The position numbers and the translations under genes were made by a program. From a virus (lineage: Duplodnaviria > Heunggongvirae > Uroviricota > Caudoviricetes): 64,000 bases of DNA. The notes below the pieces were generated by a model. It was not told where the DNA came from. It searched no databases and worked only from the letters and a program-made list of their open reading frames with translations. Positions 1-64,000 of the stretch are shown here, piece by piece. Position 1 is the first letter of the stretch. Each line of letters opens with the position of its first letter. The stretch is from the IMG/VR virus record IMGVR_UViG_3300025896_000021. One strand, 5' to 3'.

Positions 1-2
1 GC

Positions 3-415
3 GCCGGTGCTGCTGGTACAGGCGGTGCCAGTGGTGGCCCGGGCGGTGTTGGATTATCTTCTAGCATATCAGGAGCTGCTACTTATTATGCAGGTGGTGG
101 TGGTGGTGGTGGTAATTATAACACAACTGTAAATTATGCTCCAGGGGCCGGTGGAACCGGCGGTGGTGGACGCGGTGGCCTGGATGGAGCAACTGCAACT
201 TCCGGTACTCCAAATACCGGTGGTGGCGGTGGAGCAGGTGCATATAACGGTTCTGGGTATGCATATCCAGCTGGGGCAGGTGGCTCTGGTATCGTTATTA
301 TTCGCTACTCAGACACATATGATGCTGCACCATCAACTACAGGCAGTCCAACTATAACAGTAGCAGGCGGTTATAGAGTTTACAAATGGACCACTAGCGG
401 CACAATAACATTCTA
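3..415 (+). CDS. Gly-rich tail-fibre-like protein, C-terminal part (partial, 5' end outside window)
   Basis: Open frame 3 from the window start to TAA near 413-415. The translation is GGxGG-rich and ends ...GGSGIVIIRYSD..., a motif shared with the C-terminus of the next ORF (GGGAVRIIWGPG). Confidence 0.65.
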
Positions 416-426
416 AGAAAGAAAAT

Positions 427-1899
427 ATGGCAAATTATAATTCAATCAAAAACGCGGCATTAATCGCCCCAACAACTAACCCCGATCTCGGGTCAGCTAA
501 TAACAGATATGGAAATGTCTATTTAAGCGGCAATGTTAACATTGCCGGAACTAGTTTGACTAGTACTAATGCACTTATACCTAGAGTCTCTGCAATAGTT
601 TATGGTACTGGAGCAACAGCAGATGATACTGCAACCGCTCCTGCAGGTGGACTAACTCTTACTCTAACTGGTTCGGGATTTAACTACGGTGCAGCAGTGT
701 ATATAGGCGGCATTCCCGTTAGTGTTGTCACAGTAGTAGACTCAACGCAGATAACATTCACTAGTCCTGCAAAAACAGCAGGTAACTATCCACTAGTCGT
801 ACTCAATCCAGACGGTGCAACTGCAACTCTTATCACTGGTATACAATATTCAGGAACTCCTGCTTGGACGACTACAGCCGGTAGCTTAGGTGCATATACT
901 CAGGGAACTGCATTTAGTGCAACATTGGCAGCAACTAGTGACAGTACAGTTACATATAGCATTACTTCAGGAGCATTGCCAAGTGGTATAACATTGAATA
1001 GTACTACTGGTTTTCTTTCAGGTACTATGCCCACTGTTTCGGGATCAACGACTTATAACTTCACGGTTAGAGCAACCGACGGAGAGAATCAAGACACTGA
1101 TAGAAATTTCAGCGTCAACGTAGCAACTGCACCGCCAACTGGGCAAGTTGCATATACTACACCTGGAACATATTCTTGGACAGTGCCAGGCGGGGTTACT
1201 AGTATTAGTGCAGTGGTTGTGGGCGGTGGCACAGGCGGCAGCGGCTCGGCTACGGGCCAGTATGCCGGCGGTGGAAGTGGCGGCGCTCTTAGGTATATCA
1301 ATTCTGTATCAGTAACCCCTGGAGAAACATTGACTATTCTATCAGGTGCTGGTGGAACTGGTGGCAGTAGTTATGGTGGAAGTGGTGGGACAACATCAAT
1401 TGCTAGAGGCAGTAATATACTACTAAAATCAAGTCCTGGATATAGTAGTACAGTTGGTGCTGGTACATATGGCGGTACCGTTGGTGGATTTGATGGTGGT
1501 AGCCCAGGCACGGGCGGTGGTGGCGCCGGCGGTTATGCCGGTAGCGGCGGTAACGGCGGTAGCCCGTTCGGTGTTGCAGGCACAGGCGGCGCCGGTGGTG
1601 GTGGTGGTGGTTTTAACCAAGCTGGTGGGCGTGCTGGATCAGGTGGCGGCGTTGGTATATTCGGGCAAGGCGACAGCGGTGGTGCCGGCGGAACTGATGG
1701 TAATTATAATGGTTACGGCGGCGGCGGTGGCTCGGGAGGGAGCGCAGGCAACCAGACCGGCCCTGGCGGGTCATATGGTGGTGGTGGTGGTGGCTGCGGG
1801 TCATCGGTCCCGGGCGGCGGCGTCGGTGGAGGTGGAGCAGTTCGTATCATCTGGGGACCAGGACGTTCGTTCCCAAGTACATTGACTACAGACCAATAA
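427..1899 (+). CDS. Gly-rich tail-fibre-like / glycine-rich domain protein (490 aa)
   Basis: ORF track. The N-terminal half is Thr/Ser/Ala-rich with beta-strand-like repeats; the C-terminal half is very Gly-rich (GGxGG runs). It is a paralogue of the preceding partial ORF. Confidence 0.75.
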   Translation: MANYNSIKNAALIAPTTNPDLGSANNRYGNVYLSGNVNIAGTSLTSTNALIPRVSAIVYGTGATADDTATAPAGGLTLTLTGSGFNYGAAVYIGGIPVSVVTVVDSTQITFTSPAKTAGNYPLVVLNPDGATATLITGIQYSGTPAWTTTAGSLGAYTQGTAFSATLAATSDSTVTYSITSGALPSGITLNSTTGFLSGTMPTVSGSTTYNFTVRATDGENQDTDRNFSVNVATAPPTGQVAYTTPGTYSWTVPGGVTSISAVVVGGGTGGSGSATGQYAGGGSGGALRYINSVSVTPGETLTILSGAGGTGGSSYGGSGGTTSIARGSNILLKSSPGYSSTVGAGTYGGTVGGFDGGSPGTGGGGAGGYAGSGGNGGSPFGVAGTGGAGGGGGGFNQAGGRAGSGGGVGIFGQGDSGGAGGTDGNYNGYGGGGGSGGSAGNQTGPGGSYGGGGGGCGSSVPGGGVGGGGAVRIIWGPGRSFPSTLTTDQ

Positions 1900-1970
1900 T
1901 ATATTACGGTAAAGTTCACTCAGAAACATTCCGTTAACTGTTGACTTTCTCCTGTTACAGTAGTAAGTAA

Positions 1971-2663
1971 TTATAACTTTTTAGTTCGACCTTGCCAATG
2001 TCCATCTGGACATTGGTTTCTCATTACAGAAACTATGCCGTTGGTGTACCATTTGTATCCCAAAGCCCCTTTATTCCAACCTCGGTCAATTCCGTACATC
2101 GGGTTATTTTCTCCCAGCATGTTTTTACTATGATTGGGTCTTTTTACACCGCACTTTAGTTTTCTAGCTTCTCTTAGACTTTCTAGGCCAGCGCCTTCTA
2201 ATTTTTTACCAAGTTTTGCTGCACTTATTGCTGTTTTTCTTTCTTGAGTATGAGGGCTACGCTTGACACCTTTGGTTGCAATGCTTTGGTTTTTTCGTGA
2301 AGTCATTGATGATTTAGAACCTAATCTCTTATTTCGGATTTTCTCTTTAGTGTTATCTGAATGAGAGAAACCAGATATACCCTCCCCTCCACTAGTCCTA
2401 TTTCTGAGTATGCCCGTATTTGAATCTTTTCTACCGTACCATTGTATTAATCTTCTTTCTATTGCAAAGGCACCCAACTCAGTTAGGTTAGATTCAACTA
2501 TTGTTATTCTGGTTTTATCTAGTGGTGTTCTAAATAATTCTTTTTTACCGTGTACCCAAGCTCTCTGCATTTTACCCTTACCTATGTAATACGGAGAGTT
2601 ATCTTTTCGGAGATATGCATATACATAAAATCCTGAGGGCGGATTACTTCTACTAAATATCAT
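1971..2663 (-). mobile_element. Free-standing GIY-YIG homing endonuclease gene (230 aa)
   Basis: N-terminal GFYVYAY...SPYYIGKGK matches the GIY-(10)-YIG motif. The C-terminal region is basic and DNA-binding-like. It lies on the opposite strand from its neighbours, in an intergenic slot just before the DNA polymerase operon. Confidence 0.85.
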
Positions 2664-2798
2664 GCTGGTGTTCCTTTCTTAAAATTAAACACTAGAGAGA
2701 ATGGGTACTACAATACCGCGATTCTCACTACTATTTATACCATATATATTGCATCCGTACTCATTTTACTATACAATAGACTTTTAATAGGAGAATTT

Positions 2799-3062
2799 AT
2801 GAGCGATGCAAAAATGTTCAGTGGTGATCAAAAGTTGAAGTTGGTTCAGTTGATTAATGAAGGTATGGCAGTCATGCACGAGATTGATACTCTCAATGGC
2901 GGATTGACTGATACTATCAAAGCGATTGCGGAAGAAATTGAAGTCAAACCAAGCACTTTGAAGAAAGCGATTCGTATCGCACACAAAGCTAGTTTGGGTC
3001 AGACAAACAAAGACCACGAAGAACTCAACACAATTCTAGAAACCGTCGGTAAGACTCTCTAA
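2799..3062 (+). CDS. Hypothetical protein (87 aa)
   Basis: ORF track; AGGAGA RBS upstream; its stop overlaps the polB start (TAATG). Confidence 0.5.
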   Translation: MSDAKMFSGDQKLKLVQLINEGMAVMHEIDTLNGGLTDTIKAIAEEIEVKPSTLKKAIRIAHKASLGQTNKDHEELNTILETVGKTL

Positions 3063-5779
3063 TGTCGTATGTAGACGCTATCCACAGCAGGGATGAAGAC
3101 AAGATTTATGTTGTCGAACGAGATACGAACGGCAAACGCCAGTATGTCGAACACCCTGCTAACTATGTACTCTACTACAGTGATCCTAAGGGCAAGCACC
3201 GTAGCATCTACGGCGATCCAGTGGGTAGATTCAGTACTCGCAAACGTGCAGAGTTTGAGAAAGAACGGCGCATTCATTCAAATAAGAAATTATTTGAATC
3301 AGATGTACCTGTTATTTTTCGTTGTCTCAGTGAGAACTATCTTAAAGCGGATGCACCCGTACTACATACTTGCTTCTTTGACATTGAAGTAGACTTTGAT
3401 CCAGTAAAAGGTTTCAGTCCTACCTCTGATCCTTTCAATCCAGTGACTGCTATCAGTTGTTACTTGGACTGGTTAGATCAACTTGTTACTATGGTCATTG
3501 CTCCTAAGCATATGTCTAAAGAAACTGCACAAGAGATTGTAGACCAGTTCGATAACTGCTTATTGTTTGATAATGAGAAGGAAATGTTTGACGTTTTCTT
3601 TGACTTGATTGAAGATGCTGATGTATTAACTGGCTGGAACTCAGAAGGATACGATATTCCATATATGGTTAATCGTGTTACTAGAGTTATGAGTAAAAAT
3701 GACACACGCAAGTTTTGCTTGATGGGTCAATTGCCTAAACCAAGAGAATACGAACGATTCGGTAAGAAAGAAATGACTTACGACTTGGTCGGTCGTGTTC
3801 ACATGGACTATTTGCAACTTTACAAGAAATACAACTATGAATCCCGTCACAGCTACAAGTTAGATGCGATTGGTGAAATGGAAGTAGGTGAAAACAAAAC
3901 TCAATATGAAGGTACTCTGGATCAGTTGTATAATAAGGACTTTAAAAAGTTCATTGAATACAACAGACAAGATACTATGTTGGTTTTTAAGATTCACAAG
4001 AAACTTAAGTTCCTAGAACTAGCTAATCAACTAGCACACGAAAACACTGTACTGCTTCCAACAGTTATGGGTTCAGTGGCTATGATTGAAATGGCAATTT
4101 TTAACGAAGCACACGAACGCGGTGTTGTTGTACCAGATAAAAAACGAAGGAATGAAGATGCAGATGAAATCCAGCAAGCGGCAGGTGCCTTTGTTGCTAC
4201 GCCCAAAAAAGGCATGCACGAATATGTCGGAGCAGTTGACCTTAACTCGCTCTATCCCTCGGTTATTCGCGCCCTTAACATGGCGGGAGAATCAATCGTT
4301 GCCCAAGTTAGACAGACAATAACTGACAAGTACATGCTTGACAAGGGTCATCTACTTGCAAGTAAGAAAAAGCGTTACAAAGATGGTGACGATGACGTTA
4401 CCGGTGCTATTCTATGGGAAAACTTGTTCGGTGCTTTAGAGTACACTGCAATTATGAACCAAGAGCGCGGAACTATACTGACATTAGACTACGAAGATGG
4501 TCGTTCGGTAGAAATGAGTGCGGCAGAGATTTGGAAGTTAGTCTTTGATAGTAATAAGCCTTGGATGCTAAGTGCAAACGGTACAATCTTCTCATACGAG
4601 AAAGAAGGTATTGTTCCCGGACTACTTACTCGTTGGTACAGTGAACGTAAAGAAATGCAAGCGAAAGCTAAAGCAGCTTATGGAACAGACCAGTATGATT
4701 ATTTTGATAAGCGTCAGCTTGTTCGTAAGATTTTGCTTAACTCTGCATACGGCGCACTATTGAACGAGCATTGCCGATTCTATGACAAGCGTATTGGTCA
4801 AAGTGTAACATTGAGTGGTCGTCAGATTGTTAAGCATATGATGAGTAACATCAATGAATCTATCATGGGCGAGTATACGCACGAAGGTGATGCAATCGTT
4901 TATGGTGATACTGACTCATGTTATTTCAGTGCATGGCCCGCAATCAAAGGTGAAGTTGCTGCTGGTACAATGGAATGGTCTAAAGAAACTTGTATTAGTT
5001 TGTACGACTCTATCGCCGAACAAGCTAACGACAGTTTCCCTCAGTTCATGGAGAAAGCATTTCATGCACCTCGTAAGAACGGTGAGATTATCAAAGCTGG
5101 TCGAGAACTAATCGGTGATCGTGCTATCTTTATCGTTAAAAAGCGTTATGCAATCAATATCTTTGATAAAGAAGGCAAGCGCAAAGACAAAGATGGTTCC
5201 CCCGGCGAGATCAAAGCTATGGGTCTTGACTTGAAACGTGCTGATACTCCTAAGTATGTGCAAGAGTTCTTGATGAATGTACTGCAAATGGTTCTTCAAC
5301 AGGGTCGCCCGCGTGAGGAAGTAGTTGAAGTCGTTAAAGCATTCAAACTTAAGCTAGGTGCGCAGGATAGTTGGACTAAAGGTTCTCCTAAGGGCGTGAA
5401 CAGACTTACATACTACGGTGACTTAGAGACTAACAGCAAGAAAGGTAGAGAAAATATGCCCGGACACGTTCGTGCAGCATTGAACTACAACTACTTGCGC
5501 AGAGTTCACGGTGATCAATACAGTCAACGTATTGTAGACGGTATGAAAGTTGTAGTTTGCAAACTGAAACCTAATCCATTAGGCTTTACATCAATTGCTT
5601 ACCCAACTGATGAGCTACGTTTGCCAGCATGGTTCTGTGAGTTACCATTTGACGATGACGAAATGGAAAAGACATTGGTCGATGAAAAGATTGATAACCT
5701 TTTAGGTGTGTTGAATTGGGATATCCGAAGCAACACTAACGTTAAGTCTACATTTGATGATTTATTCTCATTCGGTTAA
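3062..5779 (+). CDS. 43: Family B DNA polymerase (T4 gp43-like, 905 aa)
   Basis: Exo I motif FFDIEVDF; motif B KILLNSAYGAL (Kx3NSxYG); motif C YGDTDS. The length matches T4 gp43. Confidence 0.95.
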   Translation: MSYVDAIHSRDEDKIYVVERDTNGKRQYVEHPANYVLYYSDPKGKHRSIYGDPVGRFSTRKRAEFEKERRIHSNKKLFESDVPVIFRCLSENYLKADAPVLHTCFFDIEVDFDPVKGFSPTSDPFNPVTAISCYLDWLDQLVTMVIAPKHMSKETAQEIVDQFDNCLLFDNEKEMFDVFFDLIEDADVLTGWNSEGYDIPYMVNRVTRVMSKNDTRKFCLMGQLPKPREYERFGKKEMTYDLVGRVHMDYLQLYKKYNYESRHSYKLDAIGEMEVGENKTQYEGTLDQLYNKDFKKFIEYNRQDTMLVFKIHKKLKFLELANQLAHENTVLLPTVMGSVAMIEMAIFNEAHERGVVVPDKKRRNEDADEIQQAAGAFVATPKKGMHEYVGAVDLNSLYPSVIRALNMAGESIVAQVRQTITDKYMLDKGHLLASKKKRYKDGDDDVTGAILWENLFGALEYTAIMNQERGTILTLDYEDGRSVEMSAAEIWKLVFDSNKPWMLSANGTIFSYEKEGIVPGLLTRWYSERKEMQAKAKAAYGTDQYDYFDKRQLVRKILLNSAYGALLNEHCRFYDKRIGQSVTLSGRQIVKHMMSNINESIMGEYTHEGDAIVYGDTDSCYFSAWPAIKGEVAAGTMEWSKETCISLYDSIAEQANDSFPQFMEKAFHAPRKNGEIIKAGRELIGDRAIFIVKKRYAINIFDKEGKRKDKDGSPGEIKAMGLDLKRADTPKYVQEFLMNVLQMVLQQGRPREEVVEVVKAFKLKLGAQDSWTKGSPKGVNRLTYYGDLETNSKKGRENMPGHVRAALNYNYLRRVHGDQYSQRIVDGMKVVVCKLKPNPLGFTSIAYPTDELRLPAWFCELPFDDDEMEKTLVDEKIDNLLGVLNWDIRSNTNVKSTFDDLFSFG

Positions 5780-5786
5780 ACTCGTG

Positions 5787-5815
5787 TTGACTTGTGCAAT
5801 AAAACCCGCTACAAT
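5787..5815 (+). promoter_or_regulatory. Sigma70-like promoter, TTGACT-17-TACAAT
   Basis: -35 TTGACT and -10 TACAAT with a 17-nt spacer, about 40 nt upstream of the 5854 ORF. Confidence 0.5.
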
Positions 5816-5853
5816 ACACATTACTTCTTCTTAAATATTCTAAAGGAAACAAA

Positions 5854-6585
5854 ATGAAAGATACACTACAAAACATCATCCAGTATACAGCTGGTCTTGG
5901 TAACATTGATTTGATTAAAATCACAGGCACTGATACAGAAACACAAATTGCTGCAATTGCAGAAGACAAGAGTGTCGTTATTACAGGTACATTGGCTAAT
6001 CCGCATCCCGAACTCGTCGGTGTGTTTGGTATGCCTAACTTACCAAAGCTAAAAACTATTCTTGGCTTTGATGAATACGATTCTAATGCGGTCATTACAT
6101 TGACACGCAAGGATCGTGATGGAGTTAGCACTCCCGACACAATTCACTTTGCAACAAAAGCAGGTGACTTTGTGAATGACTATCGTTTGATGGCTAAAGC
6201 TATCATTGAAGAAAAAGTCAAGAGCTTTACCTTCAAGGGTACTGGTTGGAATGTTGAATTTGAACCAAGTATTGCTAGCATCTTGCGTTTGAAGAAGCAA
6301 AGTCAAGCGAACAGTGAAGAAAACACATTCGTTACTAAGACAGAGAATGGCGACTTGAAGATTTACTTCGGTGACGTAAGTACTCACAGTGGTAACTTTG
6401 TGTTTCATGCTGGCGTGAACGGTGTACTAACTAAGTCATATCAATGGCCTGTCACAGTTGTGTCTAACATTCTTGGCTTGCCAGGTGATAAGATGTTCCG
6501 CATCAGCGATCAAGGTGCTGCTGAGATTGTTGTGAACAGTGGTATGGCAACATATCGTTACTTGCTTCCTGCTCAATCAAAATGA
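5854..6585 (+). CDS. Hypothetical protein (243 aa)
   Basis: ORF track; RBS AAGGAAA; no recognisable motif. Confidence 0.6.
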   Translation: MKDTLQNIIQYTAGLGNIDLIKITGTDTETQIAAIAEDKSVVITGTLANPHPELVGVFGMPNLPKLKTILGFDEYDSNAVITLTRKDRDGVSTPDTIHFATKAGDFVNDYRLMAKAIIEEKVKSFTFKGTGWNVEFEPSIASILRLKKQSQANSEENTFVTKTENGDLKIYFGDVSTHSGNFVFHAGVNGVLTKSYQWPVTVVSNILGLPGDKMFRISDQGAAEIVVNSGMATYRYLLPAQSK

Positions 6586-6947
6586 TCAAGGGTCTAGCTA
6601 CCAGTAGTAGGTACACAGTTGTTTCTTCTGGGAACACTAGTGTTCCCTATATTAATCAAAATATGAACAATCCTATACAGGGCATGTTGCGTATCTGTGG
6701 TAGTGACCTGCAAGTATTTGACGGAAACAGTTGGATAGTTATGAATTCAAGTTATGCAAGTGTTGGGCTAACTCCTGATGCAGAATTGTTACTTGACTGG
6801 GCTAGACAAAAACGTGACGAAGAAGTTGCTACCCTAAAATTAGCAGAGACTAATCCTACTATCAAAGATTTGCTGAATACTATTAAGCAAAAGCAAGATC
6901 AAATAGAAATGGTCAAGATTCTAATGAAAAACGAAGTTAAAGTATAA
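6582..6947 (+). CDS. Hypothetical protein (121 aa)
   Basis: ORF track; ATGA-coupled to its neighbours. Confidence 0.5.
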   Translation: MIKGLATSSRYTVVSSGNTSVPYINQNMNNPIQGMLRICGSDLQVFDGNSWIVMNSSYASVGLTPDAELLLDWARQKRDEEVATLKLAETNPTIKDLLNTIKQKQDQIEMVKILMKNEVKV

Positions 6948-8497
6948 TGGATCAAGTTAATCTATCAGCAAGTCACAATCCCGATTGGGCATTGTTTTTA
7001 CCCGCAGTCAGTAGTTTCTATATCAGTGGCTTAGGTAAACAGCGTAAGGGTGAACAATACTTTGATGCTGCACGTATTCCTGCACAATTCAACGGCGATG
7101 TTGAGAAACTAAACTTCCTTAACAGCAAAGAAGGTCTATACTACTACAAGTGGGGCTTGTACTCTGCTGGTCACGCTAACTTAGATACAACTGTCAACGA
7201 TCCCAGTGAGTCAATCATTCGTGAACGTGAAGCCGGTACATTCATGCTAGGTGACAGTGGTGGCTTTCAGATTCTTAAAGGTCAATGGCCTGCAGACTGG
7301 AAAGATCCTAACTGTCCTCGTGCTATGTTAAAGCGTAAAGTTGTATTGAACTGGATGGATACGTACATGGACTATGGTATGTGTCTCGATATTCCATCAC
7401 AGTCATTGACTACTTTTGGCATGAAGGATAAGAACGGTGTAAGTCTTCATGGTATCAGTACTATTGAAGAAGCTATTACTGCTACCCATATCAACAATGA
7501 GTACTTTATTCAGAATCGTTCGGGCAAGTGTAAGTTCTTAAACGTATTGCAGGGTCGTAATCACGGTCAGTCGGAAGATTGGTATGCTGAAATGAAAAAG
7601 TACTGCGACCCAAATCAGTATCCTGACAACCACTTTAATGGTTGGGCATTCGGGGGTCAGAACAAGATTGACGTTCACTTGATGCTAACCCGCATGGTTG
7701 ATATCATCCATGACGGACTGTTGCAAGAAGGTAAGCACGACTTGATTCACTGTTTGGGTACAAGTATCTTAGAGTATGCTGTACTCTTTAGTGATATCCA
7801 ACGAGCTATTCGTAAGTATCACAACCCAAAACTTCAAATCACGTTTGATTGTGCTAGCCCATTCTATAGTGCAGCTAAAGGTCTTGCGTACTTCAACACG
7901 AACATTCAGCACAACAAGAAATGGTCATACAGTATGGAAAAGACTGCGGAGAAAAAGTCGTATGCAAACGACACTCGCAAGTTCCGTGATGCTGTGTTAG
8001 CTGAAGGTATCCATAAGATGTTTACTGATAGTCCGGTGACTGATAAACTAGTGCTTAAGGACCTTTGCTATCGTGGTCAAGGTTTCATTGGTCAGCATGG
8101 TAAAGAAACAAAGACCAGCTGGGATACTCTGAGCTATACCTTACTGCAAAGCCATAATGTGTACACTCACATGTCAGCAGTGCAAGAAGCCAATCGTCAA
8201 TATGATTTGGGCATTGTCCCAAAGATGTTGATGAACGAACAATTTGATAGGGTGTTGTTCAAGGATGTTATTGACGAAGTTTTCTCTAAGAAGAACAAGC
8301 AAGAAGCCATCGAATTGATTAACGCTAATTCTAGACTTTGGATGCAATTCCAATCAGGTAGTCAAGGTATCAGTGGTAAACGTACTGTCAACGCAATGAC
8401 TATGTTTGACCAATTATTTGAAACAGCATCAGAACCCGAAGTTGATGAAGTTATAGAAGACAGTGATGATGCGATTAATGAAGCATTGGGTGAATAA
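6947..8497 (+). CDS. dpdA: DpdA-like DNA-guanine transglycosylase (TGT superfamily, 516 aa)
   Basis: Contains FMLGDSGGFQILKGQW, matching the TGT catalytic-Asp motif (LxxDSGGFQ). There is no CxCxxC zinc site, and the protein is larger than typical phage DpdA. It sits with folE, queD and queE. Confidence 0.7.
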   Translation: MDQVNLSASHNPDWALFLPAVSSFYISGLGKQRKGEQYFDAARIPAQFNGDVEKLNFLNSKEGLYYYKWGLYSAGHANLDTTVNDPSESIIREREAGTFMLGDSGGFQILKGQWPADWKDPNCPRAMLKRKVVLNWMDTYMDYGMCLDIPSQSLTTFGMKDKNGVSLHGISTIEEAITATHINNEYFIQNRSGKCKFLNVLQGRNHGQSEDWYAEMKKYCDPNQYPDNHFNGWAFGGQNKIDVHLMLTRMVDIIHDGLLQEGKHDLIHCLGTSILEYAVLFSDIQRAIRKYHNPKLQITFDCASPFYSAAKGLAYFNTNIQHNKKWSYSMEKTAEKKSYANDTRKFRDAVLAEGIHKMFTDSPVTDKLVLKDLCYRGQGFIGQHGKETKTSWDTLSYTLLQSHNVYTHMSAVQEANRQYDLGIVPKMLMNEQFDRVLFKDVIDEVFSKKNKQEAIELINANSRLWMQFQSGSQGISGKRTVNAMTMFDQLFETASEPEVDEVIEDSDDAINEALGE

Positions 8498-8570
8498 CTT
8501 TATTAATACGGGCAAATTAGGCAGCACAACCAGCAAAAGTAGTGTATAATAACTTAACAGGAAATATTAA

Positions 8571-9017
8571 ATGCAAAGAGAACAAGCACTGACCGAAAAG
8601 CGTCAACGAATTAGACAAGAAGCCAAACGAACTATTTGGGTTACGTTTCGTAAAGAAGGCATTCATTGCTATCCAGCTGCAGGTCATCAACCTGATCTTG
8701 CAACTGGTGATGAGTTCGATGTGAGCTTTCTTGGCACACCACATCGACATATTTTTCACTTCACTGTGGGTATTCAAGTAAACCACAATGAACGTGACAT
8801 TGAGTTTATTCAATTCAAACGTTGGCTTGAGAAATTATATCAAGGCACGCTTGTATTGAATGACAAAAGCTGTGAAACAATTAGTGATGATCTCTATGAG
8901 GCAATTGCTAGTCGCTATCCAGAGCGTGACATTCAAATCTCTGTCGCAGAAGACGGTGAGAACGGATGCACTGTATATTACAACACAACTAAACCTATTA
9001 ACAACCTCGCTATCTAA
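8571..9017 (+). CDS. Hypothetical protein (148 aa)
   Basis: ORF track; possible extended -10 (TGTATAAT) upstream. Confidence 0.5.
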   Translation: MQREQALTEKRQRIRQEAKRTIWVTFRKEGIHCYPAAGHQPDLATGDEFDVSFLGTPHRHIFHFTVGIQVNHNERDIEFIQFKRWLEKLYQGTLVLNDKSCETISDDLYEAIASRYPERDIQISVAEDGENGCTVYYNTTKPINNLAI

Positions 9018-9026
9018 GGAAACAAA

Positions 9027-9233
9027 ATGGCAAAACTAAACCTTCAACCTAACCCACGTGTCTATCAACTCTTTGAGGACCTCGAAGCCTATAAGGAGTT
9101 CTGTGTGGATTACGGTTATAAGTTTGATGAATCAACCCTGTATGATATGCGCAGTTTCGCATATCGTCAACATACCAAGCAGCTTGCTGGTAAGTGGCCT
9201 AAGGATTCATGGGAAGACGCTATCCGTCGATGA
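9027..9233 (+). CDS. Hypothetical protein (68 aa)
   Basis: ORF track; RBS AAGGAAA. Confidence 0.45.
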   Translation: MAKLNLQPNPRVYQLFEDLEAYKEFCVDYGYKFDESTLYDMRSFAYRQHTKQLAGKWPKDSWEDAIRR

Positions 9234-10000
9234 AAGCAGTGTTAGTCACTGGGGGTTTCGACCCTCTGCACTCAGGTCACATTGAATATTTCAATGCCGC
9301 TAGAGAACTCGGCGATAAACTAATCGTCGGGTTGAACAGTGACGAATGGTTGACCCGTAAAAAAGGTCAACCTTTTATGCCTTGGGAAGAACGTGCAACT
9401 ATCGTATCATCATTGTATAATGTGGATAGAGTGATTAACTTTGATGATACCGACGACACTGCCAATGATGCAATACGTAAGGCTAGAAAAATCTTTCCTA
9501 ATCACGAAATCATCTTTGCTAACGGCGGAGACCGAACCAAAGAAAATATTCCAGAAATGGAATTACTTACTCAATACTTAAATTTAAAATTTGTATTTGG
9601 TGTAGGTGGGGAGAGCAAACTAAACAGTAGTAGTTGGATTCTGCGTGAGTGGAAGCAGCCGAAAACATTGCGCTCATGGGGATACTATTGTATACTACAT
9701 GATGTTGATGGATGCAAAGTTAAAGAACTCACCATTGAACCCGGTCAAAGTTTGAGTATGCAACGACATTTCAAACGACATGAGTTCTGGCATGTTACTG
9801 AAGGTGAATGTTACATTGATTCTCAACTGGCTAGTGGTTATGTGTTACCTACACAAAAACTAGTAAAGTTTAGTCAGGTTCAAATTCCATTAGGTGATTG
9901 GCATAAACTAACTAATCCATTTGACAAGCCATGTCGTATTGTAGAGATTCAATACGGCGAAGAGTGTGTAGAAGAAGACATTGAAAGAAAAGATGCGTAA
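9230..10000 (+). CDS. HxGH nucleotidyltransferase (RfaE domain II / cytidylyltransferase-like) fused to a C-terminal cupin
   Basis: Start ATG at 9230 overlaps the upstream stop (ATGA). GGFDPLHSGH ... LIVGLNSDEW ... RVINFDDTDDT resembles heptose-1-P adenylyltransferase and TagD. The C-terminal part has a cupin-like pattern (mannose-6-P isomerase type). Confidence 0.7.
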   Translation: MKAVLVTGGFDPLHSGHIEYFNAARELGDKLIVGLNSDEWLTRKKGQPFMPWEERATIVSSLYNVDRVINFDDTDDTANDAIRKARKIFPNHEIIFANGGDRTKENIPEMELLTQYLNLKFVFGVGGESKLNSSSWILREWKQPKTLRSWGYYCILHDVDGCKVKELTIEPGQSLSMQRHFKRHEFWHVTEGECYIDSQLASGYVLPTQKLVKFSQVQIPLGDWHKLTNPFDKPCRIVEIQYGEECVEEDIERKDA

Positions 10001-11168
10001 ACTATATTACATGGGTCTCGAACCCTACAAAGCACGATACACATTGCAGTTACAAGACTGGAATGAAAGTGTATTCAAGGAAAGAAATCTCGACTACATT
10101 ATCGTTCCTGGTGAAACACTTAGCGACGATCAAGCTATTGTAACAGGACAAGTGCTAGATGCACATGGTCGCACATACTTTGGTATGTCGCAACTTATGA
10201 ATCTAGTAAAGATGATGAAGGCAGGAGAATGTACCAATGAAGATGTTATCTACTTTGAAGATATGTTTCAACCAGGAATTGAATCTTTACCGTACATCCT
10301 TAAACAAATCCCAGAGGAATCGCGCCCAAGGATCTTTGTTCGTTGTCTCGCTCAGTCTATTGATCCAGATGATTTTGTACATGTCTGGGGAATGTCTGAC
10401 TTTATGGGTCACTATGAACGCATGGTTGACTCATTCGTTGATGGTGTACTTGCCACTAATGAAGAAATGGTAATGCATATGAAGATTGCGGGTTGGAAGG
10501 CACCAATTTACAATATCAGTGGGTTAGCATTTGGCAAGAGTGAAGTTCAATCTCGTGTTAGTTCTGTCAAGTCGTTCACTGAACGTACACACCGTGTTGT
10601 TTTTTCAGCACGTTGGGATCAAGAGAAGCAACCTGACTTCTACATGGACCTCATTGAAGCATGGCACAAGCGTCATCCAAGTAGTGGCGTTGAATTCTGT
10701 GTTTGCAGTGGTGGCAGCTTGAAAAGTAACAATGAAAGTTACATGAACCGTACGATGCACATGGTCAACATAGGTCAACTTCAAGTATACGAAGACTTAG
10801 AAAAAAATGATTACTACGATATTGTTAATAATTCTCGCGTGGTGTTCAACTGTGCTCTTCAGGACTGGGTCTCCAACACCGTCTCCGAAGCAGATGCGCT
10901 TGGCTGCAATGTGCTTTATCCTGCTTATCGTAGTTTTCCTGAAACATTTGCTAACGATCATACACGCCTCTACGTCCCTTGGTCTATAGAAGATGCAATG
11001 GACAAACTAGAGAAGTTATTGAAGAAGCCCCACGAGAAAATGGGACAAATCAGCGACCGCAATGATGGAACTATTGACCGTATCATTGATATCTTAGAAG
11101 GTAAAGGTCAACTAATGAAACGCATGACTACTGATTACAGAAAATATACTAGAGAAAGCAAATATTAA
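9981..11168 (+). CDS. Hypothetical protein, possible GT-B glycosyltransferase (395 aa)
   Basis: C-terminal VSNTVSEADALGCNVLYP resembles the GT4 E-x7-E donor-binding motif. The assignment is weak. Confidence 0.45.
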   Translation: MKEKMRKLYYMGLEPYKARYTLQLQDWNESVFKERNLDYIIVPGETLSDDQAIVTGQVLDAHGRTYFGMSQLMNLVKMMKAGECTNEDVIYFEDMFQPGIESLPYILKQIPEESRPRIFVRCLAQSIDPDDFVHVWGMSDFMGHYERMVDSFVDGVLATNEEMVMHMKIAGWKAPIYNISGLAFGKSEVQSRVSSVKSFTERTHRVVFSARWDQEKQPDFYMDLIEAWHKRHPSSGVEFCVCSGGSLKSNNESYMNRTMHMVNIGQLQVYEDLEKNDYYDIVNNSRVVFNCALQDWVSNTVSEADALGCNVLYPAYRSFPETFANDHTRLYVPWSIEDAMDKLEKLLKKPHEKMGQISDRNDGTIDRIIDILEGKGQLMKRMTTDYRKYTRESKY

Positions 11169-11169
11169 A

Positions 11170-11685
11170 ATGGCAACATGGAGTGTAAAACCTACATTTA
11201 AGAAGTCAATCATTGAGCGTAACTATCTTACTAAAGATGGTAACACAGTCATGATTGAAACAGGCTGGCGCTGGGGCGAGTTCACTGTAGAAACTGAGGA
11301 TGACAATCCACCAAACATTGAAGCAGGAGTAGATATCTATGACTGTGACTATGACGCTGAATTAGTTGAAACTAGTGATGGTTGTTGGGAAGAAGTTGAC
11401 ACAGATGAATGCGATGAAGAAACTACAACCTGGATCGAAGAATTCTTTGAAGAAGGTAACAGTTGGCTTGATCTAGAAGAAAACGGCTGGAGTCAAGACG
11501 AGTGTGAAATGATTATTGATTGTGACTTGGAAATCAGAAAGATCAATGATGATGGTTCATATAGTGACCCAGTTGTGATTGACGAATCTGAGGAAGATAA
11601 ACAGATTAGAGAATCACTTCCGACTCCCCAACTGACACCCAACGCAGCATGGCCATTTGGTACTCCGGAAGAAGGAGAAAAATAA
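11170..11685 (+). CDS. Acidic hypothetical protein (171 aa)
   Basis: ORF track; very Asp/Glu-rich. Confidence 0.5.
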   Translation: MATWSVKPTFKKSIIERNYLTKDGNTVMIETGWRWGEFTVETEDDNPPNIEAGVDIYDCDYDAELVETSDGCWEEVDTDECDEETTTWIEEFFEEGNSWLDLEENGWSQDECEMIIDCDLEIRKINDDGSYSDPVVIDESEEDKQIRESLPTPQLTPNAAWPFGTPEEGEK

Positions 11686-11876
11686 TGGCAACACGCAAAA
11701 ATAAACAGATTGACAACAGTGGAGTTGTAAAAGGTAACCATTTGACCGTAACTACTTTCTCTGATGGTAGAACTGTGTTAGAATGGGATGACGAAGCATT
11801 ATTAAAAGAAGTGCAAGAAGCACTCAAATCGGTAGAACAAAAACCAAAACGCAAATTAACAAAGGAAAAACAATGA
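11685..11876 (+). CDS. Hypothetical basic protein (about 63 aa)
   Basis: Internal ATG overlapping the upstream stop (TAATG), in the same frame as the 11649 track ORF. Confidence 0.4.
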   Translation: MATRKNKQIDNSGVVKGNHLTVTTFSDGRTVLEWDDEALLKEVQEALKSVEQKPKRKLTKEKQ

Positions 11877-12061
11877 GCGCACATACAGAAATTGAAACAC
11901 AATTAGCAGCATACCAAGCTGAATCAGCAAAGTTTGAAGCAGGCAACGCAGCAGCAGGTACCCGCGCCCGCAAAGCATTGGGTGAACTGTCTAAAGCAGT
12001 TAAGGCTCGTCGTAACGAGATTACCGAGACTAAGAACGCACGAAAAGAAGCTAAGGCTTAA
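11873..12061 (+). CDS. Hypothetical protein (62 aa)
   Basis: ORF track; ATGA overlap. Confidence 0.4.
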   Translation: MSAHTEIETQLAAYQAESAKFEAGNAAAGTRARKALGELSKAVKARRNEITETKNARKEAKA

Positions 12062-12074
12062 TTAGTGATAAATA

Positions 12075-12106
12075 AAATGTAAGCTACACAACGGTAGCTT
12101 ACATTT
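12075..12106. terminator. Hairpin with 12-13 bp stem (AATGTAAGCTAC...GTAGCTTACATT)
   Basis: Perfect inverted repeat immediately after the 11873 ORF. The T-run lies on the minus side, so the transcription direction it terminates is ambiguous. Confidence 0.35.
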
Positions 12107-12137
12107 CAAAAACAAACCATCACAAAGGAAGGTTATC

Positions 12138-12812
12138 ATGAGTTACAATAAACAAAAATGCGATCCAGAATTGGGTCAACGAGTTCACGAACATCTAGTT
12201 AAGATGGGAGTTGAGACTCCTACCAATCCAAACAGCTATGATCGTAAAGAAAAGATCGACCACATTGAAGCACACTTTACGCATATTATGCGTATCTTGG
12301 GTCTTGACTTATCAGACGATAGTTTGATTGAAACACCAAAGCGTGTTGCTAAGATGTACGTCAACGAAATATTTTGGGGTCTTGACTACGAAGCATTCCC
12401 CAAATGCACTACAGTTGACAACAAGATGAAGTACAACGAAATGGTGTGCGAACGCAATGTCAATGTACAATCAAACTGTGAACATCACTTTGTCGTCATT
12501 GACGGTCTTGCCACTGTTGCTTATGTACCAAAAGATAAAGTACTTGGATTGAGTAAGATCAATCGTATTGTAGAATATTTCTCGAAGCGTCCTCAAATTC
12601 AAGAACGACTTACCGAGCAAGTGTTTTATGCATTGCAGTATATCTTGGGCACAGAAGATGTTGCGGTTATGATTGATGCACAACATTATTGCGTTAAGAG
12701 TCGCGGTGTAGAAGATACTGGTAGTTCAACTGTCACTAGCAAACTAGGTGGTGGATTCAAAAGTGATCCAGCAGCTAGAGCAGAGTTCTATCAACTAGCA
12801 CGTGGTCGATAA
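12138..12812 (+). CDS. folE: GTP cyclohydrolase I (FolE)
   Basis: NCEHHFV ... KINRIVEYFSKRPQIQERLTEQV matches the FolE active-site and signature regions. Confidence 0.9.
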   Translation: MSYNKQKCDPELGQRVHEHLVKMGVETPTNPNSYDRKEKIDHIEAHFTHIMRILGLDLSDDSLIETPKRVAKMYVNEIFWGLDYEAFPKCTTVDNKMKYNEMVCERNVNVQSNCEHHFVVIDGLATVAYVPKDKVLGLSKINRIVEYFSKRPQIQERLTEQVFYALQYILGTEDVAVMIDAQHYCVKSRGVEDTGSSTVTSKLGGGFKSDPAARAEFYQLARGR

Positions 12813-12994
12813 TGAAAATTATCCCTATATGGCGTAAAGCCGTTTACGCTTTCTTTGCGCCATTGTTCATTTTTGTTTGGATGATCTTTCATCCAAAACT
12901 AGTTTGGGCACAAGCAAAGAAAGAATGGAATACGCCATCAGCTTGTAACTGTGATTGTAATCAAGGACGCAGATGTAATTGCGGTAAACAATGA
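12812..12994 (+). CDS. Small membrane protein with Cys-rich tail (60 aa)
   Basis: ORF track; hydrophobic segment followed by CNCDCNQGRRCNCG. Confidence 0.4.
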   Translation: MKIIPIWRKAVYAFFAPLFIFVWMIFHPKLVWAQAKKEWNTPSACNCDCNQGRRCNCGKQ

Positions 12995-13305
12995 ACGAAC
13001 TTACCAGACCAACGCCACCAAAGGCAAGACTAAGATGTGACGCATGTGGTACTATCGGCGAGGATAGAAAGCATAATAGTGTAATTTGCAGGTTTTTCCA
13101 ATGGCTAGATAAAACATTTCGGAGTAGAAGAATGATTGATGAAAATGGATATGAGTGGGAAGTATACTATAATGGTGTGTTGCTTGGTAGAACAAACACC
13201 GAAGGAAGACACCAACTTGTCAAAGAAAAAGTAGAGCATCCAATTGGCATACCGGAGATTGAATTTAAGTTGGTCTTGAAACAACATTTTGGAGTTGAAG
13301 AATGA
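12991..13305 (+). CDS. Hypothetical protein ending in HFGVEE (104 aa)
   Basis: ORF track. The C-terminal HFGVEE and the junction DNA motif are shared with five other small genes. Confidence 0.5.
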   Translation: MNELTRPTPPKARLRCDACGTIGEDRKHNSVICRFFQWLDKTFRSRRMIDENGYEWEVYYNGVLLGRTNTEGRHQLVKEKVEHPIGIPEIEFKLVLKQHFGVEE

Positions 13306-13502
13306 ATGAAAAAATTAAAGAACTTGCACTACAAGCAGGTGGTAGTCACTATCCCGATGTTGGTGGCAAAACACTAGAAAAGTTTGCCGAGTTGATTGTG
13401 CGGGAATGTGCTAGGGTAGCATTTGAAAGCGATTTGACAATGGCTATAGGACAATGGGGTGCCGACTCTGCAATTTTAAAACATTTCGGAGTTGAAGAAT
13501 GA
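13302..13502 (+). CDS. Small protein of the MNE(R/K)IKELA...KFAELIVREC...HFGVEE family (66 aa)
   Basis: Full-length paralogue of the 33180, 50953 and 57615 genes. Confidence 0.55.
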   Translation: MNEKIKELALQAGGSHYPDVGGKTLEKFAELIVRECARVAFESDLTMAIGQWGADSAILKHFGVEE

Positions 13503-13753
13503 AACTTGAATACACATCCGGCCCAGGCTGGACGAGAGTTGCACCAGTATACGAGCTTGGTGAAAAATACACTAGTATTATTGGCTGGCGTAGAGGACAC
13601 GGTCGTCCTTCCAAAGAAACAGTTGAAAGTTTATATCCAGACTGCAAGTTTGTTGGAGTAAACTATTACACGGGATGGTGCCCCAACACATTTAACCGTA
13701 AGACTTTTACTCACGTTTGTGTTGAACGAACATTTGGAGATAAATTATGCTAA
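13499..13753 (+). CDS. Hypothetical protein (84 aa)
   Basis: ORF track; ATGA coupling. Confidence 0.45.
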   Translation: MKLEYTSGPGWTRVAPVYELGEKYTSIIGWRRGHGRPSKETVESLYPDCKFVGVNYYTGWCPNTFNRKTFTHVCVERTFGDKLC

Positions 13754-13947
13754 AAGATAGAAGAACCTTAATGGAGCAAGAGATTGCTAAATTGAAGAAA
13801 ATATGTGGTGAAATGTATATTGCTGCAATACGAGGTGTTCAGACCGAAGAAGAACTTGCCATTTATGATGGTCACTTAGAAAAGTTGGGAACTATGGTAA
13901 CAGAACTGTCAATTATTAATGACATGATTAGTAAAGGTCACGAATGA
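13747..13947 (+). CDS. Hypothetical protein (66 aa)
   Basis: ORF track. Confidence 0.4.
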   Translation: MLKDRRTLMEQEIAKLKKICGEMYIAAIRGVQTEEELAIYDGHLEKLGTMVTELSIINDMISKGHE

Positions 13948-14107
13948 ACTTACAACCTAAAGATACAAGCAAGGGACATTTTTATGTCAGCCTTGTAAAG
14001 AGTGTACTACGCATTGGCGCAGGCACATCATTGATTATGGTAGGCTTCCTCGAAGCAGGCACATTGCTAATTGTTGCAGAAGTTCTAGGCATTGTAGAGG
14101 AATTGGT

Positions 14108-14395
14108 GTGACAGGTTCGCACAATGAGTTCATAGATGAGCTAAGGAAAGATCCAGTGAAACTTAAAAAGTTTCTACGTGATGTAATGGGGCCGTCTTGT
14201 AGAATCATTGAGGGAGTTGAGAAAGAACATATGTTAACTGTGTTCAGGCTCATTAAACCCACTGACACAAGTAACAATCAACATACTTGGACTACAGTGT
14301 ATCATCATGCAGGCAAAGAGTATCACCTAACTGACGGTGTTGGATTTGACGAATTAACAGAGATACTACCGGAGAACGATGATGAGAAATCTTGA
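14108..14395 (+). CDS. Hypothetical protein (95 aa)
   Basis: ORF track. Confidence 0.4.
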   Translation: MTGSHNEFIDELRKDPVKLKKFLRDVMGPSCRIIEGVEKEHMLTVFRLIKPTDTSNNQHTWTTVYHHAGKEYHLTDGVGFDELTEILPENDDEKS

Positions 14396-14582
14396 ATTAG
14401 TTGATGCAGTAATAGCACTGCACGAGATTGCACGAACAGTAGAAACTGAAGTAGGTCACGGTCAATTGAGCGAAGATATCCGTAGTTGCGCTGACAGACT
14501 ACATGAACTTAGTATCTCTGAAAGAGAACACGAAGTTAGAATGAAAGATGCGATAAACAAGGCTAAAAATGATATTCAATAA
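14379..14582 (+). CDS. Hypothetical protein (67 aa)
   Basis: ORF track. Confidence 0.4.
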   Translation: MMRNLELVDAVIALHEIARTVETEVGHGQLSEDIRSCADRLHELSISEREHEVRMKDAINKAKNDIQ

Positions 14583-15027
14583 GATCAAAGAACTAAAAGA
14601 CAAGGGACTAAAGATTGGCATCACCTTTAGCCAATTTGACCTATTGCATGCGGGACATATCGCAATGCTTAGCCAAGCTAAGAACCATTGTGATTATCTT
14701 ATTGCTGCACTGCAAAACAATGCTCAATGGGATCGTCCTGAAAAGAACGAACCTATTCAAAGTATCGTTGAAAGACAGATTAGTTTAAGTGCTGTAAGGT
14801 TTGTAGATGAAATCGTAGTCTACAACACCGAGAAGGACCTTGAAGATATCTTACTCACACTACCTATTGATGTTCGCATTTTGGGTGTAGAGTACAGAGA
14901 CAAAGAATTTACGGGCAAAGATATCTGTGCCCAAAGAAACATTGAATTAGTGTTCAATGGACGTGACCACTCTTTTAGCTCTAGTAGCTTGAGAAAAAGA
15001 GTAGTGGAAGCACAAAAAGGTAAATAA
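14569..15027 (+). CDS. Cytidylyltransferase-like HxGH nucleotidyltransferase (152 aa)
   Basis: ITFSQFDLLHAGHIAML ... YLIAAL ... VDEIVVY resembles glycerol-3-P cytidylyltransferase and RfaE domain II (GxFDxxHxGH). Confidence 0.7.
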   Translation: MIFNKIKELKDKGLKIGITFSQFDLLHAGHIAMLSQAKNHCDYLIAALQNNAQWDRPEKNEPIQSIVERQISLSAVRFVDEIVVYNTEKDLEDILLTLPIDVRILGVEYRDKEFTGKDICAQRNIELVFNGRDHSFSSSSLRKRVVEAQKGK

Positions 15028-15103
15028 GAGTAGCGGCCTTTTAGGGCATCATCCCGCTTTACAAATTCTGCTGCCTATGATATAATATAACATAGGAAAA
15101 ATA

Positions 15104-15583
15104 ATGTCAAAGAAATATTTCAGTACAAAAACATACAAGCAGATTGGACCAGTTGCTTATCGTCAATGGCGTGCAGATAGTCATTGCAATCTAATTCACG
15201 GTTATGCAATGTCGTTTCATTTTGAATTTGAAGCAGACACCCTAGACGCACGAAACTGGGTAACTGACTTTGGTGGACTAAAGCCACTCAAAGCATTGCT
15301 AGAAGATTGGTTTGATCACACATTATTAGTTGCACAAGATGACCCAATGCGTGAAGAATTACTTAACTTGGGTAAACTGAAACTAGCGAAGATTACAGAA
15401 GTAGAAAAGACAGGATGCGAAGGCATTGCTGACTTCTTGTATGAATATGTTAATACAATTTTCTTGCCAAGCTGTGGCAGTGCAGAAGCTGAACGAGTTT
15501 GGTGTACACGGGTTGAAGTGCGTGAGACAGATAACAACATGGCAGGTCGTCAAGGTCGTAGAGAAGATAACGAGTTTCAATAA
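15104..15583 (+). CDS. queD: 6-carboxy-5,6,7,8-tetrahydropterin synthase (QueD)
   Basis: SHCNLIHGYAMSFHFEF ... NWVTDFGGLK fits the QueD / 6-pyruvoyl-tetrahydropterin synthase CxxxHGH motif and fold pattern. Confidence 0.85.
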   Translation: MSKKYFSTKTYKQIGPVAYRQWRADSHCNLIHGYAMSFHFEFEADTLDARNWVTDFGGLKPLKALLEDWFDHTLLVAQDDPMREELLNLGKLKLAKITEVEKTGCEGIADFLYEYVNTIFLPSCGSAEAERVWCTRVEVRETDNNMAGRQGRREDNEFQ

Positions 15584-16431
15584 TGAGTAAATTAAAAATT
15601 AGTGAGTTGTTCTATAGCATTCAGGGTGAAGGGAAGTACATGGGTGTTCCCTCCGTGTTTCTTAGAACATACGGATGCAATTTTACATGCGGTGGCTTTG
15701 GTATGGCCAAGGGAGAAATGAGTAATGAAAGAGATATTATTGCGGTTAAGGCAGAAGATTACACGGATTATAAATCCTTACCACTTGTCAGCACGGGTTG
15801 TGATTCTTATGCATCTTGGGACCCTCGTTTCAAACATCTTAGTCCTGTGCTCGATTCCGATACTATTGCTAACAGCATTTGTGATTTACTGCCTGGACAT
15901 CGTTGGCTCGATGAACACTTGGTTATCACGGGTGGCGAACCGCTTCTTGGTTGGCAAAGAGCGTATCCTGAATTACTTTCGCATGAGAGAATGAAGGGTT
16001 TGCAAGAACTAACATTTGAAACAAACGGTACTCAGATGATTACACCTGAGTTTGGACAGTACTTGCATGACTGGCAAAAGATGAGAATGAAACATTCGGT
16101 CACATTTAGTGTCAGTCCAAAGTTGTCTATCAGCGGTGAGAAAACAGAAGATGCTATCATTCCCGATGTGATCAATCAATATCAAAACTATGGCTCGGTG
16201 TATCTCAAGTTTGTAGTAGCAACTGAATCCGATGTGAAAGAAGCTGAGGATACAGTGTTAGCATACAAGCGTAAAGGATTCAAGGGTCATATTTACTTGA
16301 TGCCATGCGGTGGGGTAGAATCACTATACAATCTAAATGCTAAGAATGTTGCAATCGCAGCAATGAATCGTGGCTGGCGTTATAGTGATAGACTACAGGT
16401 GCCATTGTTTAAGAACGAGTGGGGCACATGA
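15583..16431 (+). CDS. queE: 7-carboxy-7-deazaguanine synthase (QueE, radical SAM)
   Basis: N-terminal SIQGEGKYMGVPSVFLRTYGCNFTC and LVITGGEPLL match QueE. The start is ATGA-coupled to queD. Confidence 0.85.
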   Translation: MSKLKISELFYSIQGEGKYMGVPSVFLRTYGCNFTCGGFGMAKGEMSNERDIIAVKAEDYTDYKSLPLVSTGCDSYASWDPRFKHLSPVLDSDTIANSICDLLPGHRWLDEHLVITGGEPLLGWQRAYPELLSHERMKGLQELTFETNGTQMITPEFGQYLHDWQKMRMKHSVTFSVSPKLSISGEKTEDAIIPDVINQYQNYGSVYLKFVVATESDVKEAEDTVLAYKRKGFKGHIYLMPCGGVESLYNLNAKNVAIAAMNRGWRYSDRLQVPLFKNEWGT

Positions 16432-16679
16432 TTGCAACTAGAATTATAGACAATGACATGGGTGCAGTATTAAAAGTACCTCTAACTGGTAGAGGCACTA
16501 TTCATGGTATTACTATTGTGATTGATGCGGTTAAACTTCCTGAATTTGATATAAGCCTCTTAGAAATATTATCAGTTGACAAGTGCATAGCACGGTTCAC
16601 TACGCACGTAGAAGAACATATATCGGATATAGAAGACCGAGTAAAGTTTATTGACTATTACAAGAAATGGGTAAAATAA
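16419..16679 (+). CDS. Hypothetical protein (86 aa)
   Basis: ORF track. Confidence 0.4.
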   Translation: MGHMIATRIIDNDMGAVLKVPLTGRGTIHGITIVIDAVKLPEFDISLLEILSVDKCIARFTTHVEEHISDIEDRVKFIDYYKKWVK

Positions 16680-18028
16680 TGAAATTATACAGCAAACGAA
16701 TTGCATTCTTAATAAGTGACCAACACTTTATCCCCCACGGTGGAATTGGTTCCTTCTGTAAGAGTTTTACAGAAATGTGTGGCCGATTGAATTGGAAAGT
16801 TGACATTATCTTAGACAAAGCGCCTACTGGTACCTTTGACACAGTTATTAAAAATGCAGGCGCAAATCTAGTATGGCCACTTGAACCACTAAAGTACAGT
16901 GACCACACTGCTACCTTTGCGTTTAGTGATACCATCAACTTTGAAAAGATTATCAACTTTCGCAAAGCATTACTAGAAGCATTTGAAGAAAACGTATATG
17001 ACATGGTGGTGTGTAATACGCAGGAAGCAATGACTGCTGCCTATGCTATGACTATTAACAAGTATATCCCTGTGATATTCTACACCCACTTACATTCAAT
17101 GATTTTTCGTGATAGTCAGGGTAGCGATGTGTTCTTAGATAGCTATCATAATTTCTATAACAAGCATATGGAGTTTACTGATATCGTCATCGGAACACAA
17201 AGTCAAAAGAATATAGATGAGTTAACAAAGTACGGCGCGACAAATACCGCACTTCTACGCATGCCTATGAGTGAGCGTGGTCTATTAGAACACAATGTTA
17301 CTAAGCGAAGTGGGGTGTTATTCATTGGTCGTTGGGAAGAAGGCAAGAACCCAGATGCATATATTCGTGCAATGAAAGAAGCACAACTTCCTTGCAAAGT
17401 AATGACTAACAGCAATGGTGCAAAGAAGTTTGAGAAAGCGTTTGCTGATGCAGGTATTATTGATTATGAAATCAAAGCGGGCATCACTGGTCAAGAAAAA
17501 GTAGACTTTATCACAAGTTCTAGTGTGTTCTTTATGCCAAGTCTGCGTGAGAACTATCCTTTTGCTTTCTTGGAATGTCTTGGTCACATGCCATGCGTAG
17601 TATTAGACAATCAAGATTGGTCAGATAATTTTGATGAAAAATATTTTCATAAAGTAAATGTCAAGAATGTAGCAGAGACAATTAACGCAGTGTACGGATC
17701 AATACAAAGTACGGAGGCACTGGACTATGTACGTGAACTAGACGACCAAGTTGCACATGGTTGGGTAAGTTTTCTAGATAACTTTGTTGGTAAGCGTAGT
17801 AATACATCAGCCGCAAAGATTAACACTTACGAGACAATCAAGTATCGTGATTACATTTCTCAGTTGAATCGCAAGCATTTGGCACGAGAAGACTTTGAAA
17901 GTGTGTTGTCAAACAAGTACAAGTTTATCAATGTTTGGTACACTGACAATGACACATACTTAAGCAAAGACCCAACATTTAAACCAGTAGAGGAAGTAAC
18001 AGGCGCAAGTCTGTTTGAATTCGCATGA
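16667..18028 (+). CDS. GT-B fold glycosyltransferase (GT4-like, about 450 aa)
   Basis: C-terminal FFMPSLRENYPFAFLECLGHMPCVVLD matches the GT4 E-x7-E motif. The alternative start ATG at 16679 overlaps the upstream stop. Confidence 0.6.
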   Translation: MGKIMKLYSKRIAFLISDQHFIPHGGIGSFCKSFTEMCGRLNWKVDIILDKAPTGTFDTVIKNAGANLVWPLEPLKYSDHTATFAFSDTINFEKIINFRKALLEAFEENVYDMVVCNTQEAMTAAYAMTINKYIPVIFYTHLHSMIFRDSQGSDVFLDSYHNFYNKHMEFTDIVIGTQSQKNIDELTKYGATNTALLRMPMSERGLLEHNVTKRSGVLFIGRWEEGKNPDAYIRAMKEAQLPCKVMTNSNGAKKFEKAFADAGIIDYEIKAGITGQEKVDFITSSSVFFMPSLRENYPFAFLECLGHMPCVVLDNQDWSDNFDEKYFHKVNVKNVAETINAVYGSIQSTEALDYVRELDDQVAHGWVSFLDNFVGKRSNTSAAKINTYETIKYRDYISQLNRKHLAREDFESVLSNKYKFINVWYTDNDTYLSKDPTFKPVEEVTGASLFEFA

Positions 18029-18855
18029 AAAAGATTTTGATTACAGGTAACTCAGGTTACATCGGTTCGCATCTTACTAAGATGTTGAAGGGTGAATACG
18101 AGATTCACGGGCTAGATTTAGTGCCTAACAAAATTGATGTTGACAAGCAGCATATTATTGACATTCGTAGGTTGTTTGAACTTCACTACGAATACGATGC
18201 AGTCATTCATTTAGCTGCATTAGTGAACGTAGGCGAGAGTGAATTGAAACCACTGAGTTACTATATCACTAACTTGAACGGCACAATGAATGTACTAAGT
18301 AAAATAAAGACAAAGAACTTTATATTTGCTAGTACCGGCGCCGCAGTCAGTTGTGAGTCAGCATATGGAATCAGCAAAAGAGCAGCAGAAGATGTGGTTC
18401 GTGAATATTGTACTCAGCACAAGGTTACTCCATACACTATCTTTAGATTCTACAATGTGATCGGTAGTGATGGCTTTGCCCCGACAAATCCAGACGGACT
18501 GATGTACAATCTATTGAGAGCTAAAGAGACAGGTGAATTTACTATCTTTGGTAAAGACTATGATATCAGCAGTGACGGTACGTGTGTGCGTGACTATGTT
18601 CACGTGAATGAAATCTGTGATGCATTACGTACAGCAATTGAGAAGCCTAGCAACAGTGTTGAATCATTAGGGCATGGTGTGGGATACACTGTGCAAGAAA
18701 TTGTAGACAAGTTCCAGATCGTCAATGATGTTGACTTTGATGTGAAATATGGTCCTAGAAGAAAGGGCGACATTGCTAGTTCGGTATTAGAAGACGTGTC
18801 ACCTTACATGAGGAACCTCTATACTATGGACGAATTGTTAAAGGTTGACAATTAA
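18025..18855 (+). CDS. NAD-dependent epimerase/dehydratase or sugar reductase (extended SDR, 276 aa)
   Basis: N-terminal Rossmann motif ILITGNSGYIGSHL; catalytic YGISK (YxxxK). Confidence 0.75.
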   Translation: MKKILITGNSGYIGSHLTKMLKGEYEIHGLDLVPNKIDVDKQHIIDIRRLFELHYEYDAVIHLAALVNVGESELKPLSYYITNLNGTMNVLSKIKTKNFIFASTGAAVSCESAYGISKRAAEDVVREYCTQHKVTPYTIFRFYNVIGSDGFAPTNPDGLMYNLLRAKETGEFTIFGKDYDISSDGTCVRDYVHVNEICDALRTAIEKPSNSVESLGHGVGYTVQEIVDKFQIVNDVDFDVKYGPRRKGDIASSVLEDVSPYMRNLYTMDELLKVDN

Positions 18856-18902
18856 ACATCTTTGTGTTATGATACGTTCTACTCAATATTTATGGATGAC
18901 TT

Positions 18903-19937
18903 ATGACTATTAAACGTATCGGCTTTGCCTGCAAATTTTCTGAAATCAATAGCAAGGGTGAGGTATCTAGTATACCCGAACTAAACACAGGTGGCACAAC
19001 TCTTGCCTGGGCAAAGCGTCAAAGTAAGTCAGTAGCAGAAGAAAAAATCATTGAAGTTGCAAAACGCAACATCCTGCATACTCACAATCTGGTCAAGCGT
19101 GTCGCCTCACTGCGACCCGAACTACGCATGGTTCGTCTTACTAGTGACATGCTTTCATTCTACACACATCCCGACTGGCAAGGTTTCTGGCAAGACACTG
19201 ACATTCAAAACAAGCTAGCACATTGGTTTGCGCCCATCGGTGAGACTGCACGAGCCAATGATGTTCGTCTTTCGTTTCACCCTGACCAGTTTGTAGTTTT
19301 AGCAAGCGACCGTGAAGAAGTAGTAAATAACAGTATCAGAGAATTTGAATATCATACTGACATGGTTCGTTGGATGGGCTATGGCAAGACATTTCAAGAC
19401 TTCAAAGTTAATGTACACATCAGTGGTCGTAAAGGTCCGCAGGGCATTCGTGATGTATACAATCGTTTGTCACCCGAAGCCCGCAACACACTTACACTAG
19501 AGAATGAAGAATACACACATGGACTACTTGACTGCTTATCGTTATCTGACCTCGTCCCTACGGTCATGGACATTCACCATAATTGGATTCGTGAGGGAGA
19601 ATACGTTCAACCTAATGATGCGATTGTACAACGGGTTATTGATTCTTGGCGTGGCGTTCGCCCTACTTGCCATTACAGTGTTAGCCGCGAAGATGTACTC
19701 ACAGGTCATTCCGTTGCACAACTACCCGATCATGGCGCGCTGATTGCAGCAGGACACAATAAACAAAAACTACGGGCACACAGTGACTATTACTGGAATG
19801 ACGCAGTGAACGATTGGGCACTGACTTTCTATGAAAATTTTGACATGATGTGCGAAAGCAAAGCTAAAAACTTAGCCAGCTTCAAACTTTATGATACATA
19901 CAATAATGCTAAACAAACTAAAAACCCTATTCTCTAA
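18903..19937 (+). CDS. uvdE: UV damage endonuclease (UvdE family)
   Basis: RIGFACKF ..., LSFHPDQFVVL, TLENEE..., RAHSDYYW align with conserved UvdE blocks (for example Bacillus UvsE). Confidence 0.8.
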   Translation: MTIKRIGFACKFSEINSKGEVSSIPELNTGGTTLAWAKRQSKSVAEEKIIEVAKRNILHTHNLVKRVASLRPELRMVRLTSDMLSFYTHPDWQGFWQDTDIQNKLAHWFAPIGETARANDVRLSFHPDQFVVLASDREEVVNNSIREFEYHTDMVRWMGYGKTFQDFKVNVHISGRKGPQGIRDVYNRLSPEARNTLTLENEEYTHGLLDCLSLSDLVPTVMDIHHNWIREGEYVQPNDAIVQRVIDSWRGVRPTCHYSVSREDVLTGHSVAQLPDHGALIAAGHNKQKLRAHSDYYWNDAVNDWALTFYENFDMMCESKAKNLASFKLYDTYNNAKQTKNPIL

Positions 19938-20379
19938 AAAGCCTGATCCAGTAGTCGAACCCATTGTCGTTGCTGTTGCAGAGCCTGCGCCCGTAAAGGT
20001 GAAGAAACCTCGCAAGCCCAAAGAAAAGAAGGTTGAAAAGGTTGAGAAGGAACTTACTGCTAAAGAAAAAGCTACATTAGCAGGTGAACCCTATGTCAAT
20101 ATTCTCAGCATGGAAGTCGATCCAGACAATATCAATGCAGGTTCCTTCGAACTAGACTGGAATGAGAAGTTCATTTTGAATCTCAGTCGTGTTGGTTACC
20201 AGATGAAAGAGAACGACAAAGAATCGGACATCATTGACCGATGGTTTCAGAGCGTATGCCGCAACGTAGCTTTAGAAGTCTATGAGCAGGCCCAAGCGGA
20301 TCCGGAGAACCGAGACGCCCGAGACTTGCGAAAAATGAATACTAAAGACTTAGGCGACGGTAGAACCGAAGTAAGTTGA
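19891..20379 (+). CDS. Hypothetical protein with Lys-rich segment (about 160 aa)
   Basis: ORF track. It overlaps the uvdE 3' end, so the true start may be an internal ATG. Confidence 0.45.
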   Translation: MIHTIMLNKLKTLFSKKPDPVVEPIVVAVAEPAPVKVKKPRKPKEKKVEKVEKELTAKEKATLAGEPYVNILSMEVDPDNINAGSFELDWNEKFILNLSRVGYQMKENDKESDIIDRWFQSVCRNVALEVYEQAQADPENRDARDLRKMNTKDLGDGRTEVS

Positions 20380-20386
20380 TAAAAGG

Positions 20387-20415
20387 TTGACATTTAATGA
20401 ATTTGGTGCTATAAT
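20387..20415 (+). promoter_or_regulatory. Early sigma70-type promoter, TTGACA-17-TATAAT family
   Basis: TTGACAtttaatgaatttggtgcTATAAT, about 33 nt upstream of the 20448 ATG. Confidence 0.7.
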
Positions 20416-20447
20416 AGAGACTTCTTACAAGCAACTGGATTCATAAA

Positions 20448-21641
20448 ATGGCAACTAAAATAGCATTCATATTTCCCTGGACCGATGTACCAAAAGGTCA
20501 GCTAGTTGATATCTCAAAAATCAAAAATCCACTTGATAGTAAACGGTTGAAGTCAGCAAAGCCTAAAACATTAGCACAATCAGTAGCGGAGCTTGAAAAG
20601 AATCCTCTCGTTGCTAACGTATTAGCAGATTTGAAAAAGCGTGGCAAAACGTTTAATCCAGCCAAAATCGGCGTATTCAAAAATCAAAAGATTGGACGAG
20701 CAACTTTCTTGGAAGAAACCCAACGACTCGTAATTGCAAAGCACGTAGCTGATATTATGAATGGTTGTCAGGAAGAGTTACTGAGCCCTGTATTTGCTAC
20801 TGTCAGCGCAGACGGTAAAACTAATCCCTCATTTGATACTCAACACGGCATTAACGTAGTTGGATTATTTGCAAAGCATGGCTTGTGGGACGGGGTAGAC
20901 CCGACCAAATGGGAAGACTTTGAATTCCCGTTCTTTATTGTTAACAACACAGATACAGCATTTGCCAACGAAGCTGCCTATCACCGAAATGGTAAAGGTC
21001 AAAAGAAATGGACCGGCTTTGATTTTCACCGAATCAAAGTTGTAGGTGTTCGTCAACATAATTCCACAGATAAAACTTATGTGGATGCTGAAAAGCGTCA
21101 AGCTATTTGCGAAAAGCACGAAGCAATCCCTGTCCAAGCAAATCATTCGCAACGCGGCAAAGCAGGTACATTGGATCGGGTTGACCCGATATACAATTGG
21201 AAATTAAAGACACTTGACTTTATTATGGGTACGCACAAAAAATACTGGCATGGCACAAAATTTGATAGTGCTGCGTACGGCTTGTATGGTCACTTGTATG
21301 ATAATATGAAAGCCAAACATATCCCAATGACCGGTCCTCAATGGAGTGAGTTTTTGGATAACTTTCACGCTATCATTAAAAAGTGTTTCACTGATTTGTC
21401 TACCTTGCGTAAAGAAACAGAAGCAGCACACGTTGCATGGCATACTGACGCATATCCTAACATCAAAAATCACAAACTTAATTCAACTAATTGTGCTTTG
21501 GCTATTGTTTTGAAAATTTATCAAAACTTGCATGGATCTCATCCACTGACCAACGATGCGAATGATTTTAACTACAATGGGTATGACCTTTACAATTATT
21601 TGGACGCAGTTGATGTTATTGACGCAGTAAAAAATGCCTAA
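20448..21641 (+). CDS. Hypothetical protein (397 aa)
   Basis: ORF track; has its own promoter; no recognisable motif. Confidence 0.6.
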   Translation: MATKIAFIFPWTDVPKGQLVDISKIKNPLDSKRLKSAKPKTLAQSVAELEKNPLVANVLADLKKRGKTFNPAKIGVFKNQKIGRATFLEETQRLVIAKHVADIMNGCQEELLSPVFATVSADGKTNPSFDTQHGINVVGLFAKHGLWDGVDPTKWEDFEFPFFIVNNTDTAFANEAAYHRNGKGQKKWTGFDFHRIKVVGVRQHNSTDKTYVDAEKRQAICEKHEAIPVQANHSQRGKAGTLDRVDPIYNWKLKTLDFIMGTHKKYWHGTKFDSAAYGLYGHLYDNMKAKHIPMTGPQWSEFLDNFHAIIKKCFTDLSTLRKETEAAHVAWHTDAYPNIKNHKLNSTNCALAIVLKIYQNLHGSHPLTNDANDFNYNGYDLYNYLDAVDVIDAVKNA

Positions 21642-22077
21642 TATAGTTCTTCCTAACAAGTGCGGCTGGTTGTATGTATTGCATCATCATCAGTCAGATT
21701 TATGGGGGTTCGGTAAGCACATCAAAAATGCTAACATCAAAAACTATTTGGTAAAAAATTACATACTCCCTAGTATTAACAAAACTCAAACATTTGATTA
21801 TCTTTATTACGGCAGGGCAAGTGAAATTTCTGCACTTGAAGACTATCTCAAAAATGAGTACGGCGATCAACTATTGGTCTTGTTTGAGAAAAGATTAGAA
21901 TGGTTCCATGATGAATCTAAAATTGACGGAGAACGTATAGTAGATATTGTAGAGACAAGAGCTAAAGTTAGCTACCCTGAAATTTATAGAGTGAAAAAAG
22001 AATTTCTCCCATTCAGCCCAACTAATATCTTTTCGGGCATCAACGATGATCCTGACAAGTATTTGGAACAAATTTAA
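21634..22077 (+). CDS. Hypothetical protein (147 aa)
   Basis: ORF track. Confidence 0.5.
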   Translation: MPNIVLPNKCGWLYVLHHHQSDLWGFGKHIKNANIKNYLVKNYILPSINKTQTFDYLYYGRASEISALEDYLKNEYGDQLLVLFEKRLEWFHDESKIDGERIVDIVETRAKVSYPEIYRVKKEFLPFSPTNIFSGINDDPDKYLEQI

Positions 22078-22078
22078 C

Positions 22079-22107
22079 TTGACATTTTTTAAATATACGA
22101 CTATAAT
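22079..22107 (+). promoter_or_regulatory. Early promoter, TTGACA-17-TATAAT
   Basis: TTGACAttttttaaatatacgacTATAAT, just upstream of rnh. Confidence 0.65.
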
Positions 22108-22113
22108 AGACAC

Positions 22114-23121
22114 ATGACTACATATGCCCTCATCGATACTGCCAACACTTTTTTTCGTGCCCGTCACGTGGCCGCGCGCGGCACTGACGCAGAAGAAAAA
22201 GTTGCACAAGCCTTGCACATTACATTCGCATCAGTCAATCAAGCTGTTCGCAAATATGGAATTGATCATGTCGTATTCTGTTTAGAGGGCAGGTCGTTTC
22301 GCAAGGACATGTATGCTCCGTATAAAAAGAATCGCATTGTTGATGCACAATCAGTTACTGAGGCTGAGGCTGAGGAAAGCAAACTTTTTTGGGACACGTA
22401 TGAAAAATTCACTACGTATCTCAAAGACCGTACTAATGTAAGTGTCCTCAGGCATCCTCAGGCAGAAGCTGACGATATGATTGCCCGATTCCTCGCACTG
22501 CATCCCGAAGACGAACATTTTATCATCAGCACCGATACAGATTACAACCAGTTGATCACCGATAAAGTTAAACAATATAATGGGGTGCTCGGCGAGCTTG
22601 CAACACTGGCCGGATATTTTAAAGAGTCGGGCAAGCCCGTATTAGACAAAGAAAAAAATCCCAAGTTGCTTGAGGATCCTGAGTATCTACTTTTTCGCAA
22701 GTGCATTAGGGGAGATTCAAGCGATAATATTTTCAGTGCTTTTCCGGGAGTGCGTGAAGTTGGTAGTAAAAACAAAGTTGGTATCAAAGAGGCATTTGAA
22801 GACCGTCACAAAATGGGATTTTCGTGGAACAATCTGATGTTGCAACGCTGGTCCGATCATGAGGGCAATGAGGTTCGTGTCAAAGATGCATATGAACGCA
22901 ATCGCACACTTATCGATTTGACAGCACAGCCCCAAGATTTGAAAGATGCGTTTGATAAAACTATCAAGGAATCTTTGCAACCCCGAAATACAACACAAGT
23001 TGGCATCCATTTAATGAAGTTCGCGGGCAAGTATGATTTACCCAAGATTGCAGATCAAGCGGAAACATACTCAAAATGGCTCAACAGTACTTACAACGGT
23101 CCTTTAATTGAAAGTAAATAA
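22114..23121 (+). CDS. rnh: 5'-3' exonuclease / RNase H (FEN family)
   Basis: N-terminal ALIDTANTFFRARH (PIN-like 5' nuclease motif) and ISTDTDYNQL metal-binding block. Confidence 0.8.
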   Translation: MTTYALIDTANTFFRARHVAARGTDAEEKVAQALHITFASVNQAVRKYGIDHVVFCLEGRSFRKDMYAPYKKNRIVDAQSVTEAEAEESKLFWDTYEKFTTYLKDRTNVSVLRHPQAEADDMIARFLALHPEDEHFIISTDTDYNQLITDKVKQYNGVLGELATLAGYFKESGKPVLDKEKNPKLLEDPEYLLFRKCIRGDSSDNIFSAFPGVREVGSKNKVGIKEAFEDRHKMGFSWNNLMLQRWSDHEGNEVRVKDAYERNRTLIDLTAQPQDLKDAFDKTIKESLQPRNTTQVGIHLMKFAGKYDLPKIADQAETYSKWLNSTYNGPLIESK

Positions 23122-23326
23122 CATGAACAAAAATATTAGAATTAATCTAGGTGAGATTGCCTCTATCCTTGATCAAGAACAGTTTGGTACATTGATTGAT
23201 GCAATGATTGAACAATATGCTTCATTGTATGGCTTTGAAGATAATGATATTGAGCCTGAAGTACCTGACTACAGTGTAGAGAATACTTCTTTGGCACAAT
23301 CATACCTTAAGAAGTTTCAACTGTGA
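23108..23326 (+). CDS. Hypothetical protein (72 aa)
   Basis: ORF track. Confidence 0.4.
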   Translation: MKVNNMNKNIRINLGEIASILDQEQFGTLIDAMIEQYASLYGFEDNDIEPEVPDYSVENTSLAQSYLKKFQL

Positions 23327-23787
23327 AAACAATTTTCTATGTCAAGGAAGGTAGGAAGTATATTCCTATCTCTGAGTATGATGACAACTTTTCATCAAGC
23401 ATAGGTTACGGTGATCATCTACTATCAGTGCATAAGAATGGATCAAGTCGTCAGAAAATTAATCCAGCATTTGCTCCAATGATTGCTGCAGGTAGATATG
23501 GTAAGGATGCAGTTACTGATTCAATTCGCAGTGCATTAGCACTACGACCTACTAGCACTCCTATTACTGAAGGACAGCGCAATGCTTGGAAAAAATTGTC
23601 AGAAGAATTTGGCAATGATGTATACAATCTAACTTGGCCAGCAGCACAAGATGCTGCTGATGCCGCAGTTGCAGCAATGCAAATAGAAGCAGAGAAATTA
23701 CTCTCAGTACCAAGTGTACGAAAAGCATACGAACATTTTATGTTTCTGTGCGAACTAACAAAGGATCAACATGAATCTAATAGCTAA
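23323..23787 (+). CDS. Hypothetical protein (154 aa)
   Basis: ORF track. Confidence 0.5.
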   Translation: MKTIFYVKEGRKYIPISEYDDNFSSSIGYGDHLLSVHKNGSSRQKINPAFAPMIAAGRYGKDAVTDSIRSALALRPTSTPITEGQRNAWKKLSEEFGNDVYNLTWPAAQDAADAAVAAMQIEAEKLLSVPSVRKAYEHFMFLCELTKDQHESNS

Positions 23788-24226
23788 ACCAATTATCAAA
23801 AATCAATATTGGGTAGTAACCGATGGTGACAAAAAAGTAGGCAATGTAACCGCTGAGGGTACTGGATTTGATGTTAAAATTGGCAACAACATCGAACACT
23901 ACAATTCTACTAAAGCCATTCAGAAGACAAAGCATATTGAATTTTCTAAAATTGAAAAGTCAAAGATTACTGACCCGCCCTTTGCAATATTCCCCACTGA
24001 CCGAACTACTATCTATAACAGCATACTAGATGTTCGTAAAAAGCTACACCTATATACTACTACGCCTAAAAGCAAATGCTACTATGCTGCTGGCTGGTTT
24101 GCCATTCAACAAGGAACTGAGTTTGTAAGTATTTTTTGCCCGAAGTATATCTTTATTCAACGTTATGACTACATCGGCCCATTCAAAACAGAAAAAGAGG
24201 CAAATAGTAGCATAAATAGTGTATGA
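23771..24226 (+). CDS. Hypothetical protein (151 aa)
   Basis: ORF track. Confidence 0.5.
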   Translation: MNLIAKPIIKNQYWVVTDGDKKVGNVTAEGTGFDVKIGNNIEHYNSTKAIQKTKHIEFSKIEKSKITDPPFAIFPTDRTTIYNSILDVRKKLHLYTTTPKSKCYYAAGWFAIQQGTEFVSIFCPKYIFIQRYDYIGPFKTEKEANSSINSV

Positions 24227-24411
24227 GCAATATAAAGAAGTTTATTGATAAGATCGCCGTAGCTGAAGGTAGACAATCACGTGAAGTCATTTTGACATTG
24301 AATGATGCTAAAGAGTTACGTGATGAGCTTACGAAAATCTTATTAGACCAACGTGAATACACTAAAGAACCTGAAACTATTCAAGTTGTAATGTCAGGTG
24401 GGAAATGGTAA
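24223..24411 (+). CDS. Hypothetical protein (62 aa)
   Basis: ORF track. Confidence 0.4.
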   Translation: MSNIKKFIDKIAVAEGRQSREVILTLNDAKELRDELTKILLDQREYTKEPETIQVVMSGGKW

Positions 24412-24706
24412 TATGAGCAGGACACAACCAAAAGTCGTACTAGAACTAGTAGACAAAACAACTTACAAGTGTGACCAGATTGTAGAAGCCGCTGGCATAT
24501 GGGCAGTATTCTATGATGGATCACCTATCAACTTAAAAAGCCAACACTACTTGGATAGTGAAGCTGTGCCTAAGTACAAGAAGACCAGTTTCAGTAATCC
24601 TGGTCATGCAAGAAACCTGTGTCGTAAACTTAACGCACAATTCAAAAGTGATAAATTTAGTGTCGTGTTTATGAACAATGGTACTAAAGTTTATCCCGAT
24701 GAGTAA
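24398..24706 (+). CDS. Hypothetical protein (102 aa)
   Basis: ORF track. Confidence 0.45.
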   Translation: MGNGNMSRTQPKVVLELVDKTTYKCDQIVEAAGIWAVFYDGSPINLKSQHYLDSEAVPKYKKTSFSNPGHARNLCRKLNAQFKSDKFSVVFMNNGTKVYPDE

Positions 24707-25100
24707 ACCATCCGTCAAGGAACTTATAACTCAAGCTGTAGTAGGTCAGATGCCAGAGGGCTGGACTGACTGGACCGTAGAAGAGGCTATGAAGAAATGG
24801 TGGCAAACTGGTTTGCGCGGAGATAGCCTTCGTCTAACAGAAATAGGTGACATGGCTTTCCGTTTAGGTGAAATAGAGTTTTACCAATATGATTTTACGG
24901 CTAAGATAGAGGGCAGCTATCATAGCTACATACTTGAACTAAGCAGAAAAATCAAATGCCCCTATTACCTGGGGGTAAATAAAAGTGAAGGTAAAAAGAA
25001 TCAGCCCTACATTAGACTATACGATAGTAAGATTGCTATGATGGTCAGCTTGTATGGTAACATTGATTCTTATCTCAAATCACTAAAGGTAAGAAGATGA
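24678..25100 (+). CDS. Hypothetical protein (140 aa)
   Basis: ORF track. Confidence 0.5.
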   Translation: MVLKFIPMSKPSVKELITQAVVGQMPEGWTDWTVEEAMKKWWQTGLRGDSLRLTEIGDMAFRLGEIEFYQYDFTAKIEGSYHSYILELSRKIKCPYYLGVNKSEGKKNQPYIRLYDSKIAMMVSLYGNIDSYLKSLKVRR

Positions 25101-25352
25101 TAGAACCCAAGAAAAGCTCAAACCCATTTATCAACATGGCAAATGAAGCAAAGAAAAACAGCCCACGGCTACCAATGACAAAAACACCTGCTCAAAAGAT
25201 GGGAAAGCCAAGCAAGGGCTTTGCAGGCGCACCGGTTAGAAAAACTGGGCGCGGTGGATAATTACCCAAATCGTGTCAACGGAAACGTTGGCAGAGGCGT
25301 TATATATGTAGAGATTAAAATTCTCTATTCATTAACTTAAAGGAAACTTAAA

Positions 25353-25625
25353 ATGAAATCAGCAATCGTAATCTTAGCCACTGCATTTGCAGTAACCGCT
25401 TTCGCAGCAGACGCAGTTAAAGCACCAGCAGCTCCAGTCGCACCCGCAGCAGTTGTCGCACCAGTTGCAGCAGCATCTACTCCGGCGAAGCCTGAAATCA
25501 AATTGGCTAAGAAGAAAGACCATAGCAAGGACAAAAAGGCAGCGCCTGCAAAAAGCACTGTCAAGGACGCAGTACCAGCAGTTCCTGCTAAGCCAGCAGT
25601 CGTCGCAGCTCCAGCAGCTAAGTAA
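25353..25625 (+). CDS. Ala/Pro/Lys-rich histone-H1-like protein with N-terminal signal-peptide-like segment (90 aa)
   Basis: MKSAIVILATAFAVTAFAADA followed by repeats such as PAAPVAPAAVVAPVAAAS...KKDHSKDKKAAPAK. RBS AAAGGAAA upstream. Confidence 0.55.
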   Translation: MKSAIVILATAFAVTAFAADAVKAPAAPVAPAAVVAPVAAASTPAKPEIKLAKKKDHSKDKKAAPAKSTVKDAVPAVPAKPAVVAAPAAK

Positions 25626-25875
25626 TCTAGACGATTCGGACGACGACTCTAATGGTCCAGATGATCTGGATCTGCAACGAGGATATAGTCGTCCGAAGCT
25701 AGTCAATAGTGATAATGATACAGATGAACTATCTGATTATGTCACTAGTAGATTGGCACTTTCTAGAGAATTAGCTATGCAGAAATATAGAGAAATCTAT
25801 ATGCTGGCATAAATAGATATGAAGTTAGAGTTCTTCATAAAAACTCAATTAAACACACACACTTAGGAGATAATT

Positions 25876-26169
25876 ATGTTTAACGCATCCTCACACGCCT
25901 TTATCGACGGCGTTTCTGATTTCAAATTGAAATTTGTCGACCAAGCCGTCAAGCACGACGGTATCAAAAATGCACTTAACGGTTTCGTTGAAGCGCAACG
26001 CAAGTACACTAAAACAGCAGCCGATGCAGGAATGCAATCTATGATGGCTTTAGGTATGATTTTTTCTAGCAAAACATTTTATGATGATGTTAGTGAACAA
26101 ATCAAAACTCTAGTACCAGCTACTGATCTTTTCAAAACTACTAAAGCCAAAGCTAAGAAGGCTGTTTAA
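25876..26169 (+). CDS. Hypothetical protein (97 aa)
   Basis: ORF track; strong RBS TTAGGAGA. Confidence 0.5.
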   Translation: MFNASSHAFIDGVSDFKLKFVDQAVKHDGIKNALNGFVEAQRKYTKTAADAGMQSMMALGMIFSSKTFYDDVSEQIKTLVPATDLFKTTKAKAKKAV

Positions 26170-26465
26170 TCATGGTCCTGTTAAAATCACTCAATAATTA
26201 TTTGATTGATCTATTCAGTGTCTTTGAGAAACCGCAAACTTATGGTTCAGCATTAGAAGCATATATTGTTTCTCATAACCCTCAGGATGGCTGTGACATT
26301 GATAGACTGCAACGACAGTTTGATCAAGCGCAAGCCCGTCGTAATAGCGCTGGATGGGTAATATGATTAAGCAAATTCTAAATTCAATCTGGGATGTCAT
26401 GCTAGCCATTTCAAAAGCTAAGTCTGCTAGATACAATCGCAACCCACAATCATTCTGGTACTAAC

Positions 26466-27020
26466 ATGCCATATGTGGTAAGAAAAGTTCTTCAACATGA
26501 GTACGAAAAATACCGTACTCATTTGAAGGCACTTGATGTAGAGAGTAGACACTTGCGCTTTGGCTTTATGGTCAACGATGAAATATTAGACAAACTGTGC
26601 GATGGCTTTGATACAGATCACGCCCATCATATTTTGTTTTGTATTGAAAATGACAATTTAGAGTTTATCGCCGTAGGGCATATCGCTACTACTGATGGTA
26701 TGGAACTGGCATTCAGTGTTCTTAAAGACCATCAAGGTAAGGGTATGGGTGATGCATTAATGAAACGATGTATTCAATGGTGTCGCACTCATAATATACT
26801 AAAAGGTTGTATGGTTTGTCTAAGCCACAACCGAGCTATCAGACATTTGTGTGTCAAGCATGGAATTCATTTTCATACTGAACACGGAGAGACGGAAGCT
26901 GACATTGAATTAGACGCACCCGGATTTGGTACTTTTATCAAAGAAGGCATGGATAGCAATTTTGCTATGTTAGATTATGTGGGTAAACGAAATCGTTTAC
27001 CTTGGATCTTCACATCATAA
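26466..27020 (+). CDS. GNAT-family N-acetyltransferase-like protein (184 aa)
   Basis: HQGKGMGDALMKRCIQW resembles the GNAT motif A acetyl-CoA binding pattern (Q/RxxGxG/A). Confidence 0.5.
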   Translation: MPYVVRKVLQHEYEKYRTHLKALDVESRHLRFGFMVNDEILDKLCDGFDTDHAHHILFCIENDNLEFIAVGHIATTDGMELAFSVLKDHQGKGMGDALMKRCIQWCRTHNILKGCMVCLSHNRAIRHLCVKHGIHFHTEHGETEADIELDAPGFGTFIKEGMDSNFAMLDYVGKRNRLPWIFTS

Positions 27021-27074
27021 ATGCTTGACAATATCTTGAAATAGATATAAAATAAACACACACAGGAGATAGAC

Positions 27075-27341
27075 ATGACAGATTTTACACCAAAACTTCC
27101 AGAAGTTAAATTCAACAAAAACGGATATGAAATTCGTGCTGACGTTCTAGCAATGGCTAAGGACATCGTCATGCAAGACTATAACGTTAAGGTTGCAGGT
27201 TGGCAACTGACTGCTGCCAAAGATGAAAAGACTGGGCAACTCGTTACATCAATCGCAATGCCAGAGTTTCCAGGAATGGAAAAGATTCTAGAAGCTGCTG
27301 AAAAGATGTATGGTTTCGTGAACCAAGCAACTAAGAAGTAA
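27075..27341 (+). CDS. Hypothetical protein (88 aa)
   Basis: ORF track; RBS CAGGAGA. Confidence 0.5.
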   Translation: MTDFTPKLPEVKFNKNGYEIRADVLAMAKDIVMQDYNVKVAGWQLTAAKDEKTGQLVTSIAMPEFPGMEKILEAAEKMYGFVNQATKK

Positions 27342-27344
27342 GAC

Positions 27345-27368
27345 AAAAAGCCCCTTAATCGGGGCTTT
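27345..27368 (+). terminator. Hairpin terminator, 8-bp stem AAAGCCCC-TTAAT-GGGGCTTT
   Basis: Perfect 8-bp stem directly after the 27075 ORF stop. The U-tract is weak. Confidence 0.5.
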
Positions 27369-27375
27369 CCTACGG

Positions 27376-27404
27376 TTGACGTTAAATCGTTTTGGGTATA
27401 TAAT
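27376..27404 (+). promoter_or_regulatory. Early promoter, TTGACG-17-TATAAT (conserved-spacer family)
   Basis: TTGACGttaaatcgttttgggtaTATAAT. The downstream ATG at 27411 lies only 6 nt past the -10, so the mRNA is probably leaderless. Confidence 0.65.
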
Positions 27405-27410
27405 ACACTC

Positions 27411-27662
27411 ATGTTTAAATATACAGCACATCCAGAAGTCATCCGTAAGTACAAGAGCATCCGCCAGAACTCCAAGAAGCCCTGGGACGACCAGTTTTTC
27501 TTTGCAGTGGAAATCTGTGGTAGTTCTAAAGCCTACTTCGCCTGCGGTGACTTCTGGAAGCACTACAAGACAATGGAGTTCTACAGTGTAGAGAAGCGTA
27601 CGGAAGTTCCGGTCAACGGTGTTCTGATTCCAGTGCATTATTTTACGGAAACCAAAACTTGA
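27411..27662 (+). CDS. Hypothetical small early protein (83 aa)
   Basis: ORF track. Confidence 0.5.
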   Translation: MFKYTAHPEVIRKYKSIRQNSKKPWDDQFFFAVEICGSSKAYFACGDFWKHYKTMEFYSVEKRTEVPVNGVLIPVHYFTETKT

Positions 27663-27687
27663 CATTAAATGGTTTTGGGTATATAAT
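27659..27687 (+). promoter_or_regulatory. Early promoter, TTGACA-17-TATAAT (conserved-spacer family)
   Basis: TTGACAttaaatggttttgggtaTATAAT followed by the conserved leader gtacacatacactgaaaaacaaggaac. Confidence 0.75.
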
Positions 27688-27718
27688 GTACACATACACT
27701 GAAAAACAAGGAACTAAT

Positions 27719-27931
27719 ATGAAACTCAATATCAACGACAAAGTAGAATGGTTTTCTGCTGCAGGCTTGCTGAATGGTTCTATCAAGAATGTGGTTCTGA
27801 GCGAAAATGCTCAATATGAGACTGTTCCTTGGATTGACATTGAAGTTATCAACAAATTTGGTCGTCCTTACTCGGTTCGTCTGTGCGCAACTCACAGCAA
27901 CCTGATCATGATGCAAGTATCCAAAATTTGA
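27719..27931 (+). CDS. Hypothetical small early protein (70 aa)
   Basis: ATG follows the RBS AAGGAAC. The track ORF 27659.. begins with TTG inside the promoter and is trimmed here. Confidence 0.5.
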   Translation: MKLNINDKVEWFSAAGLLNGSIKNVVLSENAQYETVPWIDIEVINKFGRPYSVRLCATHSNLIMMQVSKI

Positions 27932-27956
27932 CATTAAATGGATTTGGGTATATAAT
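27928..27956 (+). promoter_or_regulatory. Early promoter, TTGACA-17-TATAAT (conserved-spacer family)
   Basis: TTGACAttaaatggatttgggtaTATAAT plus a leader identical to that of the 27659 promoter. Confidence 0.75.
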
Positions 27957-27987
27957 GTACACATACACTGAAAAACAAGGAACACAA

Positions 27988-28218
27988 ATGCAAATCGGAA
28001 CTATCATCAAGTCTTTTGACTTCCCCGGCAACTTGAACTGCTACATGGTTGGTACTGTGACTAAGGTAGAAGGTGACTTCATTACTTGCGTGACAATCAA
28101 ACAAGTGTTTGACGGCAAAGCATTGCCCAACGAAAAGTTCAACAAAGAGTTCCGCACAGTGGTTCAGGGTGCTGGTATGTTTGACGAATCCTTTCAACGA
28201 GTAGTCGTTGTAGGTTGA
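27988..28218 (+). CDS. Hypothetical small early protein (76 aa)
   Basis: ATG after AAGGAAC; trimmed from the track ORF 27883... Confidence 0.5.
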   Translation: MQIGTIIKSFDFPGNLNCYMVGTVTKVEGDFITCVTIKQVFDGKALPNEKFNKEFRTVVQGAGMFDESFQRVVVVG

Positions 28219-28243
28219 CATTAAATGGTTTCGGTGATATAAT
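28215..28243 (+). promoter_or_regulatory. Early promoter, TTGACA-17-TATAAT (conserved-spacer family)
   Basis: TTGACAttaaatggtttcggtgaTATAAT followed by leader agaatcttaaacagtaacaaggaa. Confidence 0.75.
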
Positions 28244-28273
28244 AGAATCTTAAACAGTAACAAGGAATACATC

Positions 28274-28447
28274 ATGGCAGGCAAAGCAAAATCGGTCTAT
28301 CTCACAGTCACCCCAATTGGTACGCTGTCGAGCGTATTTCGTAAGGTGTTCTTTGACGCTAAGGCATACAATGAATTCGTGAAGTCAGAGGAATTCATGG
28401 AGAAGTATCCTACTGCACAATTTCAAATTCTCAAGGAAATTTATTGA
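28274..28447 (+). CDS. Hypothetical small early protein (about 57 aa)
   Basis: Read by hand and below the track cutoff. ATG follows the RBS AAGGAAT after the promoter. Coordinates are +/-1. Confidence 0.4.
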   Translation: MAGKAKSVYLTVTPIGTLSSVFRKVFFDAKAYNEFVKSEEFMEKYPTAQFQILKEIY

Positions 28448-28598
28448 TCACTACACTTTCCGCGACTATCCTCAACCCTAACAACAAACACACAATGATC
28501 AAAACTATTCAACCGCAACTTCCAAAGCCTATCAAGTCCTCAACTGGTGGCACTATCACTTACACTAAAACAGGGTTGATTCACACACAGAAATAAAG

Positions 28599-28627
28599 GT
28601 TGACGGTAAATGGCTTTGGGTATATAA
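28599..28627 (+). promoter_or_regulatory. Early promoter, TTGACG-17-TATAAT (conserved-spacer family)
   Basis: TTGACGgtaaatggctttgggtaTATAAT followed by leader agaatcttaaacagtaaagaacaggac. Confidence 0.75.
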
Positions 28628-28661
28628 TAGAATCTTAAACAGTAAAGAACAGGACTATAAA

Positions 28662-28868
28662 ATGGTATTCGAAACACAAGTTATCAACAACATCGCTCCT
28701 TTGCTTGACTCTGGCGAACGTGCTGAATTCTCATATGGTTCACTGTTTGTTGAATGTTCTGAAAAAACTGCCCGTTCAGTGTTTCACAAATTGTCGTATG
28801 ACGCTGGTCTCGGTAAGGTGAAAATCTCCAAGACTCCGGTAGAATACGTGTTTGACTTTGTAGCTTAA
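28662..28868 (+). CDS. Hypothetical small early protein (68 aa)
   Basis: ORF track. Confidence 0.5.
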   Translation: MVFETQVINNIAPLLDSGERAEFSYGSLFVECSEKTARSVFHKLSYDAGLGKVKISKTPVEYVFDFVA

Positions 28869-28885
28869 AAATTGTAGGAGTTAAT

Positions 28886-29083
28886 ATGGTGATAGTAGCA
28901 AAAATGACAGATGGCAAGATAGTCCAAGTTGTACGTGTTGCTGACACCGTAGGCTTCTCTACTGACAAGGACTGGGTTATGGTTTGTTTTGACTTTGAAA
29001 AGATAGACCGTAAGCGTGAGCATTTCAAGTGGGTCCCAGCAACTACTAGGTTTGACTGGGTTCGTGAATTTTCTTTTGAGTAA
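28886..29083 (+). CDS. Hypothetical protein (65 aa)
   Basis: ORF track; RBS TAGGAG. Confidence 0.45.
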   Translation: MVIVAKMTDGKIVQVVRVADTVGFSTDKDWVMVCFDFEKIDRKREHFKWVPATTRFDWVREFSFE

Positions 29084-29088
29084 TTATA

Positions 29089-29216
29089 TGAAAAACTTTC
29101 TAATTGGCACCGTGTTTGGTATCGTTGTCGCAACTGTAGGCTTTAGTGGTATTGCTAGGTTGCTTGACAACGGTATCGCTAAGACAAAAGAAATCGCAAC
29201 AGAAGGAGCAAAATAA
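29089..29216 (+). CDS. Small membrane protein (about 42 aa)
   Basis: Internal ATG of the 29016 track ORF. The product MKNFLIGTVFGIVVATVGFSGIA has a single TM helix. Coordinates are +/-1. Confidence 0.35.
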
Positions 29217-29647
29217 TGGGTCTCGACATGTACGCTTATATTGCCCGTGAAGGTCAACGCTCTGAATACAATGAACAAGGAAGTGACTGGGATCCTGAAA
29301 CTCGTGAATGGGTTGCTAAAGGCCCTGTAACTAAACCAATTGAACTTGCTTACTGGCGCAAGCATCCTTCATTGCATGGTTACATGGAACAGTTGTGGCA
29401 GAAGAAAGGTATGCCAGGTACAGGCAACACTGATGCTGACTTTAATGGCATTGAACTTGAGCTAACTTGGCAAGACGTTGATGACCTTGAACAGGTAGTG
29501 CGACACGGAAAACTTCCATTCACTGAAGGTTTCTTCTTTGGCAAGCCTAGCGACAATACCTACTACGAACATGACCTCAAATTTTGTGCTGATGCTAAGG
29601 TAGAATTGTTCTTGGGTTTCAAAGTGTTTTATAATTCAAGTTGGTAA
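29216..29647 (+). CDS. Hypothetical protein (143 aa)
   Basis: ORF track; ATGG overlap. Confidence 0.5.
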   Translation: MGLDMYAYIAREGQRSEYNEQGSDWDPETREWVAKGPVTKPIELAYWRKHPSLHGYMEQLWQKKGMPGTGNTDADFNGIELELTWQDVDDLEQVVRHGKLPFTEGFFFGKPSDNTYYEHDLKFCADAKVELFLGFKVFYNSSW

Positions 29648-29648
29648 T

Positions 29649-30011
29649 ATGACTATCTTAACACTGGACAAGATGATTGACTTTGATACTAGCGAAATAG
29701 GTTATATGGGCATGGAAGTGCCTGTGCATACCCAAGAAGCAATCACTAGTTACTTGTTGCGTGGTTGGCAGCCCGGCGGGTTTCTGACTAGTATGCTTGC
29801 TGGTGATATGTTTCGTGCAGTGAATAGTGCTGACACCGGTAACCGACAAATGATGTGGGCTATCGGTAGATTCATTATGACTAATCTTCCTAATGGTAGT
29901 TGGGGTAGCTATGAACGGGTAGAAGATTGGTGCAATGACAAGAAGGGTATCCGCACTGAATATGTGACAGACATTGAAAAGAACTATATCTGGAAGACAC
30001 TAAAGGCTTGA
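29649..30011 (+). CDS. Hypothetical protein (120 aa)
   Basis: ORF track. Confidence 0.5.
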   Translation: MTILTLDKMIDFDTSEIGYMGMEVPVHTQEAITSYLLRGWQPGGFLTSMLAGDMFRAVNSADTGNRQMMWAIGRFIMTNLPNGSWGSYERVEDWCNDKKGIRTEYVTDIEKNYIWKTLKA

Positions 30012-30065
30012 CAATAAATCATACCTGTGTTATACTTGTAGCTTAAATCAGACAACGGAGTAAAA

Positions 30066-31424
30066 ATGTCAGCATCTTGGATCAACAAACTTAACGAATC
30101 AGACAGTCGCCTTCACAAAGAAGATGTAGTAAGGCAAGCATTGGAAGCTGCTATTCTGGGCAGCATCAACTCGCAAGCATTTCTGGGACTCGCTAAGGCA
30201 TGTTACAATCCCTACGTAACATTTGGTGTTAAGAAAGTTCCTGATACAGTCGGTCTAATTGATTCAGAAAATCCCTGGAGTGACTTCAATGAACTATTGG
30301 TTCAGCTATCACAGCGCCAATTGACTGGTCACGCTGCACGTGATGCTATTCAAGAAATGGCAGAACGCTTTGACAGTGAAGAATGGAATACATTCTGTGC
30401 CGCAGTGTTGCGTCGGGACCTTCGTGCAGGTATCTCGTCAACTACTATCAACAAAATCTGTAAAAAGACAGAATACGAAATCCCAATCTTTGGTTGCCAG
30501 CTTGCAACTAACAGTGAAGGTCGTCCTGAAATGAAGGGCATGAAACGACTTGAGCCTAAGTTGGATGGTGTTCGTGCATTGTTCACTGTTATCCCTAGTG
30601 ACGGTGATGTGACGATTATCTGTTTCAGTCGCAATGGTAAAGTGTTTGAAAACTTTACTCACATTGAAGACCAGATTGCCAACAGTTGGACTAAGCTAGT
30701 TCGTGCATGTACAAACGTAGATCAAGGTCGCAGCCTCATTAATGGTTTCGTACTTGATGGTGAAGTGATCGGTAATACATTCCAAGAACTCATGCGCCAA
30801 GCACGCCGCAAAACTGACGCACAAGCCGACGATTCAGTACTCAATATTTTTGACATTATCCCGCTTGAAGACTTCCGTCGAGGTCATTGGAATGCTCAGT
30901 TGACTAAGCGTATTGCACTACTTGATGCAATTCGTCCTGTGATTGATACAATGGACAATGTTGAACTACTTCCTCACATCATGGTTGACCTCGACACTGC
31001 CGCAGGTAAGGATCAACTTGAGCGTTATGCTAAAGACAACGTGAACGCAGGGTTCGAAGGTATTATGATTAAGAACATGGATGCTCCATATTTGTGCAAA
31101 CGGTCAACTGACTGGATGAAGTGGAAACCCACTATTACTGTAGACTTGGAGGTCGTAGGTGTTGAAGAAGGTACTGGACGCAATGAAGGTCGACTTGGAG
31201 CACTGGTCTGCTCCGGAGTGGACGACGGAAAGGAAATCACTGTCAATGTTGGTAGTGGGTTTAGTGATGGTGATAGAGATAGTTATTGGACTGACTCTGC
31301 TATCGTTATTGGTCGCACCGCTGAGGTCATGTGTGACGTGATTACACAAAATCAAGATGGAACGTATTCTCTACGATTCCCCCGATTTGTTCGGTTTCGT
31401 GATGACAAACAACAGGTAGTATGA
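30066..31424 (+). CDS. ATP-dependent DNA ligase
   Basis: Motif I KLDGVR (RLEPKLDGVRAL) carrying the adenylation lysine; the length fits a T4/T7-type ligase. Confidence 0.85.
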   Translation: MSASWINKLNESDSRLHKEDVVRQALEAAILGSINSQAFLGLAKACYNPYVTFGVKKVPDTVGLIDSENPWSDFNELLVQLSQRQLTGHAARDAIQEMAERFDSEEWNTFCAAVLRRDLRAGISSTTINKICKKTEYEIPIFGCQLATNSEGRPEMKGMKRLEPKLDGVRALFTVIPSDGDVTIICFSRNGKVFENFTHIEDQIANSWTKLVRACTNVDQGRSLINGFVLDGEVIGNTFQELMRQARRKTDAQADDSVLNIFDIIPLEDFRRGHWNAQLTKRIALLDAIRPVIDTMDNVELLPHIMVDLDTAAGKDQLERYAKDNVNAGFEGIMIKNMDAPYLCKRSTDWMKWKPTITVDLEVVGVEEGTGRNEGRLGALVCSGVDDGKEITVNVGSGFSDGDRDSYWTDSAIVIGRTAEVMCDVITQNQDGTYSLRFPRFVRFRDDKQQVV

Positions 31425-31600
31425 TGATTAAAGTATTTTTAGCATTTGTGATATTGACAGTTGTATTTGGATTTGGTATATCTTGGGTCAGAACATTGTC
31501 AGGAAAAGAAGTATGGGGCTTGACAAAATCAATAACCTATGCTATAATGTGTTCAATACTATCACTGATAGTGTTAGTTGGTTTAGTAATTTTATTTTAA
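31421..31600 (+). CDS. Small membrane protein (59 aa)
   Basis: Read by hand. ATGATGA overlaps the ligase stop. There are two hydrophobic helices. A promoter for the next gene is embedded inside. Confidence 0.35.
   Translation: MMIKVFLAFVILTVVFGFGISWVRTLSGKEVWGLTKSITYAIMCSILSLIVLVGLVILF
31520..31549 (+). promoter_or_regulatory. Sigma70-like promoter, TTGACA-18-TATAAT
   Basis: TTGACAaaatcaataacctatgcTATAAT upstream of the SPFH lipoprotein gene. Confidence 0.5.
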
Positions 31601-31606
31601 GGAAAC

Positions 31607-32404
31607 ATGATGAAACGTATTTTGACTCTCTCTATTTTGGCTGCTGCTGTTTTGGCAACAGGTTGTACTCGTATTGAAACTGGCGAGGTTGGCGTGCGTG
31701 TCGGCTTTGACAAACAGGTCCAAAGTGGTGAACTATTGCCTGGATCTTTCAATCAAACTTTTATCGGTGATGTACTGACATTCCCTATCAAGGACGTTAA
31801 TGTCACCCTGGAGAATATGACTCCTGTGGCTGCTGACAACTCCACAATGAAGGACTTTGATGCTGTGGTTGTTTACAACATCAATCCATCGCAGGTGTCA
31901 GAATTGTATTCAACTAAGAACAAGAGTTTCCACGCAGAGTTCAAAGGTGATACTTACGTGATGTACAACTACATTGTGCAAACTGCTCGTAATGCTATCT
32001 ACAAGGCAGCACGTAAGCACGAAGCATTGGACATGGCTGACAAGCGCAATGAAATGGAAAAGTTCATTCAGGACGAGATCGTGCGTAACATGGCTGAAGA
32101 AAAGCTGGACGGTGCAATCACTATCAGCCAAGTAATGATTCGTAATGTTGTGCCTAGCGACACCGTTGTTGAAAGTGCCAATGCATTGGTTCGTAGTAAG
32201 AACGAATTGAAGCAAAAGGAAGTTGAAGTTAAGACTGCCGAAGCTGAAAGCCGTCGTATGGCAGCATTGGCTAATAACAGTGGCAGTTCAATTGCATTCA
32301 TGCAAGCACAAGCTATGTTGAACATCTCCGAAGGCATCAAGAACGGCAAGGTCCAGACTATTGTTGTTCCAAGTAACTTCAATGCATTGATGATGCCTAA
32401 ATAA
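31607..32404 (+). CDS. SPFH/band-7 (stomatin-prohibitin-HflC-like) lipoprotein
   Basis: Lipobox LATGC after a signal peptide. The N-terminal region resembles an SPFH domain, and the C-terminal half is a coiled-coil/Ala-rich region typical of HflK/C or YbbK. Confidence 0.6.
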   Translation: MMKRILTLSILAAAVLATGCTRIETGEVGVRVGFDKQVQSGELLPGSFNQTFIGDVLTFPIKDVNVTLENMTPVAADNSTMKDFDAVVVYNINPSQVSELYSTKNKSFHAEFKGDTYVMYNYIVQTARNAIYKAARKHEALDMADKRNEMEKFIQDEIVRNMAEEKLDGAITISQVMIRNVVPSDTVVESANALVRSKNELKQKEVEVKTAEAESRRMAALANNSGSSIAFMQAQAMLNISEGIKNGKVQTIVVPSNFNALMMPK

Positions 32405-32460
32405 CCCCTGCAGTGTGCGTAACGGCAATGTCAATAAGTCCGTTTCGATAAGGAAATAAA

Positions 32461-32655
32461 ATGAAAATTAGTCCAGGATGGTGGTTGGTATATGTCAGTA
32501 TAGTTTATTCTATCGCTGGCATCATTAATATTTGGTTCTATAAATTTAGTCCTATTGAGTACATACAGTTTGCATATTGTCTTGTACTAGGTTTACCTTT
32601 ATGGATCCCTCCTCTAGCTCATTGGGTCGGCGTTAAAACTTTTTGGAGATTGTAA
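32461..32655 (+). CDS. Small membrane protein (64 aa)
   Basis: ORF track; two TM segments. Confidence 0.45.
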   Translation: MKISPGWWLVYVSIVYSIAGIINIWFYKFSPIEYIQFAYCLVLGLPLWIPPLAHWVGVKTFWRL

Positions 32656-32900
32656 TGGCTAGTCTTGCAGAATACTTTGCAGCAAACAGATATATCGGTA
32701 AATGGCAGATCGGTGACCGGGTGTCCGGTAAGTGGAATAAAATCCCCTTTATCGGATCGGTCGGCAACGATTCTGTTGTTAACGAAGTCGAAGGTCCAAG
32801 AGTAACTATTCACTTGGATCTCCCAATTAAGTATCAAGATGTGATTCACAATGTTATAATTGTAAAACCAAAAGACATTAAGAAGCTAATAGAACTTTAA
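32643..32900 (+). CDS. Hypothetical protein (85 aa)
   Basis: ORF track. Confidence 0.45.
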   Translation: MEIVMASLAEYFAANRYIGKWQIGDRVSGKWNKIPFIGSVGNDSVVNEVEGPRVTIHLDLPIKYQDVIHNVIIVKPKDIKKLIEL

Positions 32901-32908
32901 GGAATGAT

Positions 32909-33187
32909 ATGGTACAAATTGTAAAAAGCGAATGGCATCAAGTTGAAAAACGATATAGCATGGAAGTCAATGAAGACACTGTGCGAGAAATTTATCCTGA
33001 TATGGATGATGAAGAAATCGCTAACGTGATGGAAGAAATCACAGATGGTGACTACGATTATCAGCAACTTATTGAAGATAGTAATGATGCAAAAGTCTAT
33101 CTTGATTGGGACTGGATGGATGAAGATGATTGGTGGACTGACCGTAAAGGTGGATACGAAGTAACATATGAAGCTCAGGATGAATAA
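32909..33187 (+). CDS. Acidic hypothetical protein (92 aa)
   Basis: ORF track; D/E/W-rich. Confidence 0.45.
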   Translation: MVQIVKSEWHQVEKRYSMEVNEDTVREIYPDMDDEEIANVMEEITDGDYDYQQLIEDSNDAKVYLDWDWMDEDDWWTDRKGGYEVTYEAQDE

Positions 33188-33395
33188 TAAATTTAAAGAA
33201 CTAGCCGACACAGCAAATGCATATACTGATGTGAGTGGACGATGGGTTAGTGCAGCAGGTATGGAAAAGTTCGCCGAGTTGATTGTTCGGGAATGTATTG
33301 AGACATTGAGATTGGTCCCATACGATAGTGATAGAGAATTTGGTGACGAGGTTATCTATCAAGAACGATTGAAGAAACATTTCGGAGTTGAATGA
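33180..33395 (+). CDS. Small protein of the ...KFAELIVREC...HFGVE family (71 aa)
   Basis: Trimmed to the ATG that overlaps the upstream stop (MNNKFKELADTANAY...). Paralogue of the 13302, 50953 and 57615 genes. Confidence 0.5.
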   Translation: MNNKFKELADTANAYTDVSGRWVSAAGMEKFAELIVRECIETLRLVPYDSDREFGDEVIYQERLKKHFGVE

Positions 33396-33700
33396 TGAAA
33401 ATGTATATCGCAATCAAAGAGTGGGTGCCAACTGGTCACGCTCTTAATGTTGCTGCACACGCCGGCTTGATTGGTTGGTTAGAATTTCAACACTTGCCCG
33501 AAACACAAGATTGGCTTAAAGACAGTTTTAAGAAAGTTACCTGTCAGGTAAGCGACGAAGAATTTGCCGAGTTGAAGAAGGTTGAACACTGCAAAGTTAT
33601 CACCGAAAGCAGACTTGACAATGACGAAGTGGGCATTGTGTTTGCTCCACGTAAGAAAGAAGACTGGCCAGAAATTATGAAAACATTGAGGTTATGGTAA
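33392..33700 (+). CDS. Hypothetical protein (102 aa)
   Basis: ORF track. Confidence 0.45.
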   Translation: MMKMYIAIKEWVPTGHALNVAAHAGLIGWLEFQHLPETQDWLKDSFKKVTCQVSDEEFAELKKVEHCKVITESRLDNDEVGIVFAPRKKEDWPEIMKTLRLW

Positions 33701-33897
33701 TGAAAGACTTAACAGGAATGTCACATGTTTTTCCGGACGGTGCAAGGATTGAAGTAGCGCAAATTAAACAGCGTGAAGATGGTCCTTGGGTTCACTACTA
33801 CATTAGTATGGGTTCTAGCTTGCCCAGAAAACTAGTTATGAAGTATGGAGAATTTATGGATCACTACAAACACTTGTTCGGTGAACCAGAAGAATAA
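33694..33897 (+). CDS. Hypothetical protein (67 aa)
   Basis: ORF track. Confidence 0.4.
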   Translation: MVMKDLTGMSHVFPDGARIEVAQIKQREDGPWVHYYISMGSSLPRKLVMKYGEFMDHYKHLFGEPEE

Positions 33898-33904
33898 ATA
33901 TACT

Positions 33905-35437
33905 ATGTTAAAGAAAATATTCACATTCAGCCAGCTTACACTATTAGTGGCACTCTCACTTAGTTCAGTAGCAGCATATTACAGTATCATTGGACTAACC
34001 GCTATCTTTGCAGGTGCGGTCGTTCCTGTTATCATCATGGGGTCTATTCTTGAAGTAGGAAAGATCACCACGACAGTATGGCTGCGTAAGTATTGGAAAC
34101 GTGCAGGCTGGATGTTGAAACTTTATCTAGTGCCCGCAGTCATTGCACTTGCACTACTTACCTCAATGGGCATCTTTGGATTCTTGAGTAAAGCACACAT
34201 GGAGCAAGGCATTACATCAGGTGATGCAGGCTCTAAGGTAGCATTGTTTGACGAGAAGATCAGTATCCAACGTGAGAATATCAAGAGTGACCGTGCTATG
34301 TTGGCTCAGATGGATACTCAGGTTAATGATATCATGAGCAAAGGCGACAGTGAACGAAGCGTAGAACGAAGCGTCGCCATTCGTAAGCAACAAGCACCTG
34401 AACGTGCAAAGATTCTAAAAAGTATTGAAGCATCTAATAAAGAGATTCAATCACTGAATGAGCAACGAGCACCTCTTGCAAGTGAGTTACGAAAAATTGA
34501 AGCAGAAGTAGGTCCGATCAAGTATATTGCTGCATTGATTTACGGTGACAATGCTGATGCAAACATGCTAGAAGCCGCAGTACGATGGGTTATCATCTTG
34601 CTTGTTGTCGTGTTCGATCCACTTGCTATTGCACTAGTACTGGCAGCTAATGCAAGTAAAGAATGGGACCTCGAAGAAGAACCTAAGATTGAAGTTCCAG
34701 TAAATGAATACCGGGATGATGACGATGAGGTTTTTGAAGATGGATACAAAACAGATTTTCCTGAAATAGTTGAAGAACCTATTATAGAAGAAGTAAAAAA
34801 ACCCGTTGAAGAAGAACCGATAGCAGAAATATTAGTCATTGAACCAACCGTTGAGGAAGACGAAGCGTTCAGTAAAATAGAATCAACTACAGTCGAACTT
34901 TTGGTACCAGAATTATCTATCGAAGAACAAATGGCGGACACTGTGGATACCGAAATAGTTGCTATCCCACAGTTCGCTTCATTTGAAGGAATCAAAGATC
35001 CTGTAACTAAAGAATGGATTCAGACTGGTCCAGTATTTGAACCTAAGACTAGTTCATCATTCAAAGATGTTGGTGACGGCTATGTTGAGTTTGAAGGTAA
35101 GAAAATGAGCAAGCGGGTGTTGCAGTCACTGCGTCCAGACTTGTTCAACTTAAAAGAAGACAATCCAAGAGAAATTGAAATTGGGTTTGGTAGTTCATTG
35201 CCTAGTGCAGCCAAGATGGGTGACACTTTTATCAAAATTGACACTATGCCGCACGTTGTATACAAGAACAATGGTAGCAAGTGGATTGAAATAAACAAAC
35301 AAGCTACTGGCGCATATTTGGGCAACGTTGCTTATTTGCATCATTTAATGGAAAAGATTAGTACAGGTGAATATGATCCTGAGTTGCTAACTGACTATGA
35401 GCAGGAAGCAATTACTAATCACATCAAAGTCAATTGA
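33905..35437 (+). CDS. Large membrane protein with coiled-coil and acidic repeat region (about 510 aa)
   Basis: Trimmed to MLKKIFTF.... It has 3-4 N-terminal TM helices, a coiled-coil, another TM, then an E/P/I/V acidic low-complexity region. Confidence 0.55.
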   Translation: MLKKIFTFSQLTLLVALSLSSVAAYYSIIGLTAIFAGAVVPVIIMGSILEVGKITTTVWLRKYWKRAGWMLKLYLVPAVIALALLTSMGIFGFLSKAHMEQGITSGDAGSKVALFDEKISIQRENIKSDRAMLAQMDTQVNDIMSKGDSERSVERSVAIRKQQAPERAKILKSIEASNKEIQSLNEQRAPLASELRKIEAEVGPIKYIAALIYGDNADANMLEAAVRWVIILLVVVFDPLAIALVLAANASKEWDLEEEPKIEVPVNEYRDDDDEVFEDGYKTDFPEIVEEPIIEEVKKPVEEEPIAEILVIEPTVEEDEAFSKIESTTVELLVPELSIEEQMADTVDTEIVAIPQFASFEGIKDPVTKEWIQTGPVFEPKTSSSFKDVGDGYVEFEGKKMSKRVLQSLRPDLFNLKEDNPREIEIGFGSSLPSAAKMGDTFIKIDTMPHVVYKNNGSKWIEINKQATGAYLGNVAYLHHLMEKISTGEYDPELLTDYEQEAITNHIKVN

Positions 35438-35508
35438 CCGAAATAGTAGACAGTATATCCATGTTGAGTTATACTGTCTACATCTTATAACTTCCTTGAA
35501 GGATTCTC

Positions 35509-36165
35509 GTGTTTACAAAACTTTCCACACTGGCACTATTACTTGCTCTTACTGCATGTTCAACCACTAAACAGGCACCTAGTATTGAAGGTGGTCAAAT
35601 CACTGCTATCAATGCCCAAAAGTTGTCTACGAATTTTAAACGCAAGGGTGTTAAAATTGAGTGGGACTGTGCTTGGGGTACAGGCATGTTGGAATCTACC
35701 TGCATCAAAGGTGATATCAAAGCGATTGAAGTTACTGCGTATGCGACTAGCAATGGCAACAGTGAAAACAACCGCGAAGCTGCGTTCAAAGTCGCTGAAA
35801 TGAAAGCTAAGGCTAAACTGCGTCATTTCATTAGTGAAGACGTGTACAGCTCAAGTGTCCAAAACGTTATGACCAAGAACGTTGAAAAAGCAAATGACAG
35901 GATCAAGAACCGAATCAAGTCTGACGAAGAAGTTGCAATGTCTGATGAGGATGCGGCAAAAGACACAAACTTTGCAATTCGTGAAAACTCAAATGACACC
36001 GTTCGTACTGTAACTGAAAGCATTCGCACACAGGCTGCTGGTATCCTTAAAGGTATCCAAGTTCAGGATGAATCTATCGTTGACCGTCAAACAGTCGCAG
36101 TGACTATTCGTTGGGACAAGGATAGCGAATCGGCTTCTAACTATTTCAGCAAGAAATTTAAATGA
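35509..36165 (+). CDS. Lipoprotein (218 aa)
   Basis: Signal peptide with lipobox LTAC|S. Confidence 0.55.
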   Translation: MFTKLSTLALLLALTACSTTKQAPSIEGGQITAINAQKLSTNFKRKGVKIEWDCAWGTGMLESTCIKGDIKAIEVTAYATSNGNSENNREAAFKVAEMKAKAKLRHFISEDVYSSSVQNVMTKNVEKANDRIKNRIKSDEEVAMSDEDAAKDTNFAIRENSNDTVRTVTESIRTQAAGILKGIQVQDESIVDRQTVAVTIRWDKDSESASNYFSKKFK

Positions 36166-37118
36166 TACGCTGGCTTATTGTGCTACTTCTTTTTGTAGGA
36201 GTAGCACATAGTCAACCTGTTGACAAAAACGATCCTGGCTATATCCAAGTAATGGGTATTGGTAAAACCGTTGATGAAGCAAAACGTAATGGTTTCAAAA
36301 ATGCTATCTCTATGAAAGTGGGGTCAGCACTATTGAGTGAAAATCAGCTTACCAATAATAAACTGGTTAAAGAAGATATAGTTGACTACAGCGCTGGTTA
36401 CATTGATACCTTTACTATCATTGATACTATTATTAAACCAGATAGTGTCGTAGTTATTATGCAAGTGGTAGTTAAGTCTAGTAAAATTCATGAACGAATC
36501 CTTAATAAGGGTAAGGATGAAAAAGAATTAGATGGGGCTAGACTTTCAAATCAGTATCTCAGTTATCTCACCGAAAGAAAAAGTGGTGATAATTTTCTAA
36601 GTGCTGTGTTGAATGACTATCCTGCCCGAGCATTTAACATTACACAAGGTGCTCATGAATTTAAACTGAACACCCAACGAAACGCAGTATTGGTAATCCC
36701 ATTTGAGATGCGTTGGAGCAAACCATTTTTAGTATCATTGCATGAGTCGTTGAAATTGCTTTCGGATGGATCGTACAATGCACCTAGTAGTATAGTTGTA
36801 GGGCACAGCTCCTATAAGTTCAATGACTATGGTAAGTATGCACTGATTAAACAACAAATGAATGGTGGGTTGCAACTTCAAGCAGTTATGATTAATAGAA
36901 GTGATCAGGCAATCGCTACTCGCTGTTTCATGATTCCACCTGTGTTTTCTGGTTCGTATTCGTCCTCTACTTATGTAGTGGATTCCAGAGAAGTTATAAA
37001 ATCAGTCATTCAAATTGAAATTGACGCCGAAATGACCACAGCATTGTCAAATGCGGCACGAGTAGAATTATCAGCAGTAACTACTTGTTCAAATAGTACA
37101 AAACCGTTTAGGGAATGA
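36162..37118 (+). CDS. Secreted/periplasmic protein (318 aa)
   Basis: Cleavable signal peptide MIRWLIVLLLFVGVAHS|QP; ATGA-coupled to the lipoprotein gene. Confidence 0.55.
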   Translation: MIRWLIVLLLFVGVAHSQPVDKNDPGYIQVMGIGKTVDEAKRNGFKNAISMKVGSALLSENQLTNNKLVKEDIVDYSAGYIDTFTIIDTIIKPDSVVVIMQVVVKSSKIHERILNKGKDEKELDGARLSNQYLSYLTERKSGDNFLSAVLNDYPARAFNITQGAHEFKLNTQRNAVLVIPFEMRWSKPFLVSLHESLKLLSDGSYNAPSSIVVGHSSYKFNDYGKYALIKQQMNGGLQLQAVMINRSDQAIATRCFMIPPVFSGSYSSSTYVVDSREVIKSVIQIEIDAEMTTALSNAARVELSAVTTCSNSTKPFRE

Positions 37119-37125
37119 TAAGTAT

Positions 37126-38334
37126 ATGAATATGAACGAAGACCATAATTTAATAGACCATTGCAACTTTTGTGGCAACAGTAAAGACGCTGTAAAGAAA
37201 CTAATCGTCGGTGAGGGCATTGCTATTTGCAATGACTGTGTTGATCTATGCCAAACATTAATTGAAGATGAATCTTCGGTTAGTGTAGCAGAACCTCCTG
37301 AGCCAGTACATGATCCAGAAGCTATTAAAGAGTATTTGGATAAACATGTTATTGGACAAGACGAAGCCAAGATGGTTCTTAGCGTAGCTATTGCTAATCA
37401 TTATAAACGAATCAACAATCCACCAAAAGATATTGAAATTCAAAAGGGTAATGTTCTCATTGTAGGTCCTACTGGTAGTGGTAAAACTCTATTAGCTAAG
37501 ACAGCAGCGAAATATCTCAAAGTGCCCTTTGTCGTAGCAGATGCGACTAGTTTGACCGAAGCAGGTTATGTAGGTGATGACGTTGAGAGCATGATTAATA
37601 TGCTTATCAATGCAGCCGATGGCGATGTTAAACTTGCAGAGCGTGGTATCATCTTTATTGATGAAATTGACAAGATCGCCCGCAAAGGTGAAAGTGCTAG
37701 TATCACACGTGACGTATCGGGCGAAGGTGTACAGCAAGCACTACTCAAATTAGTAGAAGGTACGACTTGTCGTATCCCTGCACAAGGTGGACGTAAGCAT
37801 CCGGGTGGTGAAATGTCAGAAATTAACACCAAAGACATTCTCTTTATCGCAGGTGGAGCCTTTGTTGGATTGAAAGATGTTATTGCCACTCGTATGAATG
37901 GCACTAGCATTGGGTTTCATGCTTCTATCAGTGATAGCAAAGTTGAAGGTGAACTAACAAAGGTTAGTCCTGATGATTTAACTAGATATGGAATGATTCC
38001 TGAGTTTATCGGACGTTTCACTACAACAGTAAGCATTGGTGAATTGAATAAAGAGCAATTGGTACATATTCTCACTGATGTTAAGAACAACTACATTAGT
38101 CAGTATAAGTATTTGTTAAGTTTGGACAACATCCAGCTATCATTTACTACTGATGCTTTAGAACAGATGGCAGAAAACACACTGCTATTGAAGACTGGTG
38201 CTAGAGGCTTACATACAGAAATTGAACGTGTGCTTATGTGCCACATGTTTCACACTAGGTTGTATAAGAAAAACAACATAACAATTCTGTTAATTGATAA
38301 AGAACGGGTAATAAACCCGGCTCCTATCATTTAA
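37126..38334 (+). CDS. clpX: ClpX-like AAA+ unfoldase
   Basis: N-terminal C4 zinc-binding domain (CNFCGNS...CNDC). Walker [17 protein letters not shown], Walker [11 protein letters not shown] and the GYVG pore loop are present. Confidence 0.85.
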
Positions 38335-38428
38335 TAGTCGCATATATTGCACAAGAGGGTGCAATATATATTATAGTAGATGCCTTCGGGGTCTATCACA
38401 AAAATCTTGCTTTCTAAAGGAGAAAAAA

Positions 38429-40330
38429 ATGAGCAAAGTCATCGGTATCGACTTAGGTACCACAAATTCATGCGTAGCCGTCATCGAAAACGGAATCCCC
38501 AAAATAATTGAAAACAGCGAAGGTACTAGAACCACGCCAAGTATCGTAGCATATGCTAACGGTGAAATCTTGGTAGGTGCAAGTGCTAAACGTCAAGCAG
38601 TTACAAACCCCAAAAACACAATTTATGCTAGCAAGCGATTGATCGGACGTAAGTTTGATGAACAAGCTGTACAAAAAGACATTGACTTGATGCCATACAC
38701 TATTATCAAGAATGAGAATGGTGATGCTTGGGTTCAAGTCAACGAAGATAAGCTAGCGCCCCCGCAAATCTCTGCCGAAGTCTTGCGTAAGATGAAGAAG
38801 ACCGCAGAAGATTATCTTGGTCACGAAGTAACTCAAGCAGTTATCACAGTGCCAGCATACTTTAATGATAGTCAACGTCAAGCAACTAAGGATGCAGGTC
38901 GTATTGCTGGATTAGAAGTGTTGCGTATTATCAATGAACCAACTGCGGCAGCACTTGCGTACGGTGTTGACAAGCAAGACAAGAAAGACCGCAAGATTGC
39001 AGTCTATGACTTGGGTGGTGGTACGTTTGACGTATCTATCATTGAAATTGCAGACGTTGATGGTGATAAACAGTTTGAAGTATTGTCTACGAATGGTGAT
39101 ACATTCTTAGGTGGTGAAGACTTTGACCAACGCATTATGGATTTCTTGGTTGATACATTCAAACAAGAACAGGGCATTGACTTGAAAAAGGATATGCTTG
39201 CATTGCAACGTTTGAAAGAAGCGGCAGAAAAAGCTAAGATTGAATTGTCTAGTTCTGCAAGCACTAGTGTTAACTTGCCTTACGTTACTGCGGATGCAAG
39301 TGGTCCAAAGCATTTGAACATTACAATCAATCGTTCTAAACTAGAAAGTCTAGTTGAAGAATTGATCCTACGTAGCATTGAGCCATGCAAGATTGCTATG
39401 AAAGATGCAGGCGTTACTAACGCAGACATTGACGAGGTTATCCTCGTCGGTGGTATGACACGTATGCCTAAAGTTGTTGAAGCAGTTGAGAAATTCTTCG
39501 GCAAGGCACCTCGTAAAGATGTTAACCCAGACGAAGCAGTAGCAGCAGGCGCAGCTATTCAAGGTGATGTGCTAGGTGGTGGACGTAAAGACGTATTGTT
39601 GCTTGATGTGACTCCACTAAGTCTTGGTATCGAGACTATGGGCGGTGTAATGAGTAAGTTGATTCAAAAGAACACAACTATTCCTACTAAAGCTAGTCAA
39701 ACATTCAGTACAGCGGAAGATAATCAACCTGCAGTTACTATCAAAGCATTTCAAGGTGAACGTGAGCTAGCACAGTTCAATAAACTATTGGGTGAGTTCA
39801 ATCTTGAAGGTATTGTTCCAGCAAGACGCGGTATGCCTCAGATTGAAGTTACATTGGACATCGATGCTAACGGTATCTTGAGTGTAAGTGCTAAAGATAA
39901 GAACACTGGCAAAGAAAATAAGATCACTATCAAAGCTAATAGTGGATTGACCGAAGCTGAAATTCAAGCAATGGTTAAAGACGCTGAACTTAATGCAGAA
40001 TCTGATAAGAAGGCACGTGAGTTAATTGAAGCACGTAACAGTGCAGAAGGTACACTACGTACATTCAAGGAAGACTTTGACAAGTATGGTGACAAAGTAA
40101 CTGCCGAAGAGAAAACACTAGCGGAAGACGCTATCAAAGCATTGGAAGAAGCAGTTAAGGGTGAAGACGTATCTGTTATCCAAGAAGCTATTCCCAAACT
40201 GTACGAAGCAATTGGACCAATTACTAAGGTGAAACAGGATGCAGAGGCAGCAGAGCAATCATCTGCTACTGAAGCACCGGTTGATGATAACGTAGTTGAT
40301 GCAGAAGTGAAGGAGAGTAAGAATGTCTAA
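38429..40330 (+). CDS. dnaK: DnaK (Hsp70) chaperone
   Basis: [22 protein letters not shown] and the rest of the sequence read as a canonical full-length Hsp70 (633 aa). Confidence 0.95.
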
Positions 40331-40772
40331 TGGAACACTAACGCTACGTTCAATTGATATTCCATCAATTCATAAGTTTGGTATTGGGTTTGAATCAGTG
40401 TTAGATGAACTGATGCGAATGAATGCAGGGCAGACAACTACAAACTACCCTCCCTATAACATTGTTAAACGTTCTGAAAATGACTTTGATATTGAACTAG
40501 CAGTTGCTGGGTTTACTGAAGGGGAAATTGATATCCAAATTGAAAATAGGGTGTTAGTCATCACCGGAACGAAGCACATGAACTTTGATGAACCTAAAGA
40601 GTATCTACACCATGGTATTAGTAATAGGAATTTTGTGCGTGAGTTTACTCTCGCTGAACACGTAGAAGTCAAAGACGCAGAAAATGCTAACGGTATCTTA
40701 ACTCTTCACCTAGAACGAAAACTTCCTGAAGAAATGAAGCCAAAGAGTATTGCTATTAAATACAATACCTAA
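40323..40772 (+). CDS. Hsp20/alpha-crystallin family small heat-shock protein
   Basis: C-terminal alpha-crystallin-like block ...[14 protein letters not shown]... similar to IbpA/B; overlaps the dnaK stop. Confidence 0.6.
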
Positions 40773-40807
40773 TATAATAGACACTGCACACACAATGAAA
40801 GAAAAAA

Positions 40808-41119
40808 ATGGCACAAACACAAATTGATTCAGTCGTTAGCATTAAACCCATCATTGATATCCCTGAGCCACCGCTGTTCAAGGTAATCTATATCAATGAT
40901 GAATTGACTAGTATGGAGTTTGTTATTCGTACTTTAGTGGATCATTTTCATTATACAAGTGACACCGCAGTTGGTATCACTACTGGCATTCATGAATCCG
41001 GTAGTGCAGTAGTTGCAGTGTTGCCGTATGAAATTGCCGAACAAAAAGGCATTGAAGTAACTATGGAAGCACGTACAGAAGGCTACCCGCTACAAGTTAA
41101 GATTGAAGCTGCGTCTTAA
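40808..41119 (+). CDS. clpS: ClpS-like Clp adaptor protein
   Basis: PLFKVIYINDELTSMEFVIRTLVDHF matches the ClpS core (YKVxLxNDDxTPMEFV). Confidence 0.75.
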   Translation: MAQTQIDSVVSIKPIIDIPEPPLFKVIYINDELTSMEFVIRTLVDHFHYTSDTAVGITTGIHESGSAVVAVLPYEIAEQKGIEVTMEARTEGYPLQVKIEAAS

Positions 41120-41811
41120 ATCTCTACTTCTATGCGTTTAGCATAGTACGGACTTCTATTATAACAGGGGTTATTTATATAATTGATACTATCAAAAGTA
41201 GTATCAATTATTTTTTGGGTAGAGCCGAATACCCAATGTGAAACTTTATTCGCCGTATCATTCTCTAATGATTCTTCTGGAGAGGTGTCACCGTACATTT
41301 TAGGAATCTCTCCGTAAAATAGTTTAGTTAACGGAACACTATTTGAAATAATGACAATTTTCTTCACATCCAAGTGAAGCTGTAACTTGTCAATCGTACT
41401 ATCTAAGTATGAAAAGTCTTCATACCCCGCAACAATCAATTCAACTTCTGCTGCTGCATCTTCGGGAACATAATTTCCATACCAACCATTGATCCCAATC
41501 AATGCAACACCTTCAATAACAACCACGTTGTCATGTAGATACACGACCTTGCTCATGGGTTTGCATATTTTTTTAATTTCTTTATGGGTGAACTGCCTAG
41601 TTTTTATCCCAGAGTTCTCAAGCGCGCCGTCTATGTAGAAGATTCCCTGATAGTGTTCACACAATGTTTTAAGCACTGTTCTAACTACGGTCAGATCCTC
41701 ACTTATATTACCAGGTATGATGCAATACAAACTTGTTGCTTTGTCGTCCCATTCAAAAAGACTGTCGGGTGTTAAGTGTAAGTCACTTATGATATCAAAA
41801 CCAAAATTCAT
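41116..41811 (-). CDS. Calcineurin-like metallophosphoesterase (231 aa)
   Basis: N-terminal DIISDLHL metal-binding motif; convergent with clpS. Confidence 0.6.
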   Translation of the reverse strand: MNFGFDIISDLHLTPDSLFEWDDKATSLYCIIPGNISEDLTVVRTVLKTLCEHYQGIFYIDGALENSGIKTRQFTHKEIKKICKPMSKVVYLHDNVVVIEGVALIGINGWYGNYVPEDAAAEVELIVAGYEDFSYLDSTIDKLQLHLDVKKIVIISNSVPLTKLFYGEIPKMYGDTSPEESLENDTANKVSHWVFGSTQKIIDTTFDSINYINNPCYNRSPYYAKRIEVEI

Positions 41812-41873
41812 ATAAGTATTTATGTGGGAATAGGACGCTAGCGTCCTATTTCTTTTAGTACAAGTAAAACAAA

Positions 41874-42164
41874 TTACTTTGCACTTTTAGCTTTAGCTGC
41901 GGCGCCCGCTGCAGGCTTTTTAGCTACGGTTCTAGCTGCTGCTTTAGGTTTAGCTGCTGGCCCAGCGGCAACCTTCTTAGCGGGTGCTCTAGGTTTAGCT
42001 GGCGCTTTGACTACGGGAGCAACTGGCGCCACCGGTGAAATAGCTGCTTCAACGACAACGGGTGCTGCCTCAACTTCAACCTTATACGGTACTACTTCCT
42101 GAACTGCTACTTCGGGTGCAGCAGAAGCGCCGAAACCAAAGAATTTTTTGATAGATTTGAACAT
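41874..42164 (-). CDS. Histone H1-like Ala/Lys/Pro-rich protein (96 aa)
   Basis: C-terminus carries repeats such as KAPAKPRAPAKKVAAGPAAKPKAAARTVAKKPAAGAAAKAKSAK. Confidence 0.55.
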   Translation of the reverse strand: MFKSIKKFFGFGASAAPEVAVQEVVPYKVEVEAAPVVVEAAISPVAPVAPVVKAPAKPRAPAKKVAAGPAAKPKAAARTVAKKPAAGAAAKAKSAK

Positions 42165-42221
42165 GTTATAATCTCCTTCTACTACTATTTAGAAAAGGAT
42201 TAGAACCGTGAAAAAAAACTT

Positions 42222-42731
42222 TTGGTACTAAATAGTTGTATGTACTACGAAAGTCTAACTCTCAAAGAACTGATGGATACTCCTTTGCCGCCGATAACAT
42301 ATCAAAGGAGACTAATGTTTCGTCCTACACTAGCTGAAGCCAAGTATACATATAACCTGCTTAATAAGCAGGTTTTTGCCGGCGAATTACTAATGCCAAC
42401 ACTTGATATAGCTGCTAGAAGACAAAAATACTGGGGAATGTGTATAGGATCCATAGAACAGCACAAGACTGGTAGCTATTGTGAGATAGAGTTGATGGAT
42501 AAATGGCACTGTAGACAGTGGTTTGTGACTATTCTAGCTCACGAAATGGCTCATCAGCATCAATGGGATATAAACGGGCCTGCAAGAGCAAGACAGGGCA
42601 AAGACTGGTTAATGAGTCACGGCCCTAGCTTCTTTACGTTCAGAAATAGGTTAGGGGAACATAACATTCCCCTAAAGACTGCGCATAGAATGCGCAAGTG
42701 GTTTAAATATCAGGACTTATTTAAGACGTGA
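42222..42731 (+). CDS. Putative HExxH zinc metallopeptidase (SprT-like)
   Basis: ILAHEMAHQHQW contains an HExxH motif; the size fits an SprT-like domain. Confidence 0.45.
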   Translation: MVLNSCMYYESLTLKELMDTPLPPITYQRRLMFRPTLAEAKYTYNLLNKQVFAGELLMPTLDIAARRQKYWGMCIGSIEQHKTGSYCEIELMDKWHCRQWFVTILAHEMAHQHQWDINGPARARQGKDWLMSHGPSFFTFRNRLGEHNIPLKTAHRMRKWFKYQDLFKT

Positions 42732-43938
42732 TGTTTGGATTCTTCACTACGTTACCATATTGATCCACTAGAATAACATCCTTAGTACCCTTCTTACCGA
42801 TACCGCGTGTTAGTGTAGCAGCAAGAGTACGCAATCCTGGAAGAGGATTCATACGTGTGCTATCATTTCTGATCTGCCAAACCATCAAATGACTCTCTGG
42901 AATCTCATCCTTGTTAGTAATAACTGCATGACAAGCAACTTCAATGTTGTTTCCTTTTTGTGTAAAGTGTTCAGGACCGAAGTCTTGGATAACAATTCCA
43001 CCTCTTGGATTCAAGTCACTACCAAAGATAGCATTCATAGCTTCTTGTGTAGTAGGTTCCATGACAATTTCTTTGTTTAGCTTCCAAACTGGGGTTTTCT
43101 CACCTGTACGCTTGTTAGTACGTTCTGCAATTTGAGTTAGTTTGACAATACCTTCGTCTTGCAGTTTTTGAAGGATTTCCTTAGCTCTGGCCCCGAAAGC
43201 TGTGTCTGAACTCTCCCAAAAGTCTGCGCTAAGTTCTTTAATGCTGATTGGAAGAACACCTCTTGCACTACGCAACACAATATCTGCTTTTCTACCGCCA
43301 GATGTTTCTTTACCGGTCATTTCTGCTTCGGTTGCGTTCTTGATAGTCATTTTCTTGCCACGTTTGTCTTTGAAAGTGACATTAGCCATGCCATATTTCT
43401 CAATTACTGACTGGATCGTACTAGCTAGTTCAAGCTCATTGCTCATTCCGGCTGATTTTTCAGCTTGCTTACCCGCATCCTTGATAACTACGCATACAGG
43501 GCTGTTGTCAAATACTGCGCCACCTAGACTACTCAATCCAGGATCGTTAACATATTGCACTGCCTCGTCAAATTCAGCCTTGAGCAATGCGATAACTTCT
43601 TTCATAATCGCAACTCGGTACTCATTCTTCTTAGCACCATCTGGAATCTGTACGATAACATTGATTTTGTTACCGTTAATCTTGAAATCCTCGTATCCAC
43701 CTGCTCGTAGAACTGCTTCTACTTCGGGTTTAGTCACAGCCTTAATCTCAGTTGGGTCTACGCCCTTAGTAGGCTTAACTAGTGCTTTGACAACTGGCTT
43801 AGCTTCTGGCTTGGTCACCGTTTTTGCTACTGGCTTAGCTTTCACTACGGGTGTAGTCGTCGGTTGAGGAGCTACAACTGGAGCTGCTAATGGGTCAACG
43901 GCTTCTACCAGAGTTGTTGCAAATTCGTAATGTCTCAT
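42721..43938 (-). CDS. Hypothetical protein with H1-like AKP-rich N-terminus (405 aa)
   Basis: N-terminal KAKPVAKTVTKPEAKPVVKALVKPTKG repeats followed by a globular domain of unknown function. Confidence 0.55.
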   Translation of the reverse strand: MRHYEFATTLVEAVDPLAAPVVAPQPTTTPVVKAKPVAKTVTKPEAKPVVKALVKPTKGVDPTEIKAVTKPEVEAVLRAGGYEDFKINGNKINVIVQIPDGAKKNEYRVAIMKEVIALLKAEFDEAVQYVNDPGLSSLGGAVFDNSPVCVVIKDAGKQAEKSAGMSNELELASTIQSVIEKYGMANVTFKDKRGKKMTIKNATEAEMTGKETSGGRKADIVLRSARGVLPISIKELSADFWESSDTAFGARAKEILQKLQDEGIVKLTQIAERTNKRTGEKTPVWKLNKEIVMEPTTQEAMNAIFGSDLNPRGGIVIQDFGPEHFTQKGNNIEVACHAVITNKDEIPESHLMVWQIRNDSTRMNPLPGLRTLAATLTRGIGKKGTKDVILVDQYGNVVKNPNITS

Positions 43939-44024
43939 GTATAATCTCTATAAAGTTAGTGAAGTGATGATTCTATCACACATATTGTATTTATCGCAAA
44001 TTATTTTTAACAAAGGCAAAAAAA

Positions 44025-44615
44025 ATGAGTTTAGTTCCAATCGTAATCGAAACAACCAGCAAGGGTGAGCGCAGTTATGACATTTATAGTCGTTTGTTGC
44101 GTGACCGAGTCATTTTGCTCGAAGGCGAAGTGCATGATCAAATGGCAAATCTGATTGTTGCCCAGCTATTGTTCTTGGAAAGTGAAGACAGTGGCAAAGA
44201 CATTTCAATGTACATTAATAGTCCGGGTGGATCAGTGACTGCGGGTATGGCTATCTATGATGCAATGCAGTTTATCAAGCCCGATGTACAAACAATCGTT
44301 ATGGGTCAAGCCTGTTCAATGGGCAGCTTGCTTGCAACATCAGGTGCTAAAGGTAAGCGCATGATGTTGCCAAACGCACGTCACATGATCCATCAACCAT
44401 CGGGCGGTAGTCGCGGTCAAGCAACTGACATGCTGATTCAGGTTACTGAGATTTTGGCTATGAAGAAAGTGCTGACCCAAATCTATGTTGACCACAACAG
44501 TACCGGTAAAACATTCGACCAGTTCAGTGCTGACATGGAACGTGACAATTTCATGAGTGCAAAAGCTGCACTAGATTACGGACTCATTGATAGCATTCTG
44601 ACTAAACGAATTTAA
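44025..44615 (+). CDS. clpP: ClpP serine protease
   Basis: [17 protein letters not shown] ... [11 protein letters not shown] ... HQPSGG match the ClpP catalytic Ser/His context. Confidence 0.9.
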
Positions 44616-44635
44616 TTGCTCTCATAAGAACAAAC

Positions 44636-44667
44636 AGCCCTGAAAAGTGCCATTTTTGGGGCTTTTT
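44636..44667 (+). terminator. Weak hairpin plus T-run after clpP
   Basis: AGCCC ... GGGGCT followed by TTTTT; short stem. Confidence 0.3.
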
Positions 44668-44694
44668 GCTTCTATGAGAACAAAAATTCTGAGG

Positions 44695-44723
44695 TTGACT
44701 TTAACTAGGTTTGGTGATATAAT
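44695..44723 (+). promoter_or_regulatory. Early promoter, TTGACT-17-TATAAT
   Basis: TTGACTttaactaggtttggtgaTATAAT, 7 nt before the ATG at 44730. Confidence 0.65.
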
Positions 44724-44729
44724 AGCTGT

Positions 44730-45875
44730 ATGAAACATACTTTACCAGTCATCCTAATTTCACTTCTATTGTCCGCATGCGGGGGAGGCGGAGGTACCAA
44801 TCCAGTCGTACCGGTGACTGTAACAGCGCCTGCCATAGCTGGATCGCTCTATGATACCTCATACAAGAATTTTAAATCTTATCCTATAGATACGATTACA
44901 TTCCCTACAAGCAATTACGGATTGTCTGGTTGGGTTCCTGTAGCATATGGGTTTGGTGAGTTCAACAAGCAAGGTGAACTTGGGGTATTCACTGCTAATC
45001 AAAATTATACAACGCAGCACGATAGCTTTTCAACTGTAACCAGTGATGTGAAATACCTAAGTGACTTCACTTTTTGGACTATAAATTCGGATAAAACACT
45101 TACTAAGGTGTCAAGCGTCAAGGGGTGTTTGCATCCACGCAAAGCGATTGTTGCAGATTTTAACAAAGATGATATCCCGGATGTACTAGTTGCATGTCAT
45201 GGCTATGACGATGTTCCTTTCCCCGGAGAAAAAAGTAAACTCTTACTCAGCAATGGACGAGGTAACTACGTACTAAGCGATGTACTAGACGCAGAATTCA
45301 ATCACGGTGTATCGGCTGCGGATATAAACGGTGATGTGTATCCCGATTTAGTTCGTGCTGCTGGCGGCACATTAGCTATTTTTATAAACCAACGTAATGG
45401 TACCTTCGTCAAGCAACCAACCGGAATCAATGATAATACAACTACGGGCTACTTCAATGTTGAGTTAGTCGATTTAAATAATGACGGAGTTATTGATATC
45501 ATTGCAAGCGGTAATGACTGGGATCAGAATGGAGCGACATCAAGTCCTACTAAGGTGTGGTACGGTGATGGAAATGGCATTTTTGGTAACACTACAACTG
45601 TAATCCCACCGCTTCCCGGGCACGGTGTAGTCAACGACTTCACTATCATTACTACTAACAGTGTGGCTATGTTGTACGTCAGTCGAACCAGTGATAACTC
45701 CAGTGTAGGTGGTTGGTATCGAGGAATGGCAATACAGGCTTATAATTTTTCTACAGGAATTTCAACTTTGCTAGTTGATGACCAATCTGTTAATTGGGTT
45801 CCGTGGTTGATTCCTAAATCTCGGGGAAACGTAATTGGAATCGGGCCCTACAATTCTAGTGCTTCTTACCAATAA
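44730..45875 (+). CDS. FG-GAP/VCBS-repeat lipoprotein (381 aa)
   Basis: Lipobox LSAC|GGGGG, then repeated DxNxDGxxD-like segments (DFNKDDIPDVLVA, ADINGDVYPDLV, VDLNNDGVIDII). Confidence 0.55.
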   Translation: MKHTLPVILISLLLSACGGGGGTNPVVPVTVTAPAIAGSLYDTSYKNFKSYPIDTITFPTSNYGLSGWVPVAYGFGEFNKQGELGVFTANQNYTTQHDSFSTVTSDVKYLSDFTFWTINSDKTLTKVSSVKGCLHPRKAIVADFNKDDIPDVLVACHGYDDVPFPGEKSKLLLSNGRGNYVLSDVLDAEFNHGVSAADINGDVYPDLVRAAGGTLAIFINQRNGTFVKQPTGINDNTTTGYFNVELVDLNNDGVIDIIASGNDWDQNGATSSPTKVWYGDGNGIFGNTTTVIPPLPGHGVVNDFTIITTNSVAMLYVSRTSDNSSVGGWYRGMAIQAYNFSTGISTLLVDDQSVNWVPWLIPKSRGNVIGIGPYNSSASYQ

Positions 45876-45904
45876 TTGACATTAAATGGTTTCGGTGATA
45901 TAAT
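45876..45904 (+). promoter_or_regulatory. Early promoter, TTGACA-17-TATAAT (conserved-spacer family)
   Basis: TTGACAttaaatggtttcggtgaTATAAT followed by leader agaatcttaaacagtagagaacaggaaac. Confidence 0.75.
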
Positions 45905-45937
45905 AGAATCTTAAACAGTAGAGAACAGGAAACATAA

Positions 45938-48094
45938 ATGATTATCAATGCAGCACCGCAAAACGAAGCAATCATGTCCAACGTAGGACAGATTGGTGAG
46001 TTCCGCATTCGCAATAGTGCGAAGGCTTTTAACATTCTTTCATCAGGTTTGTACGCAAACAAGATTCGTGCAATCGTGCGTGAACTTTCTTGCAACGCGG
46101 TTGACTCGCATACCGCAGCCGGTAAACAAGACACGCCCTTTGACGTTCACTTGCCCAACAGTCTTGAACCTTGGTTCAGTATCCGTGACTATGGTACAGG
46201 TCTTTCAGGTGATCAAGTCACTAACATCTACACCACTTATTTTGAGTCCACAAAGACTGATTCTAACGAATTCATCGGAGCATTGGGTCTCGGTTCAAAA
46301 TCTCCCTTCAGTTACACCGACAACTTTACAGTCACTGCGGTTAAAGATGGCGTTAAGGGTGTTTACACAGCCTTTATCAATGAAGCAGGTGTCCCGTCTA
46401 TCGCTAAAATGATGGAAGAACAAACTACTGACCCAGCTGGTGTTGAGGTTAAGTTTGCTGTGGAAGATCGTTCCGATTTTGACAAGTTTCGTACTGAGGC
46501 CCGCTATGTTTACGAGTACTTCAAACTGCGTCCAGTAGTTAGTGGTTACTCTGAATTCAAGTTCCGAGACCCTGCGTACAAGGAAGAAAACATCATCCCT
46601 GGTGTTCACTATACTGATGGCGGACAATATAGCTATGCTATCATGGGTAACATCAAGTATCCGTTGACTGACATTCCTAGTGCTGATAAGGCTCTCGGTG
46701 GTCTGCAAGGTTTGTTGAGTTGTGGACTAGTGATGGAGTTTGCTATCGGCGAACTTGACTTCCAAGCAAGTCGTGAGGGCTTGAGCTACATTCCACAAAC
46801 TATCAACGCTATCAAAAATAAGTTGGAACTGTTGAACGCACAATTGGCAATTCACATTGCTACTGAGGCTGACAAGATTACCAACTTGTGGGAACGTGCT
46901 TTCTATTTGGAAAAGCGTCATGAGGAAAAATTGTTCAATCAGGCTGTTGTCAAGTATATCACTGACACCAAGTTTGAGTTGTATACCCCGAACCTCAATC
47001 GTTGGAATGCTATGAAGAAATTCAAATTTCCAGTGAAAGAGTTGGCATCCAAGTACAATATTACTATTCGTGCTTTCAGTCGGAGTCGTGGTTACAATGC
47101 TTGCTCTACGATCAAGCCAGTTCATGGATACAACAATGTTAACGGTACTACTGTTTACTTTGATGAATGGGAAATTTCAGTAAATAGCAGTGTTTGTTTT
47201 GTTATCAACGATACAAAGGTCGGTGCTACTGAACGAGCTAAATTTCACTGGAAAAATTCTAAGAGTGATAATCATAACACTTCGGTATATGTGATTGATG
47301 TGGTTGATAAGACTAAGCCAGTGAACACAAAGGCATTCTTTGCTGCATTGTCTAGTCCTCCGGAAGATAAGATTGTGGTAGCAAGTTCTTTGCTTGAGAA
47401 GGAACGTGCAAGTGGTATTGGCCAGAACGTTACTATCATGCGCTTGGAAGAAGGTAGCCGACGCAGGTACAATGAACGTGCCCCGATGGTATGGCATGAC
47501 GGTGGTAAGGCCTCTAACTTTGATGCTACTAAAACTTACTACTACTTGCCCTTGAGTGGTTACAAGAACCTCGGCGTTGTTGAGGATGTTAAGAGTTTGG
47601 ACGTTCATCTGCGCAAGAGTGGTATCTACACTCAAGACATTTACGGTGTGCGTAAGACTGATATTGAAAACATCAAAACTCAAAAGAACTGGGTTAACCT
47701 TGACGAACACATTAAGGGTAAACTGGCTCTGTTGGGACAAGCTGATGTGATGGGTTTGGTCAAACAGAGTATTGACTACAAAGAACTTTTCCAGTATAAT
47801 GCTACTATGCTTGTGAAAAGTGCAACAAGCCCTTATCTAGTGTTGTTCAACACGTTCAAGGATGTGAAAGAAGCTGACACTAGTTTGCGTCAGAGTTTGG
47901 AATGGTTGTGCCGTCAGTACAAGGTAGCTACGTCAACAAATGTTGACCCAACTACACTGATTGATAAGTACAGAAAAGAGGTTGAGACTATTAAAAAGCG
48001 TTACCCGCTAATTAAAAGTCTTAGCAAGTACAGCATCGAAGGTGCTGATTTGGCAGAGTATATTAATTTGATTGACCAGGCTAAAGGAGTCTAA
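45938..48094 (+). CDS. rIIA: rIIA-like protein with N-terminal GHKL (histidine-kinase-like) ATPase domain (718 aa)
   Basis: N-box ELSCNAVDS, G1 IRDYGTGL, G2 GALGLGSKS. Size and position next to the rIIB-sized ORF match T4 rIIA. Confidence 0.65.
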   Translation: MIINAAPQNEAIMSNVGQIGEFRIRNSAKAFNILSSGLYANKIRAIVRELSCNAVDSHTAAGKQDTPFDVHLPNSLEPWFSIRDYGTGLSGDQVTNIYTTYFESTKTDSNEFIGALGLGSKSPFSYTDNFTVTAVKDGVKGVYTAFINEAGVPSIAKMMEEQTTDPAGVEVKFAVEDRSDFDKFRTEARYVYEYFKLRPVVSGYSEFKFRDPAYKEENIIPGVHYTDGGQYSYAIMGNIKYPLTDIPSADKALGGLQGLLSCGLVMEFAIGELDFQASREGLSYIPQTINAIKNKLELLNAQLAIHIATEADKITNLWERAFYLEKRHEEKLFNQAVVKYITDTKFELYTPNLNRWNAMKKFKFPVKELASKYNITIRAFSRSRGYNACSTIKPVHGYNNVNGTTVYFDEWEISVNSSVCFVINDTKVGATERAKFHWKNSKSDNHNTSVYVIDVVDKTKPVNTKAFFAALSSPPEDKIVVASSLLEKERASGIGQNVTIMRLEEGSRRRYNERAPMVWHDGGKASNFDATKTYYYLPLSGYKNLGVVEDVKSLDVHLRKSGIYTQDIYGVRKTDIENIKTQKNWVNLDEHIKGKLALLGQADVMGLVKQSIDYKELFQYNATMLVKSATSPYLVLFNTFKDVKEADTSLRQSLEWLCRQYKVATSTNVDPTTLIDKYRKEVETIKKRYPLIKSLSKYSIEGADLAEYINLIDQAKGV

Positions 48095-48095
48095 A

Positions 48096-49112
48096 ATGAG
48101 TTTTCCGTATATCGTTCAAGGTAATAACATTACCGTAGTGATTGGCAACAAGCCACACACAATTAGTAAATCACACATCACCTATCAAAAGGTGTTGGAT
48201 GCTATCAAGGCAAGTGATTGGGACTTGGTTAAGAATATCATCGAGCCTATCAAGGTTGTGTTGAATTTTGGTGCTGGTAACGTAAGTGTCCAGGGTGAGG
48301 AATTGTTCTGGAAAGGCAAACCAATGCACAATGCATTGACTAGCCGAATGATTGCAATGTTGCAAGATGGCTTCCCAGTTGAACCTCTCGTGGCGTTCAT
48401 GGAAAACTTGATGGCTAACCCATCTAAGCGGGCTGTCACTGAGTTGTATGGCTTCTTGGAAAAGAACAGTTTGCCAATCACTCCTGATGGTTGCTTCTTG
48501 GCTTACAAGAAAGTTCGCAGCGATTACATGGACATTCACAGTGGTACCTTTAACAACAGTGTTGGTTACATCTGTGAAATGGAACGCAACGAAGTTGACG
48601 ACAACAAGGATCAAACTTGTAGTACTGGTTTGCACTTCTGCTCACAGGAATATCTGCCACACTTTGGTAATGGTTCTGACAGCCGTGTTATGATTTTGAA
48701 AATCAATCCTGCTGATGTGGTCTCTATCCCTAGCGACTATAACAACGCTAAGGGTCGTACATGCAAGTACGAAGTTATCGGTGAAATCGGTAATGATGGT
48801 GATGAAGTTGATACTGCATTTTCTAAGCCGGTGCAAAGTAACGCAAGTAACAACATTCATAAGCCAGTAGTAACTGCTCCTAAGACTGGCTCTAGTGAAT
48901 TCTATCGTGGTTACACTGATGGCTACGAAGAATTCAATGAGCACAACCCTGGTGTTCGTTACAACAGGGACTACGAAGAAGGCTTTAGTAAAGGTACGGA
49001 CGATTTTGAATGGGGAGTCGCCCCTCGGTATCAATACGTGACCGTCGCAAAGACTGCCCCAGTATCAAACGCAGCAGATGGTCCTTGGCCCTTCCCTAAT
49101 GAAATGGGTTAA
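48096..49112 (+). CDS. rIIB: rIIB-like protein (about 338 aa)
   Basis: Follows rIIA with an AAGGAG RBS. The call rests on size and position only. Confidence 0.45.
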   Translation: MSFPYIVQGNNITVVIGNKPHTISKSHITYQKVLDAIKASDWDLVKNIIEPIKVVLNFGAGNVSVQGEELFWKGKPMHNALTSRMIAMLQDGFPVEPLVAFMENLMANPSKRAVTELYGFLEKNSLPITPDGCFLAYKKVRSDYMDIHSGTFNNSVGYICEMERNEVDDNKDQTCSTGLHFCSQEYLPHFGNGSDSRVMILKINPADVVSIPSDYNNAKGRTCKYEVIGEIGNDGDEVDTAFSKPVQSNASNNIHKPVVTAPKTGSSEFYRGYTDGYEEFNEHNPGVRYNRDYEEGFSKGTDDFEWGVAPRYQYVTVAKTAPVSNAADGPWPFPNEMG

Positions 49113-49116
49113 GTAG

Positions 49117-49147
49117 AAAAAGAGTACTTCGGTACTCTTTTTTTCGG
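49117..49147 (+). terminator. Rho-independent terminator AGAGTAC-TTCG-GTACTCT plus T7
   Basis: 7-bp stem, tetraloop, TTTTTTT tail. An identical element lies at 55038. Confidence 0.6.
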
Positions 49148-49156
49148 GTTAAAAGG

Positions 49157-49185
49157 TTGACAGTAAATGGATGGTATGATATACT
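49157..49185 (+). promoter_or_regulatory. Promoter TTGACA-17-TATACT
   Basis: Immediately follows the terminator; about 30 nt upstream of the HD-domain gene. Confidence 0.6.
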
Positions 49186-49215
49186 GTAAGTACAGTAAGA
49201 GAAAGGGCACAAATT

Positions 49216-49659
49216 ATGAAAAAAGGTCACATGTTAGCTACAATGCTTGTCATTGTTACAAACGCACATGACGGTCAATTTGACAAAGGCGGAGCTCCTT
49301 ACATTCTGCACCCTCTGAAAGTTATGCATTACCTGAAAAGTGATGACGAGGAACTGATGTGCATGGCTCTTGGTCATGATGTAATTGAAGACACTTCGGT
49401 GACTTACAAGGACCTTCGTGATGCTGGTATCAGTGAAAGAGTTATTGATGGTATCTGGAGACTGACCAAGCAACCCGGTCAAACTCTTGAGGAATACAAA
49501 GAAGGTGTCTTTGCGAACGTAGATGCAATGCGTGTCAAGATGGCTGATTTACGTCACAACACTGATATCCGTCGATTGAAAGGTGTGACTGAAAAAGACA
49601 TTGCTAGGATGGCAAAGTATCATACTTTTTACATGGAAATCAAAGCAAGATTGGGTTGA
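49216..49659 (+). CDS. HD-domain hydrolase, RelA/SpoT-type (small alarmone hydrolase-like)
   Basis: H...HD motif: ALGHDVIEDT resembles the (p)ppGpp hydrolase domain of Rel/SpoT/Mesh1. Confidence 0.65.
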   Translation: MKKGHMLATMLVIVTNAHDGQFDKGGAPYILHPLKVMHYLKSDDEELMCMALGHDVIEDTSVTYKDLRDAGISERVIDGIWRLTKQPGQTLEEYKEGVFANVDAMRVKMADLRHNTDIRRLKGVTEKDIARMAKYHTFYMEIKARLG

Positions 49660-49925
49660 GAATATGCACTATAGAATGACTACATACGAACGTATAGCCG
49701 AAAAACTACTGAAGGGTCAGCCAAAAGCTAAACCTTTCGGTATGTTGTGCGGCAACAAGTTTTTGACAGGGACCAAAAGCCTGCATCGGACAAAGCAGTC
49801 AAGAGTTTGGAGACTTTTCTGGCGATTAAAGTTTGACAGAAAAAGTAAAGTCTGATATAATAAGATAAATAAACATACAAGCAACGAGATAGACTCCGCG
49901 CTGACATTATTGAAAGGATTTTTCA

Positions 49926-50951
49926 ATGTCAAAAAAGTACGATACCCTAGTCCTCATTGGACGCTTTCAACCATTTCACACTGCTCACTTACTATTGGCA
50001 GGTCGTGCAACTGCACTAGCTGACAATTTGATCTTTATCTGCGGTAGTGCTAATCAGCCCCGCACTTATAAGAATCCGTTTACCTTTGATGAACGTAGGC
50101 AAATGATTAAGTATGCCACAAATGGCTTCAGTGGTACACTAACAGTTAGTGTAGAACCTAACCCAGATACAATTTACAACGACCAAGCATGGGCAGTTCG
50201 TGTACAGGCATTGGTTGCTAAACACACTAAGCCCGGTGACAAAATTGGTATCATCGGTCACAGAAAAGACCCAAGCTCATTCTACTTAGACATGTTCCCT
50301 CAATGGGGCTTTGAAGAAGTTGAATTGCTAGAGCCACTTGATGCTACTGACATTCGCAGTTTGTATTTCAAGCGTGATGTGAATATGAATTTTATCCGTA
50401 ACGTTGTTCCTCCTACTACTTTTGACTTCTTGGAACAATTCAAAGAGTCCAAAGAATACGAACAAGTTATCCGTGAGCGTGAGTTTTTGATTGAGAACGC
50501 AAAACAATATTCTAGCTTGAAATACCCTCCTATTTTCTCTACTGCGGATGCTGTCGTGATTCAATCAGGGCATGTACTAATGATTAAACGCCGTGCTGAA
50601 CCAGGTCGTGGCTTGTGGGCATTGCCCGGTGGTTATGTTAACGCAAACACTGACAAGACTGTATTGGATGCGGCTATTCGTGAATTGCGTGAAGAAACAT
50701 TAATCAAAGTGCCCGGTCCTGTACTGCGCGGTAGTATTGTTGACAATCGTGTGTTTGATGCTGTGGATCGCTCACCACGTGGTCGTATTATCACACACTG
50801 TTTCAAAATCGTATTGCCCGACGGTGAGTTGCCAAAAGTAAAAGGCAGTGACGATGCTGAAAAAGCACGATGGGTTCCTATCGCAGAGGTGCGTAGTGAA
50901 GAATGTTTTGAAGACCACTATGACATGGTCATGTGGGCAGTTGGAGCTTGA
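49926..50951 (+). CDS. natV: Bifunctional NMN adenylyltransferase / Nudix hydrolase (NatV-like)
   Basis: N-terminal LIGRFQPFHTAH (HxGH nucleotidyltransferase); C-terminal Nudix box GGYVNANTDKTVLDAAIRELREETLI. Confidence 0.85.
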   Translation: MSKKYDTLVLIGRFQPFHTAHLLLAGRATALADNLIFICGSANQPRTYKNPFTFDERRQMIKYATNGFSGTLTVSVEPNPDTIYNDQAWAVRVQALVAKHTKPGDKIGIIGHRKDPSSFYLDMFPQWGFEEVELLEPLDATDIRSLYFKRDVNMNFIRNVVPPTTFDFLEQFKESKEYEQVIREREFLIENAKQYSSLKYPPIFSTADAVVIQSGHVLMIKRRAEPGRGLWALPGGYVNANTDKTVLDAAIRELREETLIKVPGPVLRGSIVDNRVFDAVDRSPRGRIITHCFKIVLPDGELPKVKGSDDAEKARWVPIAEVRSEECFEDHYDMVMWAVGA

Positions 50952-50952
50952 T

Positions 50953-51177
50953 ATGAACGAACGAATTAAAGAACTTGCTGAACAGGCTGGCGCTGGCCGA
51001 AGGGCAGGCATTAGCGGGCTTGTATTTCGTAACAATGAATTAGAAAAGTTCGCCGAGTTGATTGTTCGGGAATGTTTGAGCATTGTTGAACCTACAGAAG
51101 ACAGTGGTGACGAATGGTGCGTTACTCTTAAAGGAACTGCACAAGAGATTAAAGAACATTTCGGAGTTGAAGAATGA
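50953..51177 (+). CDS. Small protein of the MNERIKELAEQAG...KFAELIVREC...HFGVEE family (74 aa)
   Basis: Trimmed to the MNERIKELAEQAG ATG just after the natV stop. Confidence 0.5.
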   Translation: MNERIKELAEQAGAGRRAGISGLVFRNNELEKFAELIVRECLSIVEPTEDSGDEWCVTLKGTAQEIKEHFGVEE

Positions 51178-51344
51178 TTATATTTGATAAAGAGTATATT
51201 GGTGAATCCGTTGTAGATATGGATCGTGATGTTAATGAATTCTTTTCTGATTCATTGATTGACGATTTTGATATTCCGCAAGATGACAACGGTATCATGC
51301 AAGGTAGCTTTCGTGTAACAGTACAGTGGATTCCAGCAAAATGA
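51174..51344 (+). CDS. Hypothetical acidic protein (about 56 aa)
   Basis: Read by hand; ATGA-coupled to both neighbours. Confidence 0.35.
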   Translation: MIIFDKEYIGESVVDMDRDVNEFFSDSLIDDFDIPQDDNGIMQGSFRVTVQWIPAK

Positions 51345-51538
51345 CAACACAACATTACAATCGTTTAGAAAACGGACCAATGGACGAGATTGACGCTGCA
51401 ATTTGGAGCGGAGACTTGTTCCACAATCGTGCAAACATTGCTGAATTCCGTGAACAGATGGCACGATGGGAACGAGGTTTGCAATCGTGTGAAGATATAC
51501 TAAGTGAAGTACCGGAGAGGTCGAATGATGGCAAATGA
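51341..51538 (+). CDS. Hypothetical protein (about 65 aa)
   Basis: Internal ATG of the track ORF 51326, overlapping the upstream stop. Confidence 0.4.
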   Translation: MTTQHYNRLENGPMDEIDAAIWSGDLFHNRANIAEFREQMARWERGLQSCEDILSEVPERSNDGK

Positions 51539-52106
51539 AACAATTGTTACAGTAGCAGACAAACTAAAAATGGCGGCAGAAGCCGGAATTATATTTCCAC
51601 ACTATACAAACACAGATAACCCAATTGACTTTCCAATGAATATCGATAAACTAAAACATACAAAAGGTAACCTACTTGACCTAGCAGAAGCAGGTGAGTT
51701 TGATATTATTGTGCAGGGCTGTAACTGCTTTAACACAATGGGCGGCGGCATTGCCCGAGAGATTGCAGAACGCTATCCCATGTGTCAAGAAATTGACCGA
51801 CTAACCGAACGTGGCGAACATATGAAGTTAGGCAATTGGACAGAGTTTGATTCTGGTAAATTCACTATCATCAACGCCTACACTCAATACAATATGAGTC
51901 AAGGTACAGATGTTTTTGAGTATGTGGCATTTGAATTGATTTTGCTAAAACTCATTCATGTGTATGGTGACAAGCGAATCGGCTTACCCTACATTGGCAT
52001 GGGACTTGCAGGTGGTGATAAGGATGCTATCATTAGTATGATTGAAGCATTTGCATACGGTGTTGCTGCCAAAGGTGGCTCCGTTACCCTAGTAGAATTT
52101 GCATGA
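51525..52106 (+). CDS. Macro-domain protein (ADP-ribose binding/processing)
   Basis: FDIIVQGCNCFNTMGGGIAREIAERYP matches macro-domain glycine-rich motif 1. Confidence 0.65.
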   Translation: MMANETIVTVADKLKMAAEAGIIFPHYTNTDNPIDFPMNIDKLKHTKGNLLDLAEAGEFDIIVQGCNCFNTMGGGIAREIAERYPMCQEIDRLTERGEHMKLGNWTEFDSGKFTIINAYTQYNMSQGTDVFEYVAFELILLKLIHVYGDKRIGLPYIGMGLAGGDKDAIISMIEAFAYGVAAKGGSVTLVEFA

Positions 52107-52333
52107 ACAGCAAGCAACGTCGGCAATCAGAACGAAATCATCCACATACAATCGTGTTGAAACAACCTAACAACATGCGATATTTTGAATGGGATGATCA
52201 TCTATACACACTGAAAGTTTGGTGCAATAAGAATGCACAAGCAGGTTGGAAACAACAAGAAAGTTTTCAAGCTGCTAACTTTAGATTTACTAAACACAAG
52301 GACGCAATGATATTTGCCCTAAAGTGGTTGTAA
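52103..52333 (+). CDS. Hypothetical protein (76 aa)
   Basis: ORF track. Confidence 0.4.
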   Translation: MNSKQRRQSERNHPHTIVLKQPNNMRYFEWDDHLYTLKVWCNKNAQAGWKQQESFQAANFRFTKHKDAMIFALKWL

Positions 52334-52337
52334 AAGG

Positions 52338-52366
52338 TTGACATAAAAATGGTTTTATGTTATACT
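52338..52366 (+). promoter_or_regulatory. Promoter TTGACA-17-TATACT
   Basis: Upstream of nadV. Confidence 0.55.
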
Positions 52367-52422
52367 GTTATTAAGTCCTAGAGATAGACTCTAGGCAATT
52401 TAGAAAATAAAGGAACTTTATT

Positions 52423-53856
52423 ATGAAACTCGCAAAAAACATTATCCTCAATTCGGATAGCTACAAATACAGTCAATTCAACCAGTATCCAGCAGGTACT
52501 GAGTATGTTTACTCTTACATTGAATCGCGCGGCGGACAATGGAACGATACAGTCTATTTTGGACTGCAAGCATTTATTAAAGAGTATCTCACCACCCCAA
52601 TTACAAAGGAAGACATTGATGTTGCAGAAGCCATTATCACAGCGCACGGCGAACCGTTCAATCGAGCGGGTTGGGACTATATCTTGGAAGCCCATGGTGG
52701 ACGACTCCCCGTCGTTATCAAGAGCGCCCCAGAGGGACTTATCATCCCCACAAAAAATGTGTTGGCTACTATCGAAAACACCGATCCAAAATGCTTCTGG
52801 CTTACAAGTTTCCTAGAAACTGCATTGCTCCGCGCAATTTGGTATCCTACTACTGTAGCAACTAATAGCTACGAATCTAAAAAAATTATCCTTGCTGCAT
52901 TGGAGAAAACAGGTGACCCTACTCTTATCGATTTTAAGTTGCATGACTTTGGCTCTCGCGGTGTTTCTTCTATGGAGTCAGCGGGACTCGGCGGAGCAGC
53001 CCACCTCATTAATTTTATGGGGTCGGACACTGTATCCGCTTTACTTGTTGCTCGGGAGTATTACAATGCTGATATCGCTGGATTTAGTATCCCAGCTATG
53101 GAGCACTCTACAGTAACATCATGGGGAAAAGAAAATGAAGTTGACGCATACCGCAACATGGTCAAACAAAATGCCAAGCAAGGTGGCATCTTTGCAGCAG
53201 TCTCGGACAGCTACGACATTTACCAAGCCTGCGAACTCTGGGGCACCGTACTCAAACAAGACGTCCTTGACAGTGGCGCAACTTTGGTCGTCCGCCCAGA
53301 CTCGGGTAACCCCAGTGATGTGGTTGTAAAGTGTTTGTACATTCTTGAAAAACATTTTGGTTCTACTACTAATGCTAAAGGCTACCGTGTACTAAACCCA
53401 GCAGTGCGTATCCTTCAGGGTGATGGTATCAATCACGCTAGCATCCACAGCATTTTGTTCTGTATGGAAATCGCAGGGTTCTCAGCAGACAACGTGGCGT
53501 TCGGTCAAGGTGGTGCATTGCTGCAACAAGTAAACCGTGACACAATGCAGTGGGCAATGAAGTGCAGTGCAGTTGGTATTCGTGAATGGGTAGAAGACGG
53601 TGATCAAGGGTCAGGATGGAAACTTACCTGGCGCGATGTGTACAAAGACCCCGTCACTGACAGTGGCAAGCGTAGCAAGCGTGGTCGTGTTACACTTTGG
53701 GAATCAGGTGGCGAATATCAATCATCGGTTACTATGCCAATGGGATGGACTGATAAAGGTACGGTTTGGACTGAGGTTCTTGAAGAAGTCTACCGTGATG
53801 GTGCTCTTGTAAAAGAAATCACCTTTGAAGAAGTTCGGGCAAACGCTCGTAAATAA
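52423..53856 (+). CDS. nadV: Nicotinamide phosphoribosyltransferase (NadV/NAMPT)
   Basis: N-terminal NIILNSDSYKYSQF and overall NAMPT-like sequence (477 aa). Confidence 0.85.
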   Translation: MKLAKNIILNSDSYKYSQFNQYPAGTEYVYSYIESRGGQWNDTVYFGLQAFIKEYLTTPITKEDIDVAEAIITAHGEPFNRAGWDYILEAHGGRLPVVIKSAPEGLIIPTKNVLATIENTDPKCFWLTSFLETALLRAIWYPTTVATNSYESKKIILAALEKTGDPTLIDFKLHDFGSRGVSSMESAGLGGAAHLINFMGSDTVSALLVAREYYNADIAGFSIPAMEHSTVTSWGKENEVDAYRNMVKQNAKQGGIFAAVSDSYDIYQACELWGTVLKQDVLDSGATLVVRPDSGNPSDVVVKCLYILEKHFGSTTNAKGYRVLNPAVRILQGDGINHASIHSILFCMEIAGFSADNVAFGQGGALLQQVNRDTMQWAMKCSAVGIREWVEDGDQGSGWKLTWRDVYKDPVTDSGKRSKRGRVTLWESGGEYQSSVTMPMGWTDKGTVWTEVLEEVYRDGALVKEITFEEVRANARK

Positions 53857-53860
53857 AACA

Positions 53861-53898
53861 ATGAGGGCCTTGACAAGCCCTCATTTTTATAGTATACT
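53861..53898 (+). terminator. Terminator hairpin ATGAGGGC...GCCCTCAT plus T5, with an embedded TTGACA-17-TATACT promoter
   Basis: 8-bp stem. The loop contains TTGACA, and TATACT lies 17 nt downstream, so the element doubles as a promoter. Confidence 0.5.
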
Positions 53899-53931
53899 GT
53901 ACACACATTAACACACAATAGAGAATTTAAA

Positions 53932-55023
53932 ATGAGCTATTTTCTGAAATCTGGTAACACGTTCCGAGTGTCTTCAAAAGAGGCAATGGACTTGCATGAC
54001 TATTTGCCCGCCGGCAATTACACCATCAAAGCAGATATGATGGGTAATCTGTTCCTAGAACAGATTGAGTCCTTTGAGATTAAGGGCAAGCGTTACGGCG
54101 ATCTGGACAGTAACACTGACCGTATCATCAGTACCTTCATGTCACGTGCAGCTAGCACTGGCGTAATGCTGACTGGTGAAAAAGGTTCTGGTAAAAGTTT
54201 GCTTGCCAAAGCATTGAGTATCCAAACTGCTACGATGGGTATCCCAACTATTGTTATCAATCAGCCGTGGACTGGTGATAAGTTCAATCAACTTATTCAA
54301 TCTATTGAGCAACCTTGTATGGTGTTGTTTGACGAGTTTGAAAAAGTCTACAGTTCTGATGACCAAGAAGCAATGTTGACATTGTTGGATGGTGTGTTCC
54401 CAAGCAAGAAATTGTTTGTGATTACATGTAACGACAAATGGCGGGTTGACAGTCACATGCGTAATCGTCCTGGTCGTATTTTCTACATGCTGGACTACAA
54501 GGGTTTGACACAGGATTTCATCATTGAATACTGTAATGACAACTTGAACGACAAGAGCCATATTGAACGTATCTGTGCTATCACAAGTTTGTTCAGCCAA
54601 TTCAACTTTGATATGCTTAAGGCATTGGTTGAAGAAATGAATCGTTACAACGAACCTCCAGAAGCTGCATTGCGTATGCTTAACGTCAAGCCAGAGTTTG
54701 ACAGTGGTAACAAATACAATGTGTCGTTGACAATCAAGGGTGTGCCAGTTGAACCCGACAAGCTCAATAACAAAGAATGGAAAGGTAATCCTTTGCAAGC
54801 TGAAATTGAAATCGGCTACAAGCGTATGCTTCCACCTGACCCCACTGATGACGAGGATGATGCTGATAATAACTACGATTGGGAAGAAGCACACTTTGTT
54901 CCAGCTGACTTGCAAAAGATTGATCCACAATCTGGTACATTCATCTTCATGAACAAAGAAGGTGAATCAGTGACTTTGACCAAAGTCAAAGAAAAGACTT
55001 ACAGCTACATGGATGCATTCTGA
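53932..55023 (+). CDS. AAA+ ATPase (363 aa)
   Basis: Walker A GEKGSGKS; Walker B MVLFDEFEK. Confidence 0.6.
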   Translation: MSYFLKSGNTFRVSSKEAMDLHDYLPAGNYTIKADMMGNLFLEQIESFEIKGKRYGDLDSNTDRIISTFMSRAASTGVMLTGEKGSGKSLLAKALSIQTATMGIPTIVINQPWTGDKFNQLIQSIEQPCMVLFDEFEKVYSSDDQEAMLTLLDGVFPSKKLFVITCNDKWRVDSHMRNRPGRIFYMLDYKGLTQDFIIEYCNDNLNDKSHIERICAITSLFSQFNFDMLKALVEEMNRYNEPPEAALRMLNVKPEFDSGNKYNVSLTIKGVPVEPDKLNNKEWKGNPLQAEIEIGYKRMLPPDPTDDEDDADNNYDWEEAHFVPADLQKIDPQSGTFIFMNKEGESVTLTKVKEKTYSYMDAF

Positions 55024-55037
55024 TCGGTAGCATATAG

Positions 55038-55066
55038 GAAAGAGTACTTCGGTACTCTTTTTTTTG
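55038..55066 (+). terminator. Rho-independent terminator AGAGTAC-TTCG-GTACTCT plus T9
   Basis: Identical stem-loop to the 49117 element. Confidence 0.6.
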
Positions 55067-55067
55067 G

Positions 55068-55096
55068 TTGACATTTAATCAATTTGGGTGTATAAT
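55068..55096 (+). promoter_or_regulatory. Early promoter, TTGACA-17-TATAAT
   Basis: TTGACAtttaatcaatttgggtgTATAAT directly after the terminator. Confidence 0.7.
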
Positions 55097-55128
55097 GTAT
55101 CTTTACACAGACACACTGGAGATGGTTA

Positions 55129-55665
55129 ATGAGCAAAGTCCTAATCGGCGTCACTTGTACTGCACTGGTCGCGGTACTTGGAGTTCAACAATATCAACTG
55201 GCAACAATTTCACAGGATGTAGCTGAAATTAAACAAGCATTCATTACTCAAACGAATGAGCAGGTTGCATTCACTGAAAAAGACCAAGATTGTTTAGCTA
55301 AAAATGTTTACTACGAAGCTGGCATTGAAAGTGAAAAAGGCAAATATGCAGTCGCACAAGTTACACTCAACCGATTGAAATCCGGTAAATGGGGTAACAG
55401 CGTTTGCAGCGTAGTCCATGCAAAAAGTCAGTTTTCCTGGACATTGAAAAAGAAGTTAGAGAAACCTAGTGGCACGGCGTGGGCTGATAGTCAATGGGTC
55501 GCTCACCGAGTATTGCACGGAGATCGGGTTACACCTCTTAAGGACGCAATGTTCTACCATGCTGAATACGTCAGTCCAAAGTGGCGTGATCCTGTTGCAA
55601 AAATACAACAGATTGGTCAGCACATCTTCTATACCAAAGCAAAAATGAAGGTAACCAATATTTGA
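55129..55665 (+). CDS. SleB-like cell-wall hydrolase (Hydrolase_2 family) with N-terminal signal-anchor; candidate SAR-type endolysin
   Basis: N-terminal TM segment VLIGVTCTALVAVLGV. CLAKNVYYEAG...AVAQVTLNRLKS matches the SleB-family core. Confidence 0.6.
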   Translation: MSKVLIGVTCTALVAVLGVQQYQLATISQDVAEIKQAFITQTNEQVAFTEKDQDCLAKNVYYEAGIESEKGKYAVAQVTLNRLKSGKWGNSVCSVVHAKSQFSWTLKKKLEKPSGTAWADSQWVAHRVLHGDRVTPLKDAMFYHAEYVSPKWRDPVAKIQQIGQHIFYTKAKMKVTNI

Positions 55666-55690
55666 CGTTAAATGGGTTTGGTGATATAAT
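55662..55690 (+). promoter_or_regulatory. Early promoter, TTGACG-17-TATAAT (conserved-spacer family)
   Basis: Followed by leader agaatcttaaacagtcaagaggag. Confidence 0.75.
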
Positions 55691-55720
55691 AGAATCTTAA
55701 ACAGTCAAGAGGAGTTCAAG

Positions 55721-55939
55721 ATGGGTTACAAGATCGTTGCAGACAAAGACACAATGGACATGATGCGTACAAAGTACGGTCCTCGCAAAGGTCTTGAGGG
55801 CCCGTTCAACTTCTCGGGACGAGTGTTGTATTATGACAACAAAGAAGGTCAGTACTACGATCCTACTACCGACTTCTATCTGGAACAAAGTGAAATGGAC
55901 ATGATCCACAAACGGATCACTGACATTCTCAAGGCTTGA
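55721..55939 (+). CDS. Hypothetical small early protein (72 aa)
   Basis: ORF track. Confidence 0.5.
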   Translation: MGYKIVADKDTMDMMRTKYGPRKGLEGPFNFSGRVLYYDNKEGQYYDPTTDFYLEQSEMDMIHKRITDILKA

Positions 55940-55964
55940 CATTAAATGGTTTTGGGTATATAAT
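55936..55964 (+). promoter_or_regulatory. Early promoter, TTGACA-17-TATAAT (conserved-spacer family)
   Basis: TTGACAttaaatggttttgggtaTATAAT. Confidence 0.75.
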
Positions 55965-55997
55965 ACATACATAGACAGTTAATTAAAGGACACGAAA

Positions 55998-56297
55998 ATG
56001 CAAGCACTCACAGAACGTCAAAAAACTCTCATTGTCAATAACGTGGTCAAGGCAGTGAAAAACATTGATAACCTGAACAAGACTGGTTACAACTTTTTGT
56101 ATCTGTGCAGTGGTTTCATTGCACACTATGACATGTACGGTTTCATCTCCAACTATTCTGATGGTACTTTGGAACAAGATATCCTGTCCTATGCAGGTCA
56201 GAATCAATGGAAAAACTTTCGTCCCGGCGAACGTGATTACGAATACTACATGGCAAAGGCCGATGTTTACAATCGGATCCTCGCAGAAATCGCTTGA
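55998..56297 (+). CDS. Hypothetical small early protein (99 aa)
   Basis: ORF track. Confidence 0.5.
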   Translation: MQALTERQKTLIVNNVVKAVKNIDNLNKTGYNFLYLCSGFIAHYDMYGFISNYSDGTLEQDILSYAGQNQWKNFRPGERDYEYYMAKADVYNRILAEIA

Positions 56298-56322
56298 CAT
56301 TAAATGGTTTTGGGTATATAAT
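56294..56322 (+). promoter_or_regulatory. Early promoter, TTGACA-17-TATAAT (conserved-spacer family)
   Basis: Overlaps the stop of the upstream ORF; leader agaatcttagacagtaaagaaaaggac. Confidence 0.75.
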
Positions 56323-56354
56323 AGAATCTTAGACAGTAAAGAAAAGGACTCAAA

Positions 56355-56600
56355 ATGTTAGTTATCAAGCGTTTCAAACAGACCCAGAAGTTTCGTGTTA
56401 TCGTTGGTCCAGCATGTTTCTATTCTACCGCTAAACAGATTCGCAATAATGTCGGTGACTTTTACAAGTGCAATGCTGCTACTCAAAAGGCGCTTGATGC
56501 ACTAGAATTCACCCGCTCCGGAGATGGAATCGCTGACCAATGTGCATGCGGTATCGCTGGAACTTGGGAAGATTTGGCAATTCAGTTGACTATGGCTTGA
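56355..56600 (+). CDS. Hypothetical small early protein (81 aa)
   Basis: ORF track. Confidence 0.5.
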   Translation: MLVIKRFKQTQKFRVIVGPACFYSTAKQIRNNVGDFYKCNAATQKALDALEFTRSGDGIADQCACGIAGTWEDLAIQLTMA

Positions 56601-56625
56601 CATTAAATGGTTTTGGTGATATAAT
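56597..56625 (+). promoter_or_regulatory. Early promoter, TTGACA-17-TATAAT (conserved-spacer family)
   Basis: Leader agaatcttaaacagtcaaaaggaaatc. Confidence 0.75.
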
Positions 56626-56655
56626 AGAATCTTAAACAGTCAAAAGGAAATCAAA

Positions 56656-57081
56656 ATGTCTACTCGTTCAGCAATTGGTGTGATGCATGGTGATGTGTGT
56701 AAAGCAATTTACTGTCATTCTGACGGCTACTTGAGCTACAATGGCAAGGTCCTGCTTGCTAACTATGATTCGTCCAAGGCTAACTTCTTGGTTGCAATGG
56801 GTGACATGAGCGTGTTGGGCAAAGAAATCGGCGAGAAAATTGACTTCAACGACCGCATGGTTTACGAAGGTGACAACATTGCTAAACAATGTCGTTTCTA
56901 TGGTCGTGATCGCGGTGAGACTGGTATCGAGTTCAAAACATTTTTCAATGACCAAGAGTTGTTTGAGGGCATTGACGCTGAATATTTCTACGTGATGAAA
57001 GACGGTGTCTGGTTCGTGAGTGAAGGTGCAGAGTGGACCGTGTTGAGCGAGGCTCTTGCTAAAGAAATGGCGGCTGCATAA
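56656..57081 (+). CDS. Hypothetical protein (141 aa)
   Basis: ORF track. Confidence 0.5.
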   Translation: MSTRSAIGVMHGDVCKAIYCHSDGYLSYNGKVLLANYDSSKANFLVAMGDMSVLGKEIGEKIDFNDRMVYEGDNIAKQCRFYGRDRGETGIEFKTFFNDQELFEGIDAEYFYVMKDGVWFVSEGAEWTVLSEALAKEMAAA

Positions 57082-57245
57082 TGAACAATAGTATTACGGA
57101 ACAGCTACTAGCCCTTGCATATCTCAAGGAAGACGAAGTGTATGACTCCAGTGAGCGTGACGAGTTTGATTGTCTCATTGCATTGATTGAAGACGGCACT
57201 ATCGACACCTTTGAAGAACTTGCTAAGTATGGAGTTGAAGAATGA
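57081..57245 (+). CDS. Small acidic protein ending ...KYGVEE (about 54 aa)
   Basis: Read by hand. It ends with the same GGAGTTGAAGAATGA junction motif as the HFGVEE family. Coordinates are +/-1. Confidence 0.35.
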   Translation: MNNSITEQLLALAYLKEDEVYDSSERDEFDCLIALIEDGTIDTFEELAKYGVEE

Positions 57246-57421
57246 ACACAGTTTGGGTATTAATCGCATTAGTTTCTAACGGTCACTTTGTCCATACCGT
57301 TGTGCCCACTATGGAGTTTTCTACTCAGCAAAAATGTGAAGCTGCTATTGTTGCGTTTGACCAAGACGCACAAGGCAAAACAGGCTCCGTTAGAATGCGT
57401 TGCGTAAGGATTGAAAAATGA
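57242..57421 (+). CDS. Hypothetical small protein (about 59 aa)
   Basis: Read by hand; ATGA-coupled on both sides. Confidence 0.35.
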   Translation: MNTVWVLIALVSNGHFVHTVVPTMEFSTQQKCEAAIVAFDQDAQGKTGSVRMRCVRIEK

Positions 57422-57618
57422 ACGATGTAACTGGCAAATTGTTAACAGTGGGTGATAATATTGTATTAATACCCCAAAATGGTTATACAGATTCACTGTC
57501 AATGGGCGTCATCATTGGGTTCACCCCAAAGAAAGTAAAGATCCAATTGACCGATAAGTGTTGGTCATATTCGGCAGATGAATGTTTGAAATTTCCAGAA
57601 CAGGTGGCAAAGGTATGA
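57418..57618 (+). CDS. Hypothetical protein (66 aa)
   Basis: ORF track. Confidence 0.45.
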   Translation: MNDVTGKLLTVGDNIVLIPQNGYTDSLSMGVIIGFTPKKVKIQLTDKCWSYSADECLKFPEQVAKV

Positions 57619-57848
57619 ACGAACGAATCCGAGAACTTGCTGAACAGGCTGGATGGCTCGATGATAAGCAGTTTTCTACCCTGGACAAACTTTGGCAGTG
57701 GCAAAATTTTGATAAAGAAAAGTTCGCCGAGTTGATTGTTAAGGAATGTGCTGACATTGCCAAGCACCATGTGATGAATATATCAACTTATGGTGATGCT
57801 GAATTTGTTGATGAACAGATTCGAGAACATTTTGGAGTTGAAGCATAA
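57615..57848 (+). CDS. Small protein of the MNERIRELAEQAG...KFAELIVKEC...HFGVEA family (77 aa)
   Basis: Trimmed to the ATG overlapping the upstream stop. Confidence 0.5.
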   Translation: MNERIRELAEQAGWLDDKQFSTLDKLWQWQNFDKEKFAELIVKECADIAKHHVMNISTYGDAEFVDEQIREHFGVEA

Positions 57849-58180
57849 TGGAAGCAGTAGTAGAAACGACTGAATGGTCAGACAAAAGTGTTCTAGGCAA
57901 TCATACTTACTTGTTTGATGGTAGCAAGATGGTTGCATACGTCAAGCGAGGTGATACAGTTCCTTTCTACTTTAAAAACCCGATCACAATTGACAAGCGT
58001 GGTCGCAAGTTTGTAGCTGTCAAAGTTAATCCCTTCAAGGTGATCAAAGAAAAAGATACAGTTATCAAAGTGTCCGGTAGCAAAGGTGCAGTCTACTCTA
58101 TTGATACAGAAGCAAAAACATGTACATGCCCCGGATATATGTTTCGGGGTGCTTGCAAGCATTTGGTAGCGATAGCATGA
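57848..58180 (+). CDS. SWIM zinc-finger protein (110 aa)
   Basis: C-terminal CTCPGYMFRGACKHLVAI is a CxC...CxH SWIM motif. Confidence 0.55.
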   Translation: MEAVVETTEWSDKSVLGNHTYLFDGSKMVAYVKRGDTVPFYFKNPITIDKRGRKFVAVKVNPFKVIKEKDTVIKVSGSKGAVYSIDTEAKTCTCPGYMFRGACKHLVAIA

Positions 58181-58443
58181 TTTATTACAAGATTAGAAGT
58201 AAAGACAACCCAGCGATGTTTGTGAGTGGTACTCCAACTTATAATCACTATGACAATATGGGAAGAGTTTTTCAAAAGATTGGTAAATTGCGTACATTCC
58301 TGACAGGTGTTATGTCAAACCAACATCAGAGTCACAAAATATCAGATTGGGAAATCGTTGAGATTGAAATGGTAGTAAAAGAAGTTAAAGGTGTTCACGA
58401 GGTGATCACCCAAAAGAAATTAATAGAATTGTTAACAAAATGA
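58177..58443 (+). CDS. Hypothetical protein (about 88 aa)
   Basis: Internal ATG of the track ORF 58120, overlapping the upstream stop (ATGA). Confidence 0.45.
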   Translation: MIYYKIRSKDNPAMFVSGTPTYNHYDNMGRVFQKIGKLRTFLTGVMSNQHQSHKISDWEIVEIEMVVKEVKGVHEVITQKKLIELLTK

Positions 58444-59282
58444 AAATAGCATTATGCAGTGACCTGCACTTAGAGTTTCAAGATATCAACCTCAAGAACA
58501 CAGAGGGTGCAGAGGTCCTTATTCTGTCAGGTGACATTATGGTCGCTGACTATTTGCATGACCATCCTGCACCCGATCCATACACATCAGGTGGTATGCG
58601 TGACTTTGGTCACAAAATGTTAATGAGTGTACGATTCCGTGACTTCCTAAAGCGTTGCAGTTTTGAGTTCCCGCATGTTATCTATGTTGCAGGCAATCAC
58701 GAATTCTATCACGGTAAGTGGAAGGGTTCTATTGATGACCTGCGCTTTCAATGCGGTCAATTACCTAACGTTTACTTTTTGGAAAACGATATCAAGACTA
58801 TCGGTGAGCATACGTTCATTGGTTGTACATTGTGGACCGACTGTAACAAAGGTGATCCATTGACACTTCATGCCTTGACTGACATGATGAACGACTTCCG
58901 CATCATCCGTAACGATGAAGCTGGATATACTAAACTACGTCCTGCTCATACGGTTAGTCGTCATAGGAATAGTCTCAGTTATATCAAAAACATTGTTGAA
59001 GGTATGCATGATGAAAAGTTTGTAGTTGTTGGGCACCACGCTCCTACTACTCTGAGTACGCATGAACGCTATGTCGGTCAGGACCTTATGAACGGTGGTT
59101 ACCGCTCGGACCTTAGCGAGTTCATCATGGATCGTCCTCAGATCAAATTGTGGACTCATGGTCACACTCATGATCCGTTTGACTATGTAGTTGGTGAAAC
59201 TCGTGTGGTTTGCAACCCTCGAGGCTATGCAGGTCATGACGAACATGCCGATATTTTTGAGTTGAAGTTTCTGGACATCTAA
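58440..59282 (+). CDS. Calcineurin-like metallophosphoesterase (280 aa)
   Basis: Motifs ALCSDLHLEF, LILSGDIM, YVAGNHEFY and GHTH are present. Confidence 0.7.
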   Translation: MKIALCSDLHLEFQDINLKNTEGAEVLILSGDIMVADYLHDHPAPDPYTSGGMRDFGHKMLMSVRFRDFLKRCSFEFPHVIYVAGNHEFYHGKWKGSIDDLRFQCGQLPNVYFLENDIKTIGEHTFIGCTLWTDCNKGDPLTLHALTDMMNDFRIIRNDEAGYTKLRPAHTVSRHRNSLSYIKNIVEGMHDEKFVVVGHHAPTTLSTHERYVGQDLMNGGYRSDLSEFIMDRPQIKLWTHGHTHDPFDYVVGETRVVCNPRGYAGHDEHADIFELKFLDI

Positions 59283-59300
59283 GTTTACTTTGTTCACCGA

Positions 59301-59340
59301 ATACTATTGTACAGGACATCAAGTTCTGTTACAATAGTAT
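59301..59340. promoter_or_regulatory. 14-bp inverted repeat (ATACTATTGTACAG / CTGTTACAATAGTAT), candidate operator
   Basis: Near-perfect palindrome with an 11-nt spacer, 35 nt upstream of a small HTH-like gene. A second short hairpin, CGCTGT-GACGAA-CAGCG, follows. Confidence 0.45.
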
Positions 59341-59377
59341 CACGCTGTGACGAACAGCGAAACATTAAAGGAAATTT

Positions 59378-59638
59378 ATGATGACTATGACTACTAAAAG
59401 CGAACGCCTTGTTGAGGCATTTACAAAAGGGCAGGAACTAACTGCAAAGCAAATTACCCAACGTTTTGGTTTTGCTAATCCAACTGCAACTGTAAGCGAC
59501 TTGCGCTTGCGTGTCGGTTTGGCAATTTATGCTAATAAGCGTACCAACAAACTAGGTGATACTTACACTAAGTATCGTTTGGGTACCCCTAGCCGCGAAG
59601 TTGTCGCTGCTGGTTACAAAGCACTTGCAAAGGCTTAA
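59378..59638 (+). CDS. Small putative DNA-binding protein, HTH-like (86 aa)
   Basis: LTAKQITQRFGFANPTATVSDLR has a helix-turn-helix-like pattern. Confidence 0.45.
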   Translation: MMTMTTKSERLVEAFTKGQELTAKQITQRFGFANPTATVSDLRLRVGLAIYANKRTNKLGDTYTKYRLGTPSREVVAAGYKALAKA

Positions 59639-59653
59639 TTTGCTATAAGGTTC

Positions 59654-59683
59654 AATGGGCACCTAAAGCCCATTACAAATTTT
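59654..59683 (+). terminator. Hairpin AATGGGC-ACCTAAA-GCCCATT plus T-rich tail
   Basis: 7-bp stem after the 59378 ORF stop, followed by ACAAATTTTT. Confidence 0.4.
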
Positions 59684-59704
59684 TAGATATTGACTAGGAG
59701 TATT

Positions 59705-60223
59705 ATGAGTTTCTTTCACAACATTATGAACAAACTAGGTCGATATCGATTGATTCCAGATCGTGCGACAGGTGAAGACTATCTACATCGGTACTATCTG
59801 TTCCTGAAGGACCGTAGTTGGTTCCCCTTCAACGTCACACTGCACAAAATTGTTCGCAGTGATGACCAAATCATGCATGATCACCCGTGGGGCTACATGA
59901 CGATTATCCTTAAAGGTGGTTACTGGGAACACACTCCTATCTTTGCCAACGATGGTAGAAAATTAGCAGAGTTTCAAACATGGCGTGGTCCGGGCTCTAT
60001 CATCAAGCGTAGTGCAAATGAGTTTCACTGGCTTGAACTAGATGAAAGTGTAGGACCTGCTACTACATTGTTCTTCATGGGTCGTCAACAACGTGAATGG
60101 GGCTTTCTAGTACAAACTAAGAAAGGTCTGCATCGCTGGATCAAGTGGACAGATTATCTAAGTGGATGGAAAAACTATCATCAAAAATATGTAGTAAAAG
60201 CTGCAAGCAAAAAGAAAGAATAA
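59705..60223 (+). CDS. Hypothetical protein (about 172 aa)
   Basis: Trimmed to the ATG after the AGGAG RBS. Confidence 0.5.
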   Translation: MSFFHNIMNKLGRYRLIPDRATGEDYLHRYYLFLKDRSWFPFNVTLHKIVRSDDQIMHDHPWGYMTIILKGGYWEHTPIFANDGRKLAEFQTWRGPGSIIKRSANEFHWLELDESVGPATTLFFMGRQQREWGFLVQTKKGLHRWIKWTDYLSGWKNYHQKYVVKAASKKKE

Positions 60224-60224
60224 T

Positions 60225-60443
60225 ATGTACGTAACATTAACAAACGCAACCGAAGCCCATAAGGGAAATAGCATAGCAATTAATGCAAATCTAATTGCTA
60301 CGGTGCATGACGCACTAGTCACCCGGGAGAATGGAGTAACAGAGCGCATCACTTATGTATTCTGTCCACCTCATGGTACTTGGGAAGTATCAGAACCGCT
60401 TGAAGATTTAGTTACTGTGTTGAACTCGATAAAACGAAAATGA
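60225..60443 (+). CDS. Hypothetical protein (72 aa)
   Basis: ORF track. Confidence 0.45.
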   Translation: MYVTLTNATEAHKGNSIAINANLIATVHDALVTRENGVTERITYVFCPPHGTWEVSEPLEDLVTVLNSIKRK

Positions 60444-60721
60444 ACGACCAAACAAGAGAAATCATGTTGATCCTGCAAGAAGAAGGTGCAGAGGTCATTC
60501 AAGCGGTGAGCAAGTGTATGCGTTTTGGTCCCGATCAAATCAAGCCAAACAAGGAAGTGTCCAACATCGGTATGCTTGAAGAAGAAATTGGTGACTTTTT
60601 GGCAATGGTTGAATTGCTAACTGACTTAGATATCGGGGTGACTACCGAAGGTCTAGCATTGGCTAAGAAGAATAAATTTGAAAAACTAAAGGTGTGGTCT
60701 AATTTGACTATCAACAAATGA
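60440..60721 (+). CDS. MazG-like nucleoside triphosphate pyrophosphohydrolase (93 aa)
   Basis: EExxE-type motif LQEEGAEV and a second acidic motif LEEEIGDFL on an all-alpha MazG/HisE-like core. Confidence 0.55.
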   Translation: MNDQTREIMLILQEEGAEVIQAVSKCMRFGPDQIKPNKEVSNIGMLEEEIGDFLAMVELLTDLDIGVTTEGLALAKKNKFEKLKVWSNLTINK

Positions 60722-61056
60722 TGTATGTAGAATTTCTTGAATTTGTCGTAGTGTTCGCTATTGGATTCTTTCTGGGTGAGGTATATCTAGCTAAAAGAAT
60801 CCAATATGTAATGTTGAGTATTGCACAATCAGAAGAAGATACCACTGACGTAGTAGAAGTGTTTAAGCTAAAAACTACTGCAACACCCGACTCCATTCTA
60901 TTGTACGATGACCAAGACATGTTTATTTGCCAAGGTAAAACCCTAGCTGAACTAGCTTCCCGATGCAAAGAGCACAATAACATTCAGTTTGCATCCGTGA
61001 TGCATGACGACAAGATTGTTATCTTTATGGACGGTGAAGTAAAGGAAACAAAATGA
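60718..61056 (+). CDS. Hypothetical protein with N-terminal TM segment (112 aa)
   Basis: ORF track. Confidence 0.45.
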   Translation: MMYVEFLEFVVVFAIGFFLGEVYLAKRIQYVMLSIAQSEEDTTDVVEVFKLKTTATPDSILLYDDQDMFICQGKTLAELASRCKEHNNIQFASVMHDDKIVIFMDGEVKETK

Positions 61057-61589
61057 AAATCAACATAGGTAAGTTTCCTAAAAATGGAAATCAGAAAGTT
61101 GATATACATATCGACAACTGGGATACTTGGAATATGGATAGTACTCTTGCTAAGATTATCTATCCAATGTTGATTCAGTTGAAAGAATCAAAACACGGTG
61201 TTCCTAGTGAGTTAGTGAATGATGTTGGTGGAGAAGATTGGACTGATCAAAGTTGTTTTGATTTCTACAAAGATACCCACAATGAATCATGGGAACTCGC
61301 ATGTAAAAGATGGGATGAAGTATTAGACAAAATAATCTGGAGCTTTCAGCAAATTGCTTACAAAGATTATGATAGTCAATATCATCACGGAGATGCAAAA
61401 TTTGATTGGGTAAAGTCTGATAAGACGTATCCTAATCCTATCACTGGTAAAATTGAACCTACTTATCAAATGGTTGACAAGAATCCCAGTGAACACTGGT
61501 ACGATTACGTTGGGCATCAAAAGCATGAAGAACGAATCCAAGAAGGTCTTGAATTGTTCGGCAAATACTACAGAAGTCTCTGGGACTAA
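61053..61589 (+). CDS. Hypothetical protein (178 aa)
   Basis: ORF track. Confidence 0.5.
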   Translation: MKINIGKFPKNGNQKVDIHIDNWDTWNMDSTLAKIIYPMLIQLKESKHGVPSELVNDVGGEDWTDQSCFDFYKDTHNESWELACKRWDEVLDKIIWSFQQIAYKDYDSQYHHGDAKFDWVKSDKTYPNPITGKIEPTYQMVDKNPSEHWYDYVGHQKHEERIQEGLELFGKYYRSLWD

Positions 61590-61590
61590 T

Positions 61591-61836
61591 ATGGATCCAT
61601 GGGGCCCTATAGTTTCTACTATAGCTAGTGATGCATTTAAAGACACTGAGTTCATTCCGATCAGTAAAAAAGACTATGAAGTATTCTGCAAAGAATATAT
61701 CTTTGATAAGCTGAGAGGTGACAATTTTGGTAGAGCCTTTAGAAAAAGATTCCAGTGCAGTGATAGAGTACTAAGTATGTTTAGAGAACAAGAAGATGCC
61801 ATGAAGCATATTGAATACTGCGGTTACGTTAAATGA
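61591..61836 (+). CDS. Hypothetical protein (about 81 aa)
   Basis: Trimmed to the ATG 2 nt after the upstream stop. Confidence 0.45.
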   Translation: MDPWGPIVSTIASDAFKDTEFIPISKKDYEVFCKEYIFDKLRGDNFGRAFRKRFQCSDRVLSMFREQEDAMKHIEYCGYVK

Positions 61837-62360
61837 AACAAAAATATATTGACTTATATATGGACTGGGCAGATCGCACTGCAAAGTTAAGCCACGCTAA
61901 ACGCCTGCAAGTGGGAGCAGTCATTGTAAAAGATGACTCAGTTATCAGCTATGGTTACAATGGTATGCCTGCAGGTTGGGATAACAATTGTGAGAACGTT
62001 GAATACATGAGCAGAGATGCTGGTGGTTGGCTAAGTCCAGAAGAGATTTACGAAAGCTGGCCCTTTGTTGAAGATGACCTAGACCCCGATTTAGGTTATG
62101 CCAGACGTTATCGTTTAAAAACTAAACCAGAGGTGTTACATGCTGAATCCAATGCGATTGCGAAGCTGGCCAAATCGAGCCAAAGCGGCTGTGATGCTAG
62201 TGTTTTTATTACTCATGCTCCTTGTCTTGATTGTGCCAAGCTCATTTACCAATCTGGTATATCTAGCGTATTCTATCGCAATAGTTATCGGGACGTGGCG
62301 GGAGTAAAATTCTTAGAAAAGAGTGGTGTAAGTGTTACCCAATGCCCTGTTCAAGATTGA
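61833..62360 (+). CDS. cd: dCMP deaminase
   Basis: Zinc-binding motifs HAESNAI and PCLDCAKLI (HxE ... PCxxC). Confidence 0.85.
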   Translation: MKQKYIDLYMDWADRTAKLSHAKRLQVGAVIVKDDSVISYGYNGMPAGWDNNCENVEYMSRDAGGWLSPEEIYESWPFVEDDLDPDLGYARRYRLKTKPEVLHAESNAIAKLAKSSQSGCDASVFITHAPCLDCAKLIYQSGISSVFYRNSYRDVAGVKFLEKSGVSVTQCPVQD

Positions 62361-62519
62361 CGTTGAAATAGGGTTTGGACAACTTGGCCCTGTTATCAAA
62401 TGGGCAAGTGACTACTGTGCAAATAACTGGAGCTATGATATAATAGAGTCAGCAGGTAGAGATGCGGGAATGTATCGATTCTACTTTGATGAAGAAACAG
62501 ACTACGTTAATTTTATACT

Positions 62520-62780
62520 TTGGAAAACATGAAATACTATACCTTCTACCGCGAGAGCAATAACTTTGATGACATTCTAAAAGACATAGCCCTTAAAAAG
62601 TTTGTGACTGAAAAAACTCGATGGACACATTATTTACAGATTGGTATCAGCCTGTACAAGAAAGATGCCGAGAAGATTTTTAGTTACATCACGTTAAAGT
62701 ACGGTGATGAAATTAGAACCAATATCACTAAAGATTACTCACCCAAACCATACGTTGACTACGTACCCATCAGGAAATAA
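62520..62780 (+). CDS. Hypothetical protein (86 aa)
   Basis: ORF track. Confidence 0.45.
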   Translation: MENMKYYTFYRESNNFDDILKDIALKKFVTEKTRWTHYLQIGISLYKKDAEKIFSYITLKYGDEIRTNITKDYSPKPYVDYVPIRK

Positions 62781-62781
62781 T

Positions 62782-63150
62782 ATGACTACCTCAATTTTTA
62801 TCTTACTTATTCTTCTTCAAATCAAACATTGGTACATTGATTTCGTAAATCAATCAATGAACGAAGTTGTTAGCAAAGGCATCTACGGAGATCGTGAGGG
62901 TGTTAATCATAGTGCAAAGCAAGGTATCGGCACTATGATAGCTATCGTACTAGCAGTTGGTACACCGTATATTGCATTCGCTGCAATTCTTGGATTCTTA
63001 GATTTCGTATTGCACTATCATATTGATTGGACAAAAATGAATTATGGAAACAGGGATATTTCTACCCCTGCTTTTTGGAATCATCTTGGATTAGACCAGA
63101 TGGCGCATCAACTTGTCTATCTGTTTATTGCTTGGGCAATGATTATCTAA
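62782..63150 (+). CDS. Membrane protein (about 122 aa)
   Basis: Trimmed to the ATG after the AGGAAA RBS; 3-4 hydrophobic helices. Confidence 0.5.
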   Translation: MTTSIFILLILLQIKHWYIDFVNQSMNEVVSKGIYGDREGVNHSAKQGIGTMIAIVLAVGTPYIAFAAILGFLDFVLHYHIDWTKMNYGNRDISTPAFWNHLGLDQMAHQLVYLFIAWAMII

Positions 63151-63358
63151 TTGATCTACACTGCGGCTCACCTAAGTACAATCCTAGCAAAGCCCGGCTT
63201 ATATTATCAGTTGATCCCGATAGAAAAATTGATTCAACAACTAATACAAATATGATCACTAAATTAGCTAGTGCCCATATTTGCCACAAAGTCCTTAGTG
63301 GTATTGCTTCTATTACCCATTTAGAAATTTGGCAGATTTTCTCCCATAGTTTCTTCAT
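63143..63358 (-). CDS. Small membrane protein (71 aa)
   Basis: ORF track, minus strand; GAGGT RBS. It lies in the same orientation as the minus gene that ends at 63378. Confidence 0.4.
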   Translation of the reverse strand: MKKLWEKICQISKWVIEAIPLRTLWQIWALANLVIIFVLVVESIFLSGSTDNISRALLGLYLGEPQCRSIR

Positions 63359-63377
63359 ATAAATAGTACCTCACTGG

Positions 63378-63914
63378 TTATAACCATAACCAGTAACCTT
63401 GCGCCATTAGAATTAATCCTAATGCACCAACCGCAATGCTACCAGTATACATTTTATTGTTAACTGCTAAAATACTTGCCGATAACAATACGATTGCTAA
63501 TTGAAATAGCATACCCGAGAAAGTTAGCCAAGGGCTGTGTAATCTTGCTTCATCACGTGCTGCTTCTTGTGCCTGTGCCTTTGCTAATAATTCTTTCTTA
63601 CCTTCGCCAGACTTAGGATCGCTTTCATAGCGGTCAATCTTAGCTTGTAGTTTTTCAATACGAACTTTGTCTTTTTCTTTCTTAGCATCTTCTAATTGCC
63701 CTTCAGCAATAGTTTGCTTGATACTCTTTGACTGATAAAACCCATAGGTGTTACTCGCTTTGAGCAAGTTGGTTTGTGCCACACCACTAAAGTTGTTAGA
63801 CAAATAAGTATTGCCCGCCAAGAACAATGCCATAAAGACAATGACTAATCCAGCCTTATCTTTGATCTGTGCTTCACGTTCGCTACGTGAAAGGGGTTTC
63901 TTTTCTTCTGCCAT
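63378..63914 (-). CDS. Membrane protein with central coiled-coil (178 aa)
   Basis: ORF track; two TM helices flank an Ala/Glu/Lys coiled-coil; AGGAGA RBS. Confidence 0.55.
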   Translation of the reverse strand: MAEEKKPLSRSEREAQIKDKAGLVIVFMALFLAGNTYLSNNFSGVAQTNLLKASNTYGFYQSKSIKQTIAEGQLEDAKKEKDKVRIEKLQAKIDRYESDPKSGEGKKELLAKAQAQEAARDEARLHSPWLTFSGMLFQLAIVLLSASILAVNNKMYTGSIAVGALGLILMAQGYWLWL

Positions 63915-63946
63915 AATGTTTCTCCTATTGTATATTTATTTAATAT

Positions 63947-64000
63947 TAATTTTTAGCATAGTCTGCTAATGCTTTCTTATCCTCAGCTAGCCTAGCTTGG
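63947..64000 (-). CDS. Partial CDS (3' end only; rest outside window)
   Basis: Minus-strand frame reads ...QARLAEDKKALADYAKN* up to the window edge. Confidence 0.3.

Follow-up and report, generated by a model that had tools for sequence, protein, structure and literature searches.

Bacterial-type ClpX, ClpP, DnaK, small heat-shock and ClpS proteins in one gene cluster of an uncultivated freshwater jumbo phage, with a conserved two-hairpin leader upstream of dnaK

The window analysed here, a 64-kb stretch of DNA from an uncultivated freshwater jumbo phage, encodes intact bacterial-type ClpX, ClpP, DnaK, small heat-shock and ClpS proteins in one cluster. A first-pass annotation had reported genes for ClpX, DnaK, Hsp20, ClpS, an HExxH metallopeptidase and ClpP, and had taken the set to be phage-encoded. 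Indeed, all six were found where it had placed them, on the plus strand, and their neighbours are phage genes (T4-type DNA polymerase, rIIA/rIIB and NAD salvage), which bears out the viral location. The GC content of the cluster equals that of its flanks, the identical gene arrangement is found in independent assemblies, and the cluster is also present on a 359,393-bp contig. Three minus-strand genes, absent from the earlier description, interrupt it. The features are as follows.

37126-38334, + strand: clpX, full-length AAA+ unfoldase with an N-terminal C4 zinc-binding domain
38363-38434, + strand: putative dnaK promoter box and 5' leader (box, hairpin I, hairpin II, AUG at 38429)
38363-38370, + strand: dnaK box AATATATA, which reads ATAAATA in 68 of 79 relatives
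38376-38396, + strand: leader hairpin I, predicted by RNAalifold
38405-38423, + strand: predicted leader hairpin II, UCUU(G)CUU paired with the Shine-Dalgarno (SD) AAGGAG (38417-38422), the G bulged
38429-40330, + strand: dnaK, canonical full-length Hsp70
40323-40772, + strand: hsp20, IbpA-like small heat-shock protein
40808-41119, + strand: clpS, N-degron adaptor of ClpA-type unfoldases
41116-41811, - strand: 231-aa protein with a predicted calcineurin-like metallophosphoesterase fold
41874-42164, - strand: open reading frame for a 96-aa Ala/Pro/Lys-rich protein resembling a histone H1 tail
42222-42731, + strand: SprT-like zinc metallopeptidase (HExxH), likely start ATG at 42240, giving 163 aa
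42721-43938, - strand: 405-aa protein, disordered Pro/Lys/Val-rich N-terminus and folded core; phrog_12709, unknown function
43917-43945, + strand: putative sigma70-type clpP promoter, TTGCAA-17-TATAAT, a consensus match only
44025-44615, + strand: clpP, bona fide ClpP peptidase without a propeptide
44636-44663, + strand: terminator-like hairpin 3' of clpP, an 11-pair stem followed by the T-run TTTTTGCTT

Alignment to known proteins and to phage homologues confirmed full-length proteins in which the catalytic and partner-binding residues are intact. ClpX passed the NCBIfam ClpX equivalog model (515 bits, cut-off 359), matched Pfam zf-C4_ClpX and AAA_2, and could be aligned to solved ClpX structures over its full length; its four zinc-binding cysteines, Walker A and B motifs, GYVG pore loop, RKH motif, sensor-II arginine and the IGF loop, singled out earlier as needing a check, are kept among 32 phage homologues. 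ClpP scored 310 bits on the cellular ClpP model (NCBIfam PRK00277, cut-off 249), and its alignment to E. coli ClpP begins at the latter's mature N-terminus and runs along the whole length at 63% identity. The ClpP catalytic triad, likewise flagged for inspection, is intact, Ser98, His123 and Asp174 being invariant in 19 phage copies together with the N-terminal LVPxV loop that docks ClpX. DnaK (NCBIfam DnaK, 975 bits, cut-off 648; Pfam HSP70, E 8e-255) is collinear with residues 1-614 of E. coli DnaK, and across 79 phage copies its ATPase motifs, the R/N/T residues that dock the J-domain and the 10-letter linker are invariant. Hsp20 matched Pfam HSP20 at 66 bits and, among NCBIfam models, best matched IbpA (117 bits, under the 212-bit equivalog cut-off); its C-terminal I-x-I motif is conserved among phage homologues. 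ClpS (Pfam ClpS, 81 bits, cut-off 23) was aligned to the E. coli and Caulobacter ClpS structures. Across 72 phage copies there is no or almost no variation in its pocket (N30, D31, T34 and H62) and in its ClpA N-domain contacts (E75, E78 and K80, equivalent to E. coli E79, E82 and K84). The SprT-like protein, for which the JGI gene call also gives 163 aa, scored 27.4 bits on Pfam SprT-like, barely over the 25.6 cut-off, and a sequence search of solved structures returned no relative. It carries HEMAH with an HGPSF motif downstream, and H107, E108 and H111 do not vary among 23 homologues.

The cluster is widely conserved among viruses. In IMG/VR, at least 594 viral contigs, reaching 525 kb in length, encode a DnaK 76-84% identical to this one; DnaK, Hsp20 and ClpS lie side by side at about 72 of 80 loci (hsp20 adjoins dnaK in 74 relatives), and the full cluster is present in about 25. 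The nearest bacterial DnaKs belong to Burkholderiales, at 66-73% identity, and 79 phage DnaKs are monophyletic with respect to them, none being more than 76% identical to any bacterial DnaK sampled. Across the cluster genes dN/dS is 0.08-0.38 (dnaK, clpP and sprT 0.11, clpX 0.14, hsp20 0.16, clpS 0.38), well below 1 and hence indicative of purifying selection. With their catalytic residues invariant, the proteins are not pseudo-enzymes, and the viral distribution, conserved synteny and monophyly date the acquisition: it is no recent host-derived insertion.

The earlier statement that DnaJ and GrpE are missing from the window was borne out by Pfam searches over its remaining ORFs together with phmmer, with bacterial dnaK loci as the positive control. 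A search for dnaJ, grpE and clpA had also been called for; over the ground covered, the 64-kb window and up to 10 kb from dnaK in 80 relatives, DnaJ, GrpE and ClpA were all absent. DnaJ was found in 75 and GrpE in 77 of 80 bacterial dnaK loci, compared with 0 of 82 phage loci, suggesting that dnaK was captured without its usual neighbours. The J-domain and nucleotide-exchange surfaces of DnaK are kept, and therefore a J-protein and GrpE should still be needed; the host, or a phage gene beyond the window, would provide them. For ClpS the most likely docking partner is an unfoldase of the ClpA type, which as far as seen is encoded by the host.

The idea of a single co-regulated cassette did not hold. 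The clpX start lies 8 nt 3' of the end of the preceding gene, and a promoter scan found no promoter of its own, so clpX would be read through from upstream genes. The clpP promoter-like site scores 10/12 in a consensus scan, relatives carry TTGACA-N17-TATAAT at the equivalent position, and the next sigma70-type copy lies beyond the terminator-like hairpin, at 44692; clpP would thus be transcribed from its own sigma70-type promoter and be followed by a terminator. A distinct box and leader precede dnaK-hsp20-clpS, and minus-strand genes lie in between. Since clpP appears to have a promoter of its own, the "cassette" resolves into several transcription units, at least three as predicted from these signals. 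The hsp20 ATG and the dnaK stop overlap, and the AAGGAG of hsp20 is located within the last dnaK codons, an arrangement from which hsp20 is predicted to be translationally coupled to dnaK. The dnaK box of the window is itself degenerate, and its promoter class is ambiguous on motif evidence: the box resembles the T4 late octamer, and some relatives have TTGACA 17 nt upstream.

The new feature of this locus is the conserved two-hairpin leader, which lies 5' of dnaK and, in relatives, of hsp20. From 43 leaders RNAalifold predicted both hairpins, including the bulged-G pairing. Hairpin I shows changes on both sides in 6 of 6 pairs; 96.7% of its cells are paired, the figure for shuffles being 86%, and none of 500 shuffles equalled it. 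A leader model (R1) found sites in 1.17 Mb of clade DNA only before dnaK, hsp20 or a phasin-like gene, and had no match on 751 kb of controls; the leader is conserved and specific. Its UCUUGCUU stretch could mask the ribosome-binding site with the G bulged, as in ROSE-like RNA thermometers, and we propose that the leader would hold chaperone translation down when the cell is cold or unstressed and free it on warming. The short ROSE-like thermometers of Pseudomonas ibpA (Rfam ROSE_3, RF02523) likewise have two hairpins in a leader of about 55-60 nt, a 3' hairpin in which the SD is imperfectly paired to a U(U/C)GCU anti-SD, and an unpaired AUG (PMC3669281). Both kinds of leader stand 5' of a heat-shock chaperone gene, thermosensing being only predicted for the phage one. 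The phage leaders differ in scoring 19-29 bits on ROSE_3 against a gathering score of 43 (the dnaK leader, in a full-length match, 19.1 bits, E 0.044, below threshold), in preceding dnaK as well as hsp20, and in an upstream promoter that is not sigma32-like. Alternatively, the leader may be no thermometer, and instead be a generic stabilising 5' hairpin with a protein or small-RNA site, or couple translation to another signal. Besides the sub-threshold Rfam scores, several points speak for this: hairpin II is invariant among leaders, so that no covariation was found there; a box with a 5' hairpin also precedes the unrelated folE, phasin-like, ATPase and 405-aa genes; and the predicted SD masking is partial. 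Taken by itself, hairpin II adopts the bulged-G SD fold, its dG going from -6.2 kcal/mol at 4 C to -0.65 at 42 C, whereas in the fold of the full leader at 37 C UUGCUU preferentially pairs with the G of the dnaK start codon, the whole of codon 2 and the greater part of codon 3, and the SD is predicted to be only about 40% paired. However, the UCUUGCUU...AAGGAGA module is confined to chaperone-type genes in the 1.17 Mb, the bulged-G pairing was obtained independently by RNAalifold, and the layout fits the anti-SD, two hairpins and unpaired AUG that define short ROSE-like elements. We regard a non-thermometer role as quite possible, if somewhat doubtful.

Proteostasis parts are already known from other giant phages, and the idea itself is not new; the rarity claimed in the first-pass annotation was overstated, as Atu_ph07, group 2.2 jumbo phages, moraphages and PA5oct-like and Rak2-like isolates carry such proteins. 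Atu_ph07 encodes ClpX, ClpA, ClpB, ClpP, ClpS, DnaJ and Hsp20, which were viewed as aiding the course of infection and as acting in diverse steps (PMC6102473), the same kind of idea as ours. Among isolates, Atu_ph07 and Phosso have the closest T4-type DNA polymerase (47-48% identity), and they share ClpX, ClpP, ClpS and Hsp20 with this phage, their ClpP being 66-68% identical. In Atu_ph07, however, the Clp and chaperone genes are scattered (gp2, gp292, gp293, gp492, gp676 and gp708; PMC6102473) rather than clustered, and ClpA, ClpB and DnaJ are present, whereas none was found in our 64-kb window. Conversely, DnaK is present here, but none is reported for Atu_ph07 or appears among the tblastn matches listed. 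Our ClpX (49%) and our ClpS (at most 40%) resemble those of Atu_ph07 no more than they resemble bacterial ones. For group 2.2 jumbo phages, Iyer et al. listed ClpP, ClpS, SprT-like, Hsp20, DnaJ, ClpA and ClpX (PMC7824862), and ClpS is annotated in PA5oct-like and Rak2-like isolates. Moraphages have been reported to carry DnaK, DnaJ and Hsp20, their DnaK being described as a recent Flavobacteriales acquisition in phages without much replication machinery (PMC12619734). Moraphages, Lak phages and huge uncultivated aquatic or gut phages resemble this phage in having a full-length Hsp70, sometimes with Hsp20 (PMC12619734); tblastn matches to DnaK in Lak and LR7565xx records reached just 48-57% identity. 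The present DnaK differs in being nearest to Burkholderiales and in forming a monophyletic phage clade of its own, in which Hsp20 and ClpS are fixed neighbours. The RB43 Rki J-domain protein and jumbo-phage DnaJ are likewise phage interventions in the host Hsp70 system (PMC12619734; PMC7824862), but those phages supply a co-chaperone and borrow the host Hsp70, whereas this one supplies Hsp70 and, as far as seen, borrows co-chaperones. Relative to the bacterial network of DnaK-IbpA(-ClpB), ClpXP and ClpS-ClpAP, the phage proteins likely share the same chemistry because every defining residue checked is retained. The phage set is partial (no J-protein, GrpE, ClpB or ClpA was seen in the window), its location and promoters are viral, and its ClpP lacks the propeptide of E. 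coli ClpP.

Taken together, we consider it fairly probable that the locus is a vertically inherited protein-quality-control neighbourhood, of at least three transcription units, in a large clade of uncultivated freshwater jumbo phages that probably infect Burkholderiales. Its activities, clients, partners, temperature sensing and expression timing we infer from sequence. ClpX and ClpP would form a complete, catalytically competent ClpXP protease, and chosen proteins could therefore be unfolded and degraded without reliance on host ClpXP. Aggregation-prone proteins would be held in solution by the IbpA-like holdase and refolded by DnaK; a phage of about 359 kb has a great many virion and replication proteins, and these are the likely clients. 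ClpS would steer ClpAP towards N-degron substrates at the expense of others, and the SprT-like protease would be an additional peptidase, independent of the rest. That gene order is conserved may stem from inheritance and not from functional coupling.

It is also conceivable, though unlikely, that the proteins act mainly on host proteins, in take-over or counter-defence: the targets destroyed by ClpXP and SprT would be defence proteins or antitoxins, host ClpAP would be jammed or re-aimed by ClpS, and DnaK would titrate sigma32 or chaperone-dependent defence sensors. Such roles have been proposed for phage ClpS, ClpP, SprT and chaperones (PMC7824862; PMC12619734), and they would suit an early-type sigma70 clpP promoter and a ClpS that keeps its ClpA-binding residues with no phage ClpA found nearby. 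However, the substrate cleft of DnaK and the active sites of ClpX and ClpP are generic, not specialised, and a heat-shock-style leader on the chaperone arm is easier to reconcile with folding demand than with a fixed attack on the host. Protein housekeeping and counter-defence are not mutually exclusive.

A virion-assembly module, with ClpP as the prohead protease and ClpX and DnaK as dedicated morphogenesis factors, is very unlikely. Many phage prohead proteases are ClpP-like, the Atu_ph07 homologue is labelled 'head maturation protease' in RefSeq, and the T4-late-like dnaK box would fit; yet this ClpP scores only 99 bits on the head-maturation model (cut-off 120), well short of its match to cellular ClpP, resembles E. 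coli ClpP over its whole length and keeps its ClpX-docking loop. Its gene, with a sigma70-type promoter, sits among early-type genes (rIIA/B, NAD salvage) and away from the structural block, which lies upstream of the window. Finally, a recent host insertion, an assembly chimera or decaying pseudo-enzymes without a role in infection, to which we give almost no credence even though the proteins are clearly bacterial in origin and DnaK is 66-73% identical to proteobacterial DnaK, is already refuted by the flank-like GC content, the agreement of independent assemblies, retention of the cluster across dozens of divergent viral contigs that reach 525 kb, the separate phage DnaK clade, the invariant catalytic residues under purifying selection and the missing grpE and dnaJ neighbours.

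Within the protein-quality-control neighbourhood, the three minus-strand genes would be passengers. The 96-aa protein had no family match in Pfam, NCBIfam or further profile searches, nor any in tblastn of relatives at E 1e-5. The 405-aa gene occurs in the flanks of only 8 of 80 relatives; a PDB search with its AlphaFold model (pLDDT 73) gave no match, and its sole matches in BFVD are uncharacterised Stenotrophomonas phage proteins. The 231-aa protein has no match in Pfam or PHROG, and Foldseek aligned its AlphaFold model (pLDDT 90.7) to PptH, GpdQ, Dbr1 and 5'-nucleotidase at TM ~0.6, the motif-I histidine not being conserved. It has 707 metagenome homologues, including an exact copy on the 359,393-bp contig, and its gene is kept between clpS and sprT in relatives.

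The cluster at 37126-44615 lies in phage DNA: the window also encodes a T4-type family-B DNA polymerase, rIIA/rIIB, a DNA ligase, NadV and an NMNAT-Nudix protein, its GC content is uniform at ~40%, and the 10 kb upstream of it hold structural genes alone. By DNA polymerase the nearest isolates are all jumbo phages, namely Phosso (48%), Atu_ph07 (47%), Vibrio 2.275.O (45%) and the Rak2-like group (42%). Nothing was matched when the cluster was compared with GenBank phages by megablast, and the clade is without a cultured or deposited representative among them. Neither a tRNA search nor an Rfam search at gathering thresholds returned a match in the window. The structural gene block starts immediately upstream of the window, and a set of three tandem fibre-like proteins with TIG, He_PIG and Gly-rich domains is seen at 427-1899 and at L120:7023-11473 (a fetched locus); the window member lifts local GC to 50%.

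Genes of the cluster, with product length, strand and profile support
ClpX, 402 aa, plus strand: Pfam and curated NCBIfam models passed
DnaK, 633 aa, plus strand: Pfam and curated NCBIfam models passed
Hsp20, IbpA-like, 149 aa, plus strand: Pfam only; its start overlaps the dnaK stop
ClpS, 103 aa, plus strand: Pfam only
SprT-like HExxH peptidase, about 163-169 aa, plus strand: Pfam, marginal
ClpP, 196 aa, plus strand: Pfam and curated NCBIfam models passed
41116-41811, minus strand: interrupting gene (231 aa)
41874-42164, minus strand: interrupting gene (96 aa)
42721-43938, minus strand: interrupting gene (405 aa)

Judged by their residues, ClpX and ClpP are a complete ClpXP pair, for which unfolding and activation of ClpP are predicted. 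ClpX passes NF003745 (515 bits, cut-off 359) and TIGR00382 (488 bits, cut-off 371) and matches Pfam zf-C4_ClpX at 49 bits; the N-terminal C4 zinc-binding domain is present with its four Cys invariant, and the Walker A/B motifs, GYVG pore-1 loop, RKH loop and sensor-II Arg are present and conserved in 32 phage homologues. ClpP passes PRK00277 (310 bits, cut-off 249) and falls slightly short of TIGR00493 (300.5 against 308.6). The two sites picked out by the first-pass annotation are both intact: the S98, H123, D174 triad of ClpP is invariant among phage homologues, as is its axial N-terminal LVPxV loop, and the IGF ClpP-docking loop of ClpX is conserved in the same 32 homologues. Since the alignment to E. 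coli ClpP starts at the mature N-terminus, the protein is without a propeptide. A role as prohead protease is made very unlikely by the score of 99.4 bits against the ClpP-related head-maturation model NF045542, below its cut-off of 120, which marks a ClpP of the cellular type.

DnaK scores 975 bits against NF001413 (cut-off 648) and 896 bits against TIGR02350 (cut-off 823). It is collinear with E. coli DnaK, the ATPase motifs, the R/N/T residues of J-domain docking, the interdomain linker and the substrate cleft being intact; the motifs, docking residues and linker are invariant across 79 phage copies. Hsp20 passes Pfam HSP20 (66 bits) and stays under the 212-bit cut-off of NCBIfam IbpA at 117 bits; by these scores it is classed as a small heat-shock protein nearest to IbpA/IbpB, not an equivalog. 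In the window hsp20 is without a leader of its own and AAGGAG sits within the final dnaK codons, an arrangement in which its translation is predicted to be coupled to that of dnaK.

An earlier remark that the window holds no DnaJ or GrpE was confirmed. Across the remaining window ORFs, Pfam found no DnaJ, GrpE or Clp_N domain, and phmmer with E. coli DnaJ, GrpE and ClpA sequences returned, over the window and 82 phage loci, nothing but three weak matches to the ClpA query at positions that map to ClpX. In 80 relatives the DNA up to 10 kb from dnaK had no DnaJ or GrpE, whereas the positive control worked: at bacterial dnaK loci the same queries recovered DnaJ in 75/80 and GrpE in 77/80. The phage dnaK therefore stands without its usual neighbours.

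ClpS matches Pfam ClpS at 81 bits and lies below the cut-off of every NCBIfam ClpS equivalog model. In E. coli ClpS, we take N34, D35, T38, M40 and H66 to form the N-degron pocket and E79, E82 and K84 to contact the ClpA N-domain; the pocket and the three contact residues align and are conserved in the phage proteins, with D36 changed to E in the window. No ClpA/ClpC unfoldase was found in the window by Pfam or phmmer, or in the flanks of its relatives by phmmer. Scans of IMG/VR with Atu_ph07 gp292 and with a closer ClpA gave, among the matches listed, no contig in common with the viral contigs that carry a close DnaK, and nor did a protein-database search with ClpA among the best 120 of at least 8000 matches. 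A window ORF of 147 aa (49216-49659) is 80% identical to an ORF at 2117-2536 of L088/L089, two viral contigs, where it lies 3.5 kb from a ClpA gene; this likeness hints that fairly close relatives may carry ClpA. L088/L089 are absent from the DnaK-bearing contigs listed.

The SprT-like assignment is marginal (Pfam 27.4 bits, gathering score 25.6), and the protein matched nothing in NCBIfam or among PDB sequences. Its HExxH is invariant in 23/23 homologues, and a downstream HGPSF motif supplies the HGPxF His. As to the minus-strand genes, the 231-aa protein gave a confident model (pLDDT 91) with what is predicted to be a calcineurin-like metallophosphoesterase fold of atypical motif set, in which the motif-I histidine is not conserved. 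The 405-aa protein matches uncharacterised phage proteins only, and the 96-aa protein is rich in Ala, Pro and Lys. The 231-aa and 405-aa proteins were considered as hidden adaptors and rejected, the one having a metallophosphoesterase fold and the other no characterised match; none of the three minus-strand genes can be tied to proteostasis.

The same gene arrangement occurs on independent JGI assemblies, and an exact copy of the 231-aa protein is encoded on a contig of 359,393 bp. A scan of IMG/VR found DnaK on at least 594 viral contigs, the best 80 of which are 76-84% identical and up to 525 kb long. When the window proteins were mapped onto these 80 loci, DnaK, Hsp20 and ClpS were adjacent in ~72, and the complete order ClpX-DnaK-Hsp20-ClpS-(231-aa gene)-SprT-ClpP was found in ~25, which make up the closest subclade. 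Among 185,579 species genomes, the nearest bacterial DnaKs are those of Burkholderiales (Limnohabitans, Polynucleobacter, Rhodoferax, Rubrivivax; 66-73%). In a simple neighbour-joining tree of sequences chosen by similarity, the 79 phage DnaKs are monophyletic against 61 full-length bacterial DnaKs, and this lineage has, by its sequences, apparently been inherited within phages for long enough to become so. Median pairwise dN/dS is 0.08-0.38 for all cluster genes, values that are biased upward by synonymous sites near saturation. Taken together, the independent assemblies, viral synteny, DnaK monophyly and low dN/dS rule out that the cluster was recently inserted from a host, is chimeric or is decaying. 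Of the two objections foreseen in the first-pass annotation, that of a recent host-derived insertion thus fails in the face of at least 594 viral contigs and monophyletic phage DnaKs, and that of pseudo-enzymes lacking catalytic residues is contradicted by the intact residues of ClpX, ClpP, DnaK and SprT.

All 79 phage dnaK loci share a leader architecture, which in the window spans 38363-38434: a box, one or two hairpins and then AUCUUGCUU-N3-6-AAAGGAGA-N5-7-AUG, with CTYRCT in 79/79. RNAalifold on 43 leaders gave two hairpins, the second of which pairs UCUU(G)CUU with the Shine-Dalgarno (SD) sequence, the G (38409 in the window) being bulged. Hairpin I has compensatory changes, both sides varying in 6/6 pairs among 69 distinct model-aligned leaders; none of 500 shuffles paired or covaried to the same degree, and slid controls collapsed. 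Hairpin II is invariant, so covariation neither supports nor contradicts it. ROSE-like RNA thermometers have two to four hairpins, the 3' one of which contains the SD in imperfect pairing with U(U/C)GCU, and an unpaired AUG (PMC3669281). The phage leader agrees in layout with the short ROSE-like elements of Pseudomonas ibpA, having two hairpins, imperfect U(U/C)GCU-SD pairing and a free AUG (PMC3669281). Rfam ROSE_3 aligned at full length to the window leader (19.1 bits) and to L075:10292-10355, a relative's locus (29.1 bits), both below the gathering score of 43.

A covariance model was built from the phage leaders and used as the search query. In 1.17 Mb of clade DNA it matched only directly upstream of dnaK, of hsp20, where most relatives have a second copy, and of a phasin-like gene that adjoins SprT-ClpP at two loci. 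Its sole match in the window was the dnaK leader (68.8 bits, the next best being 19.7), and 751 kb made up of bacterial dnaK loci and loci from other phages gave no match. Because the matches are confined to chaperone-type genes, a generic late-gene leader was rejected. The phasin-like small protein is encoded at 25876-26169 in the window, at L075:10350-10640 and at L031:18781-19092; in the two relatives it lies directly before SprT-ClpP and shares the ROSE-like leader that stands ahead of dnaK and hsp20, and the window gene has a box and hairpin only.

In silico, isolated hairpin II folds with the bulged G, and its dG is -6.2 kcal/mol at 4 C and -0.65 at 42 C. For the full leader a competitor is predicted, in which UUGCUU pairs with the G of the start codon, codon 2 and most of dnaK codon 3, and this competing fold keeps thermosensing by the leader at the level of a hypothesis. 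The Rfam family freshwater-2 (RF02980) also aligned at full length to 38347-38431 (23.3 bits, gathering score 49.9), a stretch that takes in the inverted repeat downstream of clpX and the ribosome-binding region of dnaK. We judged this to be probably a partial similarity, arising from the abundance of A around the ribosome-binding site and from the inverted repeat upstream of it, which is absent in relatives; the freshwater-2 motif may itself have been drawn from phage leaders of this kind.

The window has 17 near-identical, strong sigma70-type promoters (TTGACA-N17-TGnTATAAT; TTGACAttaaatggttttggtgaTATAAT) spanning 18842-56627, with copies for example at 27373, 27656, 27925, 28212, 28597, 44692, 45873, 55659, 55933, 56291 and 56594. 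A conserved leader that ends in AGGA-N-ATG often comes after them, and the clusters at 27.3-28.6 kb and 55.6-56.6 kb lie upstream of very small ORFs. By sequence they look like phage early promoters; none of the 17 stands ahead of clpX or dnaK. A weaker sigma70-type site precedes clpP at 43917-43945, where relatives have a full TTGACA-N17-TATAAT, and a strong terminator-like hairpin lies 3' of clpP. Many relatives carry the octamer GATAAGTA 3-8 nt before the clpX start (37113-37128 in the window, with equivalent sites in the fetched loci L003-L082), and no SD is visible at these starts.

In 68/79 loci the box of the dnaK leader reads (G/T/C)ATAAATA and lies 62-88 nt ahead of the ATG; its window form is AATATATA, and in some relatives TTGACA precedes the box by 17 nt. 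In sequence the box resembles the T4 late octamer TATAAATA. The 7-mer ATAAATA is enriched between genes, 8 of its 12 window copies being intergenic against 11% of the window. Exact TATAAATA, considered as a late promoter, showed no enrichment in the window. The boxes, usually with a hairpin within a few bases downstream, form a second promoter-like class.

Boxes of the second promoter-like class, (G/T/C)ATAAATA, in the window
2732, minus strand
12068, plus strand
25809, plus strand
43988, minus strand
49865, plus strand
53848, plus strand
63359, plus strand
63933, minus strand

In our working model the phage would supply a private ClpXP protease together with a holdase-foldase pair, the small heat-shock protein and DnaK, which would need J-protein and GrpE partners not seen here. 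Translation of this chaperone arm would probably be gated by the ROSE-like leader, and ClpS would most likely dock on an unfoldase of the ClpA type, which as far as seen is that of the host, and shift its substrate choice. We rank first, and consider reasonably probable, that the cluster serves the housekeeping of a very large viral proteome with regulated degradation. A mainly anti-host role, in which host proteins are attacked, is ranked second and seems unlikely, and both readings are compatible with the data. Going further than housekeeping, we suggest only tentatively, as something rather less likely than not, that this widespread clade of freshwater jumbo phages has domesticated a bacterial Hsp70-sHsp pair under its own ROSE-like thermometer, with a private ClpXP and a viral ClpS that re-aims host ClpAP. 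By this means the virus would directly sense temperature or folding stress and tune its own chaperone supply during infection, which would amount to a virus-encoded heat-shock response and not a set of borrowed genes.

The individual parts are already documented in jumbo phages. Atu_ph07 encodes ClpX, ClpA, ClpB, ClpP, ClpS, DnaJ and Hsp20 scattered over its genome (PMC6102473), whereas those of the window clade are clustered. ClpP, ClpS, SprT-like, Hsp20, DnaJ, ClpA and ClpX all appear in a survey of 224 jumbo phages, which predicted use of host Hsp70 (PMC7824862), and moraphages have DnaK, DnaJ and Hsp20 of Flavobacteriales origin (PMC12619734). ClpS is also annotated in PA5oct-like and Rak2-like isolates. 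New against the papers and collections searched are the conserved clustering, the monophyletic Burkholderiales-derived lineage of phage DnaK with its fixed Hsp20-ClpS neighbours, and a ROSE-like leader on viral chaperone genes. Chaperones and Clp parts of phages tend to be recorded as isolated oddities of giant phages; here they form a conserved, selected neighbourhood, with a leader of a type that is elsewhere characteristic of heat-shock genes in bacteria. Should the leader prove to be a thermosensor, the phage would be a plain example of a virus that encodes a stress-response sensor as well as its effector, and the leader a small natural RNA switch adjusted to the temperatures of lakes. The cluster further offers a test bed for the role of a viral ClpS without its own ClpA and of a viral DnaK with host co-chaperones. 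If none of this holds, it would be one more member of a documented class of jumbo-phage auxiliary genes.

Elsewhere in the window, FolE (GTP cyclohydrolase I, 12138-12812) and a QueD-like 6-pyruvoyl-tetrahydropterin synthase (15104-15583) lie close together, which suggests a 7-deazaguanine (queuosine-type) pathway and possibly DNA modification; 15583-16431 and 6947-8497 were noted with them, and Pfam identified nothing in the adjoining ORFs. At 11873-12061 a 62-aa protein gave a Pfam match (E 2e-11) to Hc1, the chlamydial family of histone H1-like proteins. The gene at 31607-32404, 5 kb upstream of clpX, encodes an SPFH/Band 7 protein whose signal is of the lipoprotein type; that it has to do with membrane protease control is no more than speculation. 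The gene after it (33845-35437) encodes a 530-aa membrane/coiled-coil protein, which most relatives also have, conserved, upstream of dnaK. Lastly, small paralogous ORFs occur in four places (13106-13502, 33247-33398, 50952-51177 and 57614-57848; repeat families D6-D8), and they share an EKFAELIVREC stretch and a C-terminal KHFGVEE.

Follow-up and report, generated by a model that had tools for sequence, protein, structure and literature searches.

An NAD+ reconstitution cassette containing a macro-domain gene, next to an Aph1/PbcSpo-type hydrolase gene, in an uncultured jumbo phage

RESULTS

Genes and transcription units of the locus

Positions 49216-53856 on the + strand of the 64-kb stretch of DNA analysed here (the window) hold an HD hydrolase gene, NatV (NMNAT-Nudix), a macro-domain gene and NadV (NAMPT), together with four small ORFs (Table 1). 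The positions of the four main genes agree with a preliminary description of this DNA and are confirmed by ORFs and by domain or profile matches; that description did not include the four small ORFs between NatV and NadV, nor the separate sigma-70-type promoters of each unit. The same cassette DNA was found, identical, in three metagenome assemblies, showing that it is not an assembly artefact. Its host is an uncultured, lytic-type jumbo phage of about 360 kb, in which the neighbours of the cassette genes are rIIA/rIIB and other early accessory genes.

Table 1. Genes and control elements at the locus, by position in the window
Feature	Position	Strand	Evidence or remark
Early-type promoter, TTGACA-17-TATACT, TG-extended, upstream of HD gene	49157..49185	+	Promoter scan
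HD-domain small alarmone hydrolase, Aph1/PbcSpo type, 147 aa	49216..49659	+	7SMG, phrog_990, signature residues
Perfect consensus promoter, TTGACA-17-TATAAT, TG-extended, upstream of NatV	49833..49861	+	
NatV, NadM-Nudix type, 341 aa: NMN adenylyltransferase (N-terminal) and Nudix hydrolase (C-terminal)	49926..50951	+	
orf74, small protein	50953..51177	+	Multi-copy paralogous family in these phages
orf56, small protein, phrog_11659	51174..51344	+	PHROG match
orf65, small protein	51341..51538	+	Often directly 5' of macro gene in relatives
Macro-domain protein, phage Adpp/Tk.4(AdfM) family, 193 aa	51525..52106	+	phrog_335, AF2, Foldseek, BLAST
orf76, small basic protein, final gene of NatV operon	52103..52333	+	Start overlaps macro stop codon
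Promoter, TTGACA-17-TATACT, TG-extended, upstream of NadV	52338..52366	+	
NadV, nicotinamide phosphoribosyltransferase (NAMPT), 477 aa	52423..53856	+	NAMPT_N and NAPRTase domains
Terminator-like hairpin immediately 3' of NadV	53860..53885	+	Overlaps next promoter, 53870-53898
AAA+ ATPase (classical clade), own promoter	53932..55023	+	Domain and PHROG matches

The window contains 16 exact TTGACA-N17-TATAMT sites, all on the + strand, against 0.04 expected by chance. Strong consensus promoters of the sigma-70 type precede the HD, NatV, NadV and AAA genes, that of NatV lying within the 266-nt gap behind the HD gene. From NatV through orf76 successive ORFs abut or overlap, and we conclude from these overlaps and the promoter positions that NatV and the macro gene share a transcript. 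The small ORFs of this operon differ in their distribution. Paralogues of orf74, which has no Pfam or PHROG match, number at least five per related locus by tblastn; orf56 is present in few relatives only; four related loci (L007, L013, L024 and L071) have a 76-88% identical orf65 copy 5' of the macro gene, and the last two of them also encode weak homologues of orf76. Within the clade, NadV has the AAA+ ATPase gene as a conserved neighbour: the two adjoin in most related loci, and in L024 the ATPase gene separates NadV from NatV.

NadV and NatV form a NARP2 pair

NadV matches PRK09198 (E 7e-184) and NAMPTs in the PDB (E 2e-162 for the bacterial NAMPT 7YQO, and 1e-121), and it conserves the KLHDFG, EHST (with the autophosphorylated His) and RPDSG motifs. 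In NatV, a domain search returned cytidylyltransferase-like and NUDIX domains; the protein matches PRK05379 models (E 3e-110) and Synechocystis NadM-Nudix 2QJO (E 7e-81) and carries the GRFQPFHTAH motif. Its Nudix box keeps RELREE, while the first Glu is replaced inside a conserved 2-aa insertion, 'NAxTDK', and its NadM-Nudix relatives carry an ADP-ribose pyrophosphatase annotation. A NAMPT with its catalytic motifs is thus encoded in the same phage as an NMN adenylyltransferase, 1.5 kb apart, and on sequence grounds the two are NARP2, which was described as NadV plus NatV of Vibrio phage KVP40 (Osterman et al., bioRxiv 10.1101/2024.02.11.579819). The published pathway cancels Thoeris, DSR2 and aRES, and it produces excess NAD+ with or without an active defence system. 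The proposal that NadV and NatV are a counter-defence pair that rebuilds NAD+ is therefore well founded, given the strong homology and intact motifs.

This phage and KVP40 share a NAMPT (44% identity between the NadV proteins) and an NMNAT-Nudix protein encoded by adjacent genes in a large phage. Unlike that of KVP40, the cassette studied here holds the macro gene and the four small ORFs within NatV's operon, and its NatV has the conserved variant of the Nudix box; no macro gene was found within 9 kb of KVP40 nadV.

The macro-domain protein belongs to a family with Adpp and AdfM members

The macro protein is composed of a variable N-terminal segment of ~42 aa and a macro core of the Poa1p/TARG1/DarG class, taking the ATG picked by the gene callers as its start (a GTG at 51504 is the alternative). 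It matches phrog_335 (E 1.9e-38), and Poa1p is its closest PDB sequence. Its AlphaFold2 model (pLDDT 82) was matched by Foldseek to the DarG, Poa1p and TARG1 macrodomains with a probability of 1.0, DarG being the top match. Sequence and predicted fold together indicate a true macro domain, despite a Pfam Macro score below the cutoff (17.9 versus 22 bits).

Documented activities of this family are ADPR-1''-phosphate dephosphorylation and protection from DarTG2. Adpp is the ADPR-1''-phosphate phosphatase of NARP1-AP operons, from Vibrio phage Gary (Osterman et al., bioRxiv 10.64898/2026.01.28.702374), and T4 Tk.4/AdfM is an anti-DarTG2 macrodomain required for T4 growth on DarTG2 hosts (bioRxiv 10.1101/2025.11.20.689424). 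The window protein is 42% identical to the NARP1-AP macro of phiAbaA1 (BLAST E 6e-28), 36% to that of phage EM, 31% to the biochemically validated Gary Adpp (BLAST E 5e-15) and 33% to T4 Tk.4 (BLAST E 2e-18). All family motifs are common to it and the NARP1-AP macros, including Gary Adpp; N-C-F..MG.GIA, Y-T-Q and IG.GxxGG are common to it and Tk.4, and the validated Adpp and AdfM are themselves 35% identical with all motifs in common. Adpp-type and AdfM-type activity are therefore inseparable by sequence or fold, and the presence of T4 AdfM in the family means that the family activity is not uniquely that of an ADPR-1P phosphatase.

Invariant positions are N67, G73, G75 and the Y119-T120-Q121 motif. 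N67 corresponds to the catalytic Asn of DarG (N22), and Gln121 aligns with the catalytic Lys (K80 of T. aquaticus DarG, K78 of PhiKZ AdfM). The replacement of this Lys excludes chemistry of the DarG kind; an AdfM function stays compatible with it, as T4 AdfM lacks the Lys too. Position 64, that of the His in the 'H-x-C/A-N-C' motif, is Gln almost without exception in the clade of the window protein, whereas all other aligned family members and Poa1p (H23) have His there, a difference that also separates the window protein from Adpp. With a pI of 4.9 the macro core is acidic, as NARP-linked macros are, whereas DarG macros are basic and bind DNA; compared with T4 Tk.4, the window protein is more acidic and has the extra variable N-terminal segment. 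The T4 tk.4 gene has vs and tk as its neighbours and no NAD+ genes close by.

Genomic context of the macro gene

Like Adpp, the macro protein is encoded inside an NAD+ reconstitution operon. However, its partners are NadV and NatV rather than Adps and Namat, and no Adps, Prs-like or Namat gene was found in the 64-kb window. NARP2 takes the place of NARP1 as partner pathway here and can run without ADPR as a substrate, so the published rationale for Adpp does not transfer directly. Among 63 dereplicated related cassettes, 29 have the macro gene between NatV and NadV, and it stays beside NatV or NadV in three rearranged gene orders; about 40% of the related cassettes lack it. Two or more unrelated phage lineages also link this family to NadV, with the orders NatV-SLOG-NadV-NADAR-macro...SIR2...Prs (L118) and NatV...NadV-NAD kinase-macro (L115), and of 80 diverse family members, 23 are encoded no more than 6 kb away from NadV or Namat. 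One further locus, L109, has a window-type macro plus a separate DarG-like macro ('VNTVNCVGVMGKGIA'), suggesting that the two have different jobs. Overall, the genomic context favours an Adpp-like role.

The strongest competing explanation, which we nevertheless regard as unlikely, is that the macro protein is an anti-DarT2 factor of the AdfM type that clears ADP-ribose from thymidines in phage DNA, its NAD+ neighbours reflecting the clustering of counter-defence genes in an early region. The kinship with Tk.4, the retained catalytic Asn, the top Foldseek match and weak DarG matches in NCBIfam and PADLOC are all consistent with this. Yet linkage of the family to NatV/NadV and Namat/Adps resists rearrangement and recurs in several unrelated lineages. 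Co-transcription with NatV, the acidic core and the paired macros of L109 also argue against an AdfM role; replacement of the DarG Lys is a weak point here, as T4 AdfM shares it.

The HD protein carries ppApp-type specificity residues

The HD protein is a single RSH-type hydrolase domain with the GHDVIEDT motif and no synthetase, and it matches the hydrolase part only of Rel/SpoT models. Its matches include phrog_990 (E 4.9e-58) and PDB 7SMG, '(p)ppApp hydrolase' (E 2.7e-24), and it is 58% identical to gp220 of Salmonella phage PVP-SE1. Five of the six signature residues of Aph1 (D24, R96, D116, R119, K133 and Y134) are kept as D23, D117, R120, K134 and Y135; the exception, R96 (Gly97 here), is the only one off the active site, and the validated PVP-SE1 SAH shows the same pattern. 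The conserved residues include the equivalents of D24 and R119, which decide between ppApp and ppGpp: Asp23 occupies the position of TtRel R43 and Arg120 that of Aph1 R119, and the corresponding residues of B. subtilis Rel are Arg and Thr. On the basis of its HDVIEDT motif the protein had been described as a (p)ppGpp hydrolase; with the (p)ppApp-specificity residues of Aph1 present and those by which (p)ppGpp hydrolases bind guanine absent, its specificity residues indicate that it is not of the ppGpp type. Instead, we predict an adenosine 3'-pyrophosphohydrolase with (p)ppApp as substrate and perhaps also tRNA 3'-A-pyrophosphate.

In size (about 147 aa) and single-domain build, the protein resembles both Aph1 (Bacteroides caccae, PDB 7SMG) and PVP-SE1 gp220 (PbcSpo). 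Aph1 is an immunity protein of a temperate phage, encoded beside a (p)ppApp synthetase toxin that is fused to MuF; the HD gene of the window, unlike it, stands alone beside rIIB and NARP2 in a lytic-type jumbo phage. The PVP-SE1 SAH neutralised all toxSAS toxins tested, and with ATfaRel, an SAH of the PbcSpo subfamily, aminoacylation of pyrophosphorylated tRNA was restored.

The HD gene is only loosely linked to the NAD+ cassette. It is its own transcription unit with its own promoter, only 5 of 80 NadV-centred loci contain it, about 28% of HD-centred loci are close to an NAD+ cassette, and the HD gene of the closest relative adjoins rIIA instead. The suggestion of a broader anti-depletion locus is supported in part. 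The macro gene is a recurrent partner in the NatV operon and in unrelated lineages, and its family includes a validated phosphatase that extends NAD+ reconstitution. The HD gene is a separate unit missing from most related cassettes, and its validated relatives counter toxSAS toxins unrelated to NAD+.

DISCUSSION

We favour, with a probability of roughly 55%, an explanation in which the locus is an early-gene block of three functional modules with host-type promoters: NARP2, an Adpp-like macro protein coupled to the Nudix domain of NatV, and a separate HD hydrolase of the Aph1/PbcSpo type. The sequences show to which families the proteins belong, that catalytic and specificity residues are conserved, how the operon is laid out and that the arrangement recurs; from these we infer all enzymatic activities, the macro-Nudix coupling and the counter-defence roles. 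NadV would convert nicotinamide and PRPP to NMN, which the N-terminal domain of NatV would adenylylate to NAD+, refilling the pool destroyed by host NADase defences (TIR, SIR2, SEFIR and RES). The macro protein would be a C1''-ADP-ribose hydrolase of the Adpp family. RES-type NAD+ phosphorylases yield ADPR-1''-phosphate, and the most likely task of the macro protein is to turn this compound into ADPR by taking off the 1''-phosphate. The Nudix domain of NatV could then cleave ADPR to AMP and ribose-5-phosphate, which would feed PRPP synthesis and reduce the drain on PRPP that is the cost of NARP2. The HD protein would strip the 3'-pyrophosphate from adenosine nucleotides such as (p)ppApp, probably including pyrophosphorylated tRNA 3' ends, and would in this way neutralise toxins of the toxSAS type without involving NAD+.

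Several observations weigh against this explanation, namely Gln64, the Nudix box without its first Glu, the lack of a PRPP synthetase gene in the 64-kb window, the many macro-less related cassettes and the rarity of the HD gene among them. Moreover, the macro protein is not needed against aRES, because NARP2 alone cancels it.

It is rather improbable that the cluster is instead an auxiliary metabolic module, in which a very large phage obtains more NAD+, the macro and Nudix domains clear by-products and the HD protein damps the host alarmone response. NARP2 does overproduce NAD+ regardless of active defence, jumbo phages typically carry NAD+ salvage genes, and the neighbourhood in relatives adds genes for NAD kinase, PRPP synthetase, SIR2 or nucleoside deoxyribosyltransferase. 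However, counter-defence phenotypes have been seen in experiments with NARP2, with Adpp-family macros and with phage SAHs; the DNA ligase of the window is ATP-dependent, leaving no obvious NAD+-hungry phage enzyme in view; and the cluster is surrounded by rIIA/rIIB and further early accessory genes. An anti-signalling locus, in which the macro protein destroys ADPR-derived messengers (1''-2' or 1''-3' gcADPR, His-ADPR) while (p)ppGpp is broken down by the HD protein, is very unlikely: these messengers share a substituent at C1'', the position that Poa1p/TARG1/DarG-class macrodomains may attack, but cleavage of such signals is reported for no member of the macro family, and the HD protein has the Asp and Arg of Aph1 rather than the Arg and small residue of ppGpp hydrolases.

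Every part of the locus comes from a known family, and the arrangement of NARP2 with an Adpp-family macro in its operon, beside the HD gene, has not been described previously. Tentatively, and with more doubt than belief, we propose that phage Adpp/Tk.4 macrodomains are general C1''-ADP-ribose hydrolases and that, in NARP2 cassettes, the macro protein and the NatV Nudix domain form a recycling branch. If so, one macro family would act against two defences, RES-type NAD+ phosphorolysis and DNA ADP-ribosylation by DarT2. It would also reveal an undescribed recycling branch, from ADPR-1''P through ADPR to AMP and ribose-5-P and on to PRPP, by which the macro protein and the NatV Nudix domain would make the PRPP-hungry NARP2 largely self-feeding ('NARP2-AP').

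The NAD+ cassette and its transcription units

The locus encodes the two NARP2 enzymes. NadV is a NAMPT (PRK09198, E = 7e-184; a bacterial NAMPT structure, E = 2e-162; human NAMPT, E = 1e-121) in which the HDFG, EHST and RPDSG motifs are all intact, and NatV is a NadM-Nudix enzyme (Synechocystis 2QJO, E = 7e-81; Francisella 2QJT, E = 2e-63). The Nudix box of NatV (residues ~232-258) keeps RELREE, while its first canonical Glu is replaced within a two-residue insertion, PGGYVNAxTDK. Throughout the NatV subtype of the window the box reads PGG[YF][VL]NAxTD[KR]..RELREET; two other NatV subtypes of the same phage clade retain the canonical box. Since the insertion is conserved across the subtype, the variant looks selected rather than decayed. 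In locus L001, an otherwise identical copy (JGI 3300006805), NatV carries a stop at E133 together with W231R, and owing to the stop the gene caller splits it into genes of 132 and 208 aa. The nonsense change reflects a sequencing error or else a natural knockout.

The window contains 16 exact matches to TTGACA-N17-TATAMT, all of them on the + strand, where chance would give 0.04; these promoters are real features. Many of them also have an extended spacer, 'TTAAATGGTTTTGGGTA', in common. It is a strong phage-specific early-promoter consensus, usable for mapping early transcription units. Four of the sites fall exactly in the gaps 5' of the HD, NatV, NadV and AAA+ ATPase genes. Between NatV and orf76 neighbouring ORFs touch or overlap, and a strong promoter is absent from this stretch, which gives four transcription units: HD, NatV-orf74-orf56-orf65-macro-orf76, NadV and AAA. 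The AAA+ ATPase gene lies 3' of NadV in most related loci, and between NadV and NatV in L024. The small orf74 ('MNERIKELAEQAG...') is one member of a protein family (~70 aa each) that has at least five copies per locus in related phages.

Coordinates of the cassette, its promoters and other features of the window, and of compared metagenomic phage loci (L-coordinates local to each locus)
Feature	Position	Strand	Remarks
Cassette region	49157-53885	+	including promoters and hairpin
HD hydrolase	49216-49659	+	promoter in front
Gap HD-NatV	266 nt	+	holds a promoter
NatV	49926-50951	+	followed by orf74, orf56, orf65
orf74	50953-51177		
Macro gene	51525-52106	+	after orf65, before orf76
NadV	52423-53856	+	promoter after orf76; hairpin 3' of NadV
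AAA+ ATPase	53932-55023	+	classical clade, phrog_2376; own promoter; 3' of NadV
TTGACA-N17-TATAMT sites 1-8	20387, 22079, 27659, 27928, 28215, 30008, 31520, 45876	+	exact pattern match
TTGACA-N17-TATAMT sites 9-16	49157, 49833, 52338, 53870, 55068, 55936, 56294, 56597	+	exact pattern match
ClpX	37126-38334		
Hsp70/DnaK	38429-40330		full length, E = 8e-255
ClpP	44025-44615		
TIG/Ig-like protein region	1-2000		50% G+C
L001 NatV	7504-8529		E133 stop, W231R
L005 orf74 paralogues	3622-4368, 12596-13133		
L007 orf74 paralogues	4753-5270, 6373-6821, 7280-7495		
L007 deoxyribosyltransferase-like gene	8923-9402		PF15891, E = 1e-36
L109 macro genes	6001-6459, 7191-7631		
L115 NAD+ gene cluster	1977-6453		
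L118 NAD+ gene cluster	2568-12058		

The host phage of the cassette

The window comes from a phage that has not been cultured; its sequence turns up identically in three metagenome assemblies, one from JGI and two from ENA. Close homologues of the macro protein sit on contigs of up to ~360 kb, which points to a jumbo-phage lineage. Megablast found nothing among 50,697 phage records, and distant blastn returned gene-sized patches only; judged by DNA, the phage is without a close cultured relative. The window also encodes a family-B DNA polymerase, an ATP-dependent ligase, Hsp70, ClpX, ClpP and rIIA/rIIB; the ClpX, Hsp70/DnaK and ClpP genes, an uncommon chaperone/protease set for one phage, all lie within ~8 kb. 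The first 2 kb are richer in G+C than the rest (50% against ~40%); the protein encoded there combines TIG, Ig-like and glycine-rich domains and may be a fibre or decoration protein that came from elsewhere. A scan of the window for further NAD+/ADPR genes found no Prs, SIR2, NADAR, SLOG, NAD kinase, second macro gene or aRad1, and nothing further was gained from PADLOC and tRNA scans.

The macro protein belongs to the Adpp/Tk.4 family

The 193-aa macro protein is a member of phrog_335 (E = 1.9e-38); its Pfam score, like that of the HD protein, is under the cutoff, and Pfam alone under-calls the two. Its AlphaFold2 model (pLDDT 82, with 42 disordered N-terminal residues) matches the macrodomains of DarG, Poa1p and TARG1, each at a probability of 1.0. 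Adpp of Vibrio phage Gary, a Poa1p-like macro, converts ADPR-1''P, which the RES-domain defence aRES generates, to ADPR, and an Adpp-type macro is present in ~15% of NARP1 operons (Osterman et al. 2026, bioRxiv 10.64898/2026.01.28.702374). T4 tk.4 (AdfM), by a T4 transposon screen, is needed against DarTG2 (bioRxiv 10.1101/2025.11.20.689424), and the main rival to an Adpp-like role is that the macro protein is an AdfM-like anti-DarT2 factor.

With NARP1-AP sequences drawn from Table S1 of Osterman et al. 2026 included in the comparison, the macro protein is 42% identical to the phiAbaA1 NARP1-AP macro (E = 6e-28), 36% to the phage EM macro (E = 3e-23), 33% to T4 Tk.4 (E = 2e-18) and 31% to the validated Gary Adpp (E = 5e-15). 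All compared macros have the motifs N-C-F..MG.GIA, K-L-G, N.Y(T/G)Q(Y/F) and P.IG.G..GG in common. Because Tk.4 and Gary Adpp share these motifs and are 35% identical to each other, homology does not decide between an ADPR-1''P phosphatase and DarTG2 protection. In PDB sequence, profile and Foldseek searches the E-values for Poa1p-like and DarG-like matches lie within one order of magnitude, and a neighbour-joining tree of 105 macro sequences, its deep nodes unresolved, places the window clade nearer neither Adpp nor AdfM. The catalytic Lys of DarG/TARG1 is absent in all compared macros; we dropped this as an argument against an anti-DarT role, as T4 Tk.4 is without the Lys too. The window clade has Gln64 where all other members, and Poa1p (H23), have His, and a Lys in place of the Trp of GGDW. 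The core of the window macro is acidic (pI 4.9), a trait common to the other NARP-linked members, in contrast to the basic DarG macros.

Genomic context favours a tie to NAD+ metabolism

The neighbourhood of the macro gene favours a tie of the protein to NAD+ metabolism. At 95% NadV identity, 80 NadV-centred IMG/VR loci of the clade fall into 63 clusters. The macro gene stands between NatV and NadV in 29 of the 63, nearby in another order in three or four (e.g. macro-NadV-NatV or NadV-AAA-NatV-orf65-macro) and is absent in 26, where the NatV-NadV gap is at most 300 nt in 20. Whether the macro gene is present tracks the NatV subtype. In the 360-kb relative L007 a nucleoside 2-deoxyribosyltransferase-like gene separates macro from NadV.

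Outside the clade, among 80 diverse macro-family members sampled, nine are housed in NARP1 operons and 11 adjoin a NadV of 43-44% identity in other large phages. Two of these 11, from unrelated large phages, have wider clusters: L118 runs NatV-SLOG-NadV-NADAR-macro ... SIR2 ... PRPP synthetase (the first gene NatV-like, the SLOG a YspA, the synthetase full length), and L115 runs NatV-like ... NadV-NAD kinase-macro. L109, a 368-kb jumbo-phage contig, has two macro genes ~730 nt apart with one ORF between, one of the Adpp/Tk.4 family and the other DarG-like ('VNTVNCVGVMGKGIA', pI 9.2), a coexistence that hints at non-redundant roles of the two types. As a counter-example to the tie, T4-like phages have the macro family and no NAD+ genes nearby.

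A further counter-example comes from cultured phages: those with the most similar NadV, KVP40 included, have no adjacent macro gene, and a chimeric macro+NadV query gave no true NadV-macro adjacency among the best-matching records. Pseudomonas phage EM was considered as an independent NadV-macro pair and rejected: Pfam gives Adps and Namat, which makes it NARP1-AP, in agreement with its entry in Table S1 of the aRES study.

The HD protein resembles Aph1 and is loosely linked to NARP2

The closest structural relative of the 147-aa HD protein is Aph1 (7SMG, E = 2.7e-24), a (p)ppApp-specific hydrolase with the specificity signature D24, R96, D116, R119, K133 and Y134, whose D24R/R119A mutant gains ppGpp activity. 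The HD protein keeps D23, D117, R120, K134 and Y135 and carries Gly in place of R96; the two key Aph1 specificity positions are Arg and Thr in B. subtilis Rel. Salmonella phage PVP-SE1 gp220, the sole match in that genome, is 58% identical and has the same signature residues. Of five toxSAS toxins tested, each was neutralised by the SAH of PVP-SE1; another SAH of its PbcSpo subfamily, ATfaRel, undoes the 3'-CCA pyrophosphorylation of tRNA. The analysis assigns a widespread phage 'metal-dependent phosphohydrolase' as a predicted adenosine-specific 3'-pyrophosphohydrolase whose probable targets are toxSAS defences.

The linkage of the HD protein to NARP2 is loose, given its own promoter, rare co-occurrence and mobile position. 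The gene occurs in five of the 80 NadV-centred loci; among 80 HD-centred loci, NatV or NadV lies within 6 kb in ~28%, in several arrangements, and neither does in ~65%, and rIIA/rIIB often flank the gene. On the contig of the closest relative (L176, the same contig as L024; IMGVR_UViG_3300013285_000009), a 94%-identical HD gene is directly upstream of rIIA and >12 kb from the NARP2 cassette; the gene thus shifts its place within the early region. Several cultured large phages carry both HD and NatV, non-adjacent, and a chimeric HD+NatV query found no true HD-NatV adjacency among the best-matching records of cultured phages.

Discussion

NAD+ depletion is among the commonest bacterial anti-phage strategies. 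The phage answers in print are NARP1, NARP1-AP, NARP2 and NARP3; for NARP2, cancellation of Thoeris, DSR2 and aRES has been demonstrated. Every component of the present locus falls in a described family. In the literature, the aRES study alone was found to mention both NARP2 and macro domains, and because the operons in which it reports macro genes are all of the NARP1 kind, the NatV-macro-NadV cassette that recurs here is new as an arrangement; the wider NAD+ gene clusters of other phages are likewise new as arrangements.

In the mechanism we propose, NARP2 would, with high confidence, restore NAD+ from nicotinamide. With moderate confidence, the macro protein would convert ADPR-1''P to ADPR, from which the Nudix domain of NatV would then release AMP and ribose-5-P, easing the known cost of NARP2, its PRPP consumption. 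NARP2 on its own, lacking a macro protein, already cancels aRES, and this is the main objection to the macro step. If the macro family is a general C1''-ADP-ribose hydrolase, both the Adpp-like and the AdfM-like role could hold. For degradation of gcADPR or His-ADPR signals nothing in support was found. The HD protein, also with moderate confidence, may hydrolyse adenosine 3'-pyrophosphates and so counter toxSAS toxins.

The published purpose of Adpp is to supply ADPR to NARP1, a purpose that does not apply in NARP2 cassettes. An Adpp-type macro gene is a frequent insert there too, as shown by this locus and by dozens of metagenomic phages, some of them related and some not. This raises the questions of whether NARP2 recycles NAD+ breakdown products via the macro protein and the Nudix domain, and whether a single macrodomain family may protect against both aRES and DarTG2.
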